Source: Oligoflexales bacterium (GTDB lineage Bacteria; Bdellovibrionota_B; Oligoflexia; Oligoflexales; JAPPIL01). Taken from it: a stretch of 64,000 nucleotides of DNA. Positions 1 to 64,000 of this stretch are shown here, piece after piece; position 1 is the first letter of the stretch, and every line of letters starts with the position of its first letter. The DNA is taken from positions 480,001 through 544,000 of the forward strand of contig OZ244057.1 of the NCBI GenBank assembly GCA_965215515.1, given 5' to 3'. The notes under the pieces were generated by a model. The model was not told the DNA's origin, searched no databases, and saw only the letters and a list, made by a program, of their open reading frames with translations. The translations under genes were made by a program, and so were the position numbers.

Positions 1-1029
1 AGACAAGGTCGATATGCCTTGGTTTTCCAAATGCTGCAAAAGATAGAAGAAAAAAACTATCGCCCCTTGGCGGAACTGCTGGTCGAGGGGCAGGAGAACG
101 TGCAGGGTTTTTGGGCTGGTCTGGGGGACTTCGGCAAGAACAGTCTGGACTTGAGAAATGTCGACTACGGCAGCAAATACGTGAAAGGCCTATTCGTCGG
201 CTTCACCATGATCCAGGTGAGCCTGTTTTGGACCCTCGTTGGACGTTCCTTCATTGCCAAAGTGCCTTTTGGCCAAATAGGGCCGCAGTACCTGTATAGT
301 TTCTTTTGGGCAATGTGGGGCTTTGGCTGGCCTTGGATCGCTTTATATTCCGTGGAGCAGTTGCGAGATACGAAACTAGGTATCCGCAACGATCTGTTCA
401 CCCGCGGCAAGGTGCAGCTCAAGCAGGCGCTGACATTTTCCGATGCGGAGGGGCTTAGGGGGGCTTACCGCGATGTTGTCAGCGTCTACCGTGACCTCGC
501 GGCAGCACCGCCTGCCCCCCTGCTCAGGGAGGTGCGTGCCGTCGAGAAAGATCTGCAGGTGGGCGACGCGGAGCAACTCCCCGCGGAAGCGTTGTACCCC
601 TACCTGGGGCTGCTAGTGCGCATGCAAAACGCCGCCTCTACGGCTACCAAGCGGGACATTTATCGTCAGATCGTGACTTATATCGAAGACCCGCAGCAGA
701 AATATGTGGTAAGTACAGCGGATGCCGAGCAACTGCTGCAGTTCTTGATGGCTACACCGCCGTTTCCTACCCACCTGAATCAGGAGGTAGGATTTCTCGC
801 GATCGCGGCGGTGGCGATAGTGACCACCGTGTGGGGATCGACGTTTATGCGTAAAACCTATGGCAGAAATGTCAGCAACTGGCGCGGCGTGGTCCCCTGG
901 GTGGGAGGCGGTATCGCCATGTATGCTCTCATCTGGTCATTGACCAGCAAAGGCAACGTGCGCAAGGTGGTCGATTTCGTGCGGGAAGATGTTCTCGGCT
1001 ACCCAGAGTCGCGGGCGGAAGAGTACTGA
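1..1029 (+). CDS. Hypothetical multi-pass membrane protein, 5' end probably outside the window
   Basis: Frame is open from base 1; several hydrophobic segments (e.g. YLYSFFWAMWGFGWPWIALY, FLAIAAVAIVTTVWG, VVPWVGGGIAMYALIW); no family recognised. Confidence 0.7.
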   Translation, partial: RQGRYALVFQMLQKIEEKNYRPLAELLVEGQENVQGFWAGLGDFGKNSLDLRNVDYGSKYVKGLFVGFTMIQVSLFWTLVGRSFIAKVPFGQIGPQYLYSFFWAMWGFGWPWIALYSVEQLRDTKLGIRNDLFTRGKVQLKQALTFSDAEGLRGAYRDVVSVYRDLAAAPPAPLLREVRAVEKDLQVGDAEQLPAEALYPYLGLLVRMQNAASTATKRDIYRQIVTYIEDPQQKYVVSTADAEQLLQFLMATPPFPTHLNQEVGFLAIAAVAIVTTVWGSTFMRKTYGRNVSNWRGVVPWVGGGIAMYALIWSLTSKGNVRKVVDFVREDVLGYPESRAEEY

Positions 1030-1072
1030 GATGTTTTTATCATCCGATAGCTGTTAGATTTTGACGGGAATT

Positions 1073-1921
1073 TCAGGACGCACGTGCCAACAGGTCGGCA
1101 AAAAAGCGCGGGAGATGAAAGGAACTGGTCATCAGTTCCGCGGTCAGGTAACGCAGACGAGGGGAGACAGTCTGAAAACGTTCCCGCACAAAGTTCGCGG
1201 GTGCGAGCGTTGCGTGGGAAGCGAGTGTCCACGACCACAGAGCACGCGGGTAGGTAGGCACTGTGGCAAGATAAGGGTGCACGTGCACAAAAGCTGTCTT
1301 GAGACTGTGGTTGATGCGCTGCAACAACTCAGGCCTTGCCCAAGGCGATTCTGTCTGTGCCACCATGAGTCCGTCGGGGCGTAAGGCACGTGCTGCCGTG
1401 CGGTAGAATTCTGGGGTAAACAGACAGAGACCAGGCCCCACTGGGTCGGTGGAATCGACGATAACAACATCATAGCTGGCAGGTGCACAGCGCGCGAGAA
1501 ACTGCAACCCGTCGGCAATTTCTATTTTCACCCTCTCATCCTGTAGACCCTCCGTCAGCGCGGGAAAGTGCTGTTGGCAGACTTCGAGCACCGCGCCGTC
1601 TATTTCGCACAAGGTCACGGTGTTTATTTCTGGGTAACGCACCACTTCTCGCACTACACCGCCGTCACCGCCACCGATGACCAGCACGTCCCGCGGGGAT
1701 GGGTGATTGCAGAGCGGCACATGTGCTATCATCTCTCGGTAGACAAACTCGTCCCTCTCGGTGATCATGACGATGTCATCGAGCAGCAAAATTTTCCCAT
1801 AGGCAAGCGAAGTGACCACCTTGATGTCTTGAAAGCTGGACTTCACATGCGCCAGCTTAGCGCCGAGCGCATAACCATAGCGCAACTGCCCGTCTTCTTC
1901 CTCGTAAAGCCAGTCGCTCAC
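1073..1921 (-). CDS. speE: Polyamine aminopropyltransferase (spermidine synthase)
   Basis: Motifs SSFQDI, YREMIAH, VLVIGGGDGG, CEIDGAV, IVDSTDP, QTESPW. Confidence 0.95.
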   Translation of the reverse strand: MSDWLYEEEDGQLRYGYALGAKLAHVKSSFQDIKVVTSLAYGKILLLDDIVMITERDEFVYREMIAHVPLCNHPSPRDVLVIGGGDGGVVREVVRYPEINTVTLCEIDGAVLEVCQQHFPALTEGLQDERVKIEIADGLQFLARCAPASYDVVIVDSTDPVGPGLCLFTPEFYRTAARALRPDGLMVAQTESPWARPELLQRINHSLKTAFVHVHPYLATVPTYPRALWSWTLASHATLAPANFVRERFQTVSPRLRYLTAELMTSSFHLPRFFADLLARAS

Positions 1922-2451
1922 TTGTTGCCCTTCTCCTGATTGCGCACGTATTCCAGAAATGCGGCACGGTCTTCCAGCAGTGCTGTGCCCTTCTCGGCAC
2001 GGTTGCCCCTGTTGAACCCACGCCTGCCTTTTTGCTCACGGAAGCGATTCTTCTGGTTAAAATTCTGCGCACGGCCGCCACGCATCGTCGACTTACGCTC
2101 CATAATTTCCCACGCCCGCAATACCAGCCCCTCGGCAACCAACTCGCAGAGCAACTCCTCAGGCGAAACCCCCTCGTCCGCGGCTTTCTGCTGTACCTTG
2201 CGCGCCAGCGCCTTCGACATCGGCAACTTGAAGACATGTGTGGAACTACCCCCCGCCACACCTCGCTCCGCTTCGCTTCGCCAGGCTTTTTTGCCGCTTT
2301 CTTGCTCCGCTTCGCTTCGCCAGGCTTTTTTGCCGCTTTCTTGCTCCTTGCCGCTTTCTCGCTCCGCTTCGCTTCGCCAGGCTTTTTTGCCGCTTTCTTG
2401 CTCCTTGCCGCTTTCTCGCTCCGCTCCAATTTCAGTAACTGGCTTTACCAT
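1918..2451 (-). CDS. Small protein with ribbon-helix-helix-like core and an N-terminal repeat insertion; overlaps the speE start
   Basis: FKLPMSKALARKVQQKAADEGVSPEELLCELV resembles a strand-helix-helix RHH; 4-nt overlap with speE; GAGGGA RBS-like sequence upstream; N-terminus is repeated [13 protein letters not shown]. Confidence 0.7.
   Translation of the reverse strand: MVKPVTEIGAERESGKEQESGKKAWRSEAERESGKEQESGKKAWRSEAEQESGKKAWRSEAERGVAGGSSTHVFKLPMSKALARKVQQKAADEGVSPEELLCELVAEGLVLRAWEIMERKSTMRGGRAQNFNQKNRFREQKGRRGFNRGNRAEKGTALLEDRAAFLEYVRNQEKGNK
2265..2417. repeat. Composite in-frame tandem repeat: 39-bp unit x3 and 18-bp unit x2 (order A-A-B-A-B)
   Basis: A=gctccgcttcgcttcgccaggcttttttgccgctttctt at 2265, 2304, 2361; B=gctccttgccgctttctc at 2343, 2400. 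Confidence 0.95.
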
Positions 2452-2612
2452 CGCGTCTTTTCCCTCTGTAAGTGCGGTGAATGTGAAAACTATCCCAAAA
2501 TCCAGCTGAGCAGGCAGCGGAAATTCTCTAAAAGGCCTAGTCAGGGGCGAAGCAGCCCTTTACTCCAATATAACCCCGATCACGCGCGAACGAAAGAACT
2601 CACGGCAGATTT

Positions 2613-4247
2613 TCAACCAAAAACACCCAGCTCTTCGACCGTCCCCGTCCTTTGCCAAGAAGAAGGGTGGGCGATCATAAAGGAAATGAGACGCGGACGC
2701 AAATGATTTTCGAAAATACTGGCCTGCATGTGCTTTTTTACCTCCATGATGGACTGCCGTGTTTCTGGCGATAGCGAGGCAAAATAACTCCGTTCCAGCT
2801 GGTTATACTCGGCTCGTGAGCGGTTTACAATCTTGTGTAGTTCGAGGGCGGCGATTTTGCGCAAGTGTTCTCCCTCTGTCGGCTCTGCTTTGGGTCGTAG
2901 TGTTGCCGTGGCCGCGGCGGGTCGTGAGGATGGAGGTGTAGCTGTCGCCGTCGTGCTGGGCACCGTGGCGGTAGCACTGCTGACCAAGCAAGCTTGCGGG
3001 GTGCTGCGCAATTCCTGTGCAAAGCTGGGGTTTTCCTTGATCCAGGCGCGGAAATTGGCAAAACGTGTGTGCAGTGGCACAGAGGTTTCCGCCTCCAAAG
3101 CAGTGCTGACCGTACTGGGCACAAGCGCGCTCGGCAACGGCAACGTGGGTAACATACGCCGCAACGACCACTCGAAGAACAGTGCCACATCGAGCAGCGG
3201 ACAACCGTCCGTGAACATCGTCACCACACCCACGTCTTCCTGTGCATCCAGACGGCTGAGCATTGCCGCAAAGCTGTGCAGCAACTTCTGATGCCGTTGG
3301 CGGCGATCGGGAACGAGCAAAGCTAACAGTGCTGCTAGTGTCTGGGGTAACTGCCGTGTGCAGAGGTTGGCACAGACAGCCTGCCGCCACGCGTGACAGT
3401 TCTGCCGCACGGTCGGAAAACGCGCCAACGTCCACAACAACTGCGCTTCTCGCCGCTGCTCGGCATCGAGAAAAACAGCCCGTGGGGCAGAATGCGGCAA
3501 CAGGCAACCGTGTTCGATAAGTTTCTTCCCCAGCGCTGTCAACAAACGAAACAACTCATTTTCACCGCTCGCCAGTCCCGCTCGACAGACGGATAAACTT
3601 TGACACAGGGTGTGCTCCAAATTCAGCCAGTTGCCTTGCTGTTGTGCCGCAGTCTCAAGACGCAAATAAAGCAGTTGCTCCGCGCCCTGCACATCGAGCC
3701 ACACCGATTTCCACAGGTGCAGGGGGGCGGTGGCACACAGGACGCGCAGCTGTAATCCCTGCCGTGCCCTGCGCACAAAATCCGCATACGGCTCGCAGTA
3801 TCCCAGCAATAGCTCACGCCCCCAGCTTGACAACCGTAGCTCGACACTAATCCCCTCCGCACGGTTATGCCAAGTCTCGTCCGCGAACAACGGCCAAGCC
3901 TGCGCCTTGCCCGCCTCCTGCTCCTGCAAGAGGCGAAAGGAACGCAGTTCGTGCAGCAACAGCTGTGCTTGGATGCGTTGGCGACGCGTAAGAAGCTGCA
4001 GCTCGTTATAAACGTGCGGCAAAAAGATGACGATGCCGTCTCGCGTGTCCCGCAACAACTGATGCTGCATGATAGCGACGATCTGGCTGCCCAACTTCAG
4101 TTGCAAAGGTCTCAAGTAAGGGAGAAACTTTACCGTGCTGACGTAAGTGTCGGGATCAGCCCCCGCAATATCCGACACGCTGGCACGGTCGAACATCTCT
4201 ACCCACCAATGAGGCAAGAAGAAAGAGGTGGTGGGGGGTAAACTCAC
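2613..4247 (-). CDS. Hypothetical protein, possibly with a winged-helix replication-initiator-like N-terminal region
   Basis: 544-aa ORF directly after the beta-barrel gene; Thr/Ala/Pro linker before a helical C-terminal domain; the Rep-like resemblance is only an impression. Confidence 0.6.
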   Translation of the reverse strand: MSLPPTTSFFLPHWWVEMFDRASVSDIAGADPDTYVSTVKFLPYLRPLQLKLGSQIVAIMQHQLLRDTRDGIVIFLPHVYNELQLLTRRQRIQAQLLLHELRSFRLLQEQEAGKAQAWPLFADETWHNRAEGISVELRLSSWGRELLLGYCEPYADFVRRARQGLQLRVLCATAPLHLWKSVWLDVQGAEQLLYLRLETAAQQQGNWLNLEHTLCQSLSVCRAGLASGENELFRLLTALGKKLIEHGCLLPHSAPRAVFLDAEQRREAQLLWTLARFPTVRQNCHAWRQAVCANLCTRQLPQTLAALLALLVPDRRQRHQKLLHSFAAMLSRLDAQEDVGVVTMFTDGCPLLDVALFFEWSLRRMLPTLPLPSALVPSTVSTALEAETSVPLHTRFANFRAWIKENPSFAQELRSTPQACLVSSATATVPSTTATATPPSSRPAAATATLRPKAEPTEGEHLRKIAALELHKIVNRSRAEYNQLERSYFASLSPETRQSIMEVKKHMQASIFENHLRPRLISFMIAHPSSWQRTGTVEELGVFG

Positions 4248-4253
4248 AGCACG

Positions 4254-4898
4254 CTACAGCAAATGATAGTTGACCCCGAGGCTAACACGCCAACCATGCC
4301 GCTGCAAATCCGCCACCCGCGCACTGTGTTTGCGCCGCAATCTATGACGCAGCGTGCTGAGTGCGACGGCGGCGACGAAAGCCGTGTGCAAGCTGAAGTA
4401 GTGTTCCACCGTCAGGACACCCGCATAGGTAGCGAGACTAAAATCAGGCAACAACCCCCCCGCGGCAGGCAGATTAGGCAGACGTTCGAGGAAAACCTCC
4501 ATCCCCAGCAACGCCTGCCAACGTGCATCGAGATACCACAGCATACCCGCCACCACCCCAGGCATCAGTAGGGCATAGAAATTGCGGCGCAGCGCGGGGA
4601 AAGCGTAGCGGAAACCGAGACGAGTGCCGAGATAGTAACCCAAATTTTTTGTCAGCTGTAGCTGAAAACGATAGACGAAGTGCGCCATCACGCTACGATC
4701 CCTGAATTCATCGCCCTCGCGCAGTCGCCACGCGTGACTACCAAAGGAGAAAAGCAGCGAAAACTGGTTGTCTTTTCGGAAACCGTAAATATATTTGGAC
4801 GCATCGTCCGCTGAAACTGCGGCTAACGAGCCAGTCCACATCAGCAAACAGAGGAACACTGCGATGATCGCCCCGCTGTTAGCAACTTTTTTCGCCAT
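4254..4898 (-). CDS. Putative outer-membrane beta-barrel protein
   Basis: Start ATG 4898 with GGAG RBS; signal peptide MAKKVANSGAIIAVFLCLLMWTGSLAA; alternating beta-strand patterns; C-terminus WRVSLGVNYHLL. Confidence 0.65.
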   Translation of the reverse strand: MAKKVANSGAIIAVFLCLLMWTGSLAAVSADDASKYIYGFRKDNQFSLLFSFGSHAWRLREGDEFRDRSVMAHFVYRFQLQLTKNLGYYLGTRLGFRYAFPALRRNFYALLMPGVVAGMLWYLDARWQALLGMEVFLERLPNLPAAGGLLPDFSLATYAGVLTVEHYFSLHTAFVAAVALSTLRHRLRRKHSARVADLQRHGWRVSLGVNYHLL

Positions 4899-5946
4899 CT
4901 TGCTTTTCTCCACCGTCGCCACCTTCGCACTTATCTCGGCTATCAACCGCGCTCCGCGCGAGCATAGCAGATCTACCACGGAAATTGCAGCACCTGTTGC
5001 CTCCACTCTACCCGCGTCACCTACCACCGCGGCATCACCTGCCAGGGCCTGGACTGCACGTCTGCACACAGGTCTGCAAAAAACCCGTGCCGCTCTGCTC
5101 AACAACATCGGCACGCTGCTCAAGGGACAAGTCAAACTCGATGCTGCACTGCTCGACGAGATGCACGCGACCCTTTACCGTGCCGACACAGGCAACAAGG
5201 TTGCTGAGCTGCTGGTCGATGCTTGTCGGCAACGGTTGCAAGACAAGGAAGCCTCTTTCGCTGAGGTGAAAAAAATTTTGCAAGCCGAAGCTGCCCGCCT
5301 GCTTTCCGTGCCTGTAGTAGAGCAGAACGAGGACAAGAAACGCGCCATCTTGATTGTGGGAGTCAACGGGGTAGGCAAGACCACGACAATCGGTAAACTT
5401 GCCCAGCACTATCTCGCTGAGCAACAGAAGGTTTTGTTGTGCGCGGCGGATACTTTCCGAGCCGCGGCCATCGAACAGTTGCAGATTTGGGCGACGCGTC
5501 TCGGCGTACCACTGGTCAAGCACCGACAAGGGGCAGATCCTGGAGCGGTAGTCTTCGATGCCATACAAGCCGCACGCCGTCGTGAGACAGATATTCTGCT
5601 CATCGACACTGCTGGACGCTTGCACAATAAGGACAATCTGATGGCGGAGTTGCAAAAAATAAAAAAAATCGCCAGCAAGAATTCCGACCTGTTTGCCTTA
5701 GAAACCTGGCTTGTGCTCGATGCTACTACGGGACAAAACGCCCTGCAGCAGGTAAACTCCTTCCTCGCCCTGGTGCAAATCTCTGGCATCATCGTCACTA
5801 AACTCGACGGCACGGCGAAGGGCGGCGTGCTGCTCGGTATTTGTGCACAACACAAAATTCCCGTGCGTTTCATCGGTATCGGCGAAAAAGCCACCGACCT
5901 TCGTCCTTGCAACGCAGAGGAAGTAGCCGCCTCGATGTTCAGTTAG
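4864..5946 (+). CDS. ftsY: Signal recognition particle receptor FtsY with N-terminal hydrophobic anchor
   Basis: GVNGVGKTTT, DTFRAAAIEQL, DTAGR, DATTGQN, TKLDGTAKGG, GIGEK; GAGGA RBS before ATG 4864. Confidence 0.95.
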   Translation: MIAPLLATFFAILLFSTVATFALISAINRAPREHSRSTTEIAAPVASTLPASPTTAASPARAWTARLHTGLQKTRAALLNNIGTLLKGQVKLDAALLDEMHATLYRADTGNKVAELLVDACRQRLQDKEASFAEVKKILQAEAARLLSVPVVEQNEDKKRAILIVGVNGVGKTTTIGKLAQHYLAEQQKVLLCAADTFRAAAIEQLQIWATRLGVPLVKHRQGADPGAVVFDAIQAARRRETDILLIDTAGRLHNKDNLMAELQKIKKIASKNSDLFALETWLVLDATTGQNALQQVNSFLALVQISGIIVTKLDGTAKGGVLLGICAQHKIPVRFIGIGEKATDLRPCNAEEVAASMFS

Positions 5947-6041
5947 GGCAGTTTGCGCAACAGAAAACTTGTACGTGATTGTTAGAAACCGATGCAGAAG
6001 TTGACATTGAATACTGGCACACATTCTGCTAGCCTCGCGGC

Positions 6042-6917
6042 ATGAATGATGACGCAAGGCAAGACCATAACGGCAGCACATTGCCGATGGTCATCTCGTT
6101 ACGCGGCGACGAGAAAGAGTTTACCCTCACCGCCGAAGACGTGATGGCAGCACTGGACATCAAACGTTCACGCCTAACCCAAATATCTGGGCGTGAACTG
6201 CGCGTCGGCAGACGGCGAGTCGATCGTTACCTCAAACCCTTCTACCGCCCCGCCGATGTGCATGCTTATCAAGAACTTACCCGCGCGGCCCTGACACGGC
6301 AACGGTCGGCCGCCGCAGTCAGTTCCGTCGCTGACGATATCGAGACACGCCACAAAAACTTACTACAAGAAACAACTACCCAACTGCGTACCGCACTGAC
6401 TGACACCAGCCGTACCCTACAAAAAAACCTCCGTGACTTGCTGATCAGTAGCCACACCAAAACACGCCAGCTAACCACCGCGAGCAACCTCCTCCAAAAA
6501 AATAAAATCCTGCGCGGCATAGAAACCTTAGCCCGTCATGGATACAAACTACTAGCTGCGTTTGAGCAGCAGAGCACGGCCCTGCACGACCGTGCCGTGC
6601 AGCAGATACAGGAACTTCTGCACACCCAACACACCCACACCCTACAAACAATACGCGACAACACCTCCAGCCAGCGCGACACACTCGCAGCTAGCGACGC
6701 GGCACACACCGCGCAGCTGCTCACCCTCCAGCAAAGCAGCGAGGACATCGCACGACAGCTGCGCGACCTAAACACACGACAAAAACACCAACTACATGCC
6801 CTCCACAGACTAGTGACCACACAATTACGCACGCTGGAACACACCACCACCCGAGAACTGCAAGCTCTACACCGCACCACCTCCCCCGTGCGCGTGTGGT
6901 CTTCCACACCCCCTTAG
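6042..6917 (+). CDS. Hypothetical protein: N-terminal HTH-like region plus long Gln/Thr/Leu-rich coiled coil
   Basis: LTAEDVMAALDIKRSRLTQI resembles a MerR/excisionase-type HTH; heptad-rich remainder; TTGACA at 6001-6006 upstream. Confidence 0.65.
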   Translation: MNDDARQDHNGSTLPMVISLRGDEKEFTLTAEDVMAALDIKRSRLTQISGRELRVGRRRVDRYLKPFYRPADVHAYQELTRAALTRQRSAAAVSSVADDIETRHKNLLQETTTQLRTALTDTSRTLQKNLRDLLISSHTKTRQLTTASNLLQKNKILRGIETLARHGYKLLAAFEQQSTALHDRAVQQIQELLHTQHTHTLQTIRDNTSSQRDTLAASDAAHTAQLLTLQQSSEDIARQLRDLNTRQKHQLHALHRLVTTQLRTLEHTTTRELQALHRTTSPVRVWSSTPP

Positions 6918-6927
6918 CCGCATCGCG

Positions 6928-7668
6928 CTAGTCAAACAATGCCTTGAGGTAGTTACGGTTGAGCTGAGCGATGAAGTTGACGGATATCTCCTTGGGACAC
7001 ACCGCCTCACACTCCTGCTGGTTGGTACACGCCCCGAAACCCTCGGCATCCATCGCCGCGACCATGTTGCGTACCCGCACAGCGTTTTCCACCCGCCCCT
7101 GCGGCAACATACGCAAATGCCCGACCTTCGCCGCGACGAACAACAGCGCGGAGGAGTTTTTGCAAGCTGCCGCACACGCCCCACAACCGATACATTGTGC
7201 GGCATCCATCGCGGTCTCGGCATCCTGCTGCGCGATCGGCATAACATTGGCATCAGGAGCACTGCCCGTGTTGCACGAAACATACCCCCCCGCCGCAATG
7301 ATGCGATCAAAAGCACGTCGATCGACAACCAGATCTTTAACAAGAGGAAAGGCTCGCACACGCCACGGCTCGACATAGATATCAGCACCATCACGAAAAT
7401 TACGCATCATCAGCTGACACGTAGTCACGCCCCGCCCCACCCCGTGTGCCACACCGTCGATAACCAACGAACACGCACCGCAAATACCCTCGCGACAATC
7501 GTGATCGAAAGCAATCGGCTCCTCCCCCTTCTCGGTCAACCCCTCGTTAAGTAGGTCAAGCATTTCCAAAAAAGAGACATCACCACCAATATCACGCACT
7601 TCGTAAACAACCAGCCGCCCCTCAGCCTGTGCATGCCGCTGCCGCCAGATATGCAGTTTGAAATTCAC
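6928..7668 (-). CDS. sdhB: Succinate dehydrogenase/fumarate reductase iron-sulfur subunit
   Basis: [10 protein letters not shown] 2Fe-2S motif, [24 protein letters not shown]. Confidence 0.95.
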
Positions 7669-9575
7669 TTGTAACTCCTCTGTGCCAGCGCCACCTGCTC
7701 GAAACGCAGCGGTTCTTTGTGCAACTGCGGCTCACCCGCCGTGCTCTGTTGCCAAACACTGACATGTGCAAACTCGGCATCGTTACGCTGTGCTTCACCC
7801 TCCGCCGTCTGATACTCGGTGCGAAAATGCCCCCCACACGACTCTTCCCGCGCCAACGCATCACGACACATCAACTGCGCAAACTCCAGAAAATCCGCCA
7901 CCCGCCCTGCCTTCTCCAACGCCTGATTGAAAGATGCCGCGCTGCCAGGCACACACAAATTGCGCCGAAATTCCTCTTGTAACTGCGGGATTTCCTGCAG
8001 TGCTCGTCGCAACGACGCGGCATTGCGCGCCATCCCACAGTTGTCCCACATGATTTTGCCCAGTCGGCGATGAAAGTAATCGACACTGCGCTTACCCTTG
8101 CGCTGTAACAACGCCGCGATCGCCTGCTCACACTCTCGTTGCACCTGCGCCGCTCCTTTCTCTGCCGCACGGCGATCGCACGCAGGCACAGCAGCAAGAT
8201 ACTGCCCTAACGTGTAGGGGAGAATAAAATAACCGTCCGCTAACCCTTGCATCAACGCACTAGCACCGAGACGGTTCGCCCCGTGATCAGAAAAATTCGC
8301 CTCCCCGATAACAAACAACCCGTCGAGATTACTCATCAAGTTGTAATCGACCCACAGACCACCCATCGTGTAGTGTGCCGCAGGGAAGATACGCATCGGC
8401 GTGTGATAGGGATCTTCGTTCGTAATCTCCCTATACATGCTAAAAAGATTGCCATAACGTTGAGCGATGACATCTTTGCCCAGCCGCTGTAGTGCGTCAG
8501 CAAAATCAAGATAGACACCCATGCCCGTCATGCCTACGCCGTAACCGTCATCGCATACCTGCAAAGCGGCGCGTGAGGCGATGTCCCGCGGCGCAAGGTT
8601 GCCGTAAGCAGGGTAACGCCGCTCGAGAAAATAATCGCGCTGCGCTGCGGGAATTTCGTGAGGTGCACGACGATCGCCTTTGCAGGCTGGCACCCACACC
8701 CTCCCATCGTTGCGCAACGACTCCGACATTAGAGTCAACTTAGACTGGTGCTCACCGCTGACAGGGATACAAGTCGGATGAATCTGCGTGAAACAGGGAT
8801 TGGCAAACCCCGCCCCGCGTTTGTAAGCACGATACGTGGCGGTAACGTTACAACCCATCGCATTGGTGGAAAGAAAGAACACGTTAGCATAACCACCCGT
8901 CGCCAATACCACCGCGTCGCCATAACAGGTGCGCAACGCTCCGCCGACTAAATCACGCACAACCACGCCACAAGCACGCCCCTCGACCATCACGAGATCG
9001 AGCATTTCATGGCGAGCATGCATAACCACCTTGCCTGCTGCCACCTGCCGTGCCAACGCACCATACGCGCCGAGCAACAACTGTTGTCCCGTCTGGCCGC
9101 GGGCATAGAAGGTGCGTGACACCTGCGCTCCTCCGAAAGAGCGATTGGCCAGCATCCCACCGTACTCACGGGCGAACGGCACACCTTGCGCCACGCACTG
9201 GTCGATGATTGCACCGCTGATTTCCGCCAGACGGTAGACATTAGCCTCCCGTGCCCGAAAATCACCTCCCTTTATGGTATCGTAAAAAAGCCGAAAGACG
9301 CTATCGCCATCGCCCTGATAATTGCGAGCTGCGTTGATGCCTCCCTGTGCGGCGATACTGTGGGCACGGCGCGGGCTGTCTTGAAAACAAAAGCACTCGA
9401 CCGCATACCCCAACTCCGCCAGCGTCGCCGCGGCGGAGCTACCCGCCAAACCGCTGCCGACGACGATAATCTTGAACTTACGCTTGTTGGCAGGCGATAC
9501 CAGCGGCAGCGTGGATTTGTAGTGCTGCCACTTTGTGGCCAGCGCACCGTCAGGAATACGTGCTGCGAGGTTCAT
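7665..9575 (-). CDS. sdhA: Succinate dehydrogenase/fumarate reductase flavoprotein subunit
   Basis: [50 protein letters not shown]; start ATG 9575 overlapping the sdhC stop. Confidence 0.95.
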
Positions 9576-10249
9576 GCTACAACACCGAGGTACACCGCCA
9601 GTGGCAAGGACATGTTGCCGAGCATAATCAGCCAAGCCAAAGCACGCCCGCCGCTAGCGACCACCCGCTGGTACTTGTAGCCATTCAACCCCAGCGTTTG
9701 CAGCGACGAACTCAAACCATGTTGCAAGTGCAAGCCGAGAAACAACATGGCCAGCACATAAAAAAAAGTCACGGCAGGATTTTGGAAACCGAGCACTAAC
9801 ATCTGATAGACATCGGTAGCACCGAGTCGGGCGAAACGAGCATCAGTGATCCGCCAAGTAAAGTGTGCCAGATGGTAGAGTACAAACAACAACACGACAC
9901 TGCCCGTCAGCAACATGGTGCGTGAACTGAAACTCGCGGTGCGGTAACTGCGCTTGACATAGCGTCCCCCCGCACGGCGGTTGCGCAGCTGCAAGATAAC
10001 AGCGCAGAGAAGATGCACACACAAACAGATGCACAACAGCACCCGCGCTGGCCACAGCAAATAGGGTGCGTCGTGCAGACTTTGAGCGTAGGCATTGAGC
10101 ACCTCAGGCCCGAAGTAAAGCAGCAGATTGCCAGCCAGATGCGCACAGACAAAACCGCCTAGTGCCAAGCCAGTGACCGCCATCGCGAGCTTCAGTGTCA
10201 CCGATGAAGGGAGAGAAACTGTCGCTACACTTGCCGTACCATTCGCCAT
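9572..10249 (-). CDS. sdhC: Succinate dehydrogenase cytochrome b subunit
   Basis: Five TM helices with heme-ligand-like His (HLAGN, VHL, YHLAHF, LHLQHG..SSLQTLG); first gene of sdhCAB. Confidence 0.9.
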
Positions 10250-10342
10250 AGGCTCGCGAGCCTATAGCACTGCGGCGAAAAACTCAATCCCGAACCGATG
10301 TGCGTTTGCTGAAAGGTTATTTTGGACTACCTCGAAAGATTG

Positions 10343-11731
10343 TTAAACGTCAAAAATCTTGCCAGGATTGCAGGTAGTGTGAGGGTCGAGTCCGTGTTTG
10401 ATGATGCGCATCAGTTCGATCTCCAAGGTCGAGCGTGACAGTGTGAGGTAATCTTTTTTGCGTAAGCCTATACCGTGCTCGGCACTGATACTGCCACACC
10501 ACTCCCCTACCAAGCGGTGCATGGTGCGATCCATGTTCGCCAAGCGCTCTGCTGCCGCGCCGTTGTTACTGGCAAAGTTGATATGCAGGTTGCCGTCGGC
10601 GATGTGCCCGAACAACACCATCTCGATATCACGAGCAGCATCTCTTGCTAAACGCTGCTGCATCGTGCCGATGAATGTGCCGATGCGAGGGGGCGAAATA
10701 GACACGTCGCCTTTTTTCAGTAGTTTGTAGGTGCTGAGTGCCTCACTGATCAGTTCACGGTAACTCCATAACATGTGTCGATCTGCCGCAGACTGGGCAA
10801 TCACCCCATCTTCGGCTAGTTGACGAGCAAAAACTCGCGCCACGAATTGTTCGACTACCGCCCGCTCACCATCTAGTTCGAGCAACACCACCCCCGCGGC
10901 TTTCTTCTTAAAGAGTGGTTGTAGGTGTTTGTAGGTGCGCAAAACCAGACGATAGGCACTGTGTGAAAAGAATTCAAAAGTGTGCAGAGTTGCCTGATTG
11001 AGATGGGACATTTCCAGCAAGGACAATACCTGATTGAAATCAGTCACTGCAAAACACATCGTAGTAAGCTTGGCGGGGGGGGGAACAAGCTTCAATGTCG
11101 CGGCGGTAACAATACCGAGTGTGCCCTCCGCACCGATGAAAAGCTGTTTCAAATCATAACCCGTGTTATCCTTCCGCAAAGAACTGCCGAGCTGCACAAA
11201 ACGTCCATCGGGTAAAACCACCTCCAACCCCAACACCTGTTCACGCATGCCGCCATAACGGATGAACTGCGTACCTCCTGCATTGGTCGCGATGTTGCCG
11301 CCAATTTGAGCGCTGCCACGGGCAGCCAAATTTAGGGCAAACATAACCCCTGCACGTGCGGCTGCCTCCTGCAACTGTTGGGTGGTGACCCCCGCATCCA
11401 CCACCGCAAACATGCCCGTGCGGTTTATTTCTCGCACCTTATTCATCCGTGCCAACGAAATAACCACCTCGCCGCGCCCAGCAACCGCCCCACCGACCAA
11501 ACCCGTGCGACCACCGCTGGGCACATACGGCATGCGCTGCCGATAACAATAAGTAACTACCTCCTGCACTTCCCGTCGCGTCGCGGGCAGAACTACCACC
11601 GCAGGACACGGCTCGAACTCCTTCGTCCAGTCCTTGCCCCAATGCCTCAAATCATCGGGCGCACGGCGCACATTCTGCCTGCCCACCACACGCTCGAAAT
11701 AAGCTGACGCTGGTGAATTCATGACAGCCAT
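10343..11731 (-). CDS. FAD-binding oxidoreductase, D-2-hydroxyacid dehydrogenase/GlcD family
   Basis: PSGGRTGLVGG, IGGNIATNAGG, KDNTGYDL, GAEGTLGIVT, GHIADGNLH, SAEHGIG, NPGK. Confidence 0.9.
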   Translation of the reverse strand: MAVMNSPASAYFERVVGRQNVRRAPDDLRHWGKDWTKEFEPCPAVVVLPATRREVQEVVTYCYRQRMPYVPSGGRTGLVGGAVAGRGEVVISLARMNKVREINRTGMFAVVDAGVTTQQLQEAAARAGVMFALNLAARGSAQIGGNIATNAGGTQFIRYGGMREQVLGLEVVLPDGRFVQLGSSLRKDNTGYDLKQLFIGAEGTLGIVTAATLKLVPPPAKLTTMCFAVTDFNQVLSLLEMSHLNQATLHTFEFFSHSAYRLVLRTYKHLQPLFKKKAAGVVLLELDGERAVVEQFVARVFARQLAEDGVIAQSAADRHMLWSYRELISEALSTYKLLKKGDVSISPPRIGTFIGTMQQRLARDAARDIEMVLFGHIADGNLHINFASNNGAAAERLANMDRTMHRLVGEWCGSISAEHGIGLRKKDYLTLSRSTLEIELMRIIKHGLDPHTTCNPGKIFDV

Positions 11732-11843
11732 CCTGATCTCATTACTAAAATAAACTTGGATTCTATCTTTATTCACAAAAACAAGCAAGGTGAAATAGCG
11801 AAAATTTTATTGATGATAGGTTTAAAAAATAATTTAATTTTTG

Positions 11844-11870
11844 TTAAATTTATTTGCAAAGCTCCGATAG
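11844..11870 (+). promoter_or_regulatory. Possible sigma28 (FliA)-type promoter
   Basis: TTAAATTT-N11-TCCGATAG about 35 nt upstream of ATG 11905, in an AT-rich intergenic region. Confidence 0.4.
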
Positions 11871-11904
11871 CGGCTGTGTGTAAGGCGTAGTGAGGGAGAG
11901 GGCG

Positions 11905-13164
11905 ATGCAAGTATTGCTGGCAACAGTGCTGCTTTTCTCGATCGCGGGTTGTGGTGCAGATGAGCTGTCAGGACGTTTCCCTGCCGCGTATGGCAGCTTC
12001 GGTAACGAAATGCGACCGCCGACAGACTATTATCGCGCTTTGCTAGTAACCCGTTTCAATACTAACGATACTACCGTTACCTCAGACAGAAAGGTTTTCT
12101 TGAATTTTGGCGGCGGCGAAATTTATAAAGGATTTGATAAAAATCAGTCGTTTATTCTATGTAATGAAGCCATTACAATTAATCCTGCCGCACTCACCGT
12201 GCGAGAGCAAGAGGAAGTTTTTGATGAAGTGAAAAAATTGTTCAGCGTCGCCGACGCACCGTTGTCCCTGGTTTTGGACGAGCCGTTGACAGGTGATTAC
12301 TCAACCGTGCATATCGGTGGGGAACACCATGCCTTGGGTTGTCAGAGCCAGCCCGTGTTAGGCATTGCTCCCAGCGATCAGGGCGATGTTAATCCTGCCG
12401 ATGTCGGTTTTGTGTTCAGTAACATGCGAGAGCTATTGCCGCACGCTATTGCCCACGTTGTCGGGCGTGTAAGCGGTTTACCCCTGCAAAACAACGCACG
12501 TGACACCGTTATGGCTCGTCACATCTCCAACCACACACCGCTGGTCTTGCGCGCACAAGAGCGGCAGATTTTACGTACCCAACACACTGCCGCAGCACGA
12601 GTTGCAAGCGATAAGTTACCTGGGGAAACTTTTATCAGCACTATCAGTGCAATGCTGGGTGAGCTGGATAAAGACGAGATGCTCGATATCGGCCCGCTGC
12701 AAGAAGAATTGCGCACTATCGTGCCCACGACAGTAAAATTACCCGCTTTGGCACGTGCCTTGAGTGTTATCCACATACTTGGACTCGATCAAGAAAGCCT
12801 CAAGCAGAACGGCAAGTGGGGCACACTAAAAAATATCCTAGGTAAAGTACTCAAGAATACCATCATCAAAAGTGTGCAAAAACCCCGCGCCGTGCGCAAC
12901 AACGTCTCCACCTCGATCGCTGATGCCTTAGGCGATGCCTGGCAAAAAAACAAAAGCGCAAGCAAACAAGACCGCCGTCTTACCAGACTCCCCGACCTCG
13001 CCCGTCTGTTGGAGCTGGATACCCTACACGAAAGCGCACAACTGTTCCCCCTGCTGCACGCACAACGACAGCTGCTAGCACGCACAGTAGACGGCACGGA
13101 GCACGACAGTATGCTGTCGCTCCTCAAAGTCGGCTATTTTCAACAGCTCGCGGCAAAAGAATAA
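11905..13164 (+). CDS. Lipoprotein with degenerate zinc-metalloprotease-like (matrixin-type) domain
   Basis: Lipobox IAGC; VFLNFGGG, LGIAPSD..VGFVFS, AIAHVVGRVSGL (HExxH replaced by HVVGR), then TVMA. Confidence 0.6.
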   Translation: MQVLLATVLLFSIAGCGADELSGRFPAAYGSFGNEMRPPTDYYRALLVTRFNTNDTTVTSDRKVFLNFGGGEIYKGFDKNQSFILCNEAITINPAALTVREQEEVFDEVKKLFSVADAPLSLVLDEPLTGDYSTVHIGGEHHALGCQSQPVLGIAPSDQGDVNPADVGFVFSNMRELLPHAIAHVVGRVSGLPLQNNARDTVMARHISNHTPLVLRAQERQILRTQHTAAARVASDKLPGETFISTISAMLGELDKDEMLDIGPLQEELRTIVPTTVKLPALARALSVIHILGLDQESLKQNGKWGTLKNILGKVLKNTIIKSVQKPRAVRNNVSTSIADALGDAWQKNKSASKQDRRLTRLPDLARLLELDTLHESAQLFPLLHAQRQLLARTVDGTEHDSMLSLLKVGYFQQLAAKE

Positions 13165-13166
13165 GA

Positions 13167-14231
13167 TCAGAACATGTAGTTGCCACGCAAGGCGAAATCC
13201 ATCTCTTGCATGTTGTACTCCTCCGCCGAGGCCTGTGACTCAAGCGGGAAGGTTTCCTCCCCAAAAGTATAGCCGACCGCTATCCCCGCCACAGCATTGG
13301 AGGTAACACGATAATCGACCGCCGTATGTGCACTCAACGTCGCGATGTTGTGCGCAGTAACGCTGTTTTCGGTCTCGTAATAAGCCGTGGCATAGGCGAC
13401 ATCGCCCTCAACCCGCACGCGATCGCTCTGCCACTCGACCGTAGCACGCAACACAGACTGGTCTTCATGTCCAACCTGGAGAGCACTCCAGCGTTTTAAT
13501 TGGTACACACCACCGAAATTGAGGCTGTCATCCCAAACATAACGTCCGTGCAGCGTCAAAATGGCAGGTACCTCCACATCGTCGCCGCTTTCCGCCGTTT
13601 GCCATGCTACCCCCGCCTCAAAGTCCGTGGCAGTGACCGTCATGGCTGGCACAAGGGAATACGAACTGCCGCTAGTGTGCATATCACCCCCGTGCGTGGC
13701 GGCAAAATAATGCGTCGGAGAATAATCCCGCACAGCATACTGGTAATTGACCCGCAAGCCGAGCGCCACCATGTCCCGCACATGATAACTCAACAGCGGA
13801 GCAATGTGCAGCGTGTTGATTTCGTTGTATCTGGTGTGCGCACTCTGTGTTGTCGTGCGCAACAGATCGGGAATCGCTTCCCCCTTGATAATCTCATCAG
13901 GCTCACTTAATACCGAAGTGATGTTTAAACCGATGTTGAGATTAGGGACAGGCACAGCCGTAACCGCAGTGAGGTTGAGGATCGCACTCATCCACTCAAA
14001 ATCCCACTTGCCCCGCGCCGTGATCGTCTCATGATCAGATTTGCGATAACCGAGCGTTATGTCGGTCTGCATGCCATCCACCGCATAAAGCTGAGCGGGT
14101 GACACAACCGTCGCACTGTGTAAATGGCTGTTGAACACTGAGGGCAACAAGGGAGCGACAATCTCCTCCGCCGCCACCGCAAAGGGCACGTGCACCAATA
14201 ACGTAGCCGCACCAGCGAGTAACTTACGCAT
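13167..14231 (-). CDS. Outer-membrane beta-barrel protein
   Basis: Signal peptide MRKLLAGAATLLVHVPFAVA; many amphipathic strands; C-terminal FALRGNYMF; AAGGAG RBS. Confidence 0.8.
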   Translation of the reverse strand: MRKLLAGAATLLVHVPFAVAAEEIVAPLLPSVFNSHLHSATVVSPAQLYAVDGMQTDITLGYRKSDHETITARGKWDFEWMSAILNLTAVTAVPVPNLNIGLNITSVLSEPDEIIKGEAIPDLLRTTTQSAHTRYNEINTLHIAPLLSYHVRDMVALGLRVNYQYAVRDYSPTHYFAATHGGDMHTSGSSYSLVPAMTVTATDFEAGVAWQTAESGDDVEVPAILTLHGRYVWDDSLNFGGVYQLKRWSALQVGHEDQSVLRATVEWQSDRVRVEGDVAYATAYYETENSVTAHNIATLSAHTAVDYRVTSNAVAGIAVGYTFGEETFPLESQASAEEYNMQEMDFALRGNYMF

Positions 14232-14321
14232 CCTAACTCCTTTATCATGCGTTGGTTAAAACATCCGAGTTGCAAAGAACACACCGTTGATTCTAATAGC
14301 ACAGGAACAATAAAACAACCG

Positions 14322-15428
14322 CTATTCACTTGCCCGTCGCTCAGCATCATCTCCCAGATCAGAGAGATCCTGACCCGTAAGCAGTTCAATAAGCTTGTTC
14401 AATTTGATCACAGGCCCCGCATTATATTCATGATCGCTGCCCTGCTGTAAACCGAGACGAGAGGAGGCGACAACATAGATATTCTGAAAAGCACCCTTGA
14501 TACTACGTTTCAACGCAGCCACCTTGATGTTTAAACCAACCCCCCTGCGCTCCTGCCACTTGCCATTCTTATCCTCAGACCCCAACATGACGCGACCGTC
14601 TTGGTCAACACGATGAAGCAATTCCGTCGCCCCATACTTGTAGTTCAACGAATAACCCACCGAAAAGCCACTGAAATCCTGAGGCCTCTGCAACTCACCG
14701 AACACAAAACCAAGCCCCATACGCAGCCCTACCTTGCCGCGTTTGCGACCCTGCACGACAATATTGACATCAGGAATACCGACCACCGACATCCGAAAAC
14801 GATACCAAGATTCCTCCACCTCCTTGGTAAGCTTGTGGATCTTGATTATCTTGACAGGCACAATTACCACCCCGATAGTGAACGAACCGCCGTTGCGCAA
14901 CAACCCCATGCCTCCCGCCGCCAAGCCAGCCCGTGCACCGCTGGCAGCCTTGGCCGTTTTAGTCGCAGCCTCGGTCGCCTCTGCGGCAACCTCACGGGTG
15001 GCTTTCTTCTTCAAGTTGTCGCCCACCAGCAATTGCCCCCCACCACCGAAGGAGATTATGGCAGCAGAAGGAATGAAATCCTGCAGCCGAAAACCGAAAC
15101 GATTGAAACGGTCTTGGTGATCGTTAATCCACTTATCGGCCGACGCGATCACCTCCGCAAGGCGTTCATCCGCCATGCTGTTTAGGGCATCTATGGTCCT
15201 GCGAGTAACGATGTGAGGCGGAAACTCCTCCCGCAACGCAGTGACGATCAGACGACGTGCCTCAAGCAATGCCTGTACCCGCTCGGCTTTCGTAAAATCA
15301 ATCCAAGGAGTAGTAAGGTAGATATACTTGCTGTCCATCTCAATGTCCGTGTCCTTGAGCTGCGCCACCCGTTGCTCGCCACAGGCAACCACACTCAACA
15401 CCAACGAAAGTGCAGCAACAGTCCTCAT
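14322..15428 (-). CDS. Hypothetical lipoprotein
   Basis: Lipobox VVAC at residue 16; GGAG RBS; beta-rich C-terminal half with an Ala/Lys/Thr-rich insert. Confidence 0.75.
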   Translation of the reverse strand: MRTVAALSLVLSVVACGEQRVAQLKDTDIEMDSKYIYLTTPWIDFTKAERVQALLEARRLIVTALREEFPPHIVTRRTIDALNSMADERLAEVIASADKWINDHQDRFNRFGFRLQDFIPSAAIISFGGGGQLLVGDNLKKKATREVAAEATEAATKTAKAASGARAGLAAGGMGLLRNGGSFTIGVVIVPVKIIKIHKLTKEVEESWYRFRMSVVGIPDVNIVVQGRKRGKVGLRMGLGFVFGELQRPQDFSGFSVGYSLNYKYGATELLHRVDQDGRVMLGSEDKNGKWQERRGVGLNIKVAALKRSIKGAFQNIYVVASSRLGLQQGSDHEYNAGPVIKLNKLIELLTGQDLSDLGDDAERRASE

Positions 15429-15569
15429 ACATGCTCCGTAAAAATTTTATTTGTGCCTCTGTGTACCTAAAATAAAAATTTTTGTAACCACTATATCTAT
15501 GCTCACCTCCACTCCCATCTCACCTTGACAGAATGATCTAGCCCGTGCTAGAGGCGGCGGCACACGGAG

Positions 15570-16085
15570 ATGGGGATCGTGAGGAACGCTTTTTTGTCCC
15601 AAACTGCGAAAATTACGCCCGCAGTTTTCCCCGCAGAGTTGCGAGCCGTCACGATCACCTGCCGAGGCACACGGATACAGCGCATCGCCTTCGCCGCTCA
15701 GTTCCACACGCCTGCCCACCCTGTGGCCGCAAAACTCCTATCCTTGCTGACTCGCTACTTCGCGGGTGAATGTGTTGACTTCAGCGACGTGCCGCTGCTG
15801 AACACACCAGGCACTGCCTTTCAACAGCTTGTCTGGCGAGCAATCCGTACTATTCCCTACGGCGAGGTGCGCACGTACGCACAACTAGCAGCGACTATCG
15901 GACACCCACGCGCGGGACGCGCGGTAGGGAACGCCGCAGCCGCCAATCCCACCGTCATCGTCATTCCCTGCCATCGTGTCATCAGAAGCGATGGCACGCT
16001 CGGCGACTACGGCGGCGGTGTGACACGCAAACGACAACTGCTCGCCTTGGAAGGTTACCGCTTGCAGGACGAGCTACCACCGTAG
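15570..16085 (+). CDS. ogt: Methylated-DNA-protein-cysteine methyltransferase
   Basis: GTAFQQLVW, IPYGEVRTY, RAVGNA, IPCHRV active site, YGGG. Confidence 0.95.
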   Translation: MGIVRNAFLSQTAKITPAVFPAELRAVTITCRGTRIQRIAFAAQFHTPAHPVAAKLLSLLTRYFAGECVDFSDVPLLNTPGTAFQQLVWRAIRTIPYGEVRTYAQLAATIGHPRAGRAVGNAAAANPTVIVIPCHRVIRSDGTLGDYGGGVTRKRQLLALEGYRLQDELPP

Positions 16086-16140
16086 AGGAGCAGAGTTCGC
16101 AGTTGCGGTCAGCAGGAGGACAGGCTAGAATGCGTGACGC

Positions 16141-16476
16141 GTGATGGCAGGGGAAGAACTGAGATATCGGCAGGAGAGGCTTGTCTGGCAGGGCGATGTC
16201 CACTGGCAACGCACCTGCTCACCTTGGTGCTTGGTAACTACTTTACGAGGGGTGAACATTTCTCGCAGCGGTTTGCTGGCCGAGGGTGAGGCACATGCCT
16301 TTGTCGCTATCTTCACCGACCGCGAGACGGTGTTGCACCTCAACGACGGTCGTTGCTACGCGGCGGTCTCGGCCGTGTGCGTGCGGCGGCAGGAACAGCG
16401 GGTAGCCTTCTCCTTCGACGAGACCAACACGGCTCTGGAAGAGCTGTTGGCCCAGATACATGGGGAGGCACAGTGA
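16141..16476 (+). CDS. PilZ-domain protein
   Basis: RYRQER (RxxxR-like) and NISRSG motifs; C-terminal VAFSF. Confidence 0.7.
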   Translation: MMAGEELRYRQERLVWQGDVHWQRTCSPWCLVTTLRGVNISRSGLLAEGEAHAFVAIFTDRETVLHLNDGRCYAAVSAVCVRRQEQRVAFSFDETNTALEELLAQIHGEAQ

Positions 16477-18092
16477 GCAAACAAGCCACGGCTAGCCTCG
16501 AACGACTGCGTCATATCTTCAGCATGCCGCTCGATCGCAACGCCTCCCTACTGAAAATAGAAGCGGAAATTTCTGCCAATCTGCTGGAGTTTTTGCGCCA
16601 CAAAATCGTCGCCGAACGTATCGAGCCGCGGGAATTGCAAAAGTTTTTCTGCGATCATAGCATTCCCGATGCACCGCTGTTCGTTTCCGAGCAGGCGGAG
16701 TTCCTGCTGCGAACCGCAGTACGGCACGCCGTCAACACCGCTGCCCCCAAATTTATCGGACACATGACCTCACCCCTACCGACTTTCATGTTGCCTCTGA
16801 CTAAAATCATGACCGCCCTTAACCAAAACCTAGTCAAAACCGAGACCTCCAAATCCTTCACCCCGCTCGAACGGCAGGTAATCGCCATGTTGCACCATCT
16901 CATCTATCGCCGCCCCGTGCCGTTCTATGCTCGCTGGATGCACGATAGCCGTGTTGCCCTCGGTGTCCTATGCTCGGGCGGCACACTAGCCAACATCACC
17001 GCACTGTGGGCGGCACGGAACACTATGCTCGCAGGCGAGGACGGCCAAGCCGTGCGGGACATCGGTGTCGGGACTGCCCTGCACCGTCACGGTCTACGCG
17101 GGTTGGCGGTGCTGGTGTCACGGCTCGGTCACTATTCGCTGGCAAAGGCGGCGGACTTGCTCGGTATCGGACGGGAGGGGGTGATTGCGGTGGCGACGGA
17201 TAGTCGTGATCGCATAGATTGTAAAGAGTTACAGACACAGGTGCGCCGTCTCAAGGCACGCAACATCGGCATCGTCGCGATCGTCGGCATCGCAGGCAGC
17301 ACCGAGACAGGCAGTGTCGATCCGCTCGCGACCTTGGCTGACATCGCCGCTGAAGAAGACTGCCACCTCCATGTAGACGCGGCGTGGGGCGGGGCGACCC
17401 TATTCTCCCACCGTCATCGCCATCTGCTGCACGGCATTGCACGTGCCGATACGGTGACTCTCGATGCCCACAAACAACTCTATGTCCCGATGGGTGCGGG
17501 TCTGCTGCTGTGTCGCACACCGACGATGTTGCGTGACATCGAACAACAGGCCGCCTACATTGTGCGAGCTGGTTCGCGCGATCAAGGTAAGTTCACCCTC
17601 GACGGCTCACGTCCTGGCATGGCACTGTTGGTGCATTCAGCTCTGCGTATTTTCGGACGTAAAGGTTTTGAGTTGCTGATCGATTACGGGATAGCACAGG
17701 CGGCGCGTTTTGCGGCTTTGATCGCAGCGAGTCGCGACTTCGAGTTGATTACCCCGCCGCAGCTGAACGTGCTTACCTACCGTTTTCACCCCGCTTCTCT
17801 GCCCGTGTCAGATGCGGTCACGCGCACCGAACTGCTCAACCGCCTCAACGTTTCTTTGCAACGCAAACAGCGTCGTCGCGGGGCTTCGTTCGTATCGCGC
17901 ACCACGCTTCGCCTGCCGTCCCAGCCGTTACCTATCGTGGTGTTGCGGGTTGTGCTGGCCAATCCGCTGACCACGACGGCACACTTGCGCGCAATTCTCG
18001 CCGAGCAGACGGAGCTGGGTAACCGTGACGTGCTGCCGAAAGTACTGCCACCCCAAAAGCCTGCTATACACGCGCCAGTAACCTCTGTATAA
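16473..18092 (+). CDS. panP: PLP-dependent group II decarboxylase, PanP-like putative aspartate 1-decarboxylase
   Basis: FIGHMTS, LNQNLVKTETSKSFTPLERQV, SGGTLAN, HVDAAWGG, DAHKQLY (PLP lysine); GGAGG RBS before GTG 16473. Confidence 0.8.
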   Translation: MSKQATASLERLRHIFSMPLDRNASLLKIEAEISANLLEFLRHKIVAERIEPRELQKFFCDHSIPDAPLFVSEQAEFLLRTAVRHAVNTAAPKFIGHMTSPLPTFMLPLTKIMTALNQNLVKTETSKSFTPLERQVIAMLHHLIYRRPVPFYARWMHDSRVALGVLCSGGTLANITALWAARNTMLAGEDGQAVRDIGVGTALHRHGLRGLAVLVSRLGHYSLAKAADLLGIGREGVIAVATDSRDRIDCKELQTQVRRLKARNIGIVAIVGIAGSTETGSVDPLATLADIAAEEDCHLHVDAAWGGATLFSHRHRHLLHGIARADTVTLDAHKQLYVPMGAGLLLCRTPTMLRDIEQQAAYIVRAGSRDQGKFTLDGSRPGMALLVHSALRIFGRKGFELLIDYGIAQAARFAALIAASRDFELITPPQLNVLTYRFHPASLPVSDAVTRTELLNRLNVSLQRKQRRRGASFVSRTTLRLPSQPLPIVVLRVVLANPLTTTAHLRAILAEQTELGNRDVLPKVLPPQKPAIHAPVTSV

Positions 18093-18118
18093 CTACGGCA
18101 CGGAGTTGGAGAGGCGCG

Positions 18119-19633
18119 GTGGGAAGAGACTACAGCCTTGAGGAAGAAGCGAGCTGGGACGGGCTTGATCCTGACGAAGTTGCGTTGCACCATCGACGTT
18201 TGACGAAAGAAAAACAGCCTGTGTTTCCTATCATCGATACCTGTCGGAGGGATAACGGCGGTATCTTGCCGCTTGACGAGCTGCTTTATCTCACCGATGA
18301 CTCTGCTCGTGTTTTGCAAAGCTTCGTTTCGTTGGTGCTTGCGGCAGGGGCGGCGAGCCGTTTTTTGCGACCGCTCGCTAAGCTGGAAAAGTTGATAAAG
18401 AAAGGCGACTATCGCGTGGCGCGTGTTGAGTTGCAACGCTTACAGGATGCGGGTGCTACCCGTCTGCCGCTCTTTTACAGTGTGCGGGAGCTCATCAAAA
18501 GCGGGGCGCGGGTGGACGACGATGCACTCGACGAAGAACGTTCTTCTTCGTTGGGACTGTTCCCTTTTCCAAAAGCTTTTCATCCTTGTGTGTTGGAGGA
18601 TTATTCGTTCTTTGCTGTCAAGATCGTTGAACATCGTGCTATCGGTGAATTAGCCAAGCAGGTATATATCATCCCTGAACGCAGCATGCGTCTGTTCAGG
18701 AGTCGTTCTTCCGCCCATCGTGCTTTGCAAGACATGTTGTTCTACGAGCAAAAAGGCGACATGTGCACGGTGCGTCTGCTGCCGAATGGCGATCCTTACC
18801 GTGATGATAACAACTGTCTGTCGGTTGTTCCCGCGGGGCATGGCGTGTTGACCAGACTTTTTTCGTCTATCAAAGCACAGACTGGTGCGCACTCTGCCTT
18901 TGTCCGCAACATCGATAATGTGATGGGAGGGGAGGAGCAATCTCTTGAAGTCTGTCGTTCTTTCATGCGTTTGCATCACTTCGTGATTACGCATGTACAG
19001 AAAATAAGAACAGCATTGCGTCGTGGTCGGTTGCCGACGGCGGAAAAATCAGCTTGTGCCATCATCATCAGCGTTTTGCGGCGCAAGCCACCTACCAGCC
19101 CGCTGTGGTGTGTGCTGAAGGAGCTGTTTCACACCGCACGTCCTCCTGCCGATAGTGAAGGTGATCGGCGGAACTTGCTTAATTTTTATGCACGTCCTGT
19201 CAACACTCTCGGGCAGGTGTTGAACAACGGCAAGGATATGGGGGGCATACCTGTGTTTGCCACATGGCGTGGTCGTCGCCTCAAGCTGTGCCTTGAAATC
19301 CCGCATATGCGGGAGGAAGATATCAGAAACTTCGCTCGCCACCCCGAACGTGCTACGCACTTCAATCCTGTCTTTGCGGCCTGCGAGTTGGATGCCCACT
19401 ACGACACGCACCACAGTCCTTTTTGGCTAGCGGCGCACAAGACCTTTGCGGGTCAGGAGGTCATGTATCACGAAACGTTGTTCTCGGAGATAGTAGGCAA
19501 TAGTCTGCATTGCAACACGTTGTTTGTCGAGGTGCCGCGCTGTATCTTCAACCCTCACAAGTGCATCACCGCTGCCAAGGATCGTCGTATTGCTGATTGG
19601 GGGTTCTCCTATCGAGACTTTTCTTCGTGGTGA
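18119..19633 (+). CDS. DUF4301-like protein, nucleotide-diphospho-sugar transferase fold
   Basis: AAGAASRF, PAGHG, RNIDNV, GGIP, THFNPV, FVEVP..FNPHK. Confidence 0.7.
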   Translation: MGRDYSLEEEASWDGLDPDEVALHHRRLTKEKQPVFPIIDTCRRDNGGILPLDELLYLTDDSARVLQSFVSLVLAAGAASRFLRPLAKLEKLIKKGDYRVARVELQRLQDAGATRLPLFYSVRELIKSGARVDDDALDEERSSSLGLFPFPKAFHPCVLEDYSFFAVKIVEHRAIGELAKQVYIIPERSMRLFRSRSSAHRALQDMLFYEQKGDMCTVRLLPNGDPYRDDNNCLSVVPAGHGVLTRLFSSIKAQTGAHSAFVRNIDNVMGGEEQSLEVCRSFMRLHHFVITHVQKIRTALRRGRLPTAEKSACAIIISVLRRKPPTSPLWCVLKELFHTARPPADSEGDRRNLLNFYARPVNTLGQVLNNGKDMGGIPVFATWRGRRLKLCLEIPHMREEDIRNFARHPERATHFNPVFAACELDAHYDTHHSPFWLAAHKTFAGQEVMYHETLFSEIVGNSLHCNTLFVEVPRCIFNPHKCITAAKDRRIADWGFSYRDFSSW

Positions 19634-20430
19634 GGCTCGCGGCGACAGCGGCGGTGTCGCGTTACGGCTGTGGTATTGTGGCGAACAGACGGCTGGGGCA
19701 GAATTTTCTCTGCGATGCCAACATCAACAGCAAGATTGCCTGTCTTGCCGCTCGCCTTGTGCCAGGCGGTATGTGCGATGAGATCGGTGCAGGCACGGGC
19801 AACTTGACCGCGGCGTTGTTAGCGGCAAACTTGCGGGTCACCGCCATCGAGAGTGATTGCCGTTTATTGCCTCACCTCGCGGCGCGTTTTCGTGATCACG
19901 ATTTGCAACTTGTGCATAGCGATGTGCGTGATTGGAAACCGCCGCCGACTGCCGCAGCTAGGCTCTGCGTAGGTAATATTCCCTACATGCTGACAACCGC
20001 TATCTTGCTGTGGTTGAAAAAAAATCGTTGCTGCTATCGGCATGCTTTATTCACCGTACAGCGTGAAGTGGCTATGCGTCTCACTGCCTTGCCCGCTTCT
20101 AAAGCTTACGGACGGCTCAGTGCTTGTTTACAGTTGTTCTTTGTTGTCCGTCAGCACTTTACGATACCTCGCACCTGTTTTCGGCCGCGGCCACGGGTGG
20201 ATTCGGCGGTGGTGTCTTTCACGCCACGGCCATCACCGTGCAGCGTGGCGCAGGAACAGGCGTTCGAGCGCTTCACCCAGATGTTGTTTCACATGCGCCG
20301 CAAGACGCTGGCGACAACCCTCAAACGGCACGGCATCCCCTGCACTGCACTTACCGAGGTGGAGAAACGCGCTCGTGTCGAAACCCTTTCTCCGTCCTCT
20401 ATCTTGGCACTGCTGCACAGGCTGAGGTAG
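19630..20430 (+). CDS. rsmA: 16S rRNA m6,2A dimethyltransferase RsmA/KsgA
   Basis: LGQNFL, EIGAGTG, GNIPY, QREVA, YGRLS, FRPRPRVDSAVV, RRKTL; exact start uncertain. Confidence 0.92.
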   Translation: MRLAATAAVSRYGCGIVANRRLGQNFLCDANINSKIACLAARLVPGGMCDEIGAGTGNLTAALLAANLRVTAIESDCRLLPHLAARFRDHDLQLVHSDVRDWKPPPTAAARLCVGNIPYMLTTAILLWLKKNRCCYRHALFTVQREVAMRLTALPASKAYGRLSACLQLFFVVRQHFTIPRTCFRPRPRVDSAVVSFTPRPSPCSVAQEQAFERFTQMLFHMRRKTLATTLKRHGIPCTALTEVEKRARVETLSPSSILALLHRLR

Positions 20431-20435
20431 GGTAT

Positions 20436-21434
20436 TTACAAGCGCGACGGGGCGGGCGCTGGGGTAACCGTTGCGCTCCACACGACCTTGACACTGTGTG
20501 TCTTAGCTGGCATGGCTGTGTTGTCGATGGTCAGGATATTGCCGCTGAGGGTGTAGGTAGCGGGGGGTAACATTTTTTCCTTGCCTCCGCTGGTGATATA
20601 AACTTTTGCTGATTTGTCAGGGTGAGTTTGCTGCAACACGAATCTATTTTGCAGTACCGCGTGGATATGCTGGGAAATTTTGCGCAGCGTGGCGCGGTAA
20701 TCCTTGCTATGTACGGAGTCGTAGTGTGCGAAGATATGCTTACCGTTATCGACTTTTTCCAGAAAATTTTTGCTGTCCTCAGTATTTATCAGCCCGTAAA
20801 CTTTGGCGGTAATACCGACAACTCTTATTTTCTGCAGATAACTGTGCAGTGCCGAGATATGGCATTCACGGTCGGCGAGGGGGCTGGGCACATTCAAGCC
20901 GCTGGTATCGACATCCCCGCACTTGCCGAGTTTAAAATTATCTTCGTCGGTGATAATCAACACCGCGACCGCCGAGTTGGCGCGTAACCATCCTTTGCCA
21001 CTACAGTCCTTCTGCAGACCGAGAATGGCGGCACGACTCGCCTGTTCGAGGAAAGTACCACCTGTGCCTAGTTTGCCTATTGTGGAGCGAAACGCGTGTT
21101 TGTAGTTAGGTGTTGCCGCACTGAATGTCTGGGGACAGTCGCGGGTATCGGTGGTTGTCAAGGCTATCTTCCAGTCGTTATCTGCCACCTCACCGAGCAG
21201 GACACCGAGCTTGTCAGCCAAACCACGGTGCACCTCAGCCATCGAATCGGAGTTGTCGATGACCAGCAAGATGTCGAGTGGACTGCGCCTCGCCTTGCCC
21301 AACAAAAACGACTCCTCATTATCTGCAATCGCTGGTGGCACAGGCTTACGTTTTCCTCCGATACCCTCCGACAGGAAAGTGATTTTGTTACAACCTGACA
21401 TCATCAACACGAGACAAAAACCGCACAGACGCAT
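20436..21434 (-). CDS. vWA-domain lipoprotein
   Basis: Lipobox MSGC; LDILLVIDNSDSM (DxSxS MIDAS), WLRANS..LIITDEDN. Confidence 0.8.
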   Translation of the reverse strand: MRLCGFCLVLMMSGCNKITFLSEGIGGKRKPVPPAIADNEESFLLGKARRSPLDILLVIDNSDSMAEVHRGLADKLGVLLGEVADNDWKIALTTTDTRDCPQTFSAATPNYKHAFRSTIGKLGTGGTFLEQASRAAILGLQKDCSGKGWLRANSAVAVLIITDEDNFKLGKCGDVDTSGLNVPSPLADRECHISALHSYLQKIRVVGITAKVYGLINTEDSKNFLEKVDNGKHIFAHYDSVHSKDYRATLRKISQHIHAVLQNRFVLQQTHPDKSAKVYITSGGKEKMLPPATYTLSGNILTIDNTAMPAKTHSVKVVWSATVTPAPAPSRL

Positions 21435-21605
21435 ACCAGCCACCTCGAACTTTCTCCACGCAGCACTGACATCGGCGAGCAAGTTTTTTTCTAAAGCAAA
21501 ACACGAAAGAAAATTAACAAATAACGCAAATTTTTTTGTAAAAATTTAAATTTGTGCTGAATTATCGTAAAGTACAGAGTCTTATGTACGAGAGAGGCGC
21601 TTTTT

Positions 21606-21989
21606 ACGAAAAATTTTGTCATGTGGGTTGCAATTATGCGACCGCGCGGGCAGAATGGATTCTGGAACTGCTACGAAGCTGCAAGTTTTTCTTTGTCGGC
21701 TGCATGGCGGGGGCTTTGTGCGGCGGTGGGTTTATCCCCCGCGCTCCCTTTGGGCTTTTGGCCTCTCCCGCGGGATTAGCATTTTTCTTTTCAATTTATT
21801 GAAGAAGTCTATGACAACGGCTACCATAAAATTGGAGTCTGCTCCGAAACCTACCACAGTGGTGAAACCATCCACCTTTTCCGTCCTTATTACCTCATCC
21901 TTCACAGGGCTGTCCTCCCACAAGATGGCGGCTTTGCTTTTCTCAAATGGCCGTTAACAAGACGTAACTTCAACGGGGAGGGTGAATAA
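21606..21989 (+). pseudogene. Probable degenerate small gene (ACG in start position, internal TAG)
   Basis: AGAGG RBS-like sequence, ACG at 21606, one in-frame TAG at 21777-21779, frame continues to TAA 21987-21989 at a terminator. Confidence 0.35.
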
Positions 21990-22003
21990 CCCTCCCTTTT
22001 TTT
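21976..22003 (+). terminator. Intrinsic terminator
   Basis: GGGAGGGT-gaata-ACCCTCCC followed by T7. Confidence 0.85.
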
Positions 22004-22124
22004 CTGGCAAAATCAAATACCTACATACTTGACAAAAGCACAAGAATATGGTAGGGTACGCCCCGTCGTATTGGAAATGCTTTCCTTTATTCTCAGCGTT
22101 TATCGTTAACTATTGAGTAATTGC

Positions 22125-22361
22125 ATGGAAGACCATACCGCTGCTGAGGCTCCTGTAAAACGAGTTAAGCAGCTCCCCCCGTCGGTGCTGAAGGATATCG
22201 AACTGAAAAACCACGCCCGCAGATTAGCCAACCTCGCTCCTATTAAAGTCAGGATTCGCCGCTGTATCTCTTGTCTGTCGCTGTTTGAATCGGCAGGTAA
22301 CAGAACTTGTGGTTGCAATACCCGTAGCACGGGCTACATCGCGGGACGCGAGATTATCTAG
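22125..22361 (+). CDS. Small Cys-rich, zinc-ribbon-like protein
   Basis: RRCISC..FESAGNRTCGC; upstream TTGACA-N17-TAGGGT promoter-like site at about 22030-22058. Confidence 0.65.
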   Translation: MEDHTAAEAPVKRVKQLPPSVLKDIELKNHARRLANLAPIKVRIRRCISCLSLFESAGNRTCGCNTRSTGYIAGREII

Positions 22362-22389
22362 CAGCTCGTGTGCTCCCCGCGGGTAAAAC

Positions 22390-23460
22390 CTAATCTCGGT
22401 CGATGATAACGGGTCGCTCGCATAGATAGTCGCTCAGCAGCGCAACCCACGAGGGATTGTCGTTGAGGCAGGGAATCAAGGTCAACTCTGTGCCTCCCCT
22501 CTCGATAAAATCAGCTCGTAAGCGCATGCCCACCTCCTCCAGCGTTTCGAGGCAGTCGGCGACGAAACTCGGACAGACGACGGCGAGGTGCTTAACCCCT
22601 TTTTGCTGTGCCAGTTCTTTCACTTTCTCATCGCTCCATGGCTTGATCCACGGTGTGCCTGCGAGACGAGATTGAAAGGCAGTGCTGTAAAAATTTGCAG
22701 GTAGCCGCAAGCTTTGGGCGACAGCACGAGTGGTCTGCAAACACTGTCGTCGATAGCACAACTTGTTATTTGCTGTCACCGTTGCACAGCAGTCGGGTGG
22801 GGTAGCGCGACAAGGCAATTGCCGTCGCGGTAAACCGTGATAGCTGAACAACACATAGTCAGTGGAGGGATTCTTTTGCAAATAATCAGCAATCGTAGTG
22901 CGCAGTGCCCGCTGATAAAAGGGCTGGTCGTAAAAATAGTTGACTACCCGCAGATACGGTATGTTTTGCTGACGAGCAACGACACGCAGTGCTGCTTCGA
23001 TAGCAGCGCCGTTAGCCGCAGATGAATACTGTGGAAACAGAGGCATGATGGTTAACCGTTCCACATCACGCGCAGCGAGTGCCGCAATCGCTTGTGTCAG
23101 TGACGGTTCACTGTAGCACATAGCTACCGCGGCAAAAATATGCGGCGGCAACTGCGCGTTAAGTGCACGCACCAAAGCGTGACTAAAAAACAACAGCGGT
23201 GAACCTTCCTCCTTCCAAATTTGGCCATAAGCAGCGCGAGAATTGCGGCTACGTAAAGGCACGATAAGTAAATTCACCAACAAAAAACGTAACACAGGGT
23301 TGATGTCAATAACGCGGCGGTCGGAGAGAAATTTACGCAAATAACTAGCCACCGACCATAGCCGCAACGACGCTGGTGAGCCGATGTTGATAAACAATAC
23401 ACCGTGACGCGGCAAAGCGGAAACACTCACGAAGAACATCCTCGCGTGGGACAAGAACAC
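22390..23460 (-). CDS. hemH: Ferrochelatase
   Basis: NIGSP, FLSDRRVI, PLFPQYS, FSYHGLP, FQSRL..WIKP, SFVADCLETLEE, PCLND; true start may be GTG 23430. Confidence 0.95.
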   Translation of the reverse strand: MFLSHARMFFVSVSALPRHGVLFINIGSPASLRLWSVASYLRKFLSDRRVIDINPVLRFLLVNLLIVPLRSRNSRAAYGQIWKEEGSPLLFFSHALVRALNAQLPPHIFAAVAMCYSEPSLTQAIAALAARDVERLTIMPLFPQYSSAANGAAIEAALRVVARQQNIPYLRVVNYFYDQPFYQRALRTTIADYLQKNPSTDYVLFSYHGLPRRQLPCRATPPDCCATVTANNKLCYRRQCLQTTRAVAQSLRLPANFYSTAFQSRLAGTPWIKPWSDEKVKELAQQKGVKHLAVVCPSFVADCLETLEEVGMRLRADFIERGGTELTLIPCLNDNPSWVALLSDYLCERPVIIDRD

Positions 23461-23462
23461 GA

Positions 23463-23489
23463 AAGGAGCGAGGACAGACCCCGCTCCTT
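23463..23489 (-). terminator. Probable intrinsic terminator after the beta-barrel gene
   Basis: Inverted repeat AAGGAGCG..CGCTCCTT, short T-rich tail on the minus strand. Confidence 0.6.
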
Positions 23490-23514
23490 AATCGGTTAGC
23501 TGCACTCTTGCTCG

Positions 23515-24582
23515 CTAGAAGAGTTGGTAGCTGAGTCTGGCCAGAACTGCCTTATACGCCTGCTCGCCCGACTTCTTGTTCCATTCCACTGTAACACCGA
23601 GAGAGTCGATAATCGAGATATTCGATACCAACCTACGCGTGGGATCGGAGAACGTACCGTCACCGAGTGGATGATACTGGGTGTAGGAAGTTACCGCATT
23701 AGGAATGATCGGCACATAATTCAGAATATTACCTTCATCAGCCCCCAAGACCTTGCCTAAACTAACCCAGCCTGTTTTCAGGGTTGCGCCAAAGCTTGCC
23801 ACGCTATCGCCGTCGAGATCAGCGTAGTCGTCACCATCATACTTGCCTTCCCACAGAGCACCGACACCGCCGCGCAATTGCAGTTCCATCTTCTTGCCAA
23901 ACACATCGGCACTGGCCCTTACACCGATACCAGCTGTGGCATCAGTCTGGCGTTTGTTCTTGCCATACTGTGCCCCGCCACCCTCGACGAACAACAACGG
24001 CATCGCGGGCGTATCTACCCCGACAGGAATACCCTGAACCAAGACAGCACGACCGACGTAGTCTTCCGTGCCCGTGTAGTCATCAGCACCGACCTCCTTG
24101 GTGTTGTTGGAAACAATCCTACCGCTGAGGGAAAGTTCCGCGAGGTGGCGGCTTAGGGTTGAGTCAAGTCCAATACCAGCGTTCAAGATGTCCGCCTTCG
24201 ACCCGTTGTCATAGTCGGCAAAGTTACCGAACAACGTGCCGCTAATATCCAGCTCCCAACCACCACCAAAATCAACCACCTTGGCGGTACCGACCTTCTT
24301 ATCGATCTCCTTGGAGCGTTTTTCGATGTCGGCGTTGGCAGCGCTGCTCACCGTGAACAACAACCCAGCAGCCGCGGCAGCCGTAAGAATCTTCTTGCCA
24401 AGATTACGGCTGTTGACCGCCAGCGAACTCTCACCGTTCAGCGCCGCCACCTTCTCGACCAACGGCTGATTGCGTAGCAACTGCTTGAGTTGCCTCGCAG
24501 CGTTTTTGCCCGTCCCTCCCTTGATAGCGAAGCCCTGCACGGACAACAACACTCCGCAGACAAAAATCCCGAAAAGCCTCAC
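23515..24582 (-). CDS. Outer-membrane beta-barrel protein with two tandem signal-peptide-like segments
   Basis: GGAGG RBS before GTG 24582, TTGACA at 24650-24645; SP1 MRLFGIFVCGVLLSVQGFA; internal KKILTAAAAAGLLFTVSSAANA; amphipathic strands; C-terminal ARLSYQLF. Confidence 0.8.
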   Translation of the reverse strand: MRLFGIFVCGVLLSVQGFAIKGGTGKNAARQLKQLLRNQPLVEKVAALNGESSLAVNSRNLGKKILTAAAAAGLLFTVSSAANADIEKRSKEIDKKVGTAKVVDFGGGWELDISGTLFGNFADYDNGSKADILNAGIGLDSTLSRHLAELSLSGRIVSNNTKEVGADDYTGTEDYVGRAVLVQGIPVGVDTPAMPLLFVEGGGAQYGKNKRQTDATAGIGVRASADVFGKKMELQLRGGVGALWEGKYDGDDYADLDGDSVASFGATLKTGWVSLGKVLGADEGNILNYVPIIPNAVTSYTQYHPLGDGTFSDPTRRLVSNISIIDSLGVTVEWNKKSGEQAYKAVLARLSYQLF

Positions 24583-24751
24583 GACATCCTCCCAAAGTTT
24601 GTGAGTTAGTTGACAGTGCGAGGTGTATTTTCTCTTTGCACGAATGTCAACAGTCTTTTTAAGTTTTTTGAAAAAATTTGCACACAGCAAAATTTCTTGG
24701 CGAGCTGCGTGCAGCGTGCTACACTACCAGCTTTTCACTGGAGTCTACCCG

Positions 24752-25594
24752 ATGAGTGCAGCTCCTCCGTTGGTGCGGCGTTTCGTCGCAGGCACGACGT
24801 GGCGGGATGCCCTGCCTCGCTGTAAGGATCTGGCGGCGCAGGGGATCAGGACGGCCCTTAACATCCTCGGTGAAGATTACCGCGGCGAGCGGGAGAGCCG
24901 TGCCGTGCAGCGCGCCTACCTAGATCTGCTTGCCCGTATGGAGGGCGACACCTCCTATCTGTCTATCAAGCTGACTATGCTCGGTCTCATGCACAGCGAG
25001 GAACTAGCTTGCGAATTGCTCGACGGCCTGCTGCAAGCCGCAGCGAGACACGGGGTGTTCGTGCGTATCGACATGGAAGGGTCGCGGTGGACGGAACAGA
25101 CCATCGCCATCTACATGCGCATGAAAAAAAAATTTCCCGCCCTCGGTATCGTTCTGCAGGCATACTTGAAACGTACCCAAGCCGATCTCGAACGCCTACA
25201 AGGTGTCGATGCAAAGGTGCGCCTGTGCAAGGGTGCTTACAAGGAAGCGGCGCAGATTGCCTGGCAAGACCTGCGGGACATTCGTAGTAACTACGCCACC
25301 CTCGCGGCGATGCTGCTGCGCAACTTCAGCGATACAGCCTTTGCCACGCACGATGACTTACTGATCGCACGGGTGCAAGAGCTAGCACGACAGCACGGTA
25401 CGCCCGCGGCACGCTATGAGTTTCAGATGCTGTACGGCATGCGCCGCCGCACCTGGCCACGCCTGCGCGCACAAGGCTACAATCTGCGCATCTATATCCC
25501 GTTTGGCAGCAACTGGTTTCCCTACTTCAGTCGGCGGTTATTGGAGCGGAAGGAAAACTTTTTCTTTCTGCTGCGCAACCTCTTCAAAGCATGA
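24752..25594 (+). CDS. Monofunctional proline dehydrogenase
   Basis: RFVAG, LGE, SIKLTMLG, VRIDME, LQAYL, RLCKGAY, ATHD, EFQMLYG, YIPFG..YFSRRL.ER. Confidence 0.92.
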   Translation: MSAAPPLVRRFVAGTTWRDALPRCKDLAAQGIRTALNILGEDYRGERESRAVQRAYLDLLARMEGDTSYLSIKLTMLGLMHSEELACELLDGLLQAAARHGVFVRIDMEGSRWTEQTIAIYMRMKKKFPALGIVLQAYLKRTQADLERLQGVDAKVRLCKGAYKEAAQIAWQDLRDIRSNYATLAAMLLRNFSDTAFATHDDLLIARVQELARQHGTPAARYEFQMLYGMRRRTWPRLRAQGYNLRIYIPFGSNWFPYFSRRLLERKENFFFLLRNLFKA

Positions 25595-26244
25595 AAATCC
25601 TGCGCCGTCTCTATGACTGGGTGTTGCGCTGGGCTGACACGCGTTGGGGGTTCCCTGCCTTACTCATTCTCGCCTTCTGTGAGAGCAGTTTTTTTCCTCT
25701 TCCGCCCGACGTATTGTTGATGCCGCTGGTGTTAGGAGCGAGTGAACGCTGGCTACTCCTCGCCACAGGCACGACGGTGGCTTCGGTATTGGGCGGTATG
25801 GTGGGCTATGCTATCGGTTTTTTCGCCTGGCAGACGCTAGGGCGGTGGTTGATCGAGAATGTTATGCGCATAGAGTTGGTCGCGGTGGCGGGACGTGAAG
25901 ATGTGCAGCTGCCAACCTATGTCGAGAAACTGCTTGGCATGCAACCAGCTTATCTGTTTCAGATTTTTGACGAGTGGAATGCATGGATCGTCTTCGCCTT
26001 CGGCCTGACACCGCTGCCATATAAGCTGATTACCATCGCGGCAGGCTTTGCCCAGGTCGACCTGTTAGTCTTTGTGTTCGCTAGTGTCGTGTCACGCGGT
26101 CTGCGTTTTTTCGTGCTGGCTTTCTTGCTGCACAAACTCGGCCCCCCCGCACAGACCTTCATCGACCGCCATTTCAACTTACTCGCCATCTCCTTCACCG
26201 TGCTGCTGTGTGGAGGGTTGCTCGTCATCGGCTGGCTGCTCTAG
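25591..26244 (+). CDS. YqaA/DedA-family membrane protein
   Basis: RRLYDWV, AFCESSFFPLPPD, TPLPYKLITIAAG, SRGLRFF. Confidence 0.9.
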   Translation: MKILRRLYDWVLRWADTRWGFPALLILAFCESSFFPLPPDVLLMPLVLGASERWLLLATGTTVASVLGGMVGYAIGFFAWQTLGRWLIENVMRIELVAVAGREDVQLPTYVEKLLGMQPAYLFQIFDEWNAWIVFAFGLTPLPYKLITIAAGFAQVDLLVFVFASVVSRGLRFFVLAFLLHKLGPPAQTFIDRHFNLLAISFTVLLCGGLLVIGWLL

Positions 26245-26462
26245 CATAGTACCCCCCCTCCCGTTGTTATTTACGATGTCTCAGGAAGGCTAATTTTGGT
26301 TGTTTAAGATGCGAAACTTAAAAAATACTTGCAATACTATACGAAGGCGGTGTACGTGTAACGCTTGTTGTTTTTATAAAACGGTAGCATAACCATTATA
26401 TGAAGGCACTTTTAAAAAAATAGCATCAGAAAGCGAAGTGATACTTGCTCAGGTTGGGGGTA

Positions 26463-29400
26463 ATGAAGGGTAAAGGGAAGAAAATCGCACATTTGCTCGC
26501 GGTAGTGTCTCTGCTGGCCAGTCCTGCGGCAGGGGATGATGAGCCGTCTGCCGCGAGTTCGCTTTTGGTGGAGGTCATTGCTGACGGCGATGCACTCAGG
26601 GGTGAGTTACTTACCAGCTTGCGTGGTCTGCAATATCCGCAGACGATCAACACCGCGGCCCTCGCCCCCGATACGGAACTGCTCGTGAGCATGACGGAAC
26701 GTGTGCTGCGCTGGAAGACGGCCCTCGAAGAGGCACTGCGTAACGCCTACGACACGGATAGCCGCGCTGCGGAACGCCCTGCCTATCTCGTCAATCTCTA
26801 CTTCGGCGTGTTGGCGAGCCTGATGCAGATGCGGCAGGTCGTTGTGCAGCATGTCGATTGGCGCACTATAGGCGAGCAGTTTACTCTGACTGTGCCGCTG
26901 GCATTGGTCTGGTCGCACAACCAAAGCCTGTCCCGCTTGTATGCTCAGCAGGTGCGAGTCGAGCAAGCGCTGGAAGAGGGGCAGGCACGCTTGCGCTTGC
27001 AGTCTGCTTTCGTCGATGGCTTGCAAATTGCCACACTCGCCTTGCGACCGAGCCGTACTAATCATCTCGCGGCGGTCAAATATCTTACCTATACCACGCT
27101 TTACAAGCAGTGGGTGCAGAACGAACACTATCGCGGGGCAGAAAAGACCACCCCACTACCGCCACTGCCGACACAGAGCGATGCTGGCTACGATCTCGGT
27201 TTGCGGGAAAGCATCATCGCCGAGCAGCGCGGGGCACATACTAGGCGGTTTCTGTTCGCCGCTTTGCTGGAAGCCCTACCGCGTCTGCAAGTGCCCGACA
27301 CGGGACTACAACGGCCGCTGCTGGCCAATTGGCCTCTCTACGAACAGCTGCAAGCGGCACATCCCGACATGACCGTCTTTACCACGCCTTCGTTGGCTCA
27401 GCAGGTGTATATCTTGCTGAACGACGAGCAGCGTGCCGCGCTGGCGGTCAACGACCGCGAGGAGATGCATCGCTTCATGCTGTTGGCGGAGCAGCTGTAT
27501 CTGCCGCTGGTACTGGAAAAGGATCTCCCCCGCGTTACCCTGCCTCTCGACGGTAGTGCTAACGCGGCACAGTTCTTGCGACAATTGCTGGTACGAGCAC
27601 GTTTCAGTGCCTTGCTCAATGCTCTGTCGCCGCTGCGTATTGCACGTGCCCAGGTCAAAACGCTGTTTGCCAGTCTGCAGGAACGGCAGACGACCATGCT
27701 TGCAGGCGGCGACAACCAAGAGGTCACCCGCTGGTACGAAACAGCTCACAAACGTATCCCTGAGATAAAGCGGCGCGCTCGCCTGGCATTGTTGCGGGAA
27801 GTGCTGTATGCGGCATGGAAGGTCGATACCGCCGAACGCAATGATGACGAACCGCTCAATGTGCAAATTCTGCGCCGTGCGTTGTTGCGCAGTATGTATG
27901 TCACCGACTTCAGCGGTGAATTTCAGCAATCGCTCGCGGCGATCTTGCAAACCAGAACCTACCCACAGGGCCGCGAGGTGTTTTTTAGCGAGCTTGCCCG
28001 TCATCTGCAACGTCTCACCCCCCAGTTCTCTCCCAGTGCTCAGGTTTTACGTCTCACCAGCCAAGACGACATCGTGCGCACTTACGTCAACCCTGCCCTC
28101 GCAGGAGCGGAGCTAGCAAGCGGCAAACAAGCCTGGCGAAGCGAAGCGGAGCGAGAGGGGGGAGCCGCCGCGCAGGCGGTGCAGCGCAAGACACTGCTTC
28201 ACCACATCACGCAGATCAAAGCACTGCTGCAGTACGGTTATTGGTTCGGCTATTTTTCTTCTCAAAATAACCCAAGACCGAGTATCGATGACTTACCTTT
28301 GAGTGCACGGCAGCGGGCTGATTACTGGAAGGAACTGCGTTTTGCTCACTTCGATCGCTATCCGTTCTTGCTCTTGTCCGTCGCGGCGAGTGAGGACAGG
28401 CGACCGTCGGCGACGGCAGTAAGCGCTGAAGCCTACGTCGAGAAAAAACAGTCGTTGTATAAAGTGCTTGCAGCCAAGCTGCGGGAGCGTGATCTGAGCC
28501 GTGTCGGCGATGAGGAAATCGCTAACTTCTGGCCGCTGATCGCCGAGGTGTTGGACAGTCAGCGGCAACGCATCGTCGTGGCATTACAAAAAATCGCGCG
28601 CGCCGATACGCTGCAAGACATCAAGCATCTCGCCGCCAATTCGCCTGTGGTGGCGATCGGGATGAAAGAGTTTGCCGCGCTTTATCCCTGGTATGAAAAT
28701 TTTGTGCACCGTTATCACCAACCTTCCAAGCTACAGCACAGTTGGGAACGTATCGATGTTACCTACGTCGGCAATTTTTTCACGGTCATTATCGGCTGGC
28801 ATCTCGGTGGTTGGTTGCTGCGCAAGTCCGTGCCGACCAGTTACTTGCTGCGCTATCTAACGCCAACCTTCGGGGCGATTTTGCCATATACCAATGCGTT
28901 GATGATGGCGTTTTGGTATGTGATTTTGGTCGATTATTTCGGGATCAAAGTTTGGCAAACTTTTGTCAGCAAACCGCGCAAGCTGGGTGAATTGCGGCAA
29001 TACTACTATCTCGGCGACCAAAAGGCGCAGTTTGTCAACCACACGTATCTCGATTATCTTGACATGGAAAAGACTTCACACATCTTCAATTATGGTCTTG
29101 AGGCGGCGATGCTCGGTCTTTTTGTCGGTTGGGCGGCTTACAGTCATCTCTTGCCTCACCTCGTGCCCAAGATAAAAGACGCTCGTCTACAACGTTTGTT
29201 TTCCCGCGTCGGTTTCAGAGACAAGAATGGTAAACCGCTCAGCGAGACAGAGGTGTCCTTTAACCGCGAAAACATCAAGGAGAGCGTGAGAGCGGAAATT
29301 GCTAATGTCGATGAAGCATGGCGGAAGGGGCAAATTTCAAAAAGATACGCCCAACAAGAAAAACATCAGATAGAGTTGGCACGTGATAAAATTTTCGCGT

Positions 29401-30194
29401 CGATGGCTAAAAAAGAGCGTGCTATCCGCGTCGCTGAGATTGAGCATACGCACGACTTTCGTGCCCTTGGCTTGCCAGACCCCGTCTTCAGTGCTGAGGA
29501 AATCAGTGCAGCACACGGAAAATTGGTAGGTTCTCTGCATGGCAAAAAAGATCTGTTATCCAATTTTGCCTGGCGAGATGCCAACACTGCTCTCATCAGC
29601 ATCCAAACATCGTTGCAGCGCCGCCTGAAGTTTCAGATCACCCGCCCTCGTGCCGCTGTCCACGCGGAGATCCGTCGTTTGAGTAAGGAGCATGCAGACG
29701 AGTTGCGGCTGTTTAGCATCGCCCCCAACAAAAGAAATACCTTCAGCCAGCGCACACTGAACGAAGTAGACAAGCACATCAACCAGCGTTTCACCCCCGC
29801 GCAACAGGTGGAAAGCAATCTAGAATTCCGTCGTTTCGATGAGGCGAGAAATGCCATCATCCGTGCTCTAGAGGAGTTGCACGCGTTTAGGATCGCCGAC
29901 GGTTGGCACAGTGCCATGTTTGAAGCGATTATCGAGCAGCGCTTCGGGAAAGTGGTGGGGGATAAAAGGCTGAAGGTGGAAGACGCTTTGCGAGGCTTGG
30001 GTATCGATATCGAAAAAACAGAGCTTGAGAGGCTGACGAAGGGGGAACGAGACGAAACGATCAAAAAAGCCTACAGAAAATTAGCGGTTAAATATCATCC
30101 CGATAAAAATCCGGGCGATAAAGAAGCGGAAGAAAAATTTAAAAAAATCACTGGACATTATAAATTTTTGAAAGAACATTATCAAATAAAATGA
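26463..30194 (+). CDS. Large exported/membrane protein with C-terminal DnaJ (J) domain
   Basis: Signal peptide [24 protein letters not shown]; about 3 hydrophobic segments around residues 770-900; C-terminal [28 protein letters not shown] with HPD at 30096-30104. Confidence 0.85.
28104..28155 (+). repeat. Single copy of the 39-bp element found at 2265-2417, inserted in frame
   Basis: GGAGCGGAGC-TAGCAAGCGGCAAACAAGCCTGGCGAAGCGAAGCGGAGC-GAG; 36/39 match to the reverse complement of unit A; encodes [18 protein letters not shown]. Confidence 0.9.
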
Positions 30195-32848
30195 TGTGTA
30201 AAGAGGTGGTAAGTAGAATTTGCGTTATTTTTTTGTTGTTATTGTTGGACTCGCCTGCCAGCGCGCAGGGCGATAGCGTCGTCTACCATCGCGATGCGAC
30301 ACGCGGCAAGGCATTGATCGATACCTACCTCGGCGCTTTTGCCGCGGGCGATGAGACGCGGGTGTATTGGCAGCGGCAACAGATTATCACTTACATGTTT
30401 GCCGCTTATGACCAGCATGTTTACACTACAACACTGCATTATCTGCACGGTTTTGAGCACACGCATCCCGATGCTGTGCTGGCTTTGAGCGATAGTTTGC
30501 AAGCGTATTGGGATAGCAATTATTTGCAGAGTTATCTCGTCGGCAGTGCGGCTGAATACGGTAAGTTGAAATTTCTCGCGACGCTTGGCATGGTTGGGGG
30601 TGGACTGGGATTGGTAAAAAATCCGCTTGCCTCGTTTGCCGCCTTGAAAGGTTTGAATTTCTTATTGCCGTTAGCGGGGGGTGTGGGCGCTTATTATGCG
30701 GTGGAATTTTTTCGCCAGCCTCTGCCCGATGTGCCACCTGAACCACAGCAGGTGCTGAGGTTCGCCAGGGGGGCGCGTTATTTTTCTTACGCGCAGCAGC
30801 GCAATGACTATCTCTATCGCCTGTTCGGTGTCGGGGTTGGGTTGGGTGCGGGGGAGTTTATTTTCCAAGCTCTCGGCGGTAATTTTTTGCGTCTGACTAA
30901 GCCTTCCAAAGGAGGGCTTGTCGCCCCTCTCGACAAGGAGGTGCGCCCGCCTAACCCGCCTAAGAAGTCATCGCTATTTAGGCCGCAGGCTAGCCGTACC
31001 TACTTCGCTCGTGCCGCGGGGGCGATATTGGGTATCTATCTGTTGTCTGAAGGCACGCATCGCTTGTTGCGTACCGTGGAACTACGTCGGACGGAAGACG
31101 AGTTGCAACGGGCGCGCCAAGATTTCCACGCGGCGTGCCACCGTGGTGACTCTCGGGAGCTGTTGGCAACCGCTAAGCGACTTGCTGAGACGACGGTACA
31201 GTTGGTAACACTCTATGAGATGCCACAGTTGCGGGCGATGGTTGAGTTTGAGCAGAAGTTTTCACAGCAGGCAGGGCAGCTAAGCAAAGCTACCGATGAG
31301 GAACTGCGCAGCAGTTTGCAGGACATGACGCTGAAATTGTCCAAGTCTCTGCAAGCTAAACTGACGCGGGCGATGGTGCGCAAAAACTATCACTACAACC
31401 GCGTGCCGCTGTTGCATGCGTTGAGCAAGGCGAGCTATACGCAACTCAGCCAGCATAATCGCGACTCTCGTGTGACCGAGCTGTTACAGGAGTTTGAGCA
31501 AGAGCATGCTGAAGAACTGCTGCGCCACAGCTTGGAGGCACAAGGAAGTGAGGCGGATCTTGACGAAAGGTTTCGTGCGTGGGTGGAGTTATCGCTGCGC
31601 GATCGTTATGCGCTGGCACAGCAGACGTTGGGGCAGGGTAAATTACAGCGCAACATCGAGTTGTTGTTTCAGGTGGCCGCGTTGTTCAAAGCTAGTGCAG
31701 ATGAGTACGATGTTGTTTTTTTGCCACACTTTTATCGGCAGTTGTTGGCGAAGTTTCAGAACATGCTGTTGATGTATCGTAATTTTGCGGCGATCATCGA
31801 TCACAACGCGGTTTGGCAGATGAAATTTTCTGCCGCTGAGCTAAATGCAGTGGTCGATCTTTATCTCGATTATGTTCAGGCTGACCGTGTGGCGGCGGTG
31901 TCTGCGCCACGCCCACACCAAGGTCAGGGACGCGAGGTGTTAACTTCGACGCGTGGTTTTGCTCGCTTTCTGGCGGAGTACATAGCTGCTCTACCGACCA
32001 AGTCTTACAACGAACTGCTGTTGCGTGTGCTCACTATCTATCGTGAACAGCCTGCGCAGCGTGCTGCGTTGACTGTCCTGCTGGAGGACGTGGCAGAGAA
32101 AGCCGAGTTGCACGACAGTTATTACGACTCGGTGGTGCTTGCGACGCTGGAGGGCAGTTTTATCGGGGCGGGGTTGCTGATGGTGACGCGTATGGGGGCA
32201 AAGTTAATGCATCTGCTCGGTGCAGATGTCAGCAAACCGCGTTTTCGCTGGATTGCTGCATTGCTGGGGACAGGTGGGGCGATAGACACCGCAGAGGGTA
32301 TACGCCTTTCGACCAGACAGCATTGGACACAACTCGGCAAGGTGGCGTTGGTGGGTGCTGCGGCGGGTTATGCTTATTATTTTGCGCAAAAGCTACGCAC
32401 GCACAAACTGCCCCCCGAGGCTGTGTTGTTCGAGGTGCAGAAGGAGATTACACTCGACCTCGCCTATCGTGCCTGCGTTTTGGCGCACGAGGTCGACGAT
32501 AGGGTTAGGGATAAGGACGAGCTACAGACCTACAGTGCCGAGCAGATACAGCAGGAACGTGAGGCGTTATCGGCTTTGGCCGCGCGGGTGAAGAAGATCG
32601 GCCAGCAGGCTCAGCACCTGAGCGAGAGTGCTCCGAGCTTGCGTGGCAACCATCGGGTATCTTTACCGCACGCTTATCGGAACACTGACAATGGCCAGTG
32701 TTCCCCCCAGGTAGCGACTGAGGGGCAAACTGTCGTCAGTATTACACCGCTGGTACAGGACATTGCCCACATCGCTGAGCAACTACAAGCGTGGAAGCGG
32801 GCGATGGATGTTATTGAATATCGCCGTTTAACGCAACGAGGTAGCTGA
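30191..32848 (+). CDS. Large exported helical protein with Gly-rich hydrophobic hairpins
   Basis: Overlaps the previous stop (ATGA); signal peptide ..[17 protein letters not shown]; hydrophobic segments [60 protein letters not shown]. Confidence 0.8.
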
Positions 32849-32964
32849 GAATACGATGTTGGTGATTACCATAAAAATAGTTGTTGACAGCATATGTCGG
32901 TGGTGATAGCGACCATGGATCGGTGTTGTGTGACATTTAATCTATGATTTTTATAGGAGTGGTG

Positions 32965-34884
32965 ATGAGGTTTTTAGCGGTCGTGTTGGGATGCGCACTG
33001 TGGCATGGCGATGTGGTGCGCGCCAAGGGGCGGGGAGCGACGGGTTTAGCTCGGCGTGTTATCGGCATCGACTTGGGTACAACCAATTCGGCCATGGCCT
33101 GGGTGGACAAGAATGGTGCGCTGACTATCATTCGCAACCTTGAAGGTAGTAACATAACACCGAGTGTGGTTGACCTCGCTGAGGGAGGGGGTGTCGGTGA
33201 GTCTGCGTTAGAGTCGTTGGGGTTCTCGCCAGGGAGCGTAATTTTCTCGGTCAAGCGCCTTATGGGGCTTAGCTACGCTGAGTTGCAGGAGAGCAACCTC
33301 GCTGGAAACCTTCCCTACCAGGTCGCAGCGGGTGAAGGTGGAGTGGCCATCATAGAGGTTGACGGCCAGCAGTATTTGCCGCAGGAGGTTGCGGCGCGGG
33401 TCTTAGCGAAGCTCAAAGCAGATGCCGAAAGCGTGCTCGGCGAGGATATAAGTGAGGTGGTGATTACCGTCCCAGCTCGTTTTGATAATCGCCAAAAGCT
33501 TGCCACCAAGGAGGCGGGCGAGATCGCAGGCTTGCGTGTGCTCAGGCTGGTGGCCGAACCGACCGCCGCTGCTCTGGCGCACGGTCTCGGCAAGGGCGGG
33601 GAGAACCTTGTCGTTGTCTTCGATTTGGGAGGCGGCACGTTTGATGTCTCCGTTCTCGACATGGGGTATGCGGGTGAGGGAGAGGAGATGAGCGAAGTAC
33701 TCACCACCGAAGGTAACCCATTGCTGGGTGGCGATGACTTCGACAACAGGATTGTGCAACATCTGCTCGCTAAGTTGGAAAATAAACACGGGGTGGATGC
33801 AGTAGCCGAGTTGCGCAGTGACCAAGAGGCGATGGCTGAGTTAAAAATGGCGGCAGTCAAGGCAAAAGAGGCACTTACGGGCGGCAGAAGAGCGAATATC
33901 AGGATTAGAAATTTGGGGGAACAGTCGCTTACTGTCAGCGAGACTCTTACCCGTGTGGAGTTCGAAGGATTAATCGGTGATCTCGTTGCACAGACTATTG
34001 CCATGACCGAGAAGGCCTTGGCTAATGTCGAGATGGTTGCCGCGGATATCGACAAGGTGCTGATGGTCGGTGGTTCGACTCGTGTGCCCGCGGTCAGCGA
34101 GGCGGTGGAAGCACTGTTTGGCGTTGACAAGATAATCCGTGAGGACAATCCCGATGAAGTTGTGGCACTGGGTGCTGCGGCACTAGGGGGCGTGTTGGAG
34201 GGAAGTATCGAGGGTGTAACGCTGCTTGACACCACTTCCATGGATCTTGGTATCGGAGTGTTGGGAGGTAGATTCGAGGCAATCGTTGCGAAGGATACCA
34301 CCATCCCCACCGAAGCCCAGAAAACCTTTACTACCGCGAAAAATAACCAAACGTCGGTGACAATCCCTGTCTATCAGGGCGATGCCGAGCTGGTTGAGCA
34401 CAACGAGAAGATCGGTGAGTTTACTCTTGAGGGTATTCCACCTGCACCGCGTGGGATTCCGCAATTAGATGTGATCTTTGAAATAGATGCCAACAGTCTG
34501 CTTAAGGTCACCGCTAGGGATAAGGGCACAGGGAAGGAGAAGGAGATTACCGTAGCCGCCAATGCTATCGGTGAGGAGAGGATCGCGCAGATGCGCAAGA
34601 ATCTGGAAGAAAACAGCGAGAGGATCGAGGCTAAATTGAAATTGCTGGACGCCAGGGACAAGCTCAACAGCCTTTTGGCGCAGGCGGAAGGGGTGTTGAA
34701 TCAGGGAGGCACCGCAGCCAAATTACCGTTAGAGGCGAAGAACTCTTTAGAGCAGGCTATCGCCGCGGCCGAAAGCGCTGTCAACAGTAAGGATGTCGCG
34801 GCTATCGAGAAAGTCATCGCGGGTTTTGAGGCGCAGATCCACGCCGTGACTACTGAGCTCTACAGCCAGGGGGAACAGGGGTAG
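32965..34884 (+). CDS. dnaK: Hsp70/DnaK paralogue with N-terminal signal-peptide-like extension
   Basis: GIDLGTTNS, TPSVV, VITVPA, EPTAAAL, DLGGGTFDVS, LGGDDFD, VGGSTRVP, NPDEVVALGAA, PPAPRGIPQ; AGGAG RBS before ATG 32965; TTGACA at 32884. Confidence 0.92.
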   Translation: MRFLAVVLGCALWHGDVVRAKGRGATGLARRVIGIDLGTTNSAMAWVDKNGALTIIRNLEGSNITPSVVDLAEGGGVGESALESLGFSPGSVIFSVKRLMGLSYAELQESNLAGNLPYQVAAGEGGVAIIEVDGQQYLPQEVAARVLAKLKADAESVLGEDISEVVITVPARFDNRQKLATKEAGEIAGLRVLRLVAEPTAAALAHGLGKGGENLVVVFDLGGGTFDVSVLDMGYAGEGEEMSEVLTTEGNPLLGGDDFDNRIVQHLLAKLENKHGVDAVAELRSDQEAMAELKMAAVKAKEALTGGRRANIRIRNLGEQSLTVSETLTRVEFEGLIGDLVAQTIAMTEKALANVEMVAADIDKVLMVGGSTRVPAVSEAVEALFGVDKIIREDNPDEVVALGAAALGGVLEGSIEGVTLLDTTSMDLGIGVLGGRFEAIVAKDTTIPTEAQKTFTTAKNNQTSVTIPVYQGDAELVEHNEKIGEFTLEGIPPAPRGIPQLDVIFEIDANSLLKVTARDKGTGKEKEITVAANAIGEERIAQMRKNLEENSERIEAKLKLLDARDKLNSLLAQAEGVLNQGGTAAKLPLEAKNSLEQAIAAAESAVNSKDVAAIEKVIAGFEAQIHAVTTELYSQGEQG

Positions 34885-34905
34885 TGCCTATGTCGTCTCC
34901 CCTTC

Positions 34906-35568
34906 TCACGGGTGGGGGCGGTAGCGGTCGGGATGATAATCGATCAAGGCGGTATCGGGGTGAGCGAGATCGCTGCTGTCGCCGAAAGCATGCACGGTAA
35001 GCAAACCCTCCCGCACGGCTACTTCTTCGGCACGCGGCTCTGCCTTCATGTAAGCCAGACAACCGAACAGACGCATGCCCGCACAGCTCGGCAGATTGAT
35101 ATGCGGTGACGAAGCCTGCCAACGCGTATAACTGCGCAGATATTTGCCCAGAAAATACTTAACGTCACCCACCGTCAACGTTGTCTTGGTCTCGACGATG
35201 ACTATGTCCCGCTCCCCTGAAACGATGATGTCGATCTGTCCGTCTTCAGGCTTGCCGTCCTCATCCTGACAACGCACGCCGACATTGGGTAAGGCATCGT
35301 CGACGTGGAGATCGTGATGGCGGTTGAGGGTGGTAACGATGCCCGACTCGATGACAAACTCGGCTAGCTTGCCCCACATGTCGTACAACTTGCCCGTTTC
35401 TACCGCTACCACGCGGCGGTGCTCCTCCCGATCTTTGACACGCTGGGCATCGTACTCCTTGCGCGCCGCGATACGCTCCCCGCGCTCCTTCTCCAAGGCA
35501 GCCTCAAAAAGCGCGGTGAACTGTGCCAGCTTTTTGTCGATGTACGAGGGCTCTTTGTCCGCGCTCAT
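34906..35568 (-). CDS. Coiled-coil plus PD-(D/E)xK nuclease-fold protein (DUF3782-like)
   Basis: Charged N-terminal helix, WGKLAE, GQIDIIV..IVIVETKTTL; GAGGA RBS. Confidence 0.75.
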   Translation of the reverse strand: MSADKEPSYIDKKLAQFTALFEAALEKERGERIAARKEYDAQRVKDREEHRRVVAVETGKLYDMWGKLAEFVIESGIVTTLNRHHDLHVDDALPNVGVRCQDEDGKPEDGQIDIIVSGERDIVIVETKTTLTVGDVKYFLGKYLRSYTRWQASSPHINLPSCAGMRLFGCLAYMKAEPRAEEVAVREGLLTVHAFGDSSDLAHPDTALIDYHPDRYRPHP

Positions 35569-35709
35569 CAGCGGGTGTCCTCGCTAATGATAAACATCAC
35601 CCCAGTCATTATACCAGCTCCGCGCCGACCAGCAAGTTTTTCTGCCCCCTACTCAGAGACATCTACATCGTTGCGAAAAGCTGGCAGGTGTATTATTTTC
35701 TCAGGTGGT

Positions 35710-36537
35710 ATGGGTTTCGTTGTTTTCGTTTTTCAATTTCTGCCGCGGCGGCTCATCTCCGCACTGATGGGCGTGTTGTTTCGCTTCCGTTGGCCGTCTC
35801 CTTTGCGTGGGGTGGTCTACGGGTTGTTTGTGCGCCTCACTCGTATCGATATGCGCGAGGCCGAGCGGGAACTCAACGTTTATCAAAGCATCGAGGAGAT
35901 TTTTTCTCGTCGTCTTGCACAGGGAGTGCGTCCTATTGCAGGCGAGATCTGTGCCCCCGTCGATGGTTTTTTGCACTGCTCGCAAGCACCGACAGGTATC
36001 CTCGGCTTTCAGGCCAAAGGCTACTACTATTCCTTACGGGAGTTGATTTATGGTGAGAGCGAGATTGAGTTTGATTTCGAGCCAGCTTGGTATATGACCT
36101 TCTACCTTGCCCCGCACAACTATCATCGGGTGCATTGTCCGCTGGCAGGGGAACTGCATGCCTTGCGTTGGATTCGCGGCGATAAGTGGCCTGTGCAGCA
36201 TGGTTTCCGCAATGCGGTGACACGTCTCTACGTGCGCAACGAACGCAAAGTATTTCGCCTGCGGCATACCGTCAGTGGGGGACAGATGTTCGTGGTAATG
36301 GTAGCGGCACTGGGAGTGGGCAACATGGTCGTTACCGCAGCCGAAACTCAGGAAAACAAGGCGGTGACTAAGTTCGATCCCGCCGTGCAACTCGCCGCAG
36401 GAGACGAGCTGGGCTACTTTACCTTGGGATCGACGGTACTTTTGATCTGCGATCAAGTGCTGGCCGACACTTACAGTTTTGTCGCGACAACACGAGATAT
36501 GCCTGTTACAATGGGGACTTCTCTTCTGAAAAAATAG
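35710..36537 (+). CDS. psd: Phosphatidylserine decarboxylase proenzyme
   Basis: FSRRL..RPI, APVDG, QAKG, YLAPHNYHRVH, RNER, GYFTLGSTV autocleavage motif. Confidence 0.92.
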   Translation: MGFVVFVFQFLPRRLISALMGVLFRFRWPSPLRGVVYGLFVRLTRIDMREAERELNVYQSIEEIFSRRLAQGVRPIAGEICAPVDGFLHCSQAPTGILGFQAKGYYYSLRELIYGESEIEFDFEPAWYMTFYLAPHNYHRVHCPLAGELHALRWIRGDKWPVQHGFRNAVTRLYVRNERKVFRLRHTVSGGQMFVVMVAALGVGNMVVTAAETQENKAVTKFDPAVQLAAGDELGYFTLGSTVLLICDQVLADTYSFVATTRDMPVTMGTSLLKK

Positions 36538-36550
36538 CCGCGTGTTAGGC

Positions 36551-37990
36551 ATGAGTGTGCAGAACAAAATTGATTTTCAGCCGCGTGATGTGCGAACGAG
36601 GATTATCTGGTCGTTTGCTCACGACATCGTCGATGAACAGCTTGCTGCAGTAGTCGCGGCGGCGCACTGCGATGCTCTGCGGCTGGTTTATTTTCAAGGC
36701 GCGCAGCACCACGGGGTGCGGTTTTTGCAAGCACTGACACGTATCCAAGGTGAGCAGCGCGTGCCTATCATGATCGACATAGCTTTGAAAATCAGAGCAA
36801 CGATCGCGGAGCTGCGCAAACCGCGCCAGCTTAAGGTGGGAGAGCGGGTCAACATCGTGCCGCGTCGCCGCGGCAAGCGCGGTGATCTCGTCATCACAAC
36901 TGACGAATGGGATGGCCTCTTCGTGCCCGAAGCGACCATCTATATCGGCACAGGCGACATCATGCTGAAATGCTTGCAGGTGGGGAGGGATGTTGTCACG
37001 GCAGAGGTGATACAGGGAGAAACAATCTACCCCCATGCTCCCCTCAAAGTGCCACGCACCGACAAAGAACTGCGAGCAAAGGATCTGACGCTGGCCGAGA
37101 TCGAGCAGTTTCTCGCTCTCGCTATCGACTTTATCGTCATCCCTGGTATCACGCTGCGAGAGGAAGTGCAAAAGTTTCGTGCTTTCCTGCACCGCAAGAG
37201 CAGTACACCGCCGTGGATGATTTTGAAAGTTGACACTTACAAGCTTTACCAAGAACTGCCACGTCTGATTGCGGAAGTCGATGGGGTGCTGATTTCACGG
37301 CGCGAGATCGCTCTGACCACCAACCCTGCCACTGTGCCTATGCTAGCTAAAGAAATTACTCAGCTATGTAGTGATCACTCCAAGCTGGTCATTACCGCCA
37401 GCGAAATTCTCGGCTCGATGCGCTACAGCCCAGTTCCAACACGTGCGGAGGTATCTGACATCGCCAATACAGTTATCGATGGCACGGATGTTATTGTGAT
37501 GCCCGAAGACCTGTGCACGAGCCGCTACTTTGAACGCTCGTTACGTCTTGTTTACGATGTCGTGGCCGATGTTGAAGCTAGCACCGTTGCCCCCAACTGG
37601 GACAAGCAAGCGCCGATAATTCGCAATGAATACGATGCCCTGGCCACCTCCGCGCTGCGCATGGCACAGCGTGTCAAGGCCAAAGCCCTGGTGTGTCTAG
37701 TGCGCAGTGGCAAGACGGTGTTGCGTCTGTCCCGTTTCGGCACCCCTATGCCTATCATCGCGGTAGCCTTCGACCGCGCGATTCTCAATCGCTTGCGCCT
37801 TGTCAGCGGTGTGCGCGGTATTTTGCTCGACAGCATCCCGTCTCTCGATGAGGTTCTGAACGTGGTCGGCGAGCAACTCAAAAAAGACAGTTTTCTGAAC
37901 AGCGGTGACCTAGTGATATTCATCACCATCTCACTGTCACCCATCGGTCACGCGGCAAGCAATCTCTTGACCGTACAGACAATTCGGTAA
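36551..37990 (+). CDS. Pyruvate kinase-like protein with divergent active-site motifs
   Basis: PTRAEVSDIANTVIDGTD and overall A/B/C domain layout match pyruvate kinase, but several motifs are altered (see findings). Confidence 0.8.
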   Translation: MSVQNKIDFQPRDVRTRIIWSFAHDIVDEQLAAVVAAAHCDALRLVYFQGAQHHGVRFLQALTRIQGEQRVPIMIDIALKIRATIAELRKPRQLKVGERVNIVPRRRGKRGDLVITTDEWDGLFVPEATIYIGTGDIMLKCLQVGRDVVTAEVIQGETIYPHAPLKVPRTDKELRAKDLTLAEIEQFLALAIDFIVIPGITLREEVQKFRAFLHRKSSTPPWMILKVDTYKLYQELPRLIAEVDGVLISRREIALTTNPATVPMLAKEITQLCSDHSKLVITASEILGSMRYSPVPTRAEVSDIANTVIDGTDVIVMPEDLCTSRYFERSLRLVYDVVADVEASTVAPNWDKQAPIIRNEYDALATSALRMAQRVKAKALVCLVRSGKTVLRLSRFGTPMPIIAVAFDRAILNRLRLVSGVRGILLDSIPSLDEVLNVVGEQLKKDSFLNSGDLVIFITISLSPIGHAASNLLTVQTIR

Positions 37991-37996
37991 CTAGCT

Positions 37997-39744
37997 ATGC
38001 AACAACAGTCACGTCTCTTTTGGTTTTTACGCACGTACTATTTTAGTCATCATCGCGTTCACTGCGTATTAACGACTATCATGGCATTGCTGCTCGGCGT
38101 TGTTTCGACGTTGTTCGCCGCCGCTCTCGGCCCTGCTATCTATGGTATGGTGTTCGCAGCGCCTGAGGCGAGTGTCGCGCTAGTTGCTTTGCTGGGCAAA
38201 AACTACGCCGCGGCGGCACAGGCCTTGTTCGGCATCACGACGATCAGTGCGACGCTACTAACCTGGTATCTGCCGTTATTTATTCTCGCTTGTGCCGCGC
38301 TGCGCACGGGTTTAATGGTCGGGCATGTCTTCATGTGGGAACGCTGTGGCGAGCGGGTAGGCAGGCGTTTGCGGGCGCAGTTAGTGCAGTTATTTCTGTC
38401 GCTCGATCCGCGGCAGCGCAGACAAAAAAAAAACTTCTCGCCGCAGAAAAAAACTTGGCCGCGACCATTGCCGTCGATGTGCGCATGGCACGTGATGTCA
38501 GTGCGGCGATTATCGGCGGCTTGACGCGTGAAGTAGCGCAACTGCTACTGATGTCGATGACGTTGGCACTGTTGTCGCCGCGTCTGTTCGCCATCTTTGT
38601 CGGTGGTATCGCCCCGCTGGTGCTGATATTGAAAAAACTCGGGCGTAAATTACAGCAACGTGCTACCTTGTCGTTAGACAACTACGCGACAATGACCGAA
38701 TGGCTGCAACAACGCTTGCTCGGTATTGAGACGATTAAACACTATCGCACGGAAGATCTAGAACAAGAAAAGTTTGCCCACTTAGCACGGGCACAGTTTA
38801 AAATTTTTCTGCGCACAGGCAAACTGCAAGCGATTATTCCGCAATTGACGGAAGTCTTGACCGTCACCGCGATGGCAGTAGCCCTATATTTTGCTTTGCA
38901 AGAATTACAGCACACCAGCACGGCGTTGGTGCTGGCTTTTTTCTCGACACTAGCACTGTTTGCCCAATCTTCCTCCCGCATCGGACGCTACTTCAATCAA
39001 ACCCGCGCGGGCAACGCCGCTATCGTGCGTATCTACACCTTAAAAACAGCATTAGAACAGAACACCAGCACCGCTCCACTACTAACAATTGTGCAAGGCT
39101 CACAGAAAGTACTCATCTGTGACAATATTACAGTGCACTTAGCACAACAGACAGTGCTACAAAATTTTTCATATCGTTTCGAAACAGGAGTGTTATACGG
39201 CCTACACGGTGTCGTCGGGGCTGGTAAATCGACTCTGCTACATGCCATTCTTGGTCTCCTGCCCTTGCAAGCGGGACGCATTTTTTTGCAACTGTCAGGA
39301 CCGCGGCAAAAAGGCAACGTCGCCCTGTGGTTGCCGCAAAAATTACCGCTGTGTGCAGGTGATGTTGCCAGCAATGTCTGTTACCCGTACCCTGAGCCAC
39401 ACGCGGCACGACTAACGCAAGCTTTGCTCTATGCTTGTGTACCGCGGGAGAAATGGGCTACGGTCATCGGTTTCGAACAGACCCAGCTTTCCGGCGGACA
39501 GGAGCAACGTCTCGGGATGGCACGACTTTTCTACCACAACGCCCCGCTCGTGCTGATCGACGAAGGGACATCGGCACTCGACCGACATACTGAACAGCAG
39601 GTGTTGCAGAACCTCAAAACCCTTACCCGACGAGGGATAATCGTCATCATGGCCGCCCATCGTCGTGCTGCACTGGCTAAATGCGATCGGGTGGTGGAAC
39701 TACCCCCCCCCTACTCCCCCCCCCCCCCCGATACAGACACCTAG
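37997..39744 (+). CDS. ABC exporter (fused TMD+NBD, MsbA-like size) split by a -1 frame break at an A10 run
   Basis: ORFs 37997-38524 and 38290-39744 join at 38424-38433; GVVGAGKST, LSGGQEQR, LIDEGTSALD, AAHR; joined length about 582 aa. Confidence 0.8.
39703..39729. repeat. C9-TACT-C14 homopolymer tract
   Basis: Read directly; encodes the poly-Pro tail of the ABC exporter. Confidence 0.9.
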
Positions 39745-39769
39745 AAAAAACAAAAAATTAAAAAAAAAC

Positions 39770-39797
39770 TAAAGTTAGCAGCGGGTCAAGCCGACAG
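39770..39797 (+). promoter_or_regulatory. Possible sigma28 (FliA)-type promoter
   Basis: TAAAGTTA-N12-GCCGACAG upstream of the 39826 gene. Confidence 0.45.
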
Positions 39798-39825
39798 CTG
39801 GTCGTCGGGGTGGCTGGTTTAGCAC

Positions 39826-40977
39826 ATGGGGAGTATGATGAAATTTTTACTGACACTTACCTGCATCAGCATGGTGTGTTCCTGTCAAGAAGAGAAACAC
39901 GGAGAGGCGAGGTCTGCGCGCCAAGCGGAGGATGCCGCCGCGTCAGCAGCTGGCGGAGAAGAGGGGGATTGGCGTTATGCTAAATACAGATTCAGTCTTC
40001 AAGGCTATCATGATGTCGATACGGCGGTGCGGGTTTTGATTGAGAACAATGTGCCGACAAGATTTCAACTCAAGGATCTTACCGTGGGTAGAGAGGGTAG
40101 AGTAGTGGAGGAAGCTAACCTGAGCAAAGTAGATGTTGACAGCTCTGCTACCTCGTATGCCTTCACAGGCACGAGTGAGCTTGAGGAAGGAGATGGTGAA
40201 GATCACGGCGGCACTTACACAGGTGAAGTTACGCTAGATACAGATGGAACAGTGCCCGACGAAGGCTGTTGCGGGCTGCTAGAGTTTGTTCCCACGATCG
40301 CTGACAAGCTCATCTTTGTGGGCACAAAGCAAGGCGAAGGCTTTGGTGCGAAGGGATGGGGGGGGCTAGTCGTCAATGTTGCTGCTGATCCTGCTTCCGA
40401 TACCAGTACTGGCGGTGACGCTAATACTGGCAGTACTATCCCTGCTGCTGGTGCTATGGGGCAAGAATCCGAAGAACAAGAATCCGAAGAAGGAGAAGAA
40501 GAACCTGAAGATGATGGTAATGGACAGCAAACGAATGGTAAGGGAACATGCAGCGGATATCAGCTGGTGTTTGCAAAACAGCCCCCCAACTCAGTGCAAC
40601 GGACTCGTGCGGGAAAGCAGTTCGATATGCGGGTCGCGTTGTGGGACTGTGGTGGTGACATCGTCACAGACCACGACCCAGACTTGCGGGTTAAGCTGTG
40701 GTATAAGCACGATGGTACAGGGAAGTATAGAATCCATAGATGGCGAAGCTGCCCAGCTAAAGACTATGACAATATCGGTGCGATGAGCAACAGTGAGATT
40801 GCCAAGTGCCCAGGATTCAAGCTTTGGCGAGGACAACGCAAGTACAAGAAGATGTCATTTAGAGCGAAACACAACGTAGCTTTTACAAACTACCGCTACA
40901 AAGCTACGGTGACGGTCAATAGCATCGAGTACCACGCAGAGAGCAATGTGTTCGACGTTTTGAGGCATTCACCATAG
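39826..40977 (+). CDS. Putative surface lipoprotein with acidic linker and Ig-like C-terminal domain
   Basis: MMKFLLTLTCISMVCSC lipoprotein-like signal; 15-bp tandem duplication 40462-40491 (QESEE x2); QLVFAKQP..AG..V..D.GG Ig-like pattern. Confidence 0.7.
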   Translation: MGSMMKFLLTLTCISMVCSCQEEKHGEARSARQAEDAAASAAGGEEGDWRYAKYRFSLQGYHDVDTAVRVLIENNVPTRFQLKDLTVGREGRVVEEANLSKVDVDSSATSYAFTGTSELEEGDGEDHGGTYTGEVTLDTDGTVPDEGCCGLLEFVPTIADKLIFVGTKQGEGFGAKGWGGLVVNVAADPASDTSTGGDANTGSTIPAAGAMGQESEEQESEEGEEEPEDDGNGQQTNGKGTCSGYQLVFAKQPPNSVQRTRAGKQFDMRVALWDCGGDIVTDHDPDLRVKLWYKHDGTGKYRIHRWRSCPAKDYDNIGAMSNSEIAKCPGFKLWRGQRKYKKMSFRAKHNVAFTNYRYKATVTVNSIEYHAESNVFDVLRHSP

Positions 40978-41108
40978 CTTACCCTTACTGCCGATGACAT
41001 CGACAAGTTTGTTATCGGCAACCTCAGTGGATTTCATCTCTATCTTTCCTGAATATCATGCACACAAGAAAATCTACCGCGTGATCGCCTTGCCAGACAG
41101 TGATACTG

Positions 41109-41579
41109 TTATCCGCCGCCTTTGATACGCCGCTGTGCGAGTTTGATGTTTTTGTGAATAAACATCGGTTTGCCGTTGCGGAAATTGCGCGGTTCACGCG
41201 CCGCTTGTGTTAGTTTGTCCAGCGCCGCGCGGTTGTGGCTGTTTCGATAGCGCAACCCCAACTGAGTGATCGCCTCAGCACGGACAACCAACGCGGCATC
41301 TCGCAGACCATCCTGCATGATGCCCTGACAGTGCTGCATCTGGCTCAGCCCGCAGCTTTTCAGCCATAAGATACGCCATGCCCACGACCAGTCGGCAAAC
41401 ACAACGCCTCGCTGTTGGTGCTTTTCCCAGATATTCTTCTGTAATTCCAGACTGTTACGCAAAAAATACTGCCATTCTTGCGGCGTAGGGTTGCGTTTTA
41501 TGTTTATTTCCAGCGCCTTAAGCGACGAAGGAGTTAAACTTAACAGCGCTCCTGCCAGCACGTAGATCGCCCCTTTCAC
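41109..41579 (-). CDS. Secreted HEAT-repeat-like hypothetical protein
   Basis: AGGAG RBS before GTG 41579; signal peptide ..LAGALLSLTPSSLKA; GLRDAALVVRAEAITQLG. Confidence 0.65.
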   Translation of the reverse strand: MKGAIYVLAGALLSLTPSSLKALEINIKRNPTPQEWQYFLRNSLELQKNIWEKHQQRGVVFADWSWAWRILWLKSCGLSQMQHCQGIMQDGLRDAALVVRAEAITQLGLRYRNSHNRAALDKLTQAAREPRNFRNGKPMFIHKNIKLAQRRIKGGG

Positions 41580-41736
41580 AGCATAATCTCCTGAAATTAA
41601 AAGTAAAAACTTATATTTTGCGCACACGTTAAAGATATACTCTTCTCCAGCCGAAAACTGATGTGAGGGGAAATAATATGAGTTTTGTGGTAGCGGCACA
41701 TCGGGAGCGGTGTAATTTGAGGGGAAGGGTGGTGTT

Positions 41737-42366
41737 ATGAGTGACTTTAACTGGTATGTTTATCAATCGGGACAACAGATGGGGCCCTTCTCTGATGCGC
41801 AAGTGCGGCAACTGCTCGCTATTAAGATGGTAGCGCAGGATGCCTTTATTTTCAAGAATGGCTGGGACGATTGGCGGAGCATTAACGATGTCTTTGGCAA
41901 TGACGGCGGCGATGTCAGTTCCCCTCCCCCCGCGCCAGCTGCTTCCCAGCCGAGCGGTGGTGTAAGCAAGCACAAAGCGGAGTCAGATAGCGGTGCTGCG
42001 CCTAACGATCCGTCCGCACGACAGCAGATGCGCATGGCACGGGTAGGCATCAAGGGGCGAGTAATTGCTCACAATGATGGGCGGGTCGTTATTTCGGGTG
42101 GTATTAACATCTCAGCTTCGGGAATTTTTGTCGAAACCGAAGTTGAGAACACAGCTCCAGGGTTTCAGGTAGGAGAGCAGATTAAGTTGACGATTAAAGC
42201 AGATGACTTGAGTTATCCCTTTAATGTGGTCGCTGAAATGATGCGCTTTAACTCCGACAGCAGCAACCATCCTACTGGTTACGGGATGAAATTTGTAGAC
42301 CTACCCGTGGAGATTAAATCTGATATAGAGAGGCTGGCGGCAGCAGGAGAACGAAAGGCAGTTTGA
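41737..42366 (+). CDS. GYF_2 (DUF4339) plus PilZ domain protein
   Basis: WYV..GQQMGPFS..FKNGWDDW; RMARV and NISASGIFV..GYGMKF. Confidence 0.88.
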   Translation: MSDFNWYVYQSGQQMGPFSDAQVRQLLAIKMVAQDAFIFKNGWDDWRSINDVFGNDGGDVSSPPPAPAASQPSGGVSKHKAESDSGAAPNDPSARQQMRMARVGIKGRVIAHNDGRVVISGGINISASGIFVETEVENTAPGFQVGEQIKLTIKADDLSYPFNVVAEMMRFNSDSSNHPTGYGMKFVDLPVEIKSDIERLAAAGERKAV

Positions 42367-43583
42367 TGGGTAAGCTGATTACCATCAAGAGAACTTGGGG
42401 TCGAGTGACTGCACTGCACGATGCCTGTGCACTGATCGATCGGGGTGTCGTTCTGCAACGCAAGGATGCAAGACGAGTGATCGCTCGTTTCGATGCCGAA
42501 GCACAACATACCATCATCGCACGCTTTGCTGCTACTTTCTGTGCCAACCTATCCTCCTGGTCTATGGCAGAACGCACGGTTGAAAGTTTGCTCGTGTGGT
42601 TCACTTGGTCAAGAGACGATAGGGCGGTGCATGTTTTTATCGCTAAGATATGTGCTCAAGAAAATTTTCGCCGCGCTTGCTGGGTATTAACGGAAGTGGC
42701 ACTGTCTGACGAAATAAGCCAGCTTGAAGACGGCGAGCGTATTTTTGCCACGGCGGTGTCTTTTATCTGCGAATTGGGTCGTGCTCTGCACGGAGAAGAA
42801 AGCAAAGGTAAAATTTCCAGCCATGACCTACTGTGGAATCATTTGGCCACCTGGTTATCATCGCTCAGCAGCATCAACAGCGGAGCGATAAGATTATCGC
42901 TGCTCAGTTACTTCGGTGCGATGAGCAGTACAGAAACGGGCAAAAAATTTTTTAATCGTATTATGCGTCGTTTTGGTTACACGGCGCTTAATCACTTGTT
43001 TTTTCTCTTATTCAATCGCAAAAGTGAAGCGATGGCACTGGAGTATATGTTGCGTAATCTTCCCTGGGTACTGGGTGGCGATTATTTTGCCCAAGAAACG
43101 CTGGGGGCAATTTTGCAACACTACATGTATCGTTACCCTGAACGTTCCTTGTTATTTTTGCGCACTTTTACCGACGAATTATTCGCCCGTCCTCCTGCCA
43201 ACGACGTGACCAAACGTGCGTGGCAACGAGAGGTCAGACAGTCTTTGCTCAGGCATCTGGCCTCGCTTTATCTTGTCATTTCCAAAATCAATCAACGTCC
43301 TCTCGTGCCAGATTTTATCGAGGTGCTGAACAGGTTTAGAGGTGAGAAAGCTTTCTCCGAGACGCTGAGTACACTGCGCAATACTAGAGCACTTAAACCC
43401 TATTTTCGTTCATGGCTTGCTCTTGCCGTGCGTGATGACATCAAAATTTACGTCTCCAGACCCGCGCGCAAACGCGGTCGCCGTCCCTCCTTTGCCAGAA
43501 CAAAAAAAACTGGTCTGTCTACCTTGGAGATGGTTGCTTCTCTGTGTGACAACGATATTGTTAGAGAAAGAAAAGCATCTTAG
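42363..43583 (+). CDS. Hypothetical alpha-helical protein
   Basis: 406-aa ORF overlapping the previous stop; basic C-terminus RKRGRRPSF. Confidence 0.7.
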   Translation: MMGKLITIKRTWGRVTALHDACALIDRGVVLQRKDARRVIARFDAEAQHTIIARFAATFCANLSSWSMAERTVESLLVWFTWSRDDRAVHVFIAKICAQENFRRACWVLTEVALSDEISQLEDGERIFATAVSFICELGRALHGEESKGKISSHDLLWNHLATWLSSLSSINSGAIRLSLLSYFGAMSSTETGKKFFNRIMRRFGYTALNHLFFLLFNRKSEAMALEYMLRNLPWVLGGDYFAQETLGAILQHYMYRYPERSLLFLRTFTDELFARPPANDVTKRAWQREVRQSLLRHLASLYLVISKINQRPLVPDFIEVLNRFRGEKAFSETLSTLRNTRALKPYFRSWLALAVRDDIKIYVSRPARKRGRRPSFARTKKTGLSTLEMVASLCDNDIVRERKAS

Positions 43584-43629
43584 GGTTGAGGGGTGTGAAG
43601 TTGTCAGTTCAGCTTGTTTGTGAGTATAC

Positions 43630-45243
43630 TTGTTGTTAGGAAATGAGGTGGTGTGCGTGCTGTTGGCATTAAGGTGTTTTTGTCTATTTTTGTATCTGTT
43701 AACAGTCAGTTACTCCTGTATAATGAGACCCTCTGCCTCGTGGCCCGAAGCGCCGAACACCCGCGAAGCTCGCGAACAGGAGGCTTTTTTTAACAGCCAC
43801 TGGTGGGATGATGCTTATGTTATGAAATTCAGTGACCTGCCCTCTCGCGGTAAGGCACGCAGACAACCTTACTCAGGGTACTGGTATCCATACAATAAGG
43901 GCGGCACGGCAACGGTACTTGCTCACGGCGGGGAAACGGCTTTGCGGAAGTATGACCGAGCCTTCGGCACGAAGGCGCTAAGCTGGGAGCAAAGATACCA
44001 CAGCGACGCTAATGCACCCCGATGGACGGGACACTGCCACGGCTTTGCCGCTGCGTCACAACTTCTCCCAGCACCGCTCACTAAGGTAACGAAAGGTGGG
44101 GTAACCTTTACCCCTGCTGAGATCAAAACCTTGCTGGCAGAGCTGCATGCACACGCGGAGATGCACATGCTTGGCGGGCGGCGGTGTAACAATGTCAACA
44201 TGCAGAATGCCATCCGTGGGGTAGGTAGCACATTATGTCCTCCGGGTTTTATAAGCACTATGACGGCGAACCGCAGTCTCGTCTGCATCCCCGCGAAAGA
44301 CCTTTCTACACAGGAGTTGAACAGCTGCGAAGATGTCAACGCGGGCACGTTTCATCTTGCCCTAGCCAATTGGGTGGGTAGACGCGAGCAGATTATTTTG
44401 TTTGATGAGGAATCTGGCCAACAGGTTTGGAACTATCCGTTATTCGAGTATACCGTGGGGGACAAGTCTGGGTATATCAGCAAAGAAAACGCACTGCGTC
44501 TCGTATCTCAATACCATAGACCTGCTCAGCCGCGGGGCTACTACCCATTCAACAGAAAGGCAACTTCTTTTTATTATACCGAGATGCATGTTTCCTATGC
44601 CAAATCCGTTGACGAAACCGATGCGGGAGAACTACATGTAGGAGGCAAAGTTTATACCTATATCTTGGAAATAGACAACTTCGGTGACATCGTGGGTGGC
44701 GAATGGGTGGGAAATAGCTATCGTGATCACCCTGATTTTTTGTGGATTGCCCTTGAGCCACGACAGTCACTTACCGAGGATGAGGCAAGACAGAGGCTTC
44801 TTCCCCACGCTTTCCAGATTTATCGCAACACGGTAAGAACACGTTCTAATCCCTACCTTCAGGTTGACACCGTGCTGGATCTCTGGGCAGCATCGATTGG
44901 AGAGGAGCCAGGGTACAGGCTCGACCCGATCGAGTTACCTGACCATAGTGCTGCTTGGGGACGAGGCAAAGGGCAGCGTTTTAGTGTTTTGTTGGATGGC
45001 GACATCAATGGCAGTGTTTTTTTGGGTAAAGAGATCGCTCTTACCGTTACTTTGATGGATGCACAGGATCGCGATAGTGTGCAGGTAAGTGTTAATAACA
45101 GCACTATCGAACCTGACAGCCGTAGCAACTTAGTGCTTAATTTTGTGGTGTCCCCTCGCCCTGGCCTCAATATTCTGCGTATTGCTTTTGATGATACTGG
45201 TAGCTCTGGAGAGGAAAAATTTATTTTCCACGCCGTGTTGTAG
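43630..45243 (+). CDS. Transglutaminase-elicitor-family secreted protein
   Basis: PYSGYWYP, KYDRAF, WTGHCHGFAAAS (catalytic Cys), DVNAGTFH, QVWNYP, GGEW..HPDFLW; start uncertain. Confidence 0.8.
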   Translation: MLLGNEVVCVLLALRCFCLFLYLLTVSYSCIMRPSASWPEAPNTREAREQEAFFNSHWWDDAYVMKFSDLPSRGKARRQPYSGYWYPYNKGGTATVLAHGGETALRKYDRAFGTKALSWEQRYHSDANAPRWTGHCHGFAAASQLLPAPLTKVTKGGVTFTPAEIKTLLAELHAHAEMHMLGGRRCNNVNMQNAIRGVGSTLCPPGFISTMTANRSLVCIPAKDLSTQELNSCEDVNAGTFHLALANWVGRREQIILFDEESGQQVWNYPLFEYTVGDKSGYISKENALRLVSQYHRPAQPRGYYPFNRKATSFYYTEMHVSYAKSVDETDAGELHVGGKVYTYILEIDNFGDIVGGEWVGNSYRDHPDFLWIALEPRQSLTEDEARQRLLPHAFQIYRNTVRTRSNPYLQVDTVLDLWAASIGEEPGYRLDPIELPDHSAAWGRGKGQRFSVLLDGDINGSVFLGKEIALTVTLMDAQDRDSVQVSVNNSTIEPDSRSNLVLNFVVSPRPGLNILRIAFDDTGSSGEEKFIFHAVL

Positions 45244-45374
45244 TTAGTCGCCAGCACTACCCCATGACTTCCTTTCTTTGTAAGAACACAAACCATCGCC
45301 GATAATTGATCTAATTTTATCCAGTTAAATCACCGCCGACAAAGAATGAGCTTAACTGTAGCCACCTTTTTCCG

Positions 45375-47111
45375 ATGGCGCGAGCGGGACGTTGTGATAA
45401 ACGAAATATAGCATCGGCTGTGATAGAAAAGAGTTTGGCAAAAAAATTAGCAGAAAACGGTCTTTCTGAGCAAGATTTGGTGGCCGCGCACGCACGCATC
45501 AAGGAGCAGGGTGTCTCGTTGATGTACGCCCTGGAGCATACGGGTAAAATTGACGAGCAGCGTTTATTGTCTATCATGTCTGAATATTACCGAACACCCA
45601 AAGTAGATCTGAGTAAAATGAATCTGCAATCTGCTGTGATTAGCCTCATTCCCGCATCGTTAGCAGAGGGTTTTCGGATCATCCCTATCGATCGATTAGG
45701 CAACAGCATTATGATTGCAACAGGAAATCCTAGGAACTTATCGGTCACTGAAAAAGTGCGTTTTGCAACGGGCTATTTTGCACAACTTGTACTCGCTTCG
45801 GAAAGTGCTCTGTCAACAGCACTGCAAAAATACTACCCCTCTAAAAAAGCTTTGGCATCCGAAAAAAAAAGCAAAGTAGCAAGTAAAAATGTGTTATTGA
45901 AAGATAGAATTATCATTCAAACACGAGGAGCGAGCTACGATAGCAAAGTAGTAGAATTAGCTGATAGTGTGCTAACAAAATGTTTTCAACTGGGAGCATC
46001 TGATATTCACGTTGAACCATACGCAGACCACACACGTATCAGACTGAGAATAGATGGTACGCTTACAGAAGCCGCACGAGTTGAATCCGATCAGCAAAGT
46101 GCTCTGATCGCACGCTATAAAGTAATGAGCAGCATGGATATTTCCGAAACAAGATTGCCACAGGATAGTAGCCTCACAGTTGCAATTGATAACGTGCCAC
46201 TCGATTTTCGCGTCAGCACCATGCCCACAATATATGGGGAAAAAATCGTCATGCGTCTTTTGGATCAGTCAGGATTAAAAGTGGATATGGGTGATCTGGG
46301 CTTTGAAAAAAAAGAATTGGATATATTCCATTCTGCCATTCATAGACCCTGGGGTATTGTACTAGTAACAGGGCCGACTGGTTCAGGCAAGACAACAACA
46401 CTGTATTCTGCTCTATCTGAGCTTAACAATGTCGAAGTAAACATCCTTACTGCTGAAGATCCAGTTGAATACAATATCGAAGGGATCAACCAGGTGGAAA
46501 TTAAAACCAAAATTGATTTTAATTTTGCCAAAATTTTGCGATCTTTTTTGCGCCAAGATCCTGATGTGATTATGGTAGGTGAGATAAGGGATGTAGAAAC
46601 TGCTTCTATTGCTGTCAACGCTGCCCTAACAGGGCACTTGGTAATGTCAACCTTGCACACCAATAATTCGTACGAAACCATAACCCGTTTGCTCAACATG
46701 GGAGTTAGGCCTCATGAACTTGTAGGTGCACTGCTATGCATTGTTGCACAACGCTTGATGCGTAAACTTTGTCAAGAATGCAAGATTGTCGATGAAAACG
46801 CTACTCCTGCCTATCTTGTCAGCCTAGGTATTCGCAAAGAGTATGCTCACAAAATTAAAGTTTATAAAGGAAAGGGATGTATCTTTTGTAAAAATATGGG
46901 GTTCAAAGGACGTGTTGCCATTCATGAGGTTTTACGCATGACTTCAAAGCTCCACGACGCTATCGTGCAAAACGCATCCGCAGCAGAACTGAAACAAGTT
47001 GGTATCAGCACTGGCATGCGTACCCTGCGACAAGCAGCCCTGATAAAGATGGCAAACGGCATTGTCTCCGCCGCAGAAGTAGTAAAAGTTACCATTTCAG
47101 ATACCGATTAG
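45375..47111 (+). CDS. pilB: Type IV pilus assembly ATPase PilB
   Basis: ASDIHVEP, GPTGSGKTTTLY, AEDPVE, LRQDPDVIMVGEIRD, TGHLVMSTLHTN, CQEC..CIFC; start may be GTG 45420. Confidence 0.93.
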   Translation: MARAGRCDKRNIASAVIEKSLAKKLAENGLSEQDLVAAHARIKEQGVSLMYALEHTGKIDEQRLLSIMSEYYRTPKVDLSKMNLQSAVISLIPASLAEGFRIIPIDRLGNSIMIATGNPRNLSVTEKVRFATGYFAQLVLASESALSTALQKYYPSKKALASEKKSKVASKNVLLKDRIIIQTRGASYDSKVVELADSVLTKCFQLGASDIHVEPYADHTRIRLRIDGTLTEAARVESDQQSALIARYKVMSSMDISETRLPQDSSLTVAIDNVPLDFRVSTMPTIYGEKIVMRLLDQSGLKVDMGDLGFEKKELDIFHSAIHRPWGIVLVTGPTGSGKTTTLYSALSELNNVEVNILTAEDPVEYNIEGINQVEIKTKIDFNFAKILRSFLRQDPDVIMVGEIRDVETASIAVNAALTGHLVMSTLHTNNSYETITRLLNMGVRPHELVGALLCIVAQRLMRKLCQECKIVDENATPAYLVSLGIRKEYAHKIKVYKGKGCIFCKNMGFKGRVAIHEVLRMTSKLHDAIVQNASAAELKQVGISTGMRTLRQAALIKMANGIVSAAEVVKVTISDTD

Positions 47112-47120
47112 AGGAAAGCC

Positions 47121-48215
47121 ATGAACTACACCCTAACTCAACTTTTAGAAACTCTTGTACTACAAAAGGGCAGCGACTTACATTTATCTGTTGCTTCACC
47201 GCCGCGCTTTAGAATCGACGGCAAACTGCATCCAATCAACGTCGATAACTTAACCTCACAAGACGTAGGCGAGTTATGTTACAGTGTGTTAACCGAAGAA
47301 CAGAAAAAAAATCTCGAAGTCGATAATGAGATAGACTTTTCTTTCTCAGTTGAAGGCATAGGACGTTTTCGTGCCAACGTTTTTTTACAAAAAGAAACCA
47401 TTGCAGGTGTTTTTCGTGCCGTTCCTCTGGCTATCAAATCGCTGGAAGAACTTGGTTTACCCCCCGTATTCAGAGCATTGGCAAGCACTCCACGCGGTTT
47501 AGTGTTAGTGACAGGGCCAACAGGGTCAGGGAAATCAACTACACTGGCAGCAATGGTCGACTTCATCAATAGAGACCGTCGCGATCATATTATGACTATC
47601 GAAGATCCAATTGAATTTTTACATTCTTCCAAAAAATGTCTAGTTAATCAACGTGAGGTAGGCAAAGATACTAAATCATTTCAACGCGCTTTGAAAAGCG
47701 TTCTTCGCCAAGATCCTGACGTTGTGCTGATCGGAGAGTTGCGCGATCTAGAGTCAACCATGCAAGCTGTAACTGTCGCTGAAACAGGACACCTTGTCCT
47801 CGGCACGTTGCACACTAACTCTGCTGTCACCTCCCTCAATCGTCTCATCGATATTTTTCCTTCTGAACAACAACCGATGATAAGAACACAACTAGCACTT
47901 AATCTCAGTGCTGTCGTCTCACAGCTGTTAATCCCCTCCATCAAAGGAGGAAGAGCACTAGCACTGGAGATTATGATTCCTAACATCGCTATCCGTAGCT
48001 TGATTCGTGAAAACAAAATTCACCAGTTATACTCTGCCATACAAATCGGGCAAGAACAAACAAGAATGCAGACGATGAACCAATCACTGTTAGCATTATG
48101 GGAAAGTAACATTATCTCTTATGAAGAAGCCTTGAGCAAAAGTTCTAGCCCAGATGAATTATTGGGCATGATGGAAGAATCTCCTCAGTGGCAAGCTAAA
48201 AACACAAAGGGGTAG
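47121..48215 (+). CDS. pilT: Type IV pilus retraction ATPase PilT
   Basis: SDLHL, GPTGSGKSTTLA, IEDPIE, LRQDPD, AETGHL, AIRSLIRE. Confidence 0.95.
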   Translation: MNYTLTQLLETLVLQKGSDLHLSVASPPRFRIDGKLHPINVDNLTSQDVGELCYSVLTEEQKKNLEVDNEIDFSFSVEGIGRFRANVFLQKETIAGVFRAVPLAIKSLEELGLPPVFRALASTPRGLVLVTGPTGSGKSTTLAAMVDFINRDRRDHIMTIEDPIEFLHSSKKCLVNQREVGKDTKSFQRALKSVLRQDPDVVLIGELRDLESTMQAVTVAETGHLVLGTLHTNSAVTSLNRLIDIFPSEQQPMIRTQLALNLSAVVSQLLIPSIKGGRALALEIMIPNIAIRSLIRENKIHQLYSAIQIGQEQTRMQTMNQSLLALWESNIISYEEALSKSSSPDELLGMMEESPQWQAKNTKG

Positions 48216-48222
48216 TTAATAA

Positions 48223-49491
48223 GTGGTCGCCTATAGTTACAAAGCACGTGATCGTAACGGACATCTGCGTTATGGAGAAATTGAAGCTGACTCGAAAAAT
48301 TTCGTCAGAGTACAGCTACGCCGTATGCGCCTAGTCCCCCTCTCTATAAAAGCAGAACAAATTTCCGCACGATCGAATACACCCCGCCTCTCACTGGAAT
48401 TCTTCTATTACAAAGACAAAAATGGACAACTACAGCTTCGTTTGGGCTACGAATGGCCAAAAACGCGCGAGCTCGCCATCTTCTCCCGTCAATTTTCTTC
48501 CATGTTGTCAAGTGGCGTAGCAATGATGAAATGCTTGGAAATATTACGCGAGCAACAAAAGCTACGCGAATTCGGCATAGCAATCGAAACCATTCGTCGC
48601 GAAGTGGAGAGCGGCAAATCTCTCGGAGAAAGCTTAGAACTATATCCAAACGTCTTCAAGCCACTCTACGTTGCCATGGTTAAAATCGGCGAAACCAGCG
48701 GCAGCCTCGATGCAATTATGCGTAAACTCAGTGAATATCTTGATAAAATTTCCAAAATTATTAGCCAGATAAAATCGGCCCTGTACTACCCTGTAATCGT
48801 AGTGATTATGTCCATCTCCATCATTGTCGGTATGCTGGTTTATGTCGTACCAGTGTTTGCCAAACAATTTCAAAGTGCGGGACACGAGCTACCCGCTCTG
48901 ACACGCTGGGTAATCTCGTTTTCCGACTTTCTCCGCGACTACTATGTTATATTTGTCCCCATCCTAGTAGGTATTGCCATCGGCATCAGGATGCTATTAA
49001 AGACAGAACAAGGGAAGAGATTTTATGATAAGTATATGATGAAAATGCCCGCAATTGGCAAACTTATTCATAAAACGGTGGTTGCCAGGTTCTGCTACAC
49101 CCTCTCGGCCACGCTGTCTGGTGGTGTTAATATGCTCGATTCTTTGCTGATCTGTGCCGCGTCCGCAGATAACAAGATCGTCGAAGAAAATATCGTGGCA
49201 GTAAAAAACAAAGTGGAAGTGGGCGCAACTCTGTCAGACTCAATGCGGGAAACAATCATCTTCCCCAGTATGGTTACCTCTATGATCGAAGTCGGCGAAC
49301 AAACAGGCGCATTGGACGCGATGTTAGCCAAAATTGCCGAAATTTTCGAAGAAGAAGTCGAAGAACAAGTTAAAGCACTGTTGTCGTTGATCGAACCGCT
49401 AACCATCGTCGTCATCGGTGTCTGCATCGGCTTCATCGTTACCGCCATGTACCTACCCATCTTCGACATGGCAAAAACTGTCGGCGGATAG
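48223..49491 (+). CDS. pilC: Type IV pilus platform protein PilC (GspF family)
   Basis: FSRQFSSML, GETSGSL, ALYYP, GEQTGALD, LIEP..AMYLPIF. Confidence 0.93.
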   Translation: MVAYSYKARDRNGHLRYGEIEADSKNFVRVQLRRMRLVPLSIKAEQISARSNTPRLSLEFFYYKDKNGQLQLRLGYEWPKTRELAIFSRQFSSMLSSGVAMMKCLEILREQQKLREFGIAIETIRREVESGKSLGESLELYPNVFKPLYVAMVKIGETSGSLDAIMRKLSEYLDKISKIISQIKSALYYPVIVVIMSISIIVGMLVYVVPVFAKQFQSAGHELPALTRWVISFSDFLRDYYVIFVPILVGIAIGIRMLLKTEQGKRFYDKYMMKMPAIGKLIHKTVVARFCYTLSATLSGGVNMLDSLLICAASADNKIVEENIVAVKNKVEVGATLSDSMRETIIFPSMVTSMIEVGEQTGALDAMLAKIAEIFEEEVEEQVKALLSLIEPLTIVVIGVCIGFIVTAMYLPIFDMAKTVGG

Positions 49492-49599
49492 GTTGGCAAA
49501 AAAAACTAGCTAAGTTAAACTGCCGCGCAGCGCAGGAACAGGAAAACGACAGGGAGTCGGTGAACCACATACCGCAACAACCGCTGGGCAAAATACCCC

Positions 49600-51732
49600 A
49601 TGGACAATAAAATCGCCATTATCGGCATGGCAGGCGTGTTCCCGCGCGCCGCCGACCTCGACGCTTATTGGCATAACATCACCCACAAAGTCGATGCCAT
49701 CACCCCCTTGCCTCCGACACACTGGCGCTCAGAAGACTACTACTCCGCCGATCCGACCCGAGCAGACCACGTCTACATCACCAAAGGTGGTTTTCTCCCC
49801 ACCCTGCCCTTCGATCTGCGAGAATTTGGGATCGCACCACGCACCATCACCGCTATCGACACCGCACAACTGCTAGGTTTGCTGGTGGCAAAGAATGCTC
49901 TGCACGATGCGGGCTACGGCGCGGAACGCACTTTCGATCGTGCCCGTACCAACGTTATCTTCGGCGCGACGGGAGCACAAGAACTGGTCATCCCTCTCGC
50001 TGCCCGTCTCGGCCACCCGCACTGGCGACGCGCGCTGCACAAAGCAGGTATTGCCGACGCTCAGGCAGAAGCTATCGTTAACGACATTGCCAACTCCTAC
50101 GTCAGCTGGCAGGAAGCCTCGTTCCCAGGCCTGCTCGGTAACGTTATCGCAGGCCGCGTCGCCAACCGCTTCGATCTGCGCGGCAGCAACTGTGCGGTCG
50201 ATGCCGCTTGTGCCAGCTCGCTCGCGGCCCTGAGACTCGCTTGCCTCGAATTGCACAGCCACAGCTGCGATCTTGCCCTCTGCGGAGGAGTCGATACCTT
50301 CAACGACATCTTCATGTACATGTGCTTCGCCCGCACCCACGCGCTCGCCCCCGACGGCAAAGCAAAAGCCTACGACCGTCATGCCGACGGTACAACCATC
50401 GGCGAGGGGGCGGGAGCGCTGCTCCTCAAACGCTACGACGATGCCCTAGCCGCGGAAGACCACATCTACGCCATCATCAGAAATATCGGTAGTGCCAGCG
50501 ACGGACGCGGCCCCGCCATCTACGAGCCGAGTCGCGACGGGCAGGTAGCCGCCCTGCGTAACGCTTGCCACGGCATCGACCCTGCTTCCATCACGCTCCT
50601 CGAAGGACATGGCACAGGCACACGCGTCGGCGACCACATCGAACTGCAAGCACTGCACGAAGTTTTTCGTCGCCCCACAGCACAAAAAAAATACTGTGCC
50701 CTCGGTTCAGTCAAATCACAGATCGGCCACACCAAAGCCGCAGCAGGGATGGCAGGCATTATCAAAGCCGCTCTTGCCCTGCACCACCGCGTGTTGCCAC
50801 CCACCATCAATTGCGACGACCCTCACCCCCTGTTAGCCGACGGCGACTCACCCTTCTACCTCAACACCACCAGCCGTGCTTGGGAAGCTGACCCGCAACA
50901 CCCCCGTCGTGCAGGAGTGAGCTCGTTCGGTTTCGGCGGCAGCAACTTTCACTGTCTGCTCGAAGAAAACCCCACCCCCAACCCACGTCCACCCCGTACC
51001 GCACCGCCAAACACGAACAGAGAAAACTTTGTCATCACCATCAACGGAGCGAACCTTAAAGACGTTGACTTGTTGTCCGCAACTGCGGATAATGGCGGCC
51101 GCGTGAATTACGAGCACGGTCGCAGCATGTCAGATACACAACCGACAAACGACACGGCGAGCAGCGCAGACAACAAGCCAGATGCCGTCACCCAAGCGGC
51201 AATCGCCGCCGTGCAGCACATACAGACACGCGCTGCCGACCTGCATGCTAAGTTTCTCGATATCCAGAATACCTCGCTGCAAACGCTGAACGACATCGTC
51301 AACCAGCGTCGCGCCACTCCCGACAGCATACCTGACCACCTCAGCCTCCCCAGTGAAGTCACACCCCCACCCACCCACCCACCCGCACCTACAGCTGTCA
51401 CCGCTGACCCTGCACCTGTCGTTCCTGCGACAACATCCAGTGCCGACCCCCAACTCAACGGCCGAGCCACCCCCACCGCTAACGGGCACGACAATGATCT
51501 GCATACCTCGCTACTCGCGGTCGTGGCACAAAAAACAGGCTACCCCGAAGACATGCTGACGTTGGACATGAAAATCGAAGAAGACCTCGGTATCGATTCC
51601 ATCAAACGAGTCGAGATCCTCTCCGCCTTGAAGGACAAACACCCACAACTCGAAGCCGCCGATGAACAACTTATCACCGCCACCTCATTGCATGATATTC
51701 TTGACTTCTGCCAAACTGAAAAAAAAAAGTAG
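49600..51732 (+). CDS. PfaA/Pfa2-like PKS subunit: KS plus a single ACP, no AT or KR
   Basis: DAACASSL, EGHGTGT, IGHTKAAAG, SSFGFGGSNFH; ACP LGIDSIKRVEIL. Confidence 0.9.
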   Translation: MDNKIAIIGMAGVFPRAADLDAYWHNITHKVDAITPLPPTHWRSEDYYSADPTRADHVYITKGGFLPTLPFDLREFGIAPRTITAIDTAQLLGLLVAKNALHDAGYGAERTFDRARTNVIFGATGAQELVIPLAARLGHPHWRRALHKAGIADAQAEAIVNDIANSYVSWQEASFPGLLGNVIAGRVANRFDLRGSNCAVDAACASSLAALRLACLELHSHSCDLALCGGVDTFNDIFMYMCFARTHALAPDGKAKAYDRHADGTTIGEGAGALLLKRYDDALAAEDHIYAIIRNIGSASDGRGPAIYEPSRDGQVAALRNACHGIDPASITLLEGHGTGTRVGDHIELQALHEVFRRPTAQKKYCALGSVKSQIGHTKAAAGMAGIIKAALALHHRVLPPTINCDDPHPLLADGDSPFYLNTTSRAWEADPQHPRRAGVSSFGFGGSNFHCLLEENPTPNPRPPRTAPPNTNRENFVITINGANLKDVDLLSATADNGGRVNYEHGRSMSDTQPTNDTASSADNKPDAVTQAAIAAVQHIQTRAADLHAKFLDIQNTSLQTLNDIVNQRRATPDSIPDHLSLPSEVTPPPTHPPAPTAVTADPAPVVPATTSSADPQLNGRATPTANGHDNDLHTSLLAVVAQKTGYPEDMLTLDMKIEEDLGIDSIKRVEILSALKDKHPQLEAADEQLITATSLHDILDFCQTEKKK

Positions 51733-51749
51733 CACCAGCCGCCTCGCCC

Positions 51750-52529
51750 GTGTTCAACCTTGACACTACCACCTTCCCTGCACTGCAAGACCACATGCTC
51801 GACGCACGCATCGTCGTGCCCGCCGCCCTCGCTTTGACGCGCTTGCGCAGCTACGCCGAAAGCGTTACCGCCTGTGCCCAACGACATCTAACAGCCTTTC
51901 AGGTGTTGCACGGTGTGACCTTCCCCTCCACCGCGACGGTGCAACTAACCCTGCGCAGCCAACAAAGCACCCCTGACACCTGCCGCGTCGGTCTGTACCA
52001 CAACCAGCGTGCCTGCTACCGCGCCCTGGCCATGCACAACACCACCCCGCCGTTACCGAGTAGTCGCTTGCCGCCGCAGTTACACCTGCACGATAGCGAC
52101 CTCAGCACCGTCTACCGCGAAATTTTATTTCACGGCCCGCGCTGGCAGCTGCTCACCGCCATCTCCGCACCGCATGCGCAGACGAGCAGTGCTGCATTCG
52201 TTATTCCCGCCACGCTGGAACGTGAAACCGCCATGATCGATGCCGCTCTGCAGTTAGCCATCGTCCACATTCACCGTCGCTACCGAAAAACCTTCAGTTT
52301 GCCCGCAGCCATCGGCAGTTACCGTCTCTTCAACCCCGCACCGCCATCCCAGGGCACTCTTACCGTGCGTGTCACCGCACGCCACAACGCCCACGTGCTG
52401 CTCGATGCCGATATTACCCACCATACCCGCTTGCTTGCCCGTCTCGATGCCATCGAGATGATTCAAGGACGACGGCGGGGTGTGTCACCTACTGTGCAGG
52501 AACAATGCGCCACCACCACACCCAAGTAG
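51750..52529 (+). CDS. PKS-type dehydratase domain, probably fused to the upstream ORF by a -1 shift
   Basis: LQDHMLDARIVVP (HxxxxxxxxP), LFHGP, DAALQL; no RBS; frame open back to the A10 run. Confidence 0.8.
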   Translation: MFNLDTTTFPALQDHMLDARIVVPAALALTRLRSYAESVTACAQRHLTAFQVLHGVTFPSTATVQLTLRSQQSTPDTCRVGLYHNQRACYRALAMHNTTPPLPSSRLPPQLHLHDSDLSTVYREILFHGPRWQLLTAISAPHAQTSSAAFVIPATLERETAMIDAALQLAIVHIHRRYRKTFSLPAAIGSYRLFNPAPPSQGTLTVRVTARHNAHVLLDADITHHTRLLARLDAIEMIQGRRRGVSPTVQEQCATTTPK

Positions 52530-55500
52530 CTGTCGTCGGAATGGGCGGGATCTTCCCTGCCTGCCGCAATCTTGACGATTTCTGGCAACTGTTGCAAGAT
52601 AGACGCACTACCGCACGCCCCCTCCCCCCTAACCGCAGCGGGAAACCACGCGCACAGCTGCATCATCCCCATCACCCCGCCCCCGATAAATTTATTTCAC
52701 CCTACGCTTGTTTGCTCGACGATAGCTTGCTAGCCAACACCCATGTACCAGAAAAATTCGGACGTGATCCCCTCGTTACCTTGACCCTCGCCGCCACCCA
52801 GCAGGCGCTCGACGATACCCGCTCGTGGCCACACAAAATCGACCGCCACACCACTAACGTCATCATCGGCCACGTCCTACTACCGACCGAACACAGTTCC
52901 AAACTCAGCGAACAATTCTATTTTCCTGACAAATACGTCCACAATCCGATCGATCCGTGTAACCGCTACGCAGCCGACTTACCCGCCATCGCTATTCAGC
53001 AACACTTCGCACTGCACGGTGACCGTTTTTGTCTCGATGCCGCCTGTGCTTCAACCTTGTACGCATTGAAGTTAGCCATGGACGACCTACTGGCCGTGCG
53101 TGCCTCGACCGTCATTTGCGGCGGCGTGTTGCGCGCTGACGGGCTCTACCCCCAGATGGGTTTTACCCAACTGCAAGCTCTCTCGCCACGCGGTCGTTGT
53201 CTGCCCTTTACGGCCGAAGCCGACGGGCTGCTTGTCGGCGAAGGTGCGGGTATCTTCGTGCTCAAACGCCTGCACGATGCCTTGGCTGAAGGCGATCGCA
53301 TACACGGCATCATCCGTGCCGTCGGGTTGAGCAACGATGTGCAGGGCAATATTCTCGCCCCCGACCGCCACGGCCAATTGCAGGCCATGCACAATGCCTA
53401 CCGTATAGGAGGAGTGTCCCCGTCTGAGATAGATTACATCGAATGTCATGCCACAGGTGCACCTCGTGGCGATACGGTGGAAATTGCTAGCCTGGCTGAA
53501 CTTTTCTGTTCCGAGCGCCGCGCAAAAGATGACCGTGCTCACATCCTCGGCACGGTCAAGGGCAATATCGGCCATCTCCTCACCGCCGCGGGGGCTGCGG
53601 GGTTGGCTAAAATTCTGCTCTCTCTACACCACAACTCCGTTCCTCCCAACATCGGTGCCCATAACCCTGCCTCCCAGCTCGTGGGCACACCCTTCATTTT
53701 CAGCGACCGCGCCCAACGCTGGGAGAGCGCAAAAAATAAACCGCGCTGTGCCGCACTCAGCGGATTCGGATTCGGTGGCATCAACGCTCATCTTATCGTG
53801 GAAGAATATCGCGACGAGCAGCGGCAACCCTCGCGGGCAAAGGCACAGTCCCTGACATCGCACCGCCTCGTGCGAGATACCTCTATCGCTGTTATCGGGA
53901 TCGCCGCACATTGCGGCGCGCTCACCGATGTAGCACAGCTGCAGGCAGAAATTTTTGCACCCCCCCCAATTACCGCATCCAAGCATATCGCTGCTAGTCA
54001 TGCTCCTCTCACCCGTTACCGTCTGCCACCCGCACAGATACAAGAAATGCTGCCGCAACAGCTGCTGATGCTCAACACCGCCTGTGCTGCTGCGGACATG
54101 GTGGGCAAAAACAAACTACCCGCGAGCACGGGCATCTATATCGGTCTCGGTCTCGATTGCCATACAGGGCATTTCTTCGTGCGTTGGCAACAGGGCGACG
54201 TGCGGTGGCCACCCTTGACTTATGGACGCACTCTCGGTGCGTTGGGGAGCATCGTTGCCAGCCGTATCGCTCGTGTGCTGGCTTGTAATGCCCCCGCTTT
54301 TACGGTGTCCAGCGATGCTAGCAGCGGCCTCAAGGCCTGCGCACTGGCCTGCGCCGCCTTGCACGCCCGAGAAATTACTACTGCCATCGTCGGTGCGGTT
54401 GACTTCGCTTGCCATCCTCTCAATATCTACGCCCGAGGTCCTAATCCGCATGGCTATGGTGATGCGGCTTGTGCCCTCGTACTCAAGCCTTTACCTGCTG
54501 CTCAGCGCGACCACGATCGGGTACTGGCTATCATCAGCACTACTGCTGACCACAAGTTCCGCACTATCGGCACAACTGACAGCATTGTCCGTCACCGCGG
54601 CGACTGTGGTTATGCGCATGGTTTACTCGAACTCACTTACGGCATTATGTGTGCGGCACGAGGCGAACATGTTCAGGTTAGGGTTCGAGATCGTGACGGC
54701 TATACGCGCCTTGTTCATTTACGACCACCGCCGCAACCGACGACCTTGCCGACATCGATCTCGGCAAAAAACACGGCACAGATTACCTTGACGACACCGA
54801 CTCTGACCGTCGCTGAGCGCACTAGCTACAGTTACCAACAGTGTTTGACCTTCGCCCGCGGCCGTGCTGCCGCGGTGCTGGGCGAGAAGTTCGCCGCCTA
54901 CGATCGTTACCCTGTGCGTGTCCGTCTGCCAGACGAGCCGCTGCTACTTTGTCACCGCATTTTGCATTGCGACGGGCAAGAACAGGCGAACGACATCGCG
55001 GCCGCCCGTGGTTATGTGCAAACGGCTCATGATGTGCGTGACGACGCGTGGTATCTCGATCACCATCACATTCCTTTGAGTATTGCGGTCGAAGCGGGTC
55101 AGGCGGATTTGTTTCTTTGTTCGCAGCTCGGTATTGATTTTCTCAATCGAGGTCAAGCTGTCTACCGTCTGCTCGATGCCGAGATTACCTGTGCCCAGCC
55201 TTTGCCATCGCCTCCTGCAACCATCATCTATGATATCAACATCGACCGTTTCTTTAAGTATGGCACGAGTTGGTTTTTTAATTTCCGTTTCACTGCCAAA
55301 GTCGATGGCGAGTTGCTTTTGGAGATGGCAAACGGCTGTGCGGGTTTTTTCACCGCCGCGCAGCTCGCCGCAGGTCGTGGTATTCCTAGGCTCGAGCGCA
55401 GGCAGCAAGCCCCCCCGCGGTTGTCCCCGACTGCCGCTTGGCCCTTGACTTGGTCGGGCAACGAGACCTACGACGCATCACAGCTTGCATTCTTGCGGGC

Positions 55501-57073
55501 GGGGCAGCTGGGAAAATGTTTCGGCAGTTCTTGCGAGGCTTTCAACAAAATCAGCAATCCCTGTCGTTTACCGCACGGACGCATGCAGCTTATCGACCGT
55601 ATTACTGCTTTGCAAGCCGAGGGGGGTGACTATGGCAATGGTCTTGTTGTCAGCGAACACGACATCGTGTCTGAGGCTTGGTATCTCACCTGTCACTTCG
55701 TCGATGATCGTGTCATGCCAGGCACATTGATGTATGAGTGTGCACTACAGACGTTGCGTGTCTACACCATGCGACGCGGTTGGGTCTGCGAGGCAGGGGA
55801 CTATCGTAGTGATGCTGTCGCGGGTGTTAAGACGACTCTCAAGTGTCGCGGTCAAGTTACTGACAGGCACAAAACGTTGCGTTGTGCTGTTCATCTCAAA
55901 ACCAGCGGCGGTAGTCCTGCGCCTTTCTGTATTGCCGATGCCTATCTTTATGTCGATGGCATGTGTGCTGTCAGTTTCACCGACATGTCGTTACAGCTTA
56001 CTGATTTCCCTCTGTCTTCTCGTGCCACCGCCGAAGTTTTTTGTCGTAACGAGCAAATTCTACAGTTTGCGGAGGGCGATCCTACCCGCTGTTTTGGGGA
56101 GCGTTATGCGGTGTTCAGGCACAAACGCAAGGTGGCGCGGTTACCGCGTCCGCCTTACAAGTTTCTCGATCGTATCGTCACCGCTAGTCCGCAACCTGCT
56201 GAGTTTACTGCCGATGCTAGCTGTACGGCTGAGTATGATTTGTCTCCTGAGCTCGCTTACCTCACGGCTCAGGGACAGCTACCGTTTTGTCTGTTGCTGG
56301 AAATAGGTTTGCAGCCTTGTGGTTGGCTAGCCGCCTATATCGGTTGTGCGTTGCAGTCGGAACAAGATCTGTCCTTCCGCAATCTCGATGGGCGAGGCAC
56401 GCAACATCAGTTTGTCTCTCGTGGTGCGGGCACGCTTACTACCGAGGTTCGCCTGACTAGGCTGGTACAGGCGATGGGTATGATTCTCTGTAATTTCTCC
56501 TTAGCTGTCAGTGCTGCCGCACAAAAAGTTTACACTGCCACTACGGGTTTCGGTTTTTTTACGCCTGCGGCTCTCGCGGCGCAGACGGGAATCGGGGGGG
56601 TGCGGCTTAGCCAGTTACCGCCACAAAAAAAGTTTCCTTATCCTCTTGATTTGGTGGATAATGGGCTAAGGATGATAGACACGCTTGATTTTTTCGACCC
56701 GTGCGGGGGGGTGCGGCGGCTGGGTTTGGTGCGAGGGCATAAGCTTGTCGATGCGCGAGCTTGGTTTTTTCGGGCGCATTTTTATCAAGATCCAGTTGTG
56801 CCTGGTTCGCTGGGGCTTGAGTCGTTGTTGCAGTTGTATGTGTTGTTGGCGCGGGAGCATTGGGGCACGAGCAGCGTGATGGCTTTGGGGTATCCGCATC
56901 TCTGGAGTTACCGTGGCCAGGTTGTGCCTACTCAGACGTGCATGACGACACAACTCGAAGTTACTGCCGTTGACCAGCAACGCCGTATCATGCGAGGTGA
57001 TGGTCTGTTTGCGGTTGATGGTTTGGTTATCTACCGCATGACTGATTTTGCCGTTGAGGCGGCTGATGCTTGA
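52505..57073 (+). CDS. PfaC/Pfa3-like PKS subunit: KS, truncated CLF-like KS, FabA-type dehydratase/isomerase domains
   Basis: DAACASTL, ECHATG, IGHLLTAAG; second KS lacks Cys (SSDASSGL); CHFVDDRVMPGTLMYE and AHFYQDPVVPGSLGLE plus two pseudo-DH segments. Confidence 0.9.
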   Translation: MRHHHTQVAVVGMGGIFPACRNLDDFWQLLQDRRTTARPLPPNRSGKPRAQLHHPHHPAPDKFISPYACLLDDSLLANTHVPEKFGRDPLVTLTLAATQQALDDTRSWPHKIDRHTTNVIIGHVLLPTEHSSKLSEQFYFPDKYVHNPIDPCNRYAADLPAIAIQQHFALHGDRFCLDAACASTLYALKLAMDDLLAVRASTVICGGVLRADGLYPQMGFTQLQALSPRGRCLPFTAEADGLLVGEGAGIFVLKRLHDALAEGDRIHGIIRAVGLSNDVQGNILAPDRHGQLQAMHNAYRIGGVSPSEIDYIECHATGAPRGDTVEIASLAELFCSERRAKDDRAHILGTVKGNIGHLLTAAGAAGLAKILLSLHHNSVPPNIGAHNPASQLVGTPFIFSDRAQRWESAKNKPRCAALSGFGFGGINAHLIVEEYRDEQRQPSRAKAQSLTSHRLVRDTSIAVIGIAAHCGALTDVAQLQAEIFAPPPITASKHIAASHAPLTRYRLPPAQIQEMLPQQLLMLNTACAAADMVGKNKLPASTGIYIGLGLDCHTGHFFVRWQQGDVRWPPLTYGRTLGALGSIVASRIARVLACNAPAFTVSSDASSGLKACALACAALHAREITTAIVGAVDFACHPLNIYARGPNPHGYGDAACALVLKPLPAAQRDHDRVLAIISTTADHKFRTIGTTDSIVRHRGDCGYAHGLLELTYGIMCAARGEHVQVRVRDRDGYTRLVHLRPPPQPTTLPTSISAKNTAQITLTTPTLTVAERTSYSYQQCLTFARGRAAAVLGEKFAAYDRYPVRVRLPDEPLLLCHRILHCDGQEQANDIAAARGYVQTAHDVRDDAWYLDHHHIPLSIAVEAGQADLFLCSQLGIDFLNRGQAVYRLLDAEITCAQPLPSPPATIIYDINIDRFFKYGTSWFFNFRFTAKVDGELLLEMANGCAGFFTAAQLAAGRGIPRLERRQQAPPRLSPTAAWPLTWSGNETYDASQLAFLRAGQLGKCFGSSCEAFNKISNPCRLPHGRMQLIDRITALQAEGGDYGNGLVVSEHDIVSEAWYLTCHFVDDRVMPGTLMYECALQTLRVYTMRRGWVCEAGDYRSDAVAGVKTTLKCRGQVTDRHKTLRCAVHLKTSGGSPAPFCIADAYLYVDGMCAVSFTDMSLQLTDFPLSSRATAEVFCRNEQILQFAEGDPTRCFGERYAVFRHKRKVARLPRPPYKFLDRIVTASPQPAEFTADASCTAEYDLSPELAYLTAQGQLPFCLLLEIGLQPCGWLAAYIGCALQSEQDLSFRNLDGRGTQHQFVSRGAGTLTTEVRLTRLVQAMGMILCNFSLAVSAAAQKVYTATTGFGFFTPAALAAQTGIGGVRLSQLPPQKKFPYPLDLVDNGLRMIDTLDFFDPCGGVRRLGLVRGHKLVDARAWFFRAHFYQDPVVPGSLGLESLLQLYVLLAREHWGTSSVMALGYPHLWSYRGQVVPTQTCMTTQLEVTAVDQQRRIMRGDGLFAVDGLVIYRMTDFAVEAADA

Positions 57074-59288
57074 TGCAAGTGTCAGCGAGTGGTGGGGAAA
57101 GTTAAAAAGTTTCGCTGCCGAGGATGATGACGACCTCAGTCGGTTGTTAGTTTGGGTTGTGCTTGCCGCAATCTTTTTCATCTACTGGTATGTTGGGCTG
57201 CGGTATTTCATTTTTGCGGGCGCGGCTTATGGCGCGGACAACTCCTCTCATCTTGCCGAGATAATAAAAGTTGCCGCGGCGATGCGTGAAGGGCGCTTCG
57301 ATGCTTTTTGGTTTTCGCAAGTAAATCTCGGTTATCCTCTTTTTCAGAACTACAATGTGTTGCCTTATCTTTTGATGGGGGCGTTGGTTGCGGTGACGCA
57401 GACTTTTTGGCAACCGATGCATGTCTATAACACTTCTGTAATTTTTTTGCATGCGCTTGTCCCTTTGTGTTGGTATGTCAGTGCCCGTCTGATGCGTTTG
57501 CCGCGCTTGATCTCGCTGTGTTTTGCGCTGTTCTCCGTGTTCATGAGGGAGTACACGATGTTTGGGCCTCATGCAGGTACGACGATGGGGATGGGGCTTT
57601 ACACCCAGCTGTGGGCGTTACCGTTGTTGCCGTCGGTGCTTGCCTGCTACTATCGTTTTTTGGTGTTAGCGACACGCGATGGTATGCTAGCCACTATTGT
57701 TATGCACAGTCTACTGTGTTCCATCCATAATCTGTTTGGTTTTTTCGCGGGTATCGGTGGGTTATGGTTTTTTATTTTGTGTCGTAAAGGCTGGAGGAGG
57801 TATCTTTGCAGTCAAGTGGTTATTATTTCGCTATTTTCTTATTGGATTGTGGCATGGTTCGGTAACAGTATTTATCTGATAAAGATTCATCTCATCGATC
57901 ATCCTATTTACAGTGATGGTTTTGTCCTTACCGTCAAGTACTTGGTCGAGGGTTATTTATTTGATGATGAGCGTTCGTTTCCTTTGCTTACTTTACTGGT
58001 GGGCGTAGGTATGTTGGTAACTTTGCGCACGCAGACGGTGTTGCGTGCGTGGGCGGTGTATTTTTTTCTTTGCGGCATTGCTATGTGGTTGTATGCGCCA
58101 GGTGATAGTTTGCTTGCTCGTGTCATTCCTTTTTTTCAAGAAATACCTTATCGTCGTTATGCTACTATCATACAGGTAGGTGGGGCGTTGCTCGGTGCGT
58201 GGGGGGCGGGTTATTTGTTGTCGAAGGCTGCGCGTGTGTTTTCTCTTGTGCTTAATATTTCTGCTACGACGATTATGCGTGATTTGGCGGTCATTACGGC
58301 TGTTTTGTTATCTGTGCAACATCTTAATTTAGCGCGTCAGACATTTCGCAGTATGTTTATCGATGTAGATTTTGTTGCCGCGGCGAAATTTTTGCAACGC
58401 GAGCCGCACGCTCGTTTCCTTGTCCATGATAAATTCGGGACGGGCAGTCATTTTTTTAGAAACCTCATGCCGTTGCTTGCCGATCGTGCGCAACTTACCA
58501 CTTATGCTCGTGGTATTCGTGATTCGTTATCGTCTTATTACACCACGAGGTTTGATTTTGCGCCTTTATCTGCCGAACTGTTCAATGTGCGTTATCTGAT
58601 CAGTAACGGCAGACAGATACCGCTTTACCTGCGGGATGGTTTTGCTTTACGCCAGCAGTTTGGGCGTATCCGTGTTTATGTTGTTGATCGTGCTTATGGT
58701 TATTTTGATGTGGTGCAGAGTACTTTTGCCGTCGCTGCTTATACTAGTGAGACGGCGGTAGAATACCTTCGTCGTTACACACGGCGTTTTTATCGTCACG
58801 GGGTATTGCCGCGTTTGGTGCACGAGCCGCCTGAGGATATGCCTTATGTTAGTTTTGAGGGGGGCGAGTCGCGTTATTATTTGCAGGCTGGCGGTGTTGC
58901 GGTTGAGGGCAAGCGGTTCATGGCTGAGCTGCTCAAAAAAGGTATGCCGCGTTATCCTGGTCAGCGTATTCAGGAGAAGGTCAGCGATCATGTTTATCGG
59001 GCGACGTTGAGTCTTGACACATCTGCGTATTTGTTGCTCAAGGTTTCTTATCATCATGGCTGGCATGCGACTGTCAATGGCGAGTCGACTACTGTGTATG
59101 CTGTTGCTCCTAATCTGATGGCGGTGTCGTTGCCTGCGGGGCAGCATACGGTTGTTTTTAGTTACCGCGCTGATTTACTCCCGCGGGTGTTGTTTTTGCT
59201 GTGTGTGTTAGCCTGGTTGGTCTTGTTGGGGTGGTTGTTGTTTATGTTGCGGCGTGGTGTTGGTGTTAGGTTGGGTAGAGACAACTAG
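57066..59288 (+). CDS. Polytopic membrane protein, YfhO/GT-C glycosyltransferase-like
   Basis: GADNSSH, NLGYPLFQNY, more than 10 TM segments, LFNVRYLI, C-terminal SYHHGWHATVNG..LMAVSLPAGQHTVVFSY. Confidence 0.75.
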   Translation: MLDASVSEWWGKLKSFAAEDDDDLSRLLVWVVLAAIFFIYWYVGLRYFIFAGAAYGADNSSHLAEIIKVAAAMREGRFDAFWFSQVNLGYPLFQNYNVLPYLLMGALVAVTQTFWQPMHVYNTSVIFLHALVPLCWYVSARLMRLPRLISLCFALFSVFMREYTMFGPHAGTTMGMGLYTQLWALPLLPSVLACYYRFLVLATRDGMLATIVMHSLLCSIHNLFGFFAGIGGLWFFILCRKGWRRYLCSQVVIISLFSYWIVAWFGNSIYLIKIHLIDHPIYSDGFVLTVKYLVEGYLFDDERSFPLLTLLVGVGMLVTLRTQTVLRAWAVYFFLCGIAMWLYAPGDSLLARVIPFFQEIPYRRYATIIQVGGALLGAWGAGYLLSKAARVFSLVLNISATTIMRDLAVITAVLLSVQHLNLARQTFRSMFIDVDFVAAAKFLQREPHARFLVHDKFGTGSHFFRNLMPLLADRAQLTTYARGIRDSLSSYYTTRFDFAPLSAELFNVRYLISNGRQIPLYLRDGFALRQQFGRIRVYVVDRAYGYFDVVQSTFAVAAYTSETAVEYLRRYTRRFYRHGVLPRLVHEPPEDMPYVSFEGGESRYYLQAGGVAVEGKRFMAELLKKGMPRYPGQRIQEKVSDHVYRATLSLDTSAYLLLKVSYHHGWHATVNGESTTVYAVAPNLMAVSLPAGQHTVVFSYRADLLPRVLFLLCVLAWLVLLGWLLFMLRRGVGVRLGRDN

Positions 59289-61010
59289 GGTACTGTTGAG
59301 CCATGAGAGCAGTACCTCGATATGGTATTTCTGTAGAATCATCCGTGCTTGGGTAAGGTGAAAATTTTTGCTTGGTTCGTGTTTATTGGTGTTGTTGTGG
59401 GTTGTGCTGATGGTAACGAACAGTTGTTTGTTTTTGAGGGTGGTGTGGCTGATGATTTCGGTTGCTGTCGGCGTTTCGGGGAGAAAGACTTTGTACAGGT
59501 GGTAGAAGGCGGCCGCGAGTGTGGTGGGGGCTGCCTGTAGACGATAATCGGCATCGAAACGGTTGATAAATGTTATCCGTTGCGGTGTGTTTATTTTGGT
59601 GGTCAGTTCTTGTGCTTGGCACAGTACTGAGGTGAATTTTATTGTTAGTACTGTTGCGTGGCGGGCGAGTATCTTGCTCCAAAACTGCAGGGGGATGAGG
59701 ATGTTGCGTGTTTGGCTGCTCAGTTGGCGGGTAAAGCTCAGTGTGTTGCTCAAGGAGAGGTAGGTTTCTTCTGTTAGTGCTGCCAGGTGGCGCATGTCTT
59801 TCTCTAGTTGTAGCAAAAAATTTTCTTGCTCGGCGTTGTAGTAAGCGCCGAGAAAATCGGCCACATGTCTTTGTTTAAATTCTTGTTGCCATTTGCGGCT
59901 CAACTGTAGCAATGGTTTCAGTTGTTGGCGGTGGACGGCGAAGATCGCGGCACGCAAGTCCTGTGCGTTGTCTCTTATGGCGATGTTGTTAGTTACGAAG
60001 TGGGCGCTGCATTGTGCGGCTTGTTCGACTACTGAGCGTGCGAGTGTTTGTTGTGTCAGTGTGTGGCGCAAGTGTTGGTTTTCTTTGTGAGCACGTGCTA
60101 GCAGTTTGTTCTTGACGGCAATTTGTTTTTTGGTGCTGCTGAGGTGGTGTAGTTGTGCCTGCAGTGTTCTGCTGAAGTTGAGGAGGGTGTGTTGCACGAG
60201 TGTGTTTTGGGCTTTGCTTTGTGGCTGTTCACTGGCGGTGGGTTGTTCGCTCCAGGTAGCGAGGTGTTGCAGGTCACTGCGCAGTGCGTGTGTGCGGCGG
60301 CGGGCGAGGAGGTAGAGCGTGGCGCACAGTACGGTCAGAGTTATATATAGCAGTGTCTGTAGCCAGAGCAGCAGGTGTTGGTAGTGTGGTGCGTGTTCGA
60401 ACAGGTGGTTGAGGTAGGTTTGGGTGTAGACAAAGCGTGCAGGTGTATCGTCTGTATTGTGCGGTAGCAGACGGGTAGCTGGTAGGTTTGCGCGCAGGGT
60501 TGCTAGTGGTAGTTGTTGGGCGAGCCATTTTTCGTGCAGCGGCAGGGTGAGCAGTATTGCCCCTGCTGTTCGGGGGAAGGCGTGCAGGTGTGCGAGTTGC
60601 GGTGGCTCGGAGGTGGTGAAGGTGATTGCTTGTCCGCGGCGCAGGGTGTGGCACAACTTTTGTGTGTGTGCAGGTGGGTGAGGCGCACCGTAGAGGAGTG
60701 TGCATTTTTTACCGAAGATGGCGACTTGTCCATATTCTGTGTGTGCGGTGGCTGTGTTAATGCTCTGTTGGGCGGAGTGGGTTAGTTGCCAGGCGATGTG
60801 TTTGTAGAGACTTTTATCGTTTGCCAGTTTAGTGCCTGCTTCCTGCAAGGCGTGTTGTGCGTGTTGCAGTGTGTGCTGTAGTTCTGTTTGCAAACGCTTA
60901 CTTTGCCAATAGTGTGTGTGCAGGCGGTCGCGGGCCTGGCCGACAAGTGCGAGCAACCCCAGCAGGACGAACAGCAGGCAGAAACCACCCAGCTGGTGTT
61001 GCATGTGCAC
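59208..61010 (-). CDS. Membrane sensor-like protein, possibly a degenerate histidine kinase
   Basis: TM1, periplasmic region, TM2 (LLLWLQTLLYITLTVLCATLYLL), coiled coil, C-terminal alpha/beta region without N/G boxes; very Thr/Gln/His-rich. Confidence 0.6.
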   Translation of the reverse strand: MHMQHQLGGFCLLFVLLGLLALVGQARDRLHTHYWQSKRLQTELQHTLQHAQHALQEAGTKLANDKSLYKHIAWQLTHSAQQSINTATAHTEYGQVAIFGKKCTLLYGAPHPPAHTQKLCHTLRRGQAITFTTSEPPQLAHLHAFPRTAGAILLTLPLHEKWLAQQLPLATLRANLPATRLLPHNTDDTPARFVYTQTYLNHLFEHAPHYQHLLLWLQTLLYITLTVLCATLYLLARRRTHALRSDLQHLATWSEQPTASEQPQSKAQNTLVQHTLLNFSRTLQAQLHHLSSTKKQIAVKNKLLARAHKENQHLRHTLTQQTLARSVVEQAAQCSAHFVTNNIAIRDNAQDLRAAIFAVHRQQLKPLLQLSRKWQQEFKQRHVADFLGAYYNAEQENFLLQLEKDMRHLAALTEETYLSLSNTLSFTRQLSSQTRNILIPLQFWSKILARHATVLTIKFTSVLCQAQELTTKINTPQRITFINRFDADYRLQAAPTTLAAAFYHLYKVFLPETPTATEIISHTTLKNKQLFVTISTTHNNTNKHEPSKNFHLTQARMILQKYHIEVLLSWLNSTLVVSTQPNTNTTPQHKQQPPQQDQPG

Positions 61011-61232
61011 TCCAGTTCTGTGGCGTGATGACTATGATTATATCATATCCGCAAGAGCTATGATGCCAGCACTATCCCGATTCCATGCATCCACGACCAG
61101 GCAAAGGGTGTTTCTATTTATTTATTTAATACTATCATAAAGTTACAATTTTTATGTTTTTATGCTTGACTAAACGGTCAAGTTTTTAATATCAAAGAGA
61201 CGTATTGTTAACCTTCTTTAGTGAGGTGTGTT

Positions 61233-61757
61233 ATGAGGATCTTTTTTTCAACATCGGTGATGGCCTGTCTTCTGCTGCCGAGCGTGGTGCAGGCTAAAAG
61301 TGCGAAGGAAGACTCGGTGTTTTCGCTCACTGCGGTCGCGGGGGCCGAGGGCGGTTATTGCGTGCTCAAGACCGACACGAGCAGTGGTGAGGTCAAACTG
61401 CTCACACAGTCAGGGGCATTGAGCAAAGAACAGTTGGGGCAGGCACTTTTAAGAAGCAGTGCCTGGACTAGAATCCTGGTCTTTGCGGGGCCAGATGCTC
61501 TCTTGCCCTATTTCTACCGCAAGATGGTGGTGAAGACCATTACTGAAGGGGATGGAATCAATGCACACAGTTATGGGACTTTTGCGAAACGACAAGCGCT
61601 GGCAATGGTAAATCCTCCGATCGTGGGACCGATTCGCTTCTTAAAAGATGCTATGACGAGAAAAGAAAGCACAGTCAGGGAGGGCAACCTGATTGTAGAA
61701 CGCGTGCTCGGACAGGCTCAAGAACCTGCCTACCCAGGTGGTTGCGACCACATCTGA
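61233..61757 (+). CDS. Secreted hypothetical protein
   Basis: GAGG RBS; signal peptide MRIFFSTSVMACLLLPSVVQA; TTGAC box upstream in an AT-rich spacer. Confidence 0.75.
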   Translation: MRIFFSTSVMACLLLPSVVQAKSAKEDSVFSLTAVAGAEGGYCVLKTDTSSGEVKLLTQSGALSKEQLGQALLRSSAWTRILVFAGPDALLPYFYRKMVVKTITEGDGINAHSYGTFAKRQALAMVNPPIVGPIRFLKDAMTRKESTVREGNLIVERVLGQAQEPAYPGGCDHI

Positions 61758-61773
61758 TCTGACCCGCCCCCGC

Positions 61774-61800
61774 AGGGAAGAGGTGCACGGCCTCTTCCCT
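61774..61800. terminator. Perfect 10-bp hairpin between convergent genes
   Basis: AGGGAAGAGG-tgcacgg-CCTCTTCCCT, T-rich tract shortly downstream. Confidence 0.65.
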
Positions 61801-61880
61801 CCCCCCTGTTTTTGTTTTGCGGACAGCACCATTCCAAAACCAAAACCCCTAACCGACGACGATGGGTACGTGGCTTTTTG

Positions 61881-62000
61881 TTAGGTGCGTTTGCCGTGGG
61901 GGCTGAGTGCTCGCTTGCGCATGACGCGGGATTTTTTCTTCGCCTTCAGGCGGTTGGTTTTGCCACGGCGTTTACCCTGGTAGTTGCGTTTTGTGTTCAT
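61881..62000 (-). CDS. 39-aa highly basic micro-protein (below the ORF track cutoff)
   Basis: AAGGAGG RBS; MNTKRNYQGKRRGKTNRLKAKKKSRVMRKRALSPHGKRT. Confidence 0.65.
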   Translation of the reverse strand: MNTKRNYQGKRRGKTNRLKAKKKSRVMRKRALSPHGKRT

Positions 62001-62113
62001 CGTCCGTCCTCCTTCGGGCGGGCATGCTGACATAGTTTTTGACATTTGGGAAGGATAATTTTAGAATGATCGGGATGCTATTTGGGGTTGGTGTTCACGG
62101 AAGCAGGTGCTTT

Positions 62114-62692
62114 ATGCCTGAGCCCAGTGTTTGGAGGGAAGCTATCGACGAGCCGCGTGTTGGTGACGAGCATGTTGTTATCGAGAGGTTATCGGCCGTC
62201 AGTGAGCCGTTCATCGTTGAATTGATCAAGCGCAACCTCGAGCCGTTTGAGGAGTCGGGCAATGTCTTGGCGGCGACTTTCCGCCGTTTAGAGAGTCTCA
62301 GGGAGGTTTATGGCGAGGAGGGGGCGTGCTTTTTTGTGGCACGGGATCGCGGGCTGGACAAGTTTATCGGCGGGGTCGGTTTAGGCTCGCTGCATGGCTT
62401 GCCTGCTTCGGAGGGTTTTGGTGAGATCAGGGATTTGGTGTTGGAAAAGTCCTACCGCGGGCGAGGTATCGGGGCGAAACTGCTGGGGATGAGCATCGAC
62501 AGGGCGATAAGTCTTGGCTACGAGAAACTCTACTTGGAGACAGTCCCGAATATGGTCACGGCGCGTCGTCTCTTCCAGCGTTTTGGGTTTCGGCCTGTGA
62601 CCTCCAAGCTGAAGGGTAAGCTGGTGACTCCTCCGCCTGCAGGCGATATAGATTGTTACTATTTGCTAGACATTCAAAACTTGAACCGTTGA
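62114..62692 (+). CDS. GNAT-family N-acetyltransferase
   Basis: GGVGL, EIRDLVL, YRGRGIGAKLL, LYLET, ARRLFQRFGF. Confidence 0.9.
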   Translation: MPEPSVWREAIDEPRVGDEHVVIERLSAVSEPFIVELIKRNLEPFEESGNVLAATFRRLESLREVYGEEGACFFVARDRGLDKFIGGVGLGSLHGLPASEGFGEIRDLVLEKSYRGRGIGAKLLGMSIDRAISLGYEKLYLETVPNMVTARRLFQRFGFRPVTSKLKGKLVTPPPAGDIDCYYLLDIQNLNR

Positions 62693-62699
62693 GGGACAG

Positions 62700-62864
62700 A
62701 TGGCTTCACCGATGCGACAGACAAGAGTCCGCCGTGCCATGAAGAAAGCAGCACGTGGCAAGAGGCGCAAGAATCACCTCAGACAACACGGCAGCACGCC
62801 ACCGCGTCTACCGATGAGAGGCAAAGAAGCCGTCTGTAGTGCGCAAACCCCAGGAACTGCGTAG
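62700..62864 (+). CDS. 54-aa basic micro-protein (below the ORF track cutoff)
   Basis: GAGGGA RBS; MASPMRQTRVRRAMKKAARGKRRKNHLRQHGSTPPRLPMRGKEAVCSAQTPGTA. Confidence 0.7.
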   Translation: MASPMRQTRVRRAMKKAARGKRRKNHLRQHGSTPPRLPMRGKEAVCSAQTPGTA

Positions 62865-62893
62865 ACGCGGCACTGGATTTTAGCGTCCTCGCG

Positions 62894-63859
62894 CTACTCG
62901 TGTATGAGTGTTGCTAGTTGGGTGGTGATCATTTTGTCAGGCAAGGCTCCGTAGCCATCTTTGACGACGATCCGTTGTCCTTCCGCAGAGAGAACGTAGC
63001 GCAGAAATTCCTGCACCAGGCGTGGTAGTGGTTTATGAGGGTGGCGGATGACGTAGATATAGAGTGAGCGGCCGAGTGGGTAAGCCTTCTTCACCGTGTT
63101 GGCAAAGGTGGGGTTGACTGCGGGTGACTCGTCGCTCTTGCGCAGCGGCAGGGCGCGCACGTCGCTGGTTTTGTAGCCGATACCTGAATAACCGATACCG
63201 TAGAGATCGCCCCCCACGCCGTTTACTACCGAAGCCGAGCCAGGTTGTTCTTTCACTTTGTCTTTGAAATCACCCTTGAACAGCGCAGCTTTTTTGAAAA
63301 AACCGTATGTGCCCGATGCCGAGTTACGCCCATAGAGACTGAGCGGGGCACGTGCCCACTTACCCGTCAGACCGAGCTGTCCCCATGTTCTGATGTCGTG
63401 TTTAGCACCGCCGCGTCGACTGCGGGAAAAGATAGCATCGACTTGTGGCAGAGAGAGGCTGGTGATGGGGTTGTCCTTGTGCACATAGATTGCGAGACTG
63501 TCGATGGCCACTGCGTAGCGGGTTGGTTTGAATCCGTACTTGCTGGTGAAGGCATCCACCTCGCTGTGTTTCATGGCGCGTGACATCGGTGCAAGTTGTG
63601 CCACCCCTTCGATCAGGGCGGGCGGAGCGGTGCTCGATCCTTTACCTTCCACTTGTATATGCACGTTGCGGTAATGCTTGCGGAAACCCTCACCCCACAG
63701 CGTCATCAAGTTGTTGAGGGTGTCAGAGCCGACACTGCTGAGCCTGCCGCTAACCCCCGCTTGCTTGCGATAGGAAACAGCACCACCCACCTTTCGCAGT
63801 CCGTCAGAGCCCAGCACGAGCGGGACGAGCACTACCACAAACGCAGCCATACGGTACAC
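62894..63859 (-). CDS. pstS: Phosphate ABC transporter substrate-binding protein
   Basis: VGSDT, EGKGSSTA, PMSR, GRNSASGTY, IGYSGIG, YPLGRSLYIY. Confidence 0.93.
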   Translation of the reverse strand: MYRMAAFVVVLVPLVLGSDGLRKVGGAVSYRKQAGVSGRLSSVGSDTLNNLMTLWGEGFRKHYRNVHIQVEGKGSSTAPPALIEGVAQLAPMSRAMKHSEVDAFTSKYGFKPTRYAVAIDSLAIYVHKDNPITSLSLPQVDAIFSRSRRGGAKHDIRTWGQLGLTGKWARAPLSLYGRNSASGTYGFFKKAALFKGDFKDKVKEQPGSASVVNGVGGDLYGIGYSGIGYKTSDVRALPLRKSDESPAVNPTFANTVKKAYPLGRSLYIYVIRHPHKPLPRLVQEFLRYVLSAEGQRIVVKDGYGALPDKMITTQLATLIHE

Positions 63860-64000
63860 GATAACAACCCCACCTCGAGCTAAGCCGCGCTTGCACCGTA
63901 GCGAAAATTTTGTCCAAGAGCAACTTCTCTTCTGTAGATGCCCCTCTCTCTTAGGTTCTGTCCTGTAGACAGTCCCTCTCCCCTCATCTGCACTATTCTC

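Follow-up and report, generated by a model that had tools for sequence, protein, structure and literature searches.

A DnaK paralog with a hydrophobic leader, a giant membrane J-protein and a multi-hairpin partner encoded together in an Oligoflexales bacterium: a candidate membrane-tethered Hsp70 module

To our knowledge, the Hsp70s described in bacteria belong to three types (DnaK, HscA and HscC), all soluble and cytoplasmic, and the periplasm is generally regarded as having no source of ATP. Membrane J-proteins place an Hsp70 at a membrane complex in TIM23-PAM (Pam18/Tim14 with mtHsp70) and in Sec63-BiP, while DjlA is a small membrane-anchored protein that presents a C-terminal cytoplasmic J-domain to the housekeeping DnaK. 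Specialised second Hsp70s have been described as well. HscC of E. coli is encoded beside the membrane-anchored DjlB/DjlC and presumably serves membrane proteins from the cytoplasmic side (sections of PMC8215388), and MxDnaK2 of Myxococcus is a duplicated DnaK biased towards membrane proteins (excerpts of PMC11019930).

The locus presented here, three genes in a window of 64,000 nucleotides (the whole stretch of DNA that was analysed) from an Oligoflexales bacterium (Table 1), shares something with each of these systems. Like HscC with DjlB/DjlC, it sets a second, specialised Hsp70 beside a membrane J-protein. However, HscC is a separate, shorter type, given as 550-580 aa with deletions relative to DnaK in the same sections of PMC8215388, whereas gene 3 is DnaK-type, 639 aa long and equipped with a hydrophobic leader; the HscC system also has no counterpart of gene 2. 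Gene 1 resembles DjlA in its membrane anchorage and C-terminal J-domain, predicted to be cytoplasmic, but it is far from the small DjlA in sequence (19.6 bits on the NCBIfam DjlA equivalog, cut-off 162). The likeness to TIM23-PAM and Sec63-BiP lies in the layout, and the reading favoured below would put the gene 3 Hsp70 on the matrix-equivalent side, as with Pam18. Homology is confined to the J-domain and the Hsp70, however; gene 3 is nearer to bacterial DnaK than to BiP (442 vs 386 bits) and sister to the DnaK of its own lineage. Degenerate HPD copies in some gene 1 orthologs recall what we take to be a parallel, the J-like Pam16. MxDnaK2 is likewise a second DnaK-type paralog, but PMC11019930 mentions no leader, anchor, linked giant J-protein or partner, and the terms 'signal peptide', 'transmembrane' and 'periplasm' have 0 occurrences each in it. 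Nothing resembling the trio was found in print. Its novelty lies in a DnaK duplicate with a conserved hydrophobic leader or, in a paralog, a full signal-peptide-plus-helix anchor, and in the tie between this leader-bearing Hsp70 and two large proteins, both outside any known family and predicted to face the periplasm.

Table 1. Features of the three-gene locus (positions in the window).
Feature	Position	Strand	Remarks
Gene 1, membrane J-protein, 1243 aa (P0030)	26463..30194	+	ORF opens TTG 26445; gene call starts ATG 26463
Gene 1 signal peptide	26463..26534	+	basic n-region, 12-aa h-region, P-A-A-G, then acidic residues
Gene 1 exported (periplasmic, predicted) all-helical domain, ~740 aa	26535..28757	+	
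Gene 1 membrane core, three hydrophobic helices	28758..29156	+	residues 766-786, 801-830, 876-898
Gene 1 cytoplasmic (predicted) helical tail	29157..29957	+	basic juxtamembrane stretch, then charged helices
Gene 1 J-domain	29958..30191	+	Pfam PF00226; HPD at 30096-30104
Gene 2, partner protein, 885 aa	30191..32848	+	ATGA-coupled to gene 1
Gene 2 signal peptide	30191-30265	+	
Gene 2 hairpin block A	30566-31054	+	
Gene 2 helical domain	31055-32131	+	
Gene 2 hairpin block B	32132-32389	+	
Gene 2 C-terminal domain	32390-32845	+	two invariant cysteines
Promoter-like block, gene 2-gene 3 spacer	32873..32912	+	conserved; spacer alignment, 3 genomes
Gene 3, DnaK-type Hsp70 paralog, 639 aa	32965..34884	+	
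Gene 3 hydrophobic leader	32965-33024	+	
Gene 3 basic stretch	33025-33057	+	
Gene 3 nucleotide-binding domain	33058-34209	+	
Gene 3 linker, substrate-binding domain, lid	34210-34881	+	

The three open reading frames all lie on the + strand of the window (26445/26463-30194, 30191-32848 and 32944/32965-34884) and all begin with an n-h-c arrangement, in agreement with the initial annotation, which had described three co-oriented genes with signal-peptide-like starts and an ATGA overlap between the first two (visible at 30191-30194). It had also placed no grpE, canonical dnaJ, hrcA or CIRCE element nearby. GrpE and DnaJ are indeed encoded elsewhere, at genome positions 1,735,652 and 1,028,491, HrcA was not found anywhere in the genome (a single contig, 94% complete), and the window contains no CIRCE match with up to three mismatches allowed. 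Nor is gene 3 the only dnaK, as a housekeeping copy is present at genome position 951,740. The 116-bp gap reported before gene 3 is the distance to position 32965, where the 639-aa gene call begins and GGAG lies 5 nt upstream. The TTGACA reported there is real (32884-32889) and conserved in the three aligned spacers, and is followed by 17 nt and TG-n-TAGC; a consensus promoter scan nevertheless made no call at this position, because the -10 element is weak.

Gene 3 encodes a full-length Hsp70, with residues 39-640 covering positions 1-598 of 599 in PF00012 (544.1 bits, cut-off 20.6). The initial label of a complete DnaK is correct as to length, but the protein falls below both NCBIfam cut-offs for housekeeping DnaK (PRK00290, 585.2 vs 648; TIGR02350, 553.8 vs 822.55) and is therefore a divergent paralog. 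It is 41% identical to the other DnaK of its genome, which scores 820.7 bits on PF00012. The Hsp70s of the trios group in a single clade (support 100), with the lineage's own DnaKs as its sister group (SH-aLRT 93, quick tree); gene 3 is a duplicate of these DnaKs, of recent origin and fast-evolving. Five ATP-site columns (K104, E205, D227, T232 and D234) are invariant in a five-sequence alignment that includes the divergent Hsp70' of a paralogous trio; they align with K70, E171, D194, T199 and D201 of E. coli DnaK, the ATP-site residues of that protein. Judged from the alignment, the ATPase site and substrate pocket are intact. Other assignments were tried and rejected. A transferred BiP or eukaryotic-type Hsp70 disagrees with the scores against solved relatives, where bacterial DnaK comes ahead of BiP (E. 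coli DnaK 441.8 bits, BiP 385.6), and with the position of the clade. On the HscA model TIGR01991 gene 3 scores 447.8 against 708.55, and it aligns without a gap across DnaK region 290-295, a region deleted in HscA according to sections of PMC8215388. The length of gene 3 does not fit HscC, and no HscC model was among its NCBIfam matches.

Gene 1 belongs to a family of 14 proteins, none of them named by any source. The transmembrane segments and HPD J-domain attributed to it initially are both present, as three hydrophobic helices and a C-terminal Pfam DnaJ match (PF00226, 59.8 bits, cut-off 27.8, E 2.8e-16) with HPD at residues 1212-1214. It is not a canonical class A DnaJ, a class defined by a G/F region, a zinc-finger and C-terminal domains, as DnaJ models match the J-domain part only (52.5 bits vs a cut-off of 338). 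The family leader has a median net charge of +2 in the n-region and -2 over the 15 aa that follow it (14 sequences). The ~740-aa domain behind the leader has no cysteine, matches no Pfam family and finds no PDB structure with Foldseek at E<=1e-3; AF2 models it as mostly helical (pLDDT 60-80). Given the canonical signal peptides and acidic early mature regions of both proteins, the large helical domains of gene 1 and gene 2 should face the periplasm. The membrane core is the most conserved part of gene 1, with dense invariant columns between residues 770 and 902 that are common to the paralogs. Its third helix is flanked by acidic residues before and basic ones after (net +3 to +4 with K+R 9-12; over residues 899-940, median K+R 10 and net +4), so that the J-domain, set apart from the exported domain by all three helices, probably lies in the cytoplasm. 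A net charge of +3 on the loop that joins helices 1 and 2 points the same way. The loop after helix 2, by contrast, opens basic (net +2 over 15 aa) and so fits a periplasmic loop poorly, which leaves the number and orientation of the helices insecure. Another weak point is an AF2 confidence of <50 in the membrane regions of both gene 1 and gene 2.

Gene 2 matched no Pfam or NCBIfam family, and together with gene 1 it defines new protein families. The Gly-rich hydrophobic hairpins noticed initially map to residues 126-174, 210-230, 270-288 and 648-733. In the signal peptide, A25 is invariant and Q26 near-invariant, and the mature start is acidic in 12/12 sequences (net -5 to 0). The two invariant cysteines of the C-terminal domain are also in keeping with export. 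Many invariant polar and aromatic residues occur in the membrane cores of both gene 2 and gene 1.

Linkage of the three genes, on which the initial proposal depended, is preserved in two larger relatives (G001 and G002), where the unit has different neighbouring genes where checked and a second, paralogous trio is present. The trio is restricted to one family (4/131 genomes of the phylum). The relatives are MAGs of uncultured bacteria, and their genomes are small (1.9-3.1 Mb). The 4-nt overlap between gene 1 and gene 2 is kept in all six loci examined, and their linkage thus exceeds chance. PADLOC anti-phage models matched 0 families among the six proteins of both trios. The paralogous gene 1' lacks the J-domain and keeps the rest of the architecture, while four of the 13 gene 1 family members have lost the HPD motif that the other nine keep, and J-stimulated ATPase is for these reasons not essential to every version. 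In a third genome (G003), a leader-bearing Hsp70 is unlinked to the gene 1'/gene 2' pair. All three exceptions, the unlinked Hsp70, the degenerate HPD and the J-less gene 1', count against a motor built on the trio. Behind the G003 pair lies a gene for an OmpA-family peptidoglycan-binding protein, which would fit an envelope-linked role such as DjlA-like signalling, where periplasmic domains would sense the state of the envelope and gate the recruitment of an Hsp70 (the gene 3 paralog or the housekeeping DnaK) by the J-domain to switch a cytoplasmic target. The succession of exported domain, membrane helices and cytoplasmic J-domain suits such a role. However, no regulator or known signalling domain was found in or beside the trio, the DjlA model scores gene 1 far below its cut-off, and the paralog retains its remaining architecture without a J-domain, all of which make this a very improbable account.

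Co-inheritance bears on another explanation. The Hsp70 and J-domain might serve only to keep the gene 1 and gene 2 precursors export-competent and to aid their insertion, the two large proteins being functional envelope proteins and clients rather than motor parts. The tight association with two very large Sec substrates and the dispensability of the J-domain in some lineages would suit such a dedicated chaperone, and there are precedents in Myxococcus DnaK paralogs specialised for membrane proteins (excerpts of PMC11019930) and in Hsp70s that guide membrane-destined or secreted proteins (sections of PMC8215388). Yet the C-terminal J-domain is the last part to be synthesised, by which time most of the precursor would already have required a chaperone, and the membrane tethering predicted for Hsp70 and Hsp70' suggests action at an assembled complex. 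The invariant polar and aromatic residues of the membrane cores fit a working site, without bearing on the role of the chaperone. A purely biogenetic function is therefore distinctly unlikely, though less so than signalling.

The side of the membrane on which the Hsp70 works is the point at which the remaining readings part. Its leader has n-h-c anatomy with a short h-region (11-13 aa), an uncharged run of 13 aa in 6/7 orthologs and, at the right distance, a small-x-A (A-x-A-type) site in 7/7, the distant G003 copy included. Because a run of 13 aa falls short of a normal membrane span and the small-x-A site is present, the leader reads as a cleavable signal peptide, and by standard rules alone it would be called exported, which speaks against a cytoplasmic tether. 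On this basis the trio could be an extracytoplasmic machine with a cleaved Hsp70 leader and the J-domain outside, arranged like Sec63-BiP on a new envelope complex. It would act in the periplasm, or else once released to a host or prey, and draw ATP from that target, from its surroundings or from leakage. Leaders on all three operon genes, the small genomes of the uncultured relatives and, in G002, a free-standing gene 1 tail with J-domain that opens with a very similar leader are in keeping with it. Were it true, the rule of a bacterial envelope devoid of ATP-driven chaperones would be overturned, and the trio would be the first Hsp70/J system of bacteria to work outside the cytoplasm.

Sec export of an Hsp70 was, however, taken to call for an n-h-c leader, a small-x-small site and a non-basic start of the mature protein, and the 20 residues after the gene 3 leader carry a net charge of +3 to +5 in 7/7 orthologs. 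A flank of >= +3 occurs in only 3/52 exported control N-termini, and the exported partners have -5 to 0; by the positive-inside rule, the basic flank would stay in the cytoplasm. In Hsp70' of the paralogous trio (2/2 genomes), a 13-aa loop separates the signal peptide from a 19-aa stop-transfer helix, behind which comes a basic flank; this order predicts a cytoplasmic ATPase. A 167-aa J-protein of the same genome follows a like plan (signal peptide, helix, basic stretch, J-domain), and both topologies put the chaperone modules inside, as do the flanks of gene 1 helix 3. The T3SS, T4SS and T6SS markers FHIPEP, VirB4 and TssC were not found in the single-contig genome of the window, whose only GrpE lacks an evident leader; the ATP-site residues are invariant, and no ATP supply is expected in the periplasm. 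The initial idea that the trio is delivered to prey or host cells, or its Hsp70 exported, is thus not borne out by these lines of evidence, and an extracytoplasmic machine is unlikely, if the least so of the alternatives to a tethered motor.

What does stand of the initial proposal is a dedicated, linked module of Hsp70, membrane J-protein and membrane partner, with a layout like that of Pam18-mtHsp70 or Sec63-BiP. On balance, the sequence features point to a motor of membrane-tethered Hsp70 and J-protein on the cytoplasmic face of a new envelope complex, a reading to which we give slightly better than even chances. Gene 1 and gene 2 would be translationally coupled and inserted by Sec via cleavable signal peptides, with most of their mass forming novel all-helical domains in the periplasm and with conserved hydrophobic helices and hairpins holding them in the inner membrane. 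After helix 3, gene 1 would return to the cytoplasm as a ~340-aa tail ending in the J-domain, while gene 3 would be kept at the membrane by its short N-terminal hydrophobic segment and the strongly basic juxtamembrane stretch. Should the two pair in a physical complex, the gene 1 J-domain would trigger ATP hydrolysis and the gene 3 Hsp70 would clamp a segment exposed at the inner face, which might belong to the complex itself (its tail or loops) or to a polypeptide in transit. The outcome may be ATP-driven pulling or remodelling across the membrane, as in the Pam18-mtHsp70 layout. If so, bacteria would have independently built a membrane J-protein with a tethered Hsp70, as in the mitochondrial and ER translocation motors, and mechanical work by Hsp70 across the bacterial inner membrane would become testable. 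The two halves of gene 2 each have remote, free-standing relatives in other bacteria, in which a signal peptide immediately precedes the homologous domain, in keeping with export of gene 2.

The three genes are co-oriented (see the table), and the initial annotation, which had listed an ATGA overlap, a J-domain and a complete DnaK, is accurate in this respect, as judged from the ORFs and Pfam matches. In gene 1, the membrane J-protein, the J-domain at the extreme C-terminus is the sole known domain (PF00226, 59.8 bits), with the HPD at residues 1212-1214. Gene 2, the hairpin membrane protein, matches no Pfam or NCBIfam family. Gene 3, with a GGAG five bases 5' of its called ATG, encodes a complete Hsp70 (PF00012, 544 bits) that scores under both NCBIfam DnaK cut-offs (585 vs 648; 554 vs 822.55) and far under that for HscA. 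The genome of the window (G000), a single contig of 2.18 Mb that is 94% complete, carries elsewhere a housekeeping DnaK (820.7 bits), a class-A DnaJ and one GrpE; gene 3 is thus not its only dnaK, whereas a sole dnaK had been named as what would count against an exported Hsp70 machine. The reported lack of grpE, canonical dnaJ, hrcA and CIRCE nearby also holds, with CIRCE absent from the window and HrcA not found in the genome.

Features of the trio, its neighbourhood and related loci (coordinates without a locus handle are those of the window; L handles are extracted loci)
Feature	Coordinates	Strand	Remarks
Gene 1 ORF	26445-30194	+	public gene call from ATG 26463, 1243 aa
End of gene 1 (alignment A3)	29958-30194		stops directly after J-domain helix III, at ATGA overlap
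Gene 2 ORF	30191-32848	+	overlaps gene 1 by ATGA
Conserved spacer block	32873-32912		TTGACA + 17 nt + TG-n-TAGC
Gene 3 ORF	32944-34884	+	public gene call from ATG 32965, 639 aa
GYF_2 + PilZ protein	41737-42366
Transglutaminase-elicitor domain protein	43630-45243		PF16683
Run of three type IV pilus/T2SS-type genes	45375-49491		T2SSE ATPase with MshEN domain, PilT-like ATPase, T2SSF platform protein
Polyketide/polyunsaturated-fatty-acid-synthase-like cluster	49600-57073		KS with ACP, DH protein, 1522-aa KS-KS-FabA protein
167-aa J-protein	L006:1180-1683	+	with next, G000:C1 ~1,373,337-1,374,526, outside window
229-aa hydrophobic protein	L006:1680-2369	+
486-aa tail/J-domain gene	L020:1133-2593	+	G002, upstream of trio
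OmpA-family gene	L024:8437-8964		G003
379-aa remnant ORF	L025:6624-7763	-	G000:C1 ~834,623-835,762, outside window

The same trio, in the same gene order, is found in two related genomes, G001 and G002, so the linkage on which the initial proposal depended is present in relatives. The relatives that carry a name are uncultured 'Oligoflexales bacterium' MAGs. Querying with gene 2 gives matches in 4 of 41 relatives, all of one family (f1, 3/3), and its profile finds matches in 4 of the 131 genomes of the phylum. A search of 5.8 billion clustered proteins returned 26 relatives for gene 2 and 14 for gene 1, all nameless. At the places checked, the flanking genes vary between genomes, and the gene upstream of the trio is not common to G000 and G002; genes 1 and 2 retain their 4-nt overlap at 6/6 loci. 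The trio is a conserved module rather than a chance neighbourhood.

G001 and G002 also contain a second, paralogous trio (gene 1', gene 2' and Hsp70'). Gene 1' shares 39% identity with gene 1 over ~1030 residues and lacks the J-domain and HPD, gene 2' is ~40-49% identical to gene 2, and Hsp70' is strongly diverged (272 bits). In a third relative, G003, the position directly after a gene 1'/gene 2' pair, taken by the Hsp70 in other genomes, is occupied by an OmpA-family (peptidoglycan-binding) gene, a hint that the pair may act anchored to the envelope. The leader-bearing Hsp70 of G003 is not linked to this pair. That the Hsp70 of the trio serves purely as a chaperone in the biogenesis of the two giant proteins, genes 1 and 2, appears quite improbable. 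Of the second trio, G000 has kept only a 379-aa fusion remnant, in which an N-terminus like that of gene 2' is joined to part of gene 2' block B, a fragment of Hsp70' (profile positions 164-332) and then unrelated sequence. This ORF is a decayed leftover in a smaller genome, and adjoins a Cas3-like helicase gene. An anti-phage role, prompted by helicase and Cas3-like genes near the paralogous loci, was dropped for want of supporting evidence; PADLOC assigned 0 families to 6 proteins from both trios.

Gene 3 is 41% identical to the DnaK of its own genome; among solved structures, bacterial DnaK (442 bits) comes closest to it, before BiP (386 bits). A quick tree of 27 rows unites the trio Hsp70s in one clade (support 100) on a long stem (1.59), for which the DnaKs of the lineage itself are the sister group (SH-aLRT 93); the placement of Hsp70' and the G003 copy is unsure because of long branches. 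Gene 3 arose by duplication within this lineage. The columns matching E. coli K70, E171, D194, T199 and D201 are invariant in five aligned Hsp70s including Hsp70', and the inter-domain linker and pocket residues of gene 3 align with those of DnaK; the protein looks like a working ATPase. The spacer 5' of gene 3 measures 116 nt in the window and is longer in relatives. It holds a block conserved across three aligned spacers, which a consensus scan did not call as a promoter; the scan found no terminator there. Read-through and an internal promoter are both possible for the transcription of gene 3.

Genes 1 and 2 each carry a canonical signal peptide. Gene 2 has an invariant A25 and a nearly invariant Q26, and the following 20 residues have a net charge of -5 to 0 in 12/12 sequences; the leader of gene 1 has a basic n-region (median net +2), and the stretch after this leader is net -2. 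The gene 2 profile, run against 1.84 billion representatives, finds 79 relatives; those that are distant divide into two sets, one matching the first part of gene 2 (positions ~30-225) and the other its last part (~580-860). The members inspected match no Pfam family, and each begins with a signal peptide of its own; gene 2 is thus a fusion of two exported modules. A locus from one remote relative (L039, n = 1) has no Hsp70 or J gene nearby. By sequence, the large helical domains of gene 2 are expected on the periplasmic side, as is its C-terminal domain, which has two invariant cysteines. In gene 1, three hydrophobic helices (~766-898) lie between the exported domain and the tail that ends in the J-domain. 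The loop between helices 1 and 2 is net +3, and helix 3 is preceded by acidic residues and followed by a net charge of +3 to +4 with 9-12 K+R; from these flanks, the tail and J-domain are predicted to be cytoplasmic. The loop after helix 2 opens with a basic stretch, and the topology there is less clean. Foldseek found no PDB match at E<=1e-3 for the AlphaFold2 model of gene 2 (pLDDT 66.2) or for that of gene 1 residues 50-1243 (pLDDT 60.9), and the models do not settle the topology, as their membrane regions have pLDDT <50. A search of the ESM Atlas with gene 2 and with gene 1 residues 25-1000 yielded nothing usable. Gene 1 of the window lacks ~100 residues ahead of the J-domain that are present in orthologs and paralogs, as well as a C-terminal tail motif common to both. 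The HPD is missing in 4/13 members of the gene 1 family, so stimulation of the ATPase by the J-domain is not universal. Signalling of the DjlA type, with a J-domain at the membrane as in gene 1, is considered very unlikely.

Where the Hsp70 resides depends on its leader. This consists of M-(K/R) and an uncharged run, 13 aa long in 6/7 orthologs but 22 aa in that of G003, followed by a small-x-A site in 7/7; its anatomy is of the signal-peptide type as far as the residues tell. A lipoprotein reading (L-G-C in the window) was rejected as the orthologs lack the cysteine, and a Tat signal because no twin arginine lies ahead of the h-region. The 20 residues after the leader have a net charge of +3 to +5 in 7/7 orthologs; among exported control N-termini (gene 2 superfamily), net +3 is reached in 3/52, with a median of ~-1. 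By the positive-inside rule, this basic flank is predicted to lie inside. A truly exported Hsp70, as first proposed, would suit the leader anatomy and is nonetheless unlikely. The sole GrpE has no evident leader, and FHIPEP, VirB4 and TssC markers were not found in G000. A search for PF03219 (ATP/ADP translocase) gave no match, but it was equally silent in control genomes and so has no bearing on the question. In Hsp70' (2/2 genomes), a signal peptide with an acidic start is separated by a 13-aa loop from a 19-aa hydrophobic helix, after which comes a basic flank; this predicts type I anchoring with an ATPase on the inner side.

The same build is seen in a 167-aa J-protein elsewhere in G000, which runs from a signal peptide through a short ectodomain and one helix to a highly basic stretch and an HPD J-domain. 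Its gene overlaps by 4 nt that of a 229-aa hydrophobic protein that is not related to gene 2 (hhalign against the profile of the latter, probability 1.3%), and the two may form a second small membrane J module. In G002, the 486-aa gene upstream of the trio encodes a free-standing version of the gene 1 tail, 38% identical over 351 aa and including an HPD J-domain; its leader strongly resembles that of the Hsp70, and the protein fits either topology model.

Overall, the most probable reading, somewhat more likely than not, is a periplasm-facing complex formed by genes 1 and 2 in the inner membrane, with the tethered DnaK paralog and the J-domain on its cytoplasmic face, a layout resembling Pam18-mtHsp70. 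One trio type has the J-domain and no Hsp70 helix, while the other has no J-domain and the Hsp70' helix, which suggests alternative tethers at the inner face of the complex, a pattern that has two trio types as its basis and fails in the incomplete G003. The nearest bacterial precedent, in the portions of the source available, is HscC with DjlB and DjlC (PMC8215388). In the parts of the literature covered, no description was found of a bacterial Hsp70 that bears a leader, a signal peptide or an anchor in the membrane.

The window contains further genes of note (see the table). The pilus/T2SS-type genes lie ~10 kb downstream of the trio and are not seen in the 8 kb that follow the trio in G002. 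The name of the PF16683 family derives from an oomycete elicitor. Strong strand skews are seen at 50-62 kb, with a GC skew of -0.23 (50-54 kb) and an AT skew reaching -0.34 (56-60 kb).

Follow-up and report, generated by a model that had tools for sequence, protein, structure and literature searches.

The locus described here raises a simple question: what does an Hsp70 chaperone do with a hydrophobic, signal-like leader in front of its ATPase domain? The gene belongs to an uncultured Oligoflexales bacterium and lies within a window of 64,000 nt (the whole stretch of DNA that was analysed, to whose positions all coordinates refer), where the list of open reading frames (ORFs) places it as the third and last gene of a three-gene operon on the (+) strand. 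The stop codon of gene 1 and the start of gene 2 overlap (ATGATG), genes 2 and 3 are separated by a spacer of 116 nt, and the gene order is the same in two congeneric genomes (G001 and G002). Terminator-like sites in positions 26000-35600 were no commoner than in shuffled sequence. The features of the operon, in order, are the following.

26463..30194, (+): gene 1 (P0040), a 1243-aa membrane J-domain protein (ORF; Pfam DnaJ, 2.8e-16)
26463..26534, (+): predicted signal peptide of gene 1, followed by the acidic DDEPS (translation; family hydropathy peak at residues 1-26)
28764..29165, (+): three hydrophobic segments of gene 1 (residues 768-786, 805-831, and 874-901) with their loops (hydropathy averaged over 18 sequences)
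30036..30176, (+): J domain of gene 1, with HPD at 30096-30104 (Pfam PF00226, residues 1198-1244 when numbered from the TTG start)
30191..32848, (+): gene 2 (P0003), an 885-aa membrane protein (ORFs)
32955..32959, (+): Shine-Dalgarno sequence AGGAG, 5 nt before the Hsp70 start codon (sequence)
32965..33024, (+): Hsp70 leader, residues 1-20, made up of M-R, the core FLAVVLGCALW, H-G-D, and V-V-R-A (translation; orthologue conservation)
33025..33057, (+): basic Gly/Ala-rich linker KGRGATGLARR, residues 21-31 (alignment)
33058..34884, (+): Hsp70 body up to the stop codon, with no acidic tail (Pfam HSP70, 4.6e-163; AF2), consisting of the nucleotide-binding domain (NBD, residues 32 to ~415), the interdomain linker GVTLLDTT at 34213-34236, a beta-sandwich substrate-binding domain (SBD), and a helical lid

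Translation from the ATG at 32965, which follows the AGGAG after the spacer TGGTG, gives MRFLAVVLGCALWHGDVVRAKGRGATGLARR and then VIGIDLGTTNS at residues 32-42 (33058-33090). A preliminary description of this DNA had pointed to the ribosome-binding site, to an extension of about 30 residues, and to the lack of an in-frame ATG between the start and VIGIDLGTTNS, and the sequence bears out all three: residue 31 aligns with residue 3 of the solved E. coli DnaK, making the extension ~28 residues long. The same description had allowed for a start at a downstream GTG or an extension missing from orthologues. In-frame GTG (codons 7, 17, and 18) and TTG (codon 8) do occur in the leader, none with a Shine-Dalgarno-like motif upstream, and an in-frame ATG at 32944, seven codons before 32965, also has none; such a motif precedes the leader ATG in all four genomes compared (this one, the two congeneric genomes, and G003 of the sister genus). 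The leader is found in those relatives, in modified form in the sister genus and in a paralogous (type-B) operon, and in nine of nine further orthologues from protein databases (10/10 type-A orthologues in all), so the observation stands on both counts. Seven of seven other Hsp70 paralogues sampled from the order lack it and start 2-9 residues before GIDLG. Over the 20 codons of the leader, pN was lower than pS in three genome pairs (pN/pS of 0.26/0.78, 0.23/0.51, and 0.20/0.41), which points to purifying selection in this reading frame. Pairwise identity of the leader (0.63) matched that of the rest of the Hsp70 (0.64), whereas the signal peptides of the two partner proteins were less conserved than their mature parts (0.44 versus 0.74 and 0.48 versus 0.66), the three conservation sets being drawn from non-identical genomes. 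In the orthologues, the linker behind the leader carries 26-49 additional residues that are missing from this genome.

The protein behind the leader is a complete Hsp70 of 639 aa. All three domains were modelled by AF2 (pLDDT 80.5, pTM 0.76), Pfam PF00012 was matched with 544.1 bits (cut-off 20.6) over profile positions 1-598 of 599, and the closest solved relatives are structures of full-length E. coli DnaK. Alignment confirmed the earlier remark that the nucleotide-binding motifs are intact, with GIDLGTTNS, KR, EPTAA, DLGGGTFD, GGDDFD, and VGGSTR all present. The departures from DnaK listed in the preliminary description, PARFDNRQK (residues 170-178), GVTLLDTT (residues 417-424), and the missing acidic tail, are likewise all as claimed, and set the protein apart from a separate canonical DnaK of the same genome, which has PAYFNDSQR, DVLLLDVT, an acidic tail, and a Pfam HSP70 score of 820.7 bits. 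Scores against the NCBIfam DnaK equivalogs fell below their cut-offs (NF001413, 585.2 versus 648; TIGR02350, 553.8 versus 822.55), as did those against HscA (TIGR01991, 447.8 versus 708.55; NF003520, 452.8 versus 620), and no HscC model was among the NCBIfam matches. In an Hsp70 phylogeny, the kind of check that had been proposed, the protein fell into a clade of its own. These sequence comparisons support the assignment of the protein as a specialised Hsp70 paralogue, not an ordinary DnaK.

The first of its two operon partners supplies a J domain. Gene 1, for which the database entries of orthologues begin at the same Met (an alternative TTG start lies upstream at 26445), encodes a signal peptide, a ~740-aa all-helical domain predicted to be periplasmic, the three hydrophobic segments, and a C-terminal basic tail of ~340 aa that ends in the J domain (59.8 bits against a PF00226 cut-off of 27.8, with HPD present). 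Loop 1 between the segments has a charge of +3 with no acidic residue (2-5 K/R and no D/E across 18 family members), loop 2 is near neutral, and the flank after segment 3 has 5-9 K/R against 2-5 D/E; under the positive-inside rule, these charges predict that the J-domain tail lies in the cytoplasm. The segments reach only a moderate Kyte-Doolittle hydropathy (1.0-1.5 as the family mean), and in the AF2 model, which is mostly helical with a mean pLDDT of 71.6, all three are helices at pLDDT <50. The J domain would lie in the periplasm if segment 3 did not cross the membrane. HPD is retained in 10 of 15 relatives of gene 1, altered to H-S/T-D in two and lost in three; both type-B proteins and the sister genus are without it, suggesting that J-domain stimulation is not universal in the family. 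A complex prediction of the 340-aa tail with the Hsp70 scored 0.09 against a mark of 0.32 and gives no evidence either way. Foldseek against the PDB returned no match for the gene-1 model at E 0.001 or better, a wide VIA-align search returned only generic helical hairpins (Z 9 or below), and the ESM Atlas yielded no usable match for gene 1 or gene 2; the models were of whole proteins, and a known fold may still exist.

Gene 2 combines a signal peptide (residues 1-25, followed by the acidic QGDS) with six hydrophobic segments rich in Gly and with two large helical domains, which are predicted to be periplasmic. Hydropathy and loop charge give a self-consistent six-segment topology in which the two most basic loops lie inside. 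Most of the mass of both partner proteins is predicted to be periplasmic. Searches of Pfam, NCBIfam, and PADLOC assigned gene 2 to no family, and its 26 homologues are all unnamed. A profile search of 1.84 billion representatives returned 75 proteins at E 0.001 or better, among them two groups of remote, unnamed relatives, each covering one half of gene 2; of the 20 remote relatives compared with Pfam, 18 had no match and two had chance-level matches far below cut-off, none credible as a family, and the 10 that were looked up are recorded as 'hypothetical protein' or without a name. The three-gene system is present in 4 of 131 genomes of the phylum, the two congeneric genomes also carry the same three genes as type-B operons, and scans of JGI metagenome contigs for a wider distribution found nothing. 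PADLOC had no match for any of the three proteins, and we rejected an anti-phage defence system as a candidate.

We propose, with moderate confidence, that the best reading of this locus is a cytoplasmic Hsp70 tethered to an envelope complex. The Hsp70 would be the dedicated, ATP-driven motor subunit, at the cytoplasmic face of the inner membrane, of a three-protein complex confined to one family of Oligoflexales. Gene 1 would contribute a periplasmic helical domain, three membrane crossings, and a cytoplasmic tail whose J domain recruits the Hsp70 and triggers ATP hydrolysis, and gene 2 six membrane segments with its bulk in the periplasm. With its short hydrophobic core and the strongly basic residues behind it, the leader would keep the Hsp70 at the membrane at all times, whether as a short anchor whose basic flank stays inside or packed against the membrane helices of the partners. 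From there, the SBD may grip cytoplasmic parts of the complex, or of a client, and pull on them or remodel them. The operon, the leader with its conservation, the complete Hsp70 domains, and the J domain are directly seen in the data, whereas topology, tethering, and client are inferred. This reading draws on the operon, the J domain with its HPD and the intact ATPase motifs, the predicted topologies of genes 1 and 2, the conservation of the leader, and its absence from the seven other paralogues; two further observations also argue for it. (i) The type-B Hsp70s of the two congeneric genomes have ~14 charged residues behind the leader and, between these and the NBD, a 19-residue hydrophobic helix with a basic flank after it; since two hydrophobic segments thus precede the NBD, the ATPase is predicted to be inside. 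(ii) Behind the signal peptides of both partners the chain turns acidic (DDEPS and QGDS), in contrast to the KGRGATGLARR behind the core of the Hsp70. The locus is therefore probably a membrane-bound chaperone machine of new design and not an ordinary DnaK.

The preliminary description had gone further and called the protein a specialised, exported paralogue. The first half of that claim holds, given the separate DnaK, the scores below cut-off, the clade of its own, and the dedicated operon with a J-domain membrane protein; the second half finds no support in the context, where the partner J domain is predicted to be cytoplasmic, the type-B protein has its additional helix, the early mature region is basic, and the ATPase is intact. 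Export would mean that the leader is a true Sec signal, cleaved after V-R-A, and that the Hsp70 acts on the periplasmic domains of its partners or further out, which we consider unlikely. Likening the leader to a Sec signal was fair as far as the n-region, the h-region, and the A/V-x-A site are concerned. In 10/10 orthologues, position 2 is K or R, an uncharged hydrophobic core of 11-13 residues follows, and a G/S-D/E helix break leads to A/V-x-A; on paper, nothing that classically marks a cleavable Sec signal peptide is missing from the leader, which has the basic n-region, the core of ~7-15 residues, and the small residues at -3/-1 that signal peptidase I substrates carry. The core is also too short for a normal membrane span, and a basic n-region normally keeps the N-terminus inside, so that the following chain is sent out. 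Signal-like peptides begin all three operon proteins, the bulk of both partners offers a predicted periplasmic target, and the third hydrophobic segment of gene 1 is a weak one that was modelled with low confidence; two segments alone would leave the J domain outside.

Against export stands, first, what follows the putative cleavage site. Sec substrates have a neutral or acidic mature start, whereas the Hsp70 carries a net charge of +2 over positions +1 to +5 and +4 over +1 to +15, values reached by only 16 and 8, respectively, of 317 signal-peptide-like N-termini of the genome (the top 5% and 2.5%) under a crude home-made gene call and cleavage rule. Proline after the cleavage site blocks signal peptidase I, and in the sister genus the site A-F-A is followed directly by Pro. 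The leader is far better conserved than the signal peptides of the partners, the charge pattern of gene 1 favors a cytoplasmic J domain, and the topology of the type-B paralogue places the NBD inside. The ATPase motifs are intact, yet to our knowledge the periplasm supplies no ATP, and we know of no route by which it might be supplied. Energy parasitism was considered as a periplasmic ATP source, but a search of the genome for a TLC ATP/ADP translocase gave no match, a result of little weight because the search had no positive control. Other kinds of signal were set aside on their own merits: a lipoprotein (signal peptidase II) signal, since the candidate lipobox Cys10 (V-L-G-C) occurs in this genome only, with F or L in the nine other orthologues, and a Tat signal, since no twin arginine lies ahead of the core, the n-region being merely M-R or M-K and the conserved RR standing 9-10 residues past the A-x-A site. 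A combined arrangement, in which a working Sec signal and a non-spanning third segment of gene 1 place the Hsp70, the J domain, and the helical domains of the partners all in the periplasm, we judge rather improbable.

A further alternative assigns the leader no membrane role at all and sees it as a built-in pseudo-substrate that fills the SBD cleft of its own molecule or of a neighbor, for auto-inhibition or self-assembly. Peptides bound by the Hsp70 SBD tend to be hydrophobic in the middle with basic residues on either side (the DnaK binding-motif rule), and the composition and high conservation of the leader fit such a role. In the AF2 model, residues 2-25 form a helix (pLDDT <=52) that is free and not packed on the body, which would fit this reading, but it is not docked in the cleft. 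Because a pseudo-substrate would also leave unexplained the true membrane helix added in the paralogue and the tie of the gene to two membrane proteins, we regard it as very unlikely. That the extension lies outside the mature product, an annotation artefact with the real start at GTG codon 17 or 18 or at the Met of the orthologues (...AGMNV), is almost certainly wrong: this genome has the in-frame GTG codons and 9/10 orthologues (all except this one) a conserved Met 9-11 residues before GIDLG, but it is the leader ATG, not those codons, that has the Shine-Dalgarno-like motif, the sister genus has no ATG between leader and NBD, the two congeneric genomes have GCx (Ala) at the GTG positions, and the leader is both universal among the orthologues and under the codon-level constraint described above.

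The tethered, cytoplasmic Hsp70 that we favor can be set beside several known systems. Descriptions of bacterial Hsp70s recognise three types, DnaK, HscA, and HscC, all of them soluble and cytoplasmic. One close parallel is HscC (Hsc62) of E. coli, a specialised Hsp70 encoded next to membrane tail-anchored DjlB/DjlC; according to an excerpt of PMC8215388, it is presumed to work on membrane proteins from the cytoplasmic side. Here, too, a specialised paralogue is encoded next to a membrane-bound J-domain protein; unlike HscC (550-580 aa in the same excerpt of PMC8215388), this Hsp70 bears a hydrophobic leader and has DnaK-like length and a lid. HscC is further marked by an insertion in its SBD. 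DjlB and DjlC are small and tail-anchored, whereas the 1243-aa gene 1 protein is predicted to start with a signal peptide, to cross the membrane three times, and to place a large domain in the periplasm. The present set also has a third member, the 885-aa membrane protein. DjlA, whose NCBIfam model matches the gene-1 J domain weakly, similarly recruits Hsp70 through a C-terminal J domain on a membrane protein, but it is an inner-membrane protein with an N-terminal anchor and no large periplasmic domain, and it serves the housekeeping DnaK and not a private Hsp70.

HscA resembles the present protein in having an N-terminal extension and a shortened loop at the GrpE-signature motif of DnaK (residues 290-295; PMC8215388, in excerpt); in our alignment with the DnaK of the same genome the loop appears as a 5-residue gap at roughly this position. 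The HscA extension has ~17 residues and is not described as hydrophobic in the excerpt of PMC8215388, and the Pfam annotation of neighboring genes revealed no Fe-S genes near the Hsp70 gene, which together with the HscA score below cut-off separates the two. In eukaryotic organelles, BiP/Sec63 (endoplasmic reticulum) and mtHsp70 with Tim14(Pam18)/Tim16/Tim44 also pair an Hsp70 bearing a targeting peptide with a membrane J protein beside a membrane complex, and the excerpt of PMC8215388 mentions targeting or signal sequences on Hsp70s for organelles only. Those Hsp70s work beyond the membrane, inside compartments into which ATP is imported, in contrast to the cytoplasmic location predicted for the J domain here, and it is the J domain alone that the partners share with Sec63 or Tim44 (no Foldseek match at E 0.001 or better). 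In structure, the gene-1 J domain matches Tim14 (Z 6.9, rmsd 2.2 over 56 residues, 27% identity) no better than can be expected by chance among helical models.

In the open-access literature that we searched, no bacterial Hsp70 is described as having a signal-like leader. The locus represents a bacterial Hsp70 lineage with a conserved hydrophobic N-terminal segment, which in a paralogue is joined by a full membrane helix, and whose members are hard-wired to two large envelope proteins of no known family. An exported chaperone would break the rule that only ATP-independent chaperones work in the periplasm, and if the whole system is periplasmic it would be a bacterial counterpart of BiP/Sec63 and the first Hsp70 machine of ATP type to lie outside the cytoplasm of a bacterium, requiring either an unknown ATP supply or ATP-independent action. 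If the Hsp70 is cytoplasmic, as we favor, the operon would constitute a new coupling of Hsp70 force to an envelope-spanning complex and would offer a compact model for how J proteins position Hsp70s at membranes.

The Hsp70 gene comes last in a three-gene cluster on one strand, behind the genes of two membrane proteins to which no fold was assigned:

26463-30194, (+), gene 1, 1243 aa: typical signal peptide with acidic residues just after it; helical region of ~740 aa; hydrophobic segments at residues 768-786, 805-831 and 874-901; basic C-terminal tail of ~340 aa that closes with an HPD-containing J domain
30191-32848, (+), gene 2, 885 aa: six Gly-rich hydrophobic segments after a signal peptide
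from ATG 32965, (+), Hsp70: hydrophobic leader (residues 1-20) and basic linker (residues 21-31, 33025-33057) ahead of the nucleotide-binding domain (NBD)

The stop of gene 1 and the start of gene 2 overlap, 116 nt of spacer lie between gene 2 and the Hsp70 gene, and promoter-like and terminator-like matches across the operon region occurred at chance level only. Gene 2 had no family in Pfam, NCBIfam or PADLOC, and its own protein family was found in 4/95 genomes of the order and 4/131 of the phylum, all from one taxonomic family. Its remote relatives form two separate groups: one, of ~410-570 aa, likewise carries signal peptides and matches gene-2 profile positions ~30-490, and the second, of ~330-400 aa, matches positions ~575-810, so that gene 2 may be a fusion of two modules; the relatives examined had no credible Pfam family and no informative name. 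Downstream, a 220-aa ORF without a Pfam family (34906-35568, (-)) overlaps by 150 nt the longest phosphatidylserine decarboxylase frame (35419-36537, (+)), whose true start is probably further downstream, as the Pfam match begins only at residue 159.

The unusual N-terminus of the Hsp70, noted in the preliminary description, is real. The AGGAG reported there lies at 32955-32959, 5 nt ahead of ATG 32965, and in this frame MRFLAVVLGCALWHGDVVRAKGRGATGLARR precedes VIGIDLGTTNS (residues 32-42 of the translation); a longest-ORF listing begins 7 codons upstream, at ATG 32944, which no Shine-Dalgarno (SD)-like motif precedes. Since residue 31 pairs with residue 3 of the solved E. coli DnaK, the extension comprises ~28 residues. 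Orthologues were found in only 2/40 related genomes, both of the same genus (64% and 59% identity), the best match elsewhere always being a canonical DnaK at <=47% identity. Far from lacking the extension, both congeneric proteins share this leader at their start (MKFLAIALIFALWGSDAARA and MRVLTMALVLALWQGDAARA), as do 9/9 further database orthologues at starts set by their own gene callers, one being called 8 codons further upstream. Among ten distinct sequences of this lineage (type A), position 2 is K/R in 10/10, position 13 Trp in 9/10, position 16 D/E in 10/10 and positions 18-20 A/V-x-A in 10/10, and in all three genome pairs the 20 leader codons show pN well under pS. The leader marks out this lineage, since 7/7 further Hsp70 paralogues sampled from the order begin 2-9 residues ahead of GIDLG.

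The single respect in which this genome departs from the N-terminal pattern of its orthologues is a short linker: where every other orthologue continues past ...LARR with 26-49 further residues (L-x-K/R..., KQ-x-LAGMNV), these are missing here. Gene 1, too, is shorter ahead of its J domain, by ~80-140 aa compared with 11/12 close orthologues, the twelfth (P0048) being 1136 aa. Because this genome is the smallest of its genus, both losses may be part of genome reduction. In the database orthologues P0031-P0039 a conserved Met lies 9-11 residues before GIDLG (...LAGMNV...; ...GTMSV in P0039) and could be a second start, from which a cytosolic isoform without the leader would be made; in neither congeneric genome does an SD-like motif precede it, and the segment that holds it is lost here.

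The evidence supports a specialised paralogue. The host genome, a single 2.18-Mb contig, also encodes a canonical DnaK (820.7 bits on Pfam HSP70 versus 544.1 for the operon protein), and the operon Hsp70 falls below the NCBIfam cut-offs for both DnaK and HscA. In a quick midpoint-rooted tree built without HscA and HscC, its lineage forms its own clade, with a support of 99 for type A, the sister-genus Hsp70 (G003) sister to type A on a long branch, and a very divergent type B. Alignment with the genome's own DnaK confirmed PARFDNRQK, GVTLLDTT and the absent acidic tail, and an AF2 model gave a complete Hsp70 (pLDDT 80.5) with residues 2-25 as a free low-confidence helix. Relative to that DnaK, there is a 5-residue gap at residues ~303-313 (~33870-33900) in the loop ...LPFLTADQSGP.... 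Passages of one review place a GrpE-signature motif roughly at this loop and describe HscA as lacking it (PMC8215388); with a position only approximately matched to the motif, the gap suggests that this Hsp70 may be independent of GrpE.

Hydropathy averaged over 18 gene-1 relatives gave a signal peptide and three segments, with a loop after segment 1 of 18-21 residues (2-5 K/R and zero acidic in 18/18), a roughly neutral 41-residue loop after segment 2, and 5-9 K/R versus 2-5 D/E past segment 3. An N-terminal domain placed outside satisfies the positive-inside rule throughout, and the J domain is then predicted to be cytoplasmic; the segments are only moderately hydrophobic, and AF2 models them as helices at pLDDT of only 30-40. 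Gene 2 is predicted, self-consistently, to have its N-terminus out and six segments, its two most basic loops (one of them +9/-2) inside and its 357-aa and 150-aa domains outside. HPD is retained in 10/15 gene-1 proteins (P0040-P0054), reads H-S/T-D in 2 and is lost in 3, and neither the two type-B proteins nor that of G003 has it, so that part of the family can seemingly do without J-domain signalling.

The paralogous system is the key clue to location. Both congeneric genomes carry a second, divergent copy of the entire operon, whose type-B Hsp70 opens with a leader (MKFRNKILVMLLTMTLASQGLA) and ~14 charged residues, after which a hydrophobic helix of 19 residues (YIIAGLVTVGVVVAGVVGV) and a basic flank lead into the NBD; as two hydrophobic segments precede the NBD, this ATPase must be cytoplasmic whether or not the first is cleaved. 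The gene-1 protein of the type-B copy ends in a J-like region that lacks HPD. In G003 the Hsp70 gene is unlinked from the other two, its leader (MLRVIGLILLVSSWQLQAFA) runs into Pro and a basic linker of 55 residues with no ATG between leader and NBD, and the gene-1 homologue lacks a J domain. The host's own second system is reduced to fragments outside the window:

G000:C1 ~834,600-836,850 (locus L044 2624-3763, 4259-4849), (-): decayed second copy

A 379-aa chimeric frame there joins the first ~125 residues of the gene-2 paralogue, a later piece and a type-B NBD fragment, near a 196-aa gene-1 paralogue fragment. A helicase-like 737-aa ORF, by its motifs putatively Cas3-like, adjoins this copy.

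The leader does resemble a Sec signal in form (basic n-region, short core, break, A-x-A), and this, with the predicted periplasmic bulk of the partners, favours true export. In its context, though, the leader is unlike the signal peptides of the partners, its core running into KGRGATGLARR where theirs run into acidic residues. Of 317 signal-like N-termini collected across the genome by a crude rule, only 16 reached its net charge over +1 to +5 and only 8 that over +1 to +15. Pairwise identity among orthologues is 0.63 for the leader versus 0.64 for the mature Hsp70, whereas in the partners the signal peptides are far less conserved than the mature parts (0.44 versus 0.74, and 0.48 versus 0.66). 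Given this basic stretch, the predicted cytoplasmic J domain and the type-B ATPase placed inside, the suggestion of an exported protein is not supported, and we consider it unlikely. That the leader is a pseudo-substrate strikes us as very improbable. Translation from a downstream start is barely credible, as none of the in-frame GTG/TTG codons (7, 8, 17 and 18) has an SD-like motif and one precedes the leader ATG in 4/4 genomes with DNA examined.

We instead lean, by a little, towards a private Hsp70 whose N-terminus would hold it at the inner membrane, either directly or through the membrane helices of its partners. The putatively cytoplasmic J domain of gene 1 would activate it, and it would work on cytoplasmic segments of a presumed client, an envelope-spanning complex with its bulk in the periplasm. 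In the passages of PMC8215388 drawn on here, prokaryotic Hsp70s comprise DnaK, HscA and HscC, signal sequences are mentioned for organellar Hsp70s only, and HscC is paired at the plasma membrane with DjlB and DjlC, both tail-anchored; on that account, HscC with DjlB/DjlC is the closest functional analogue. Searches of the literature gave no description of such an Hsp70 system, and we regard the operon as a novel form of the membrane-localised Hsp70/J-protein theme, found in one bacterial family only.
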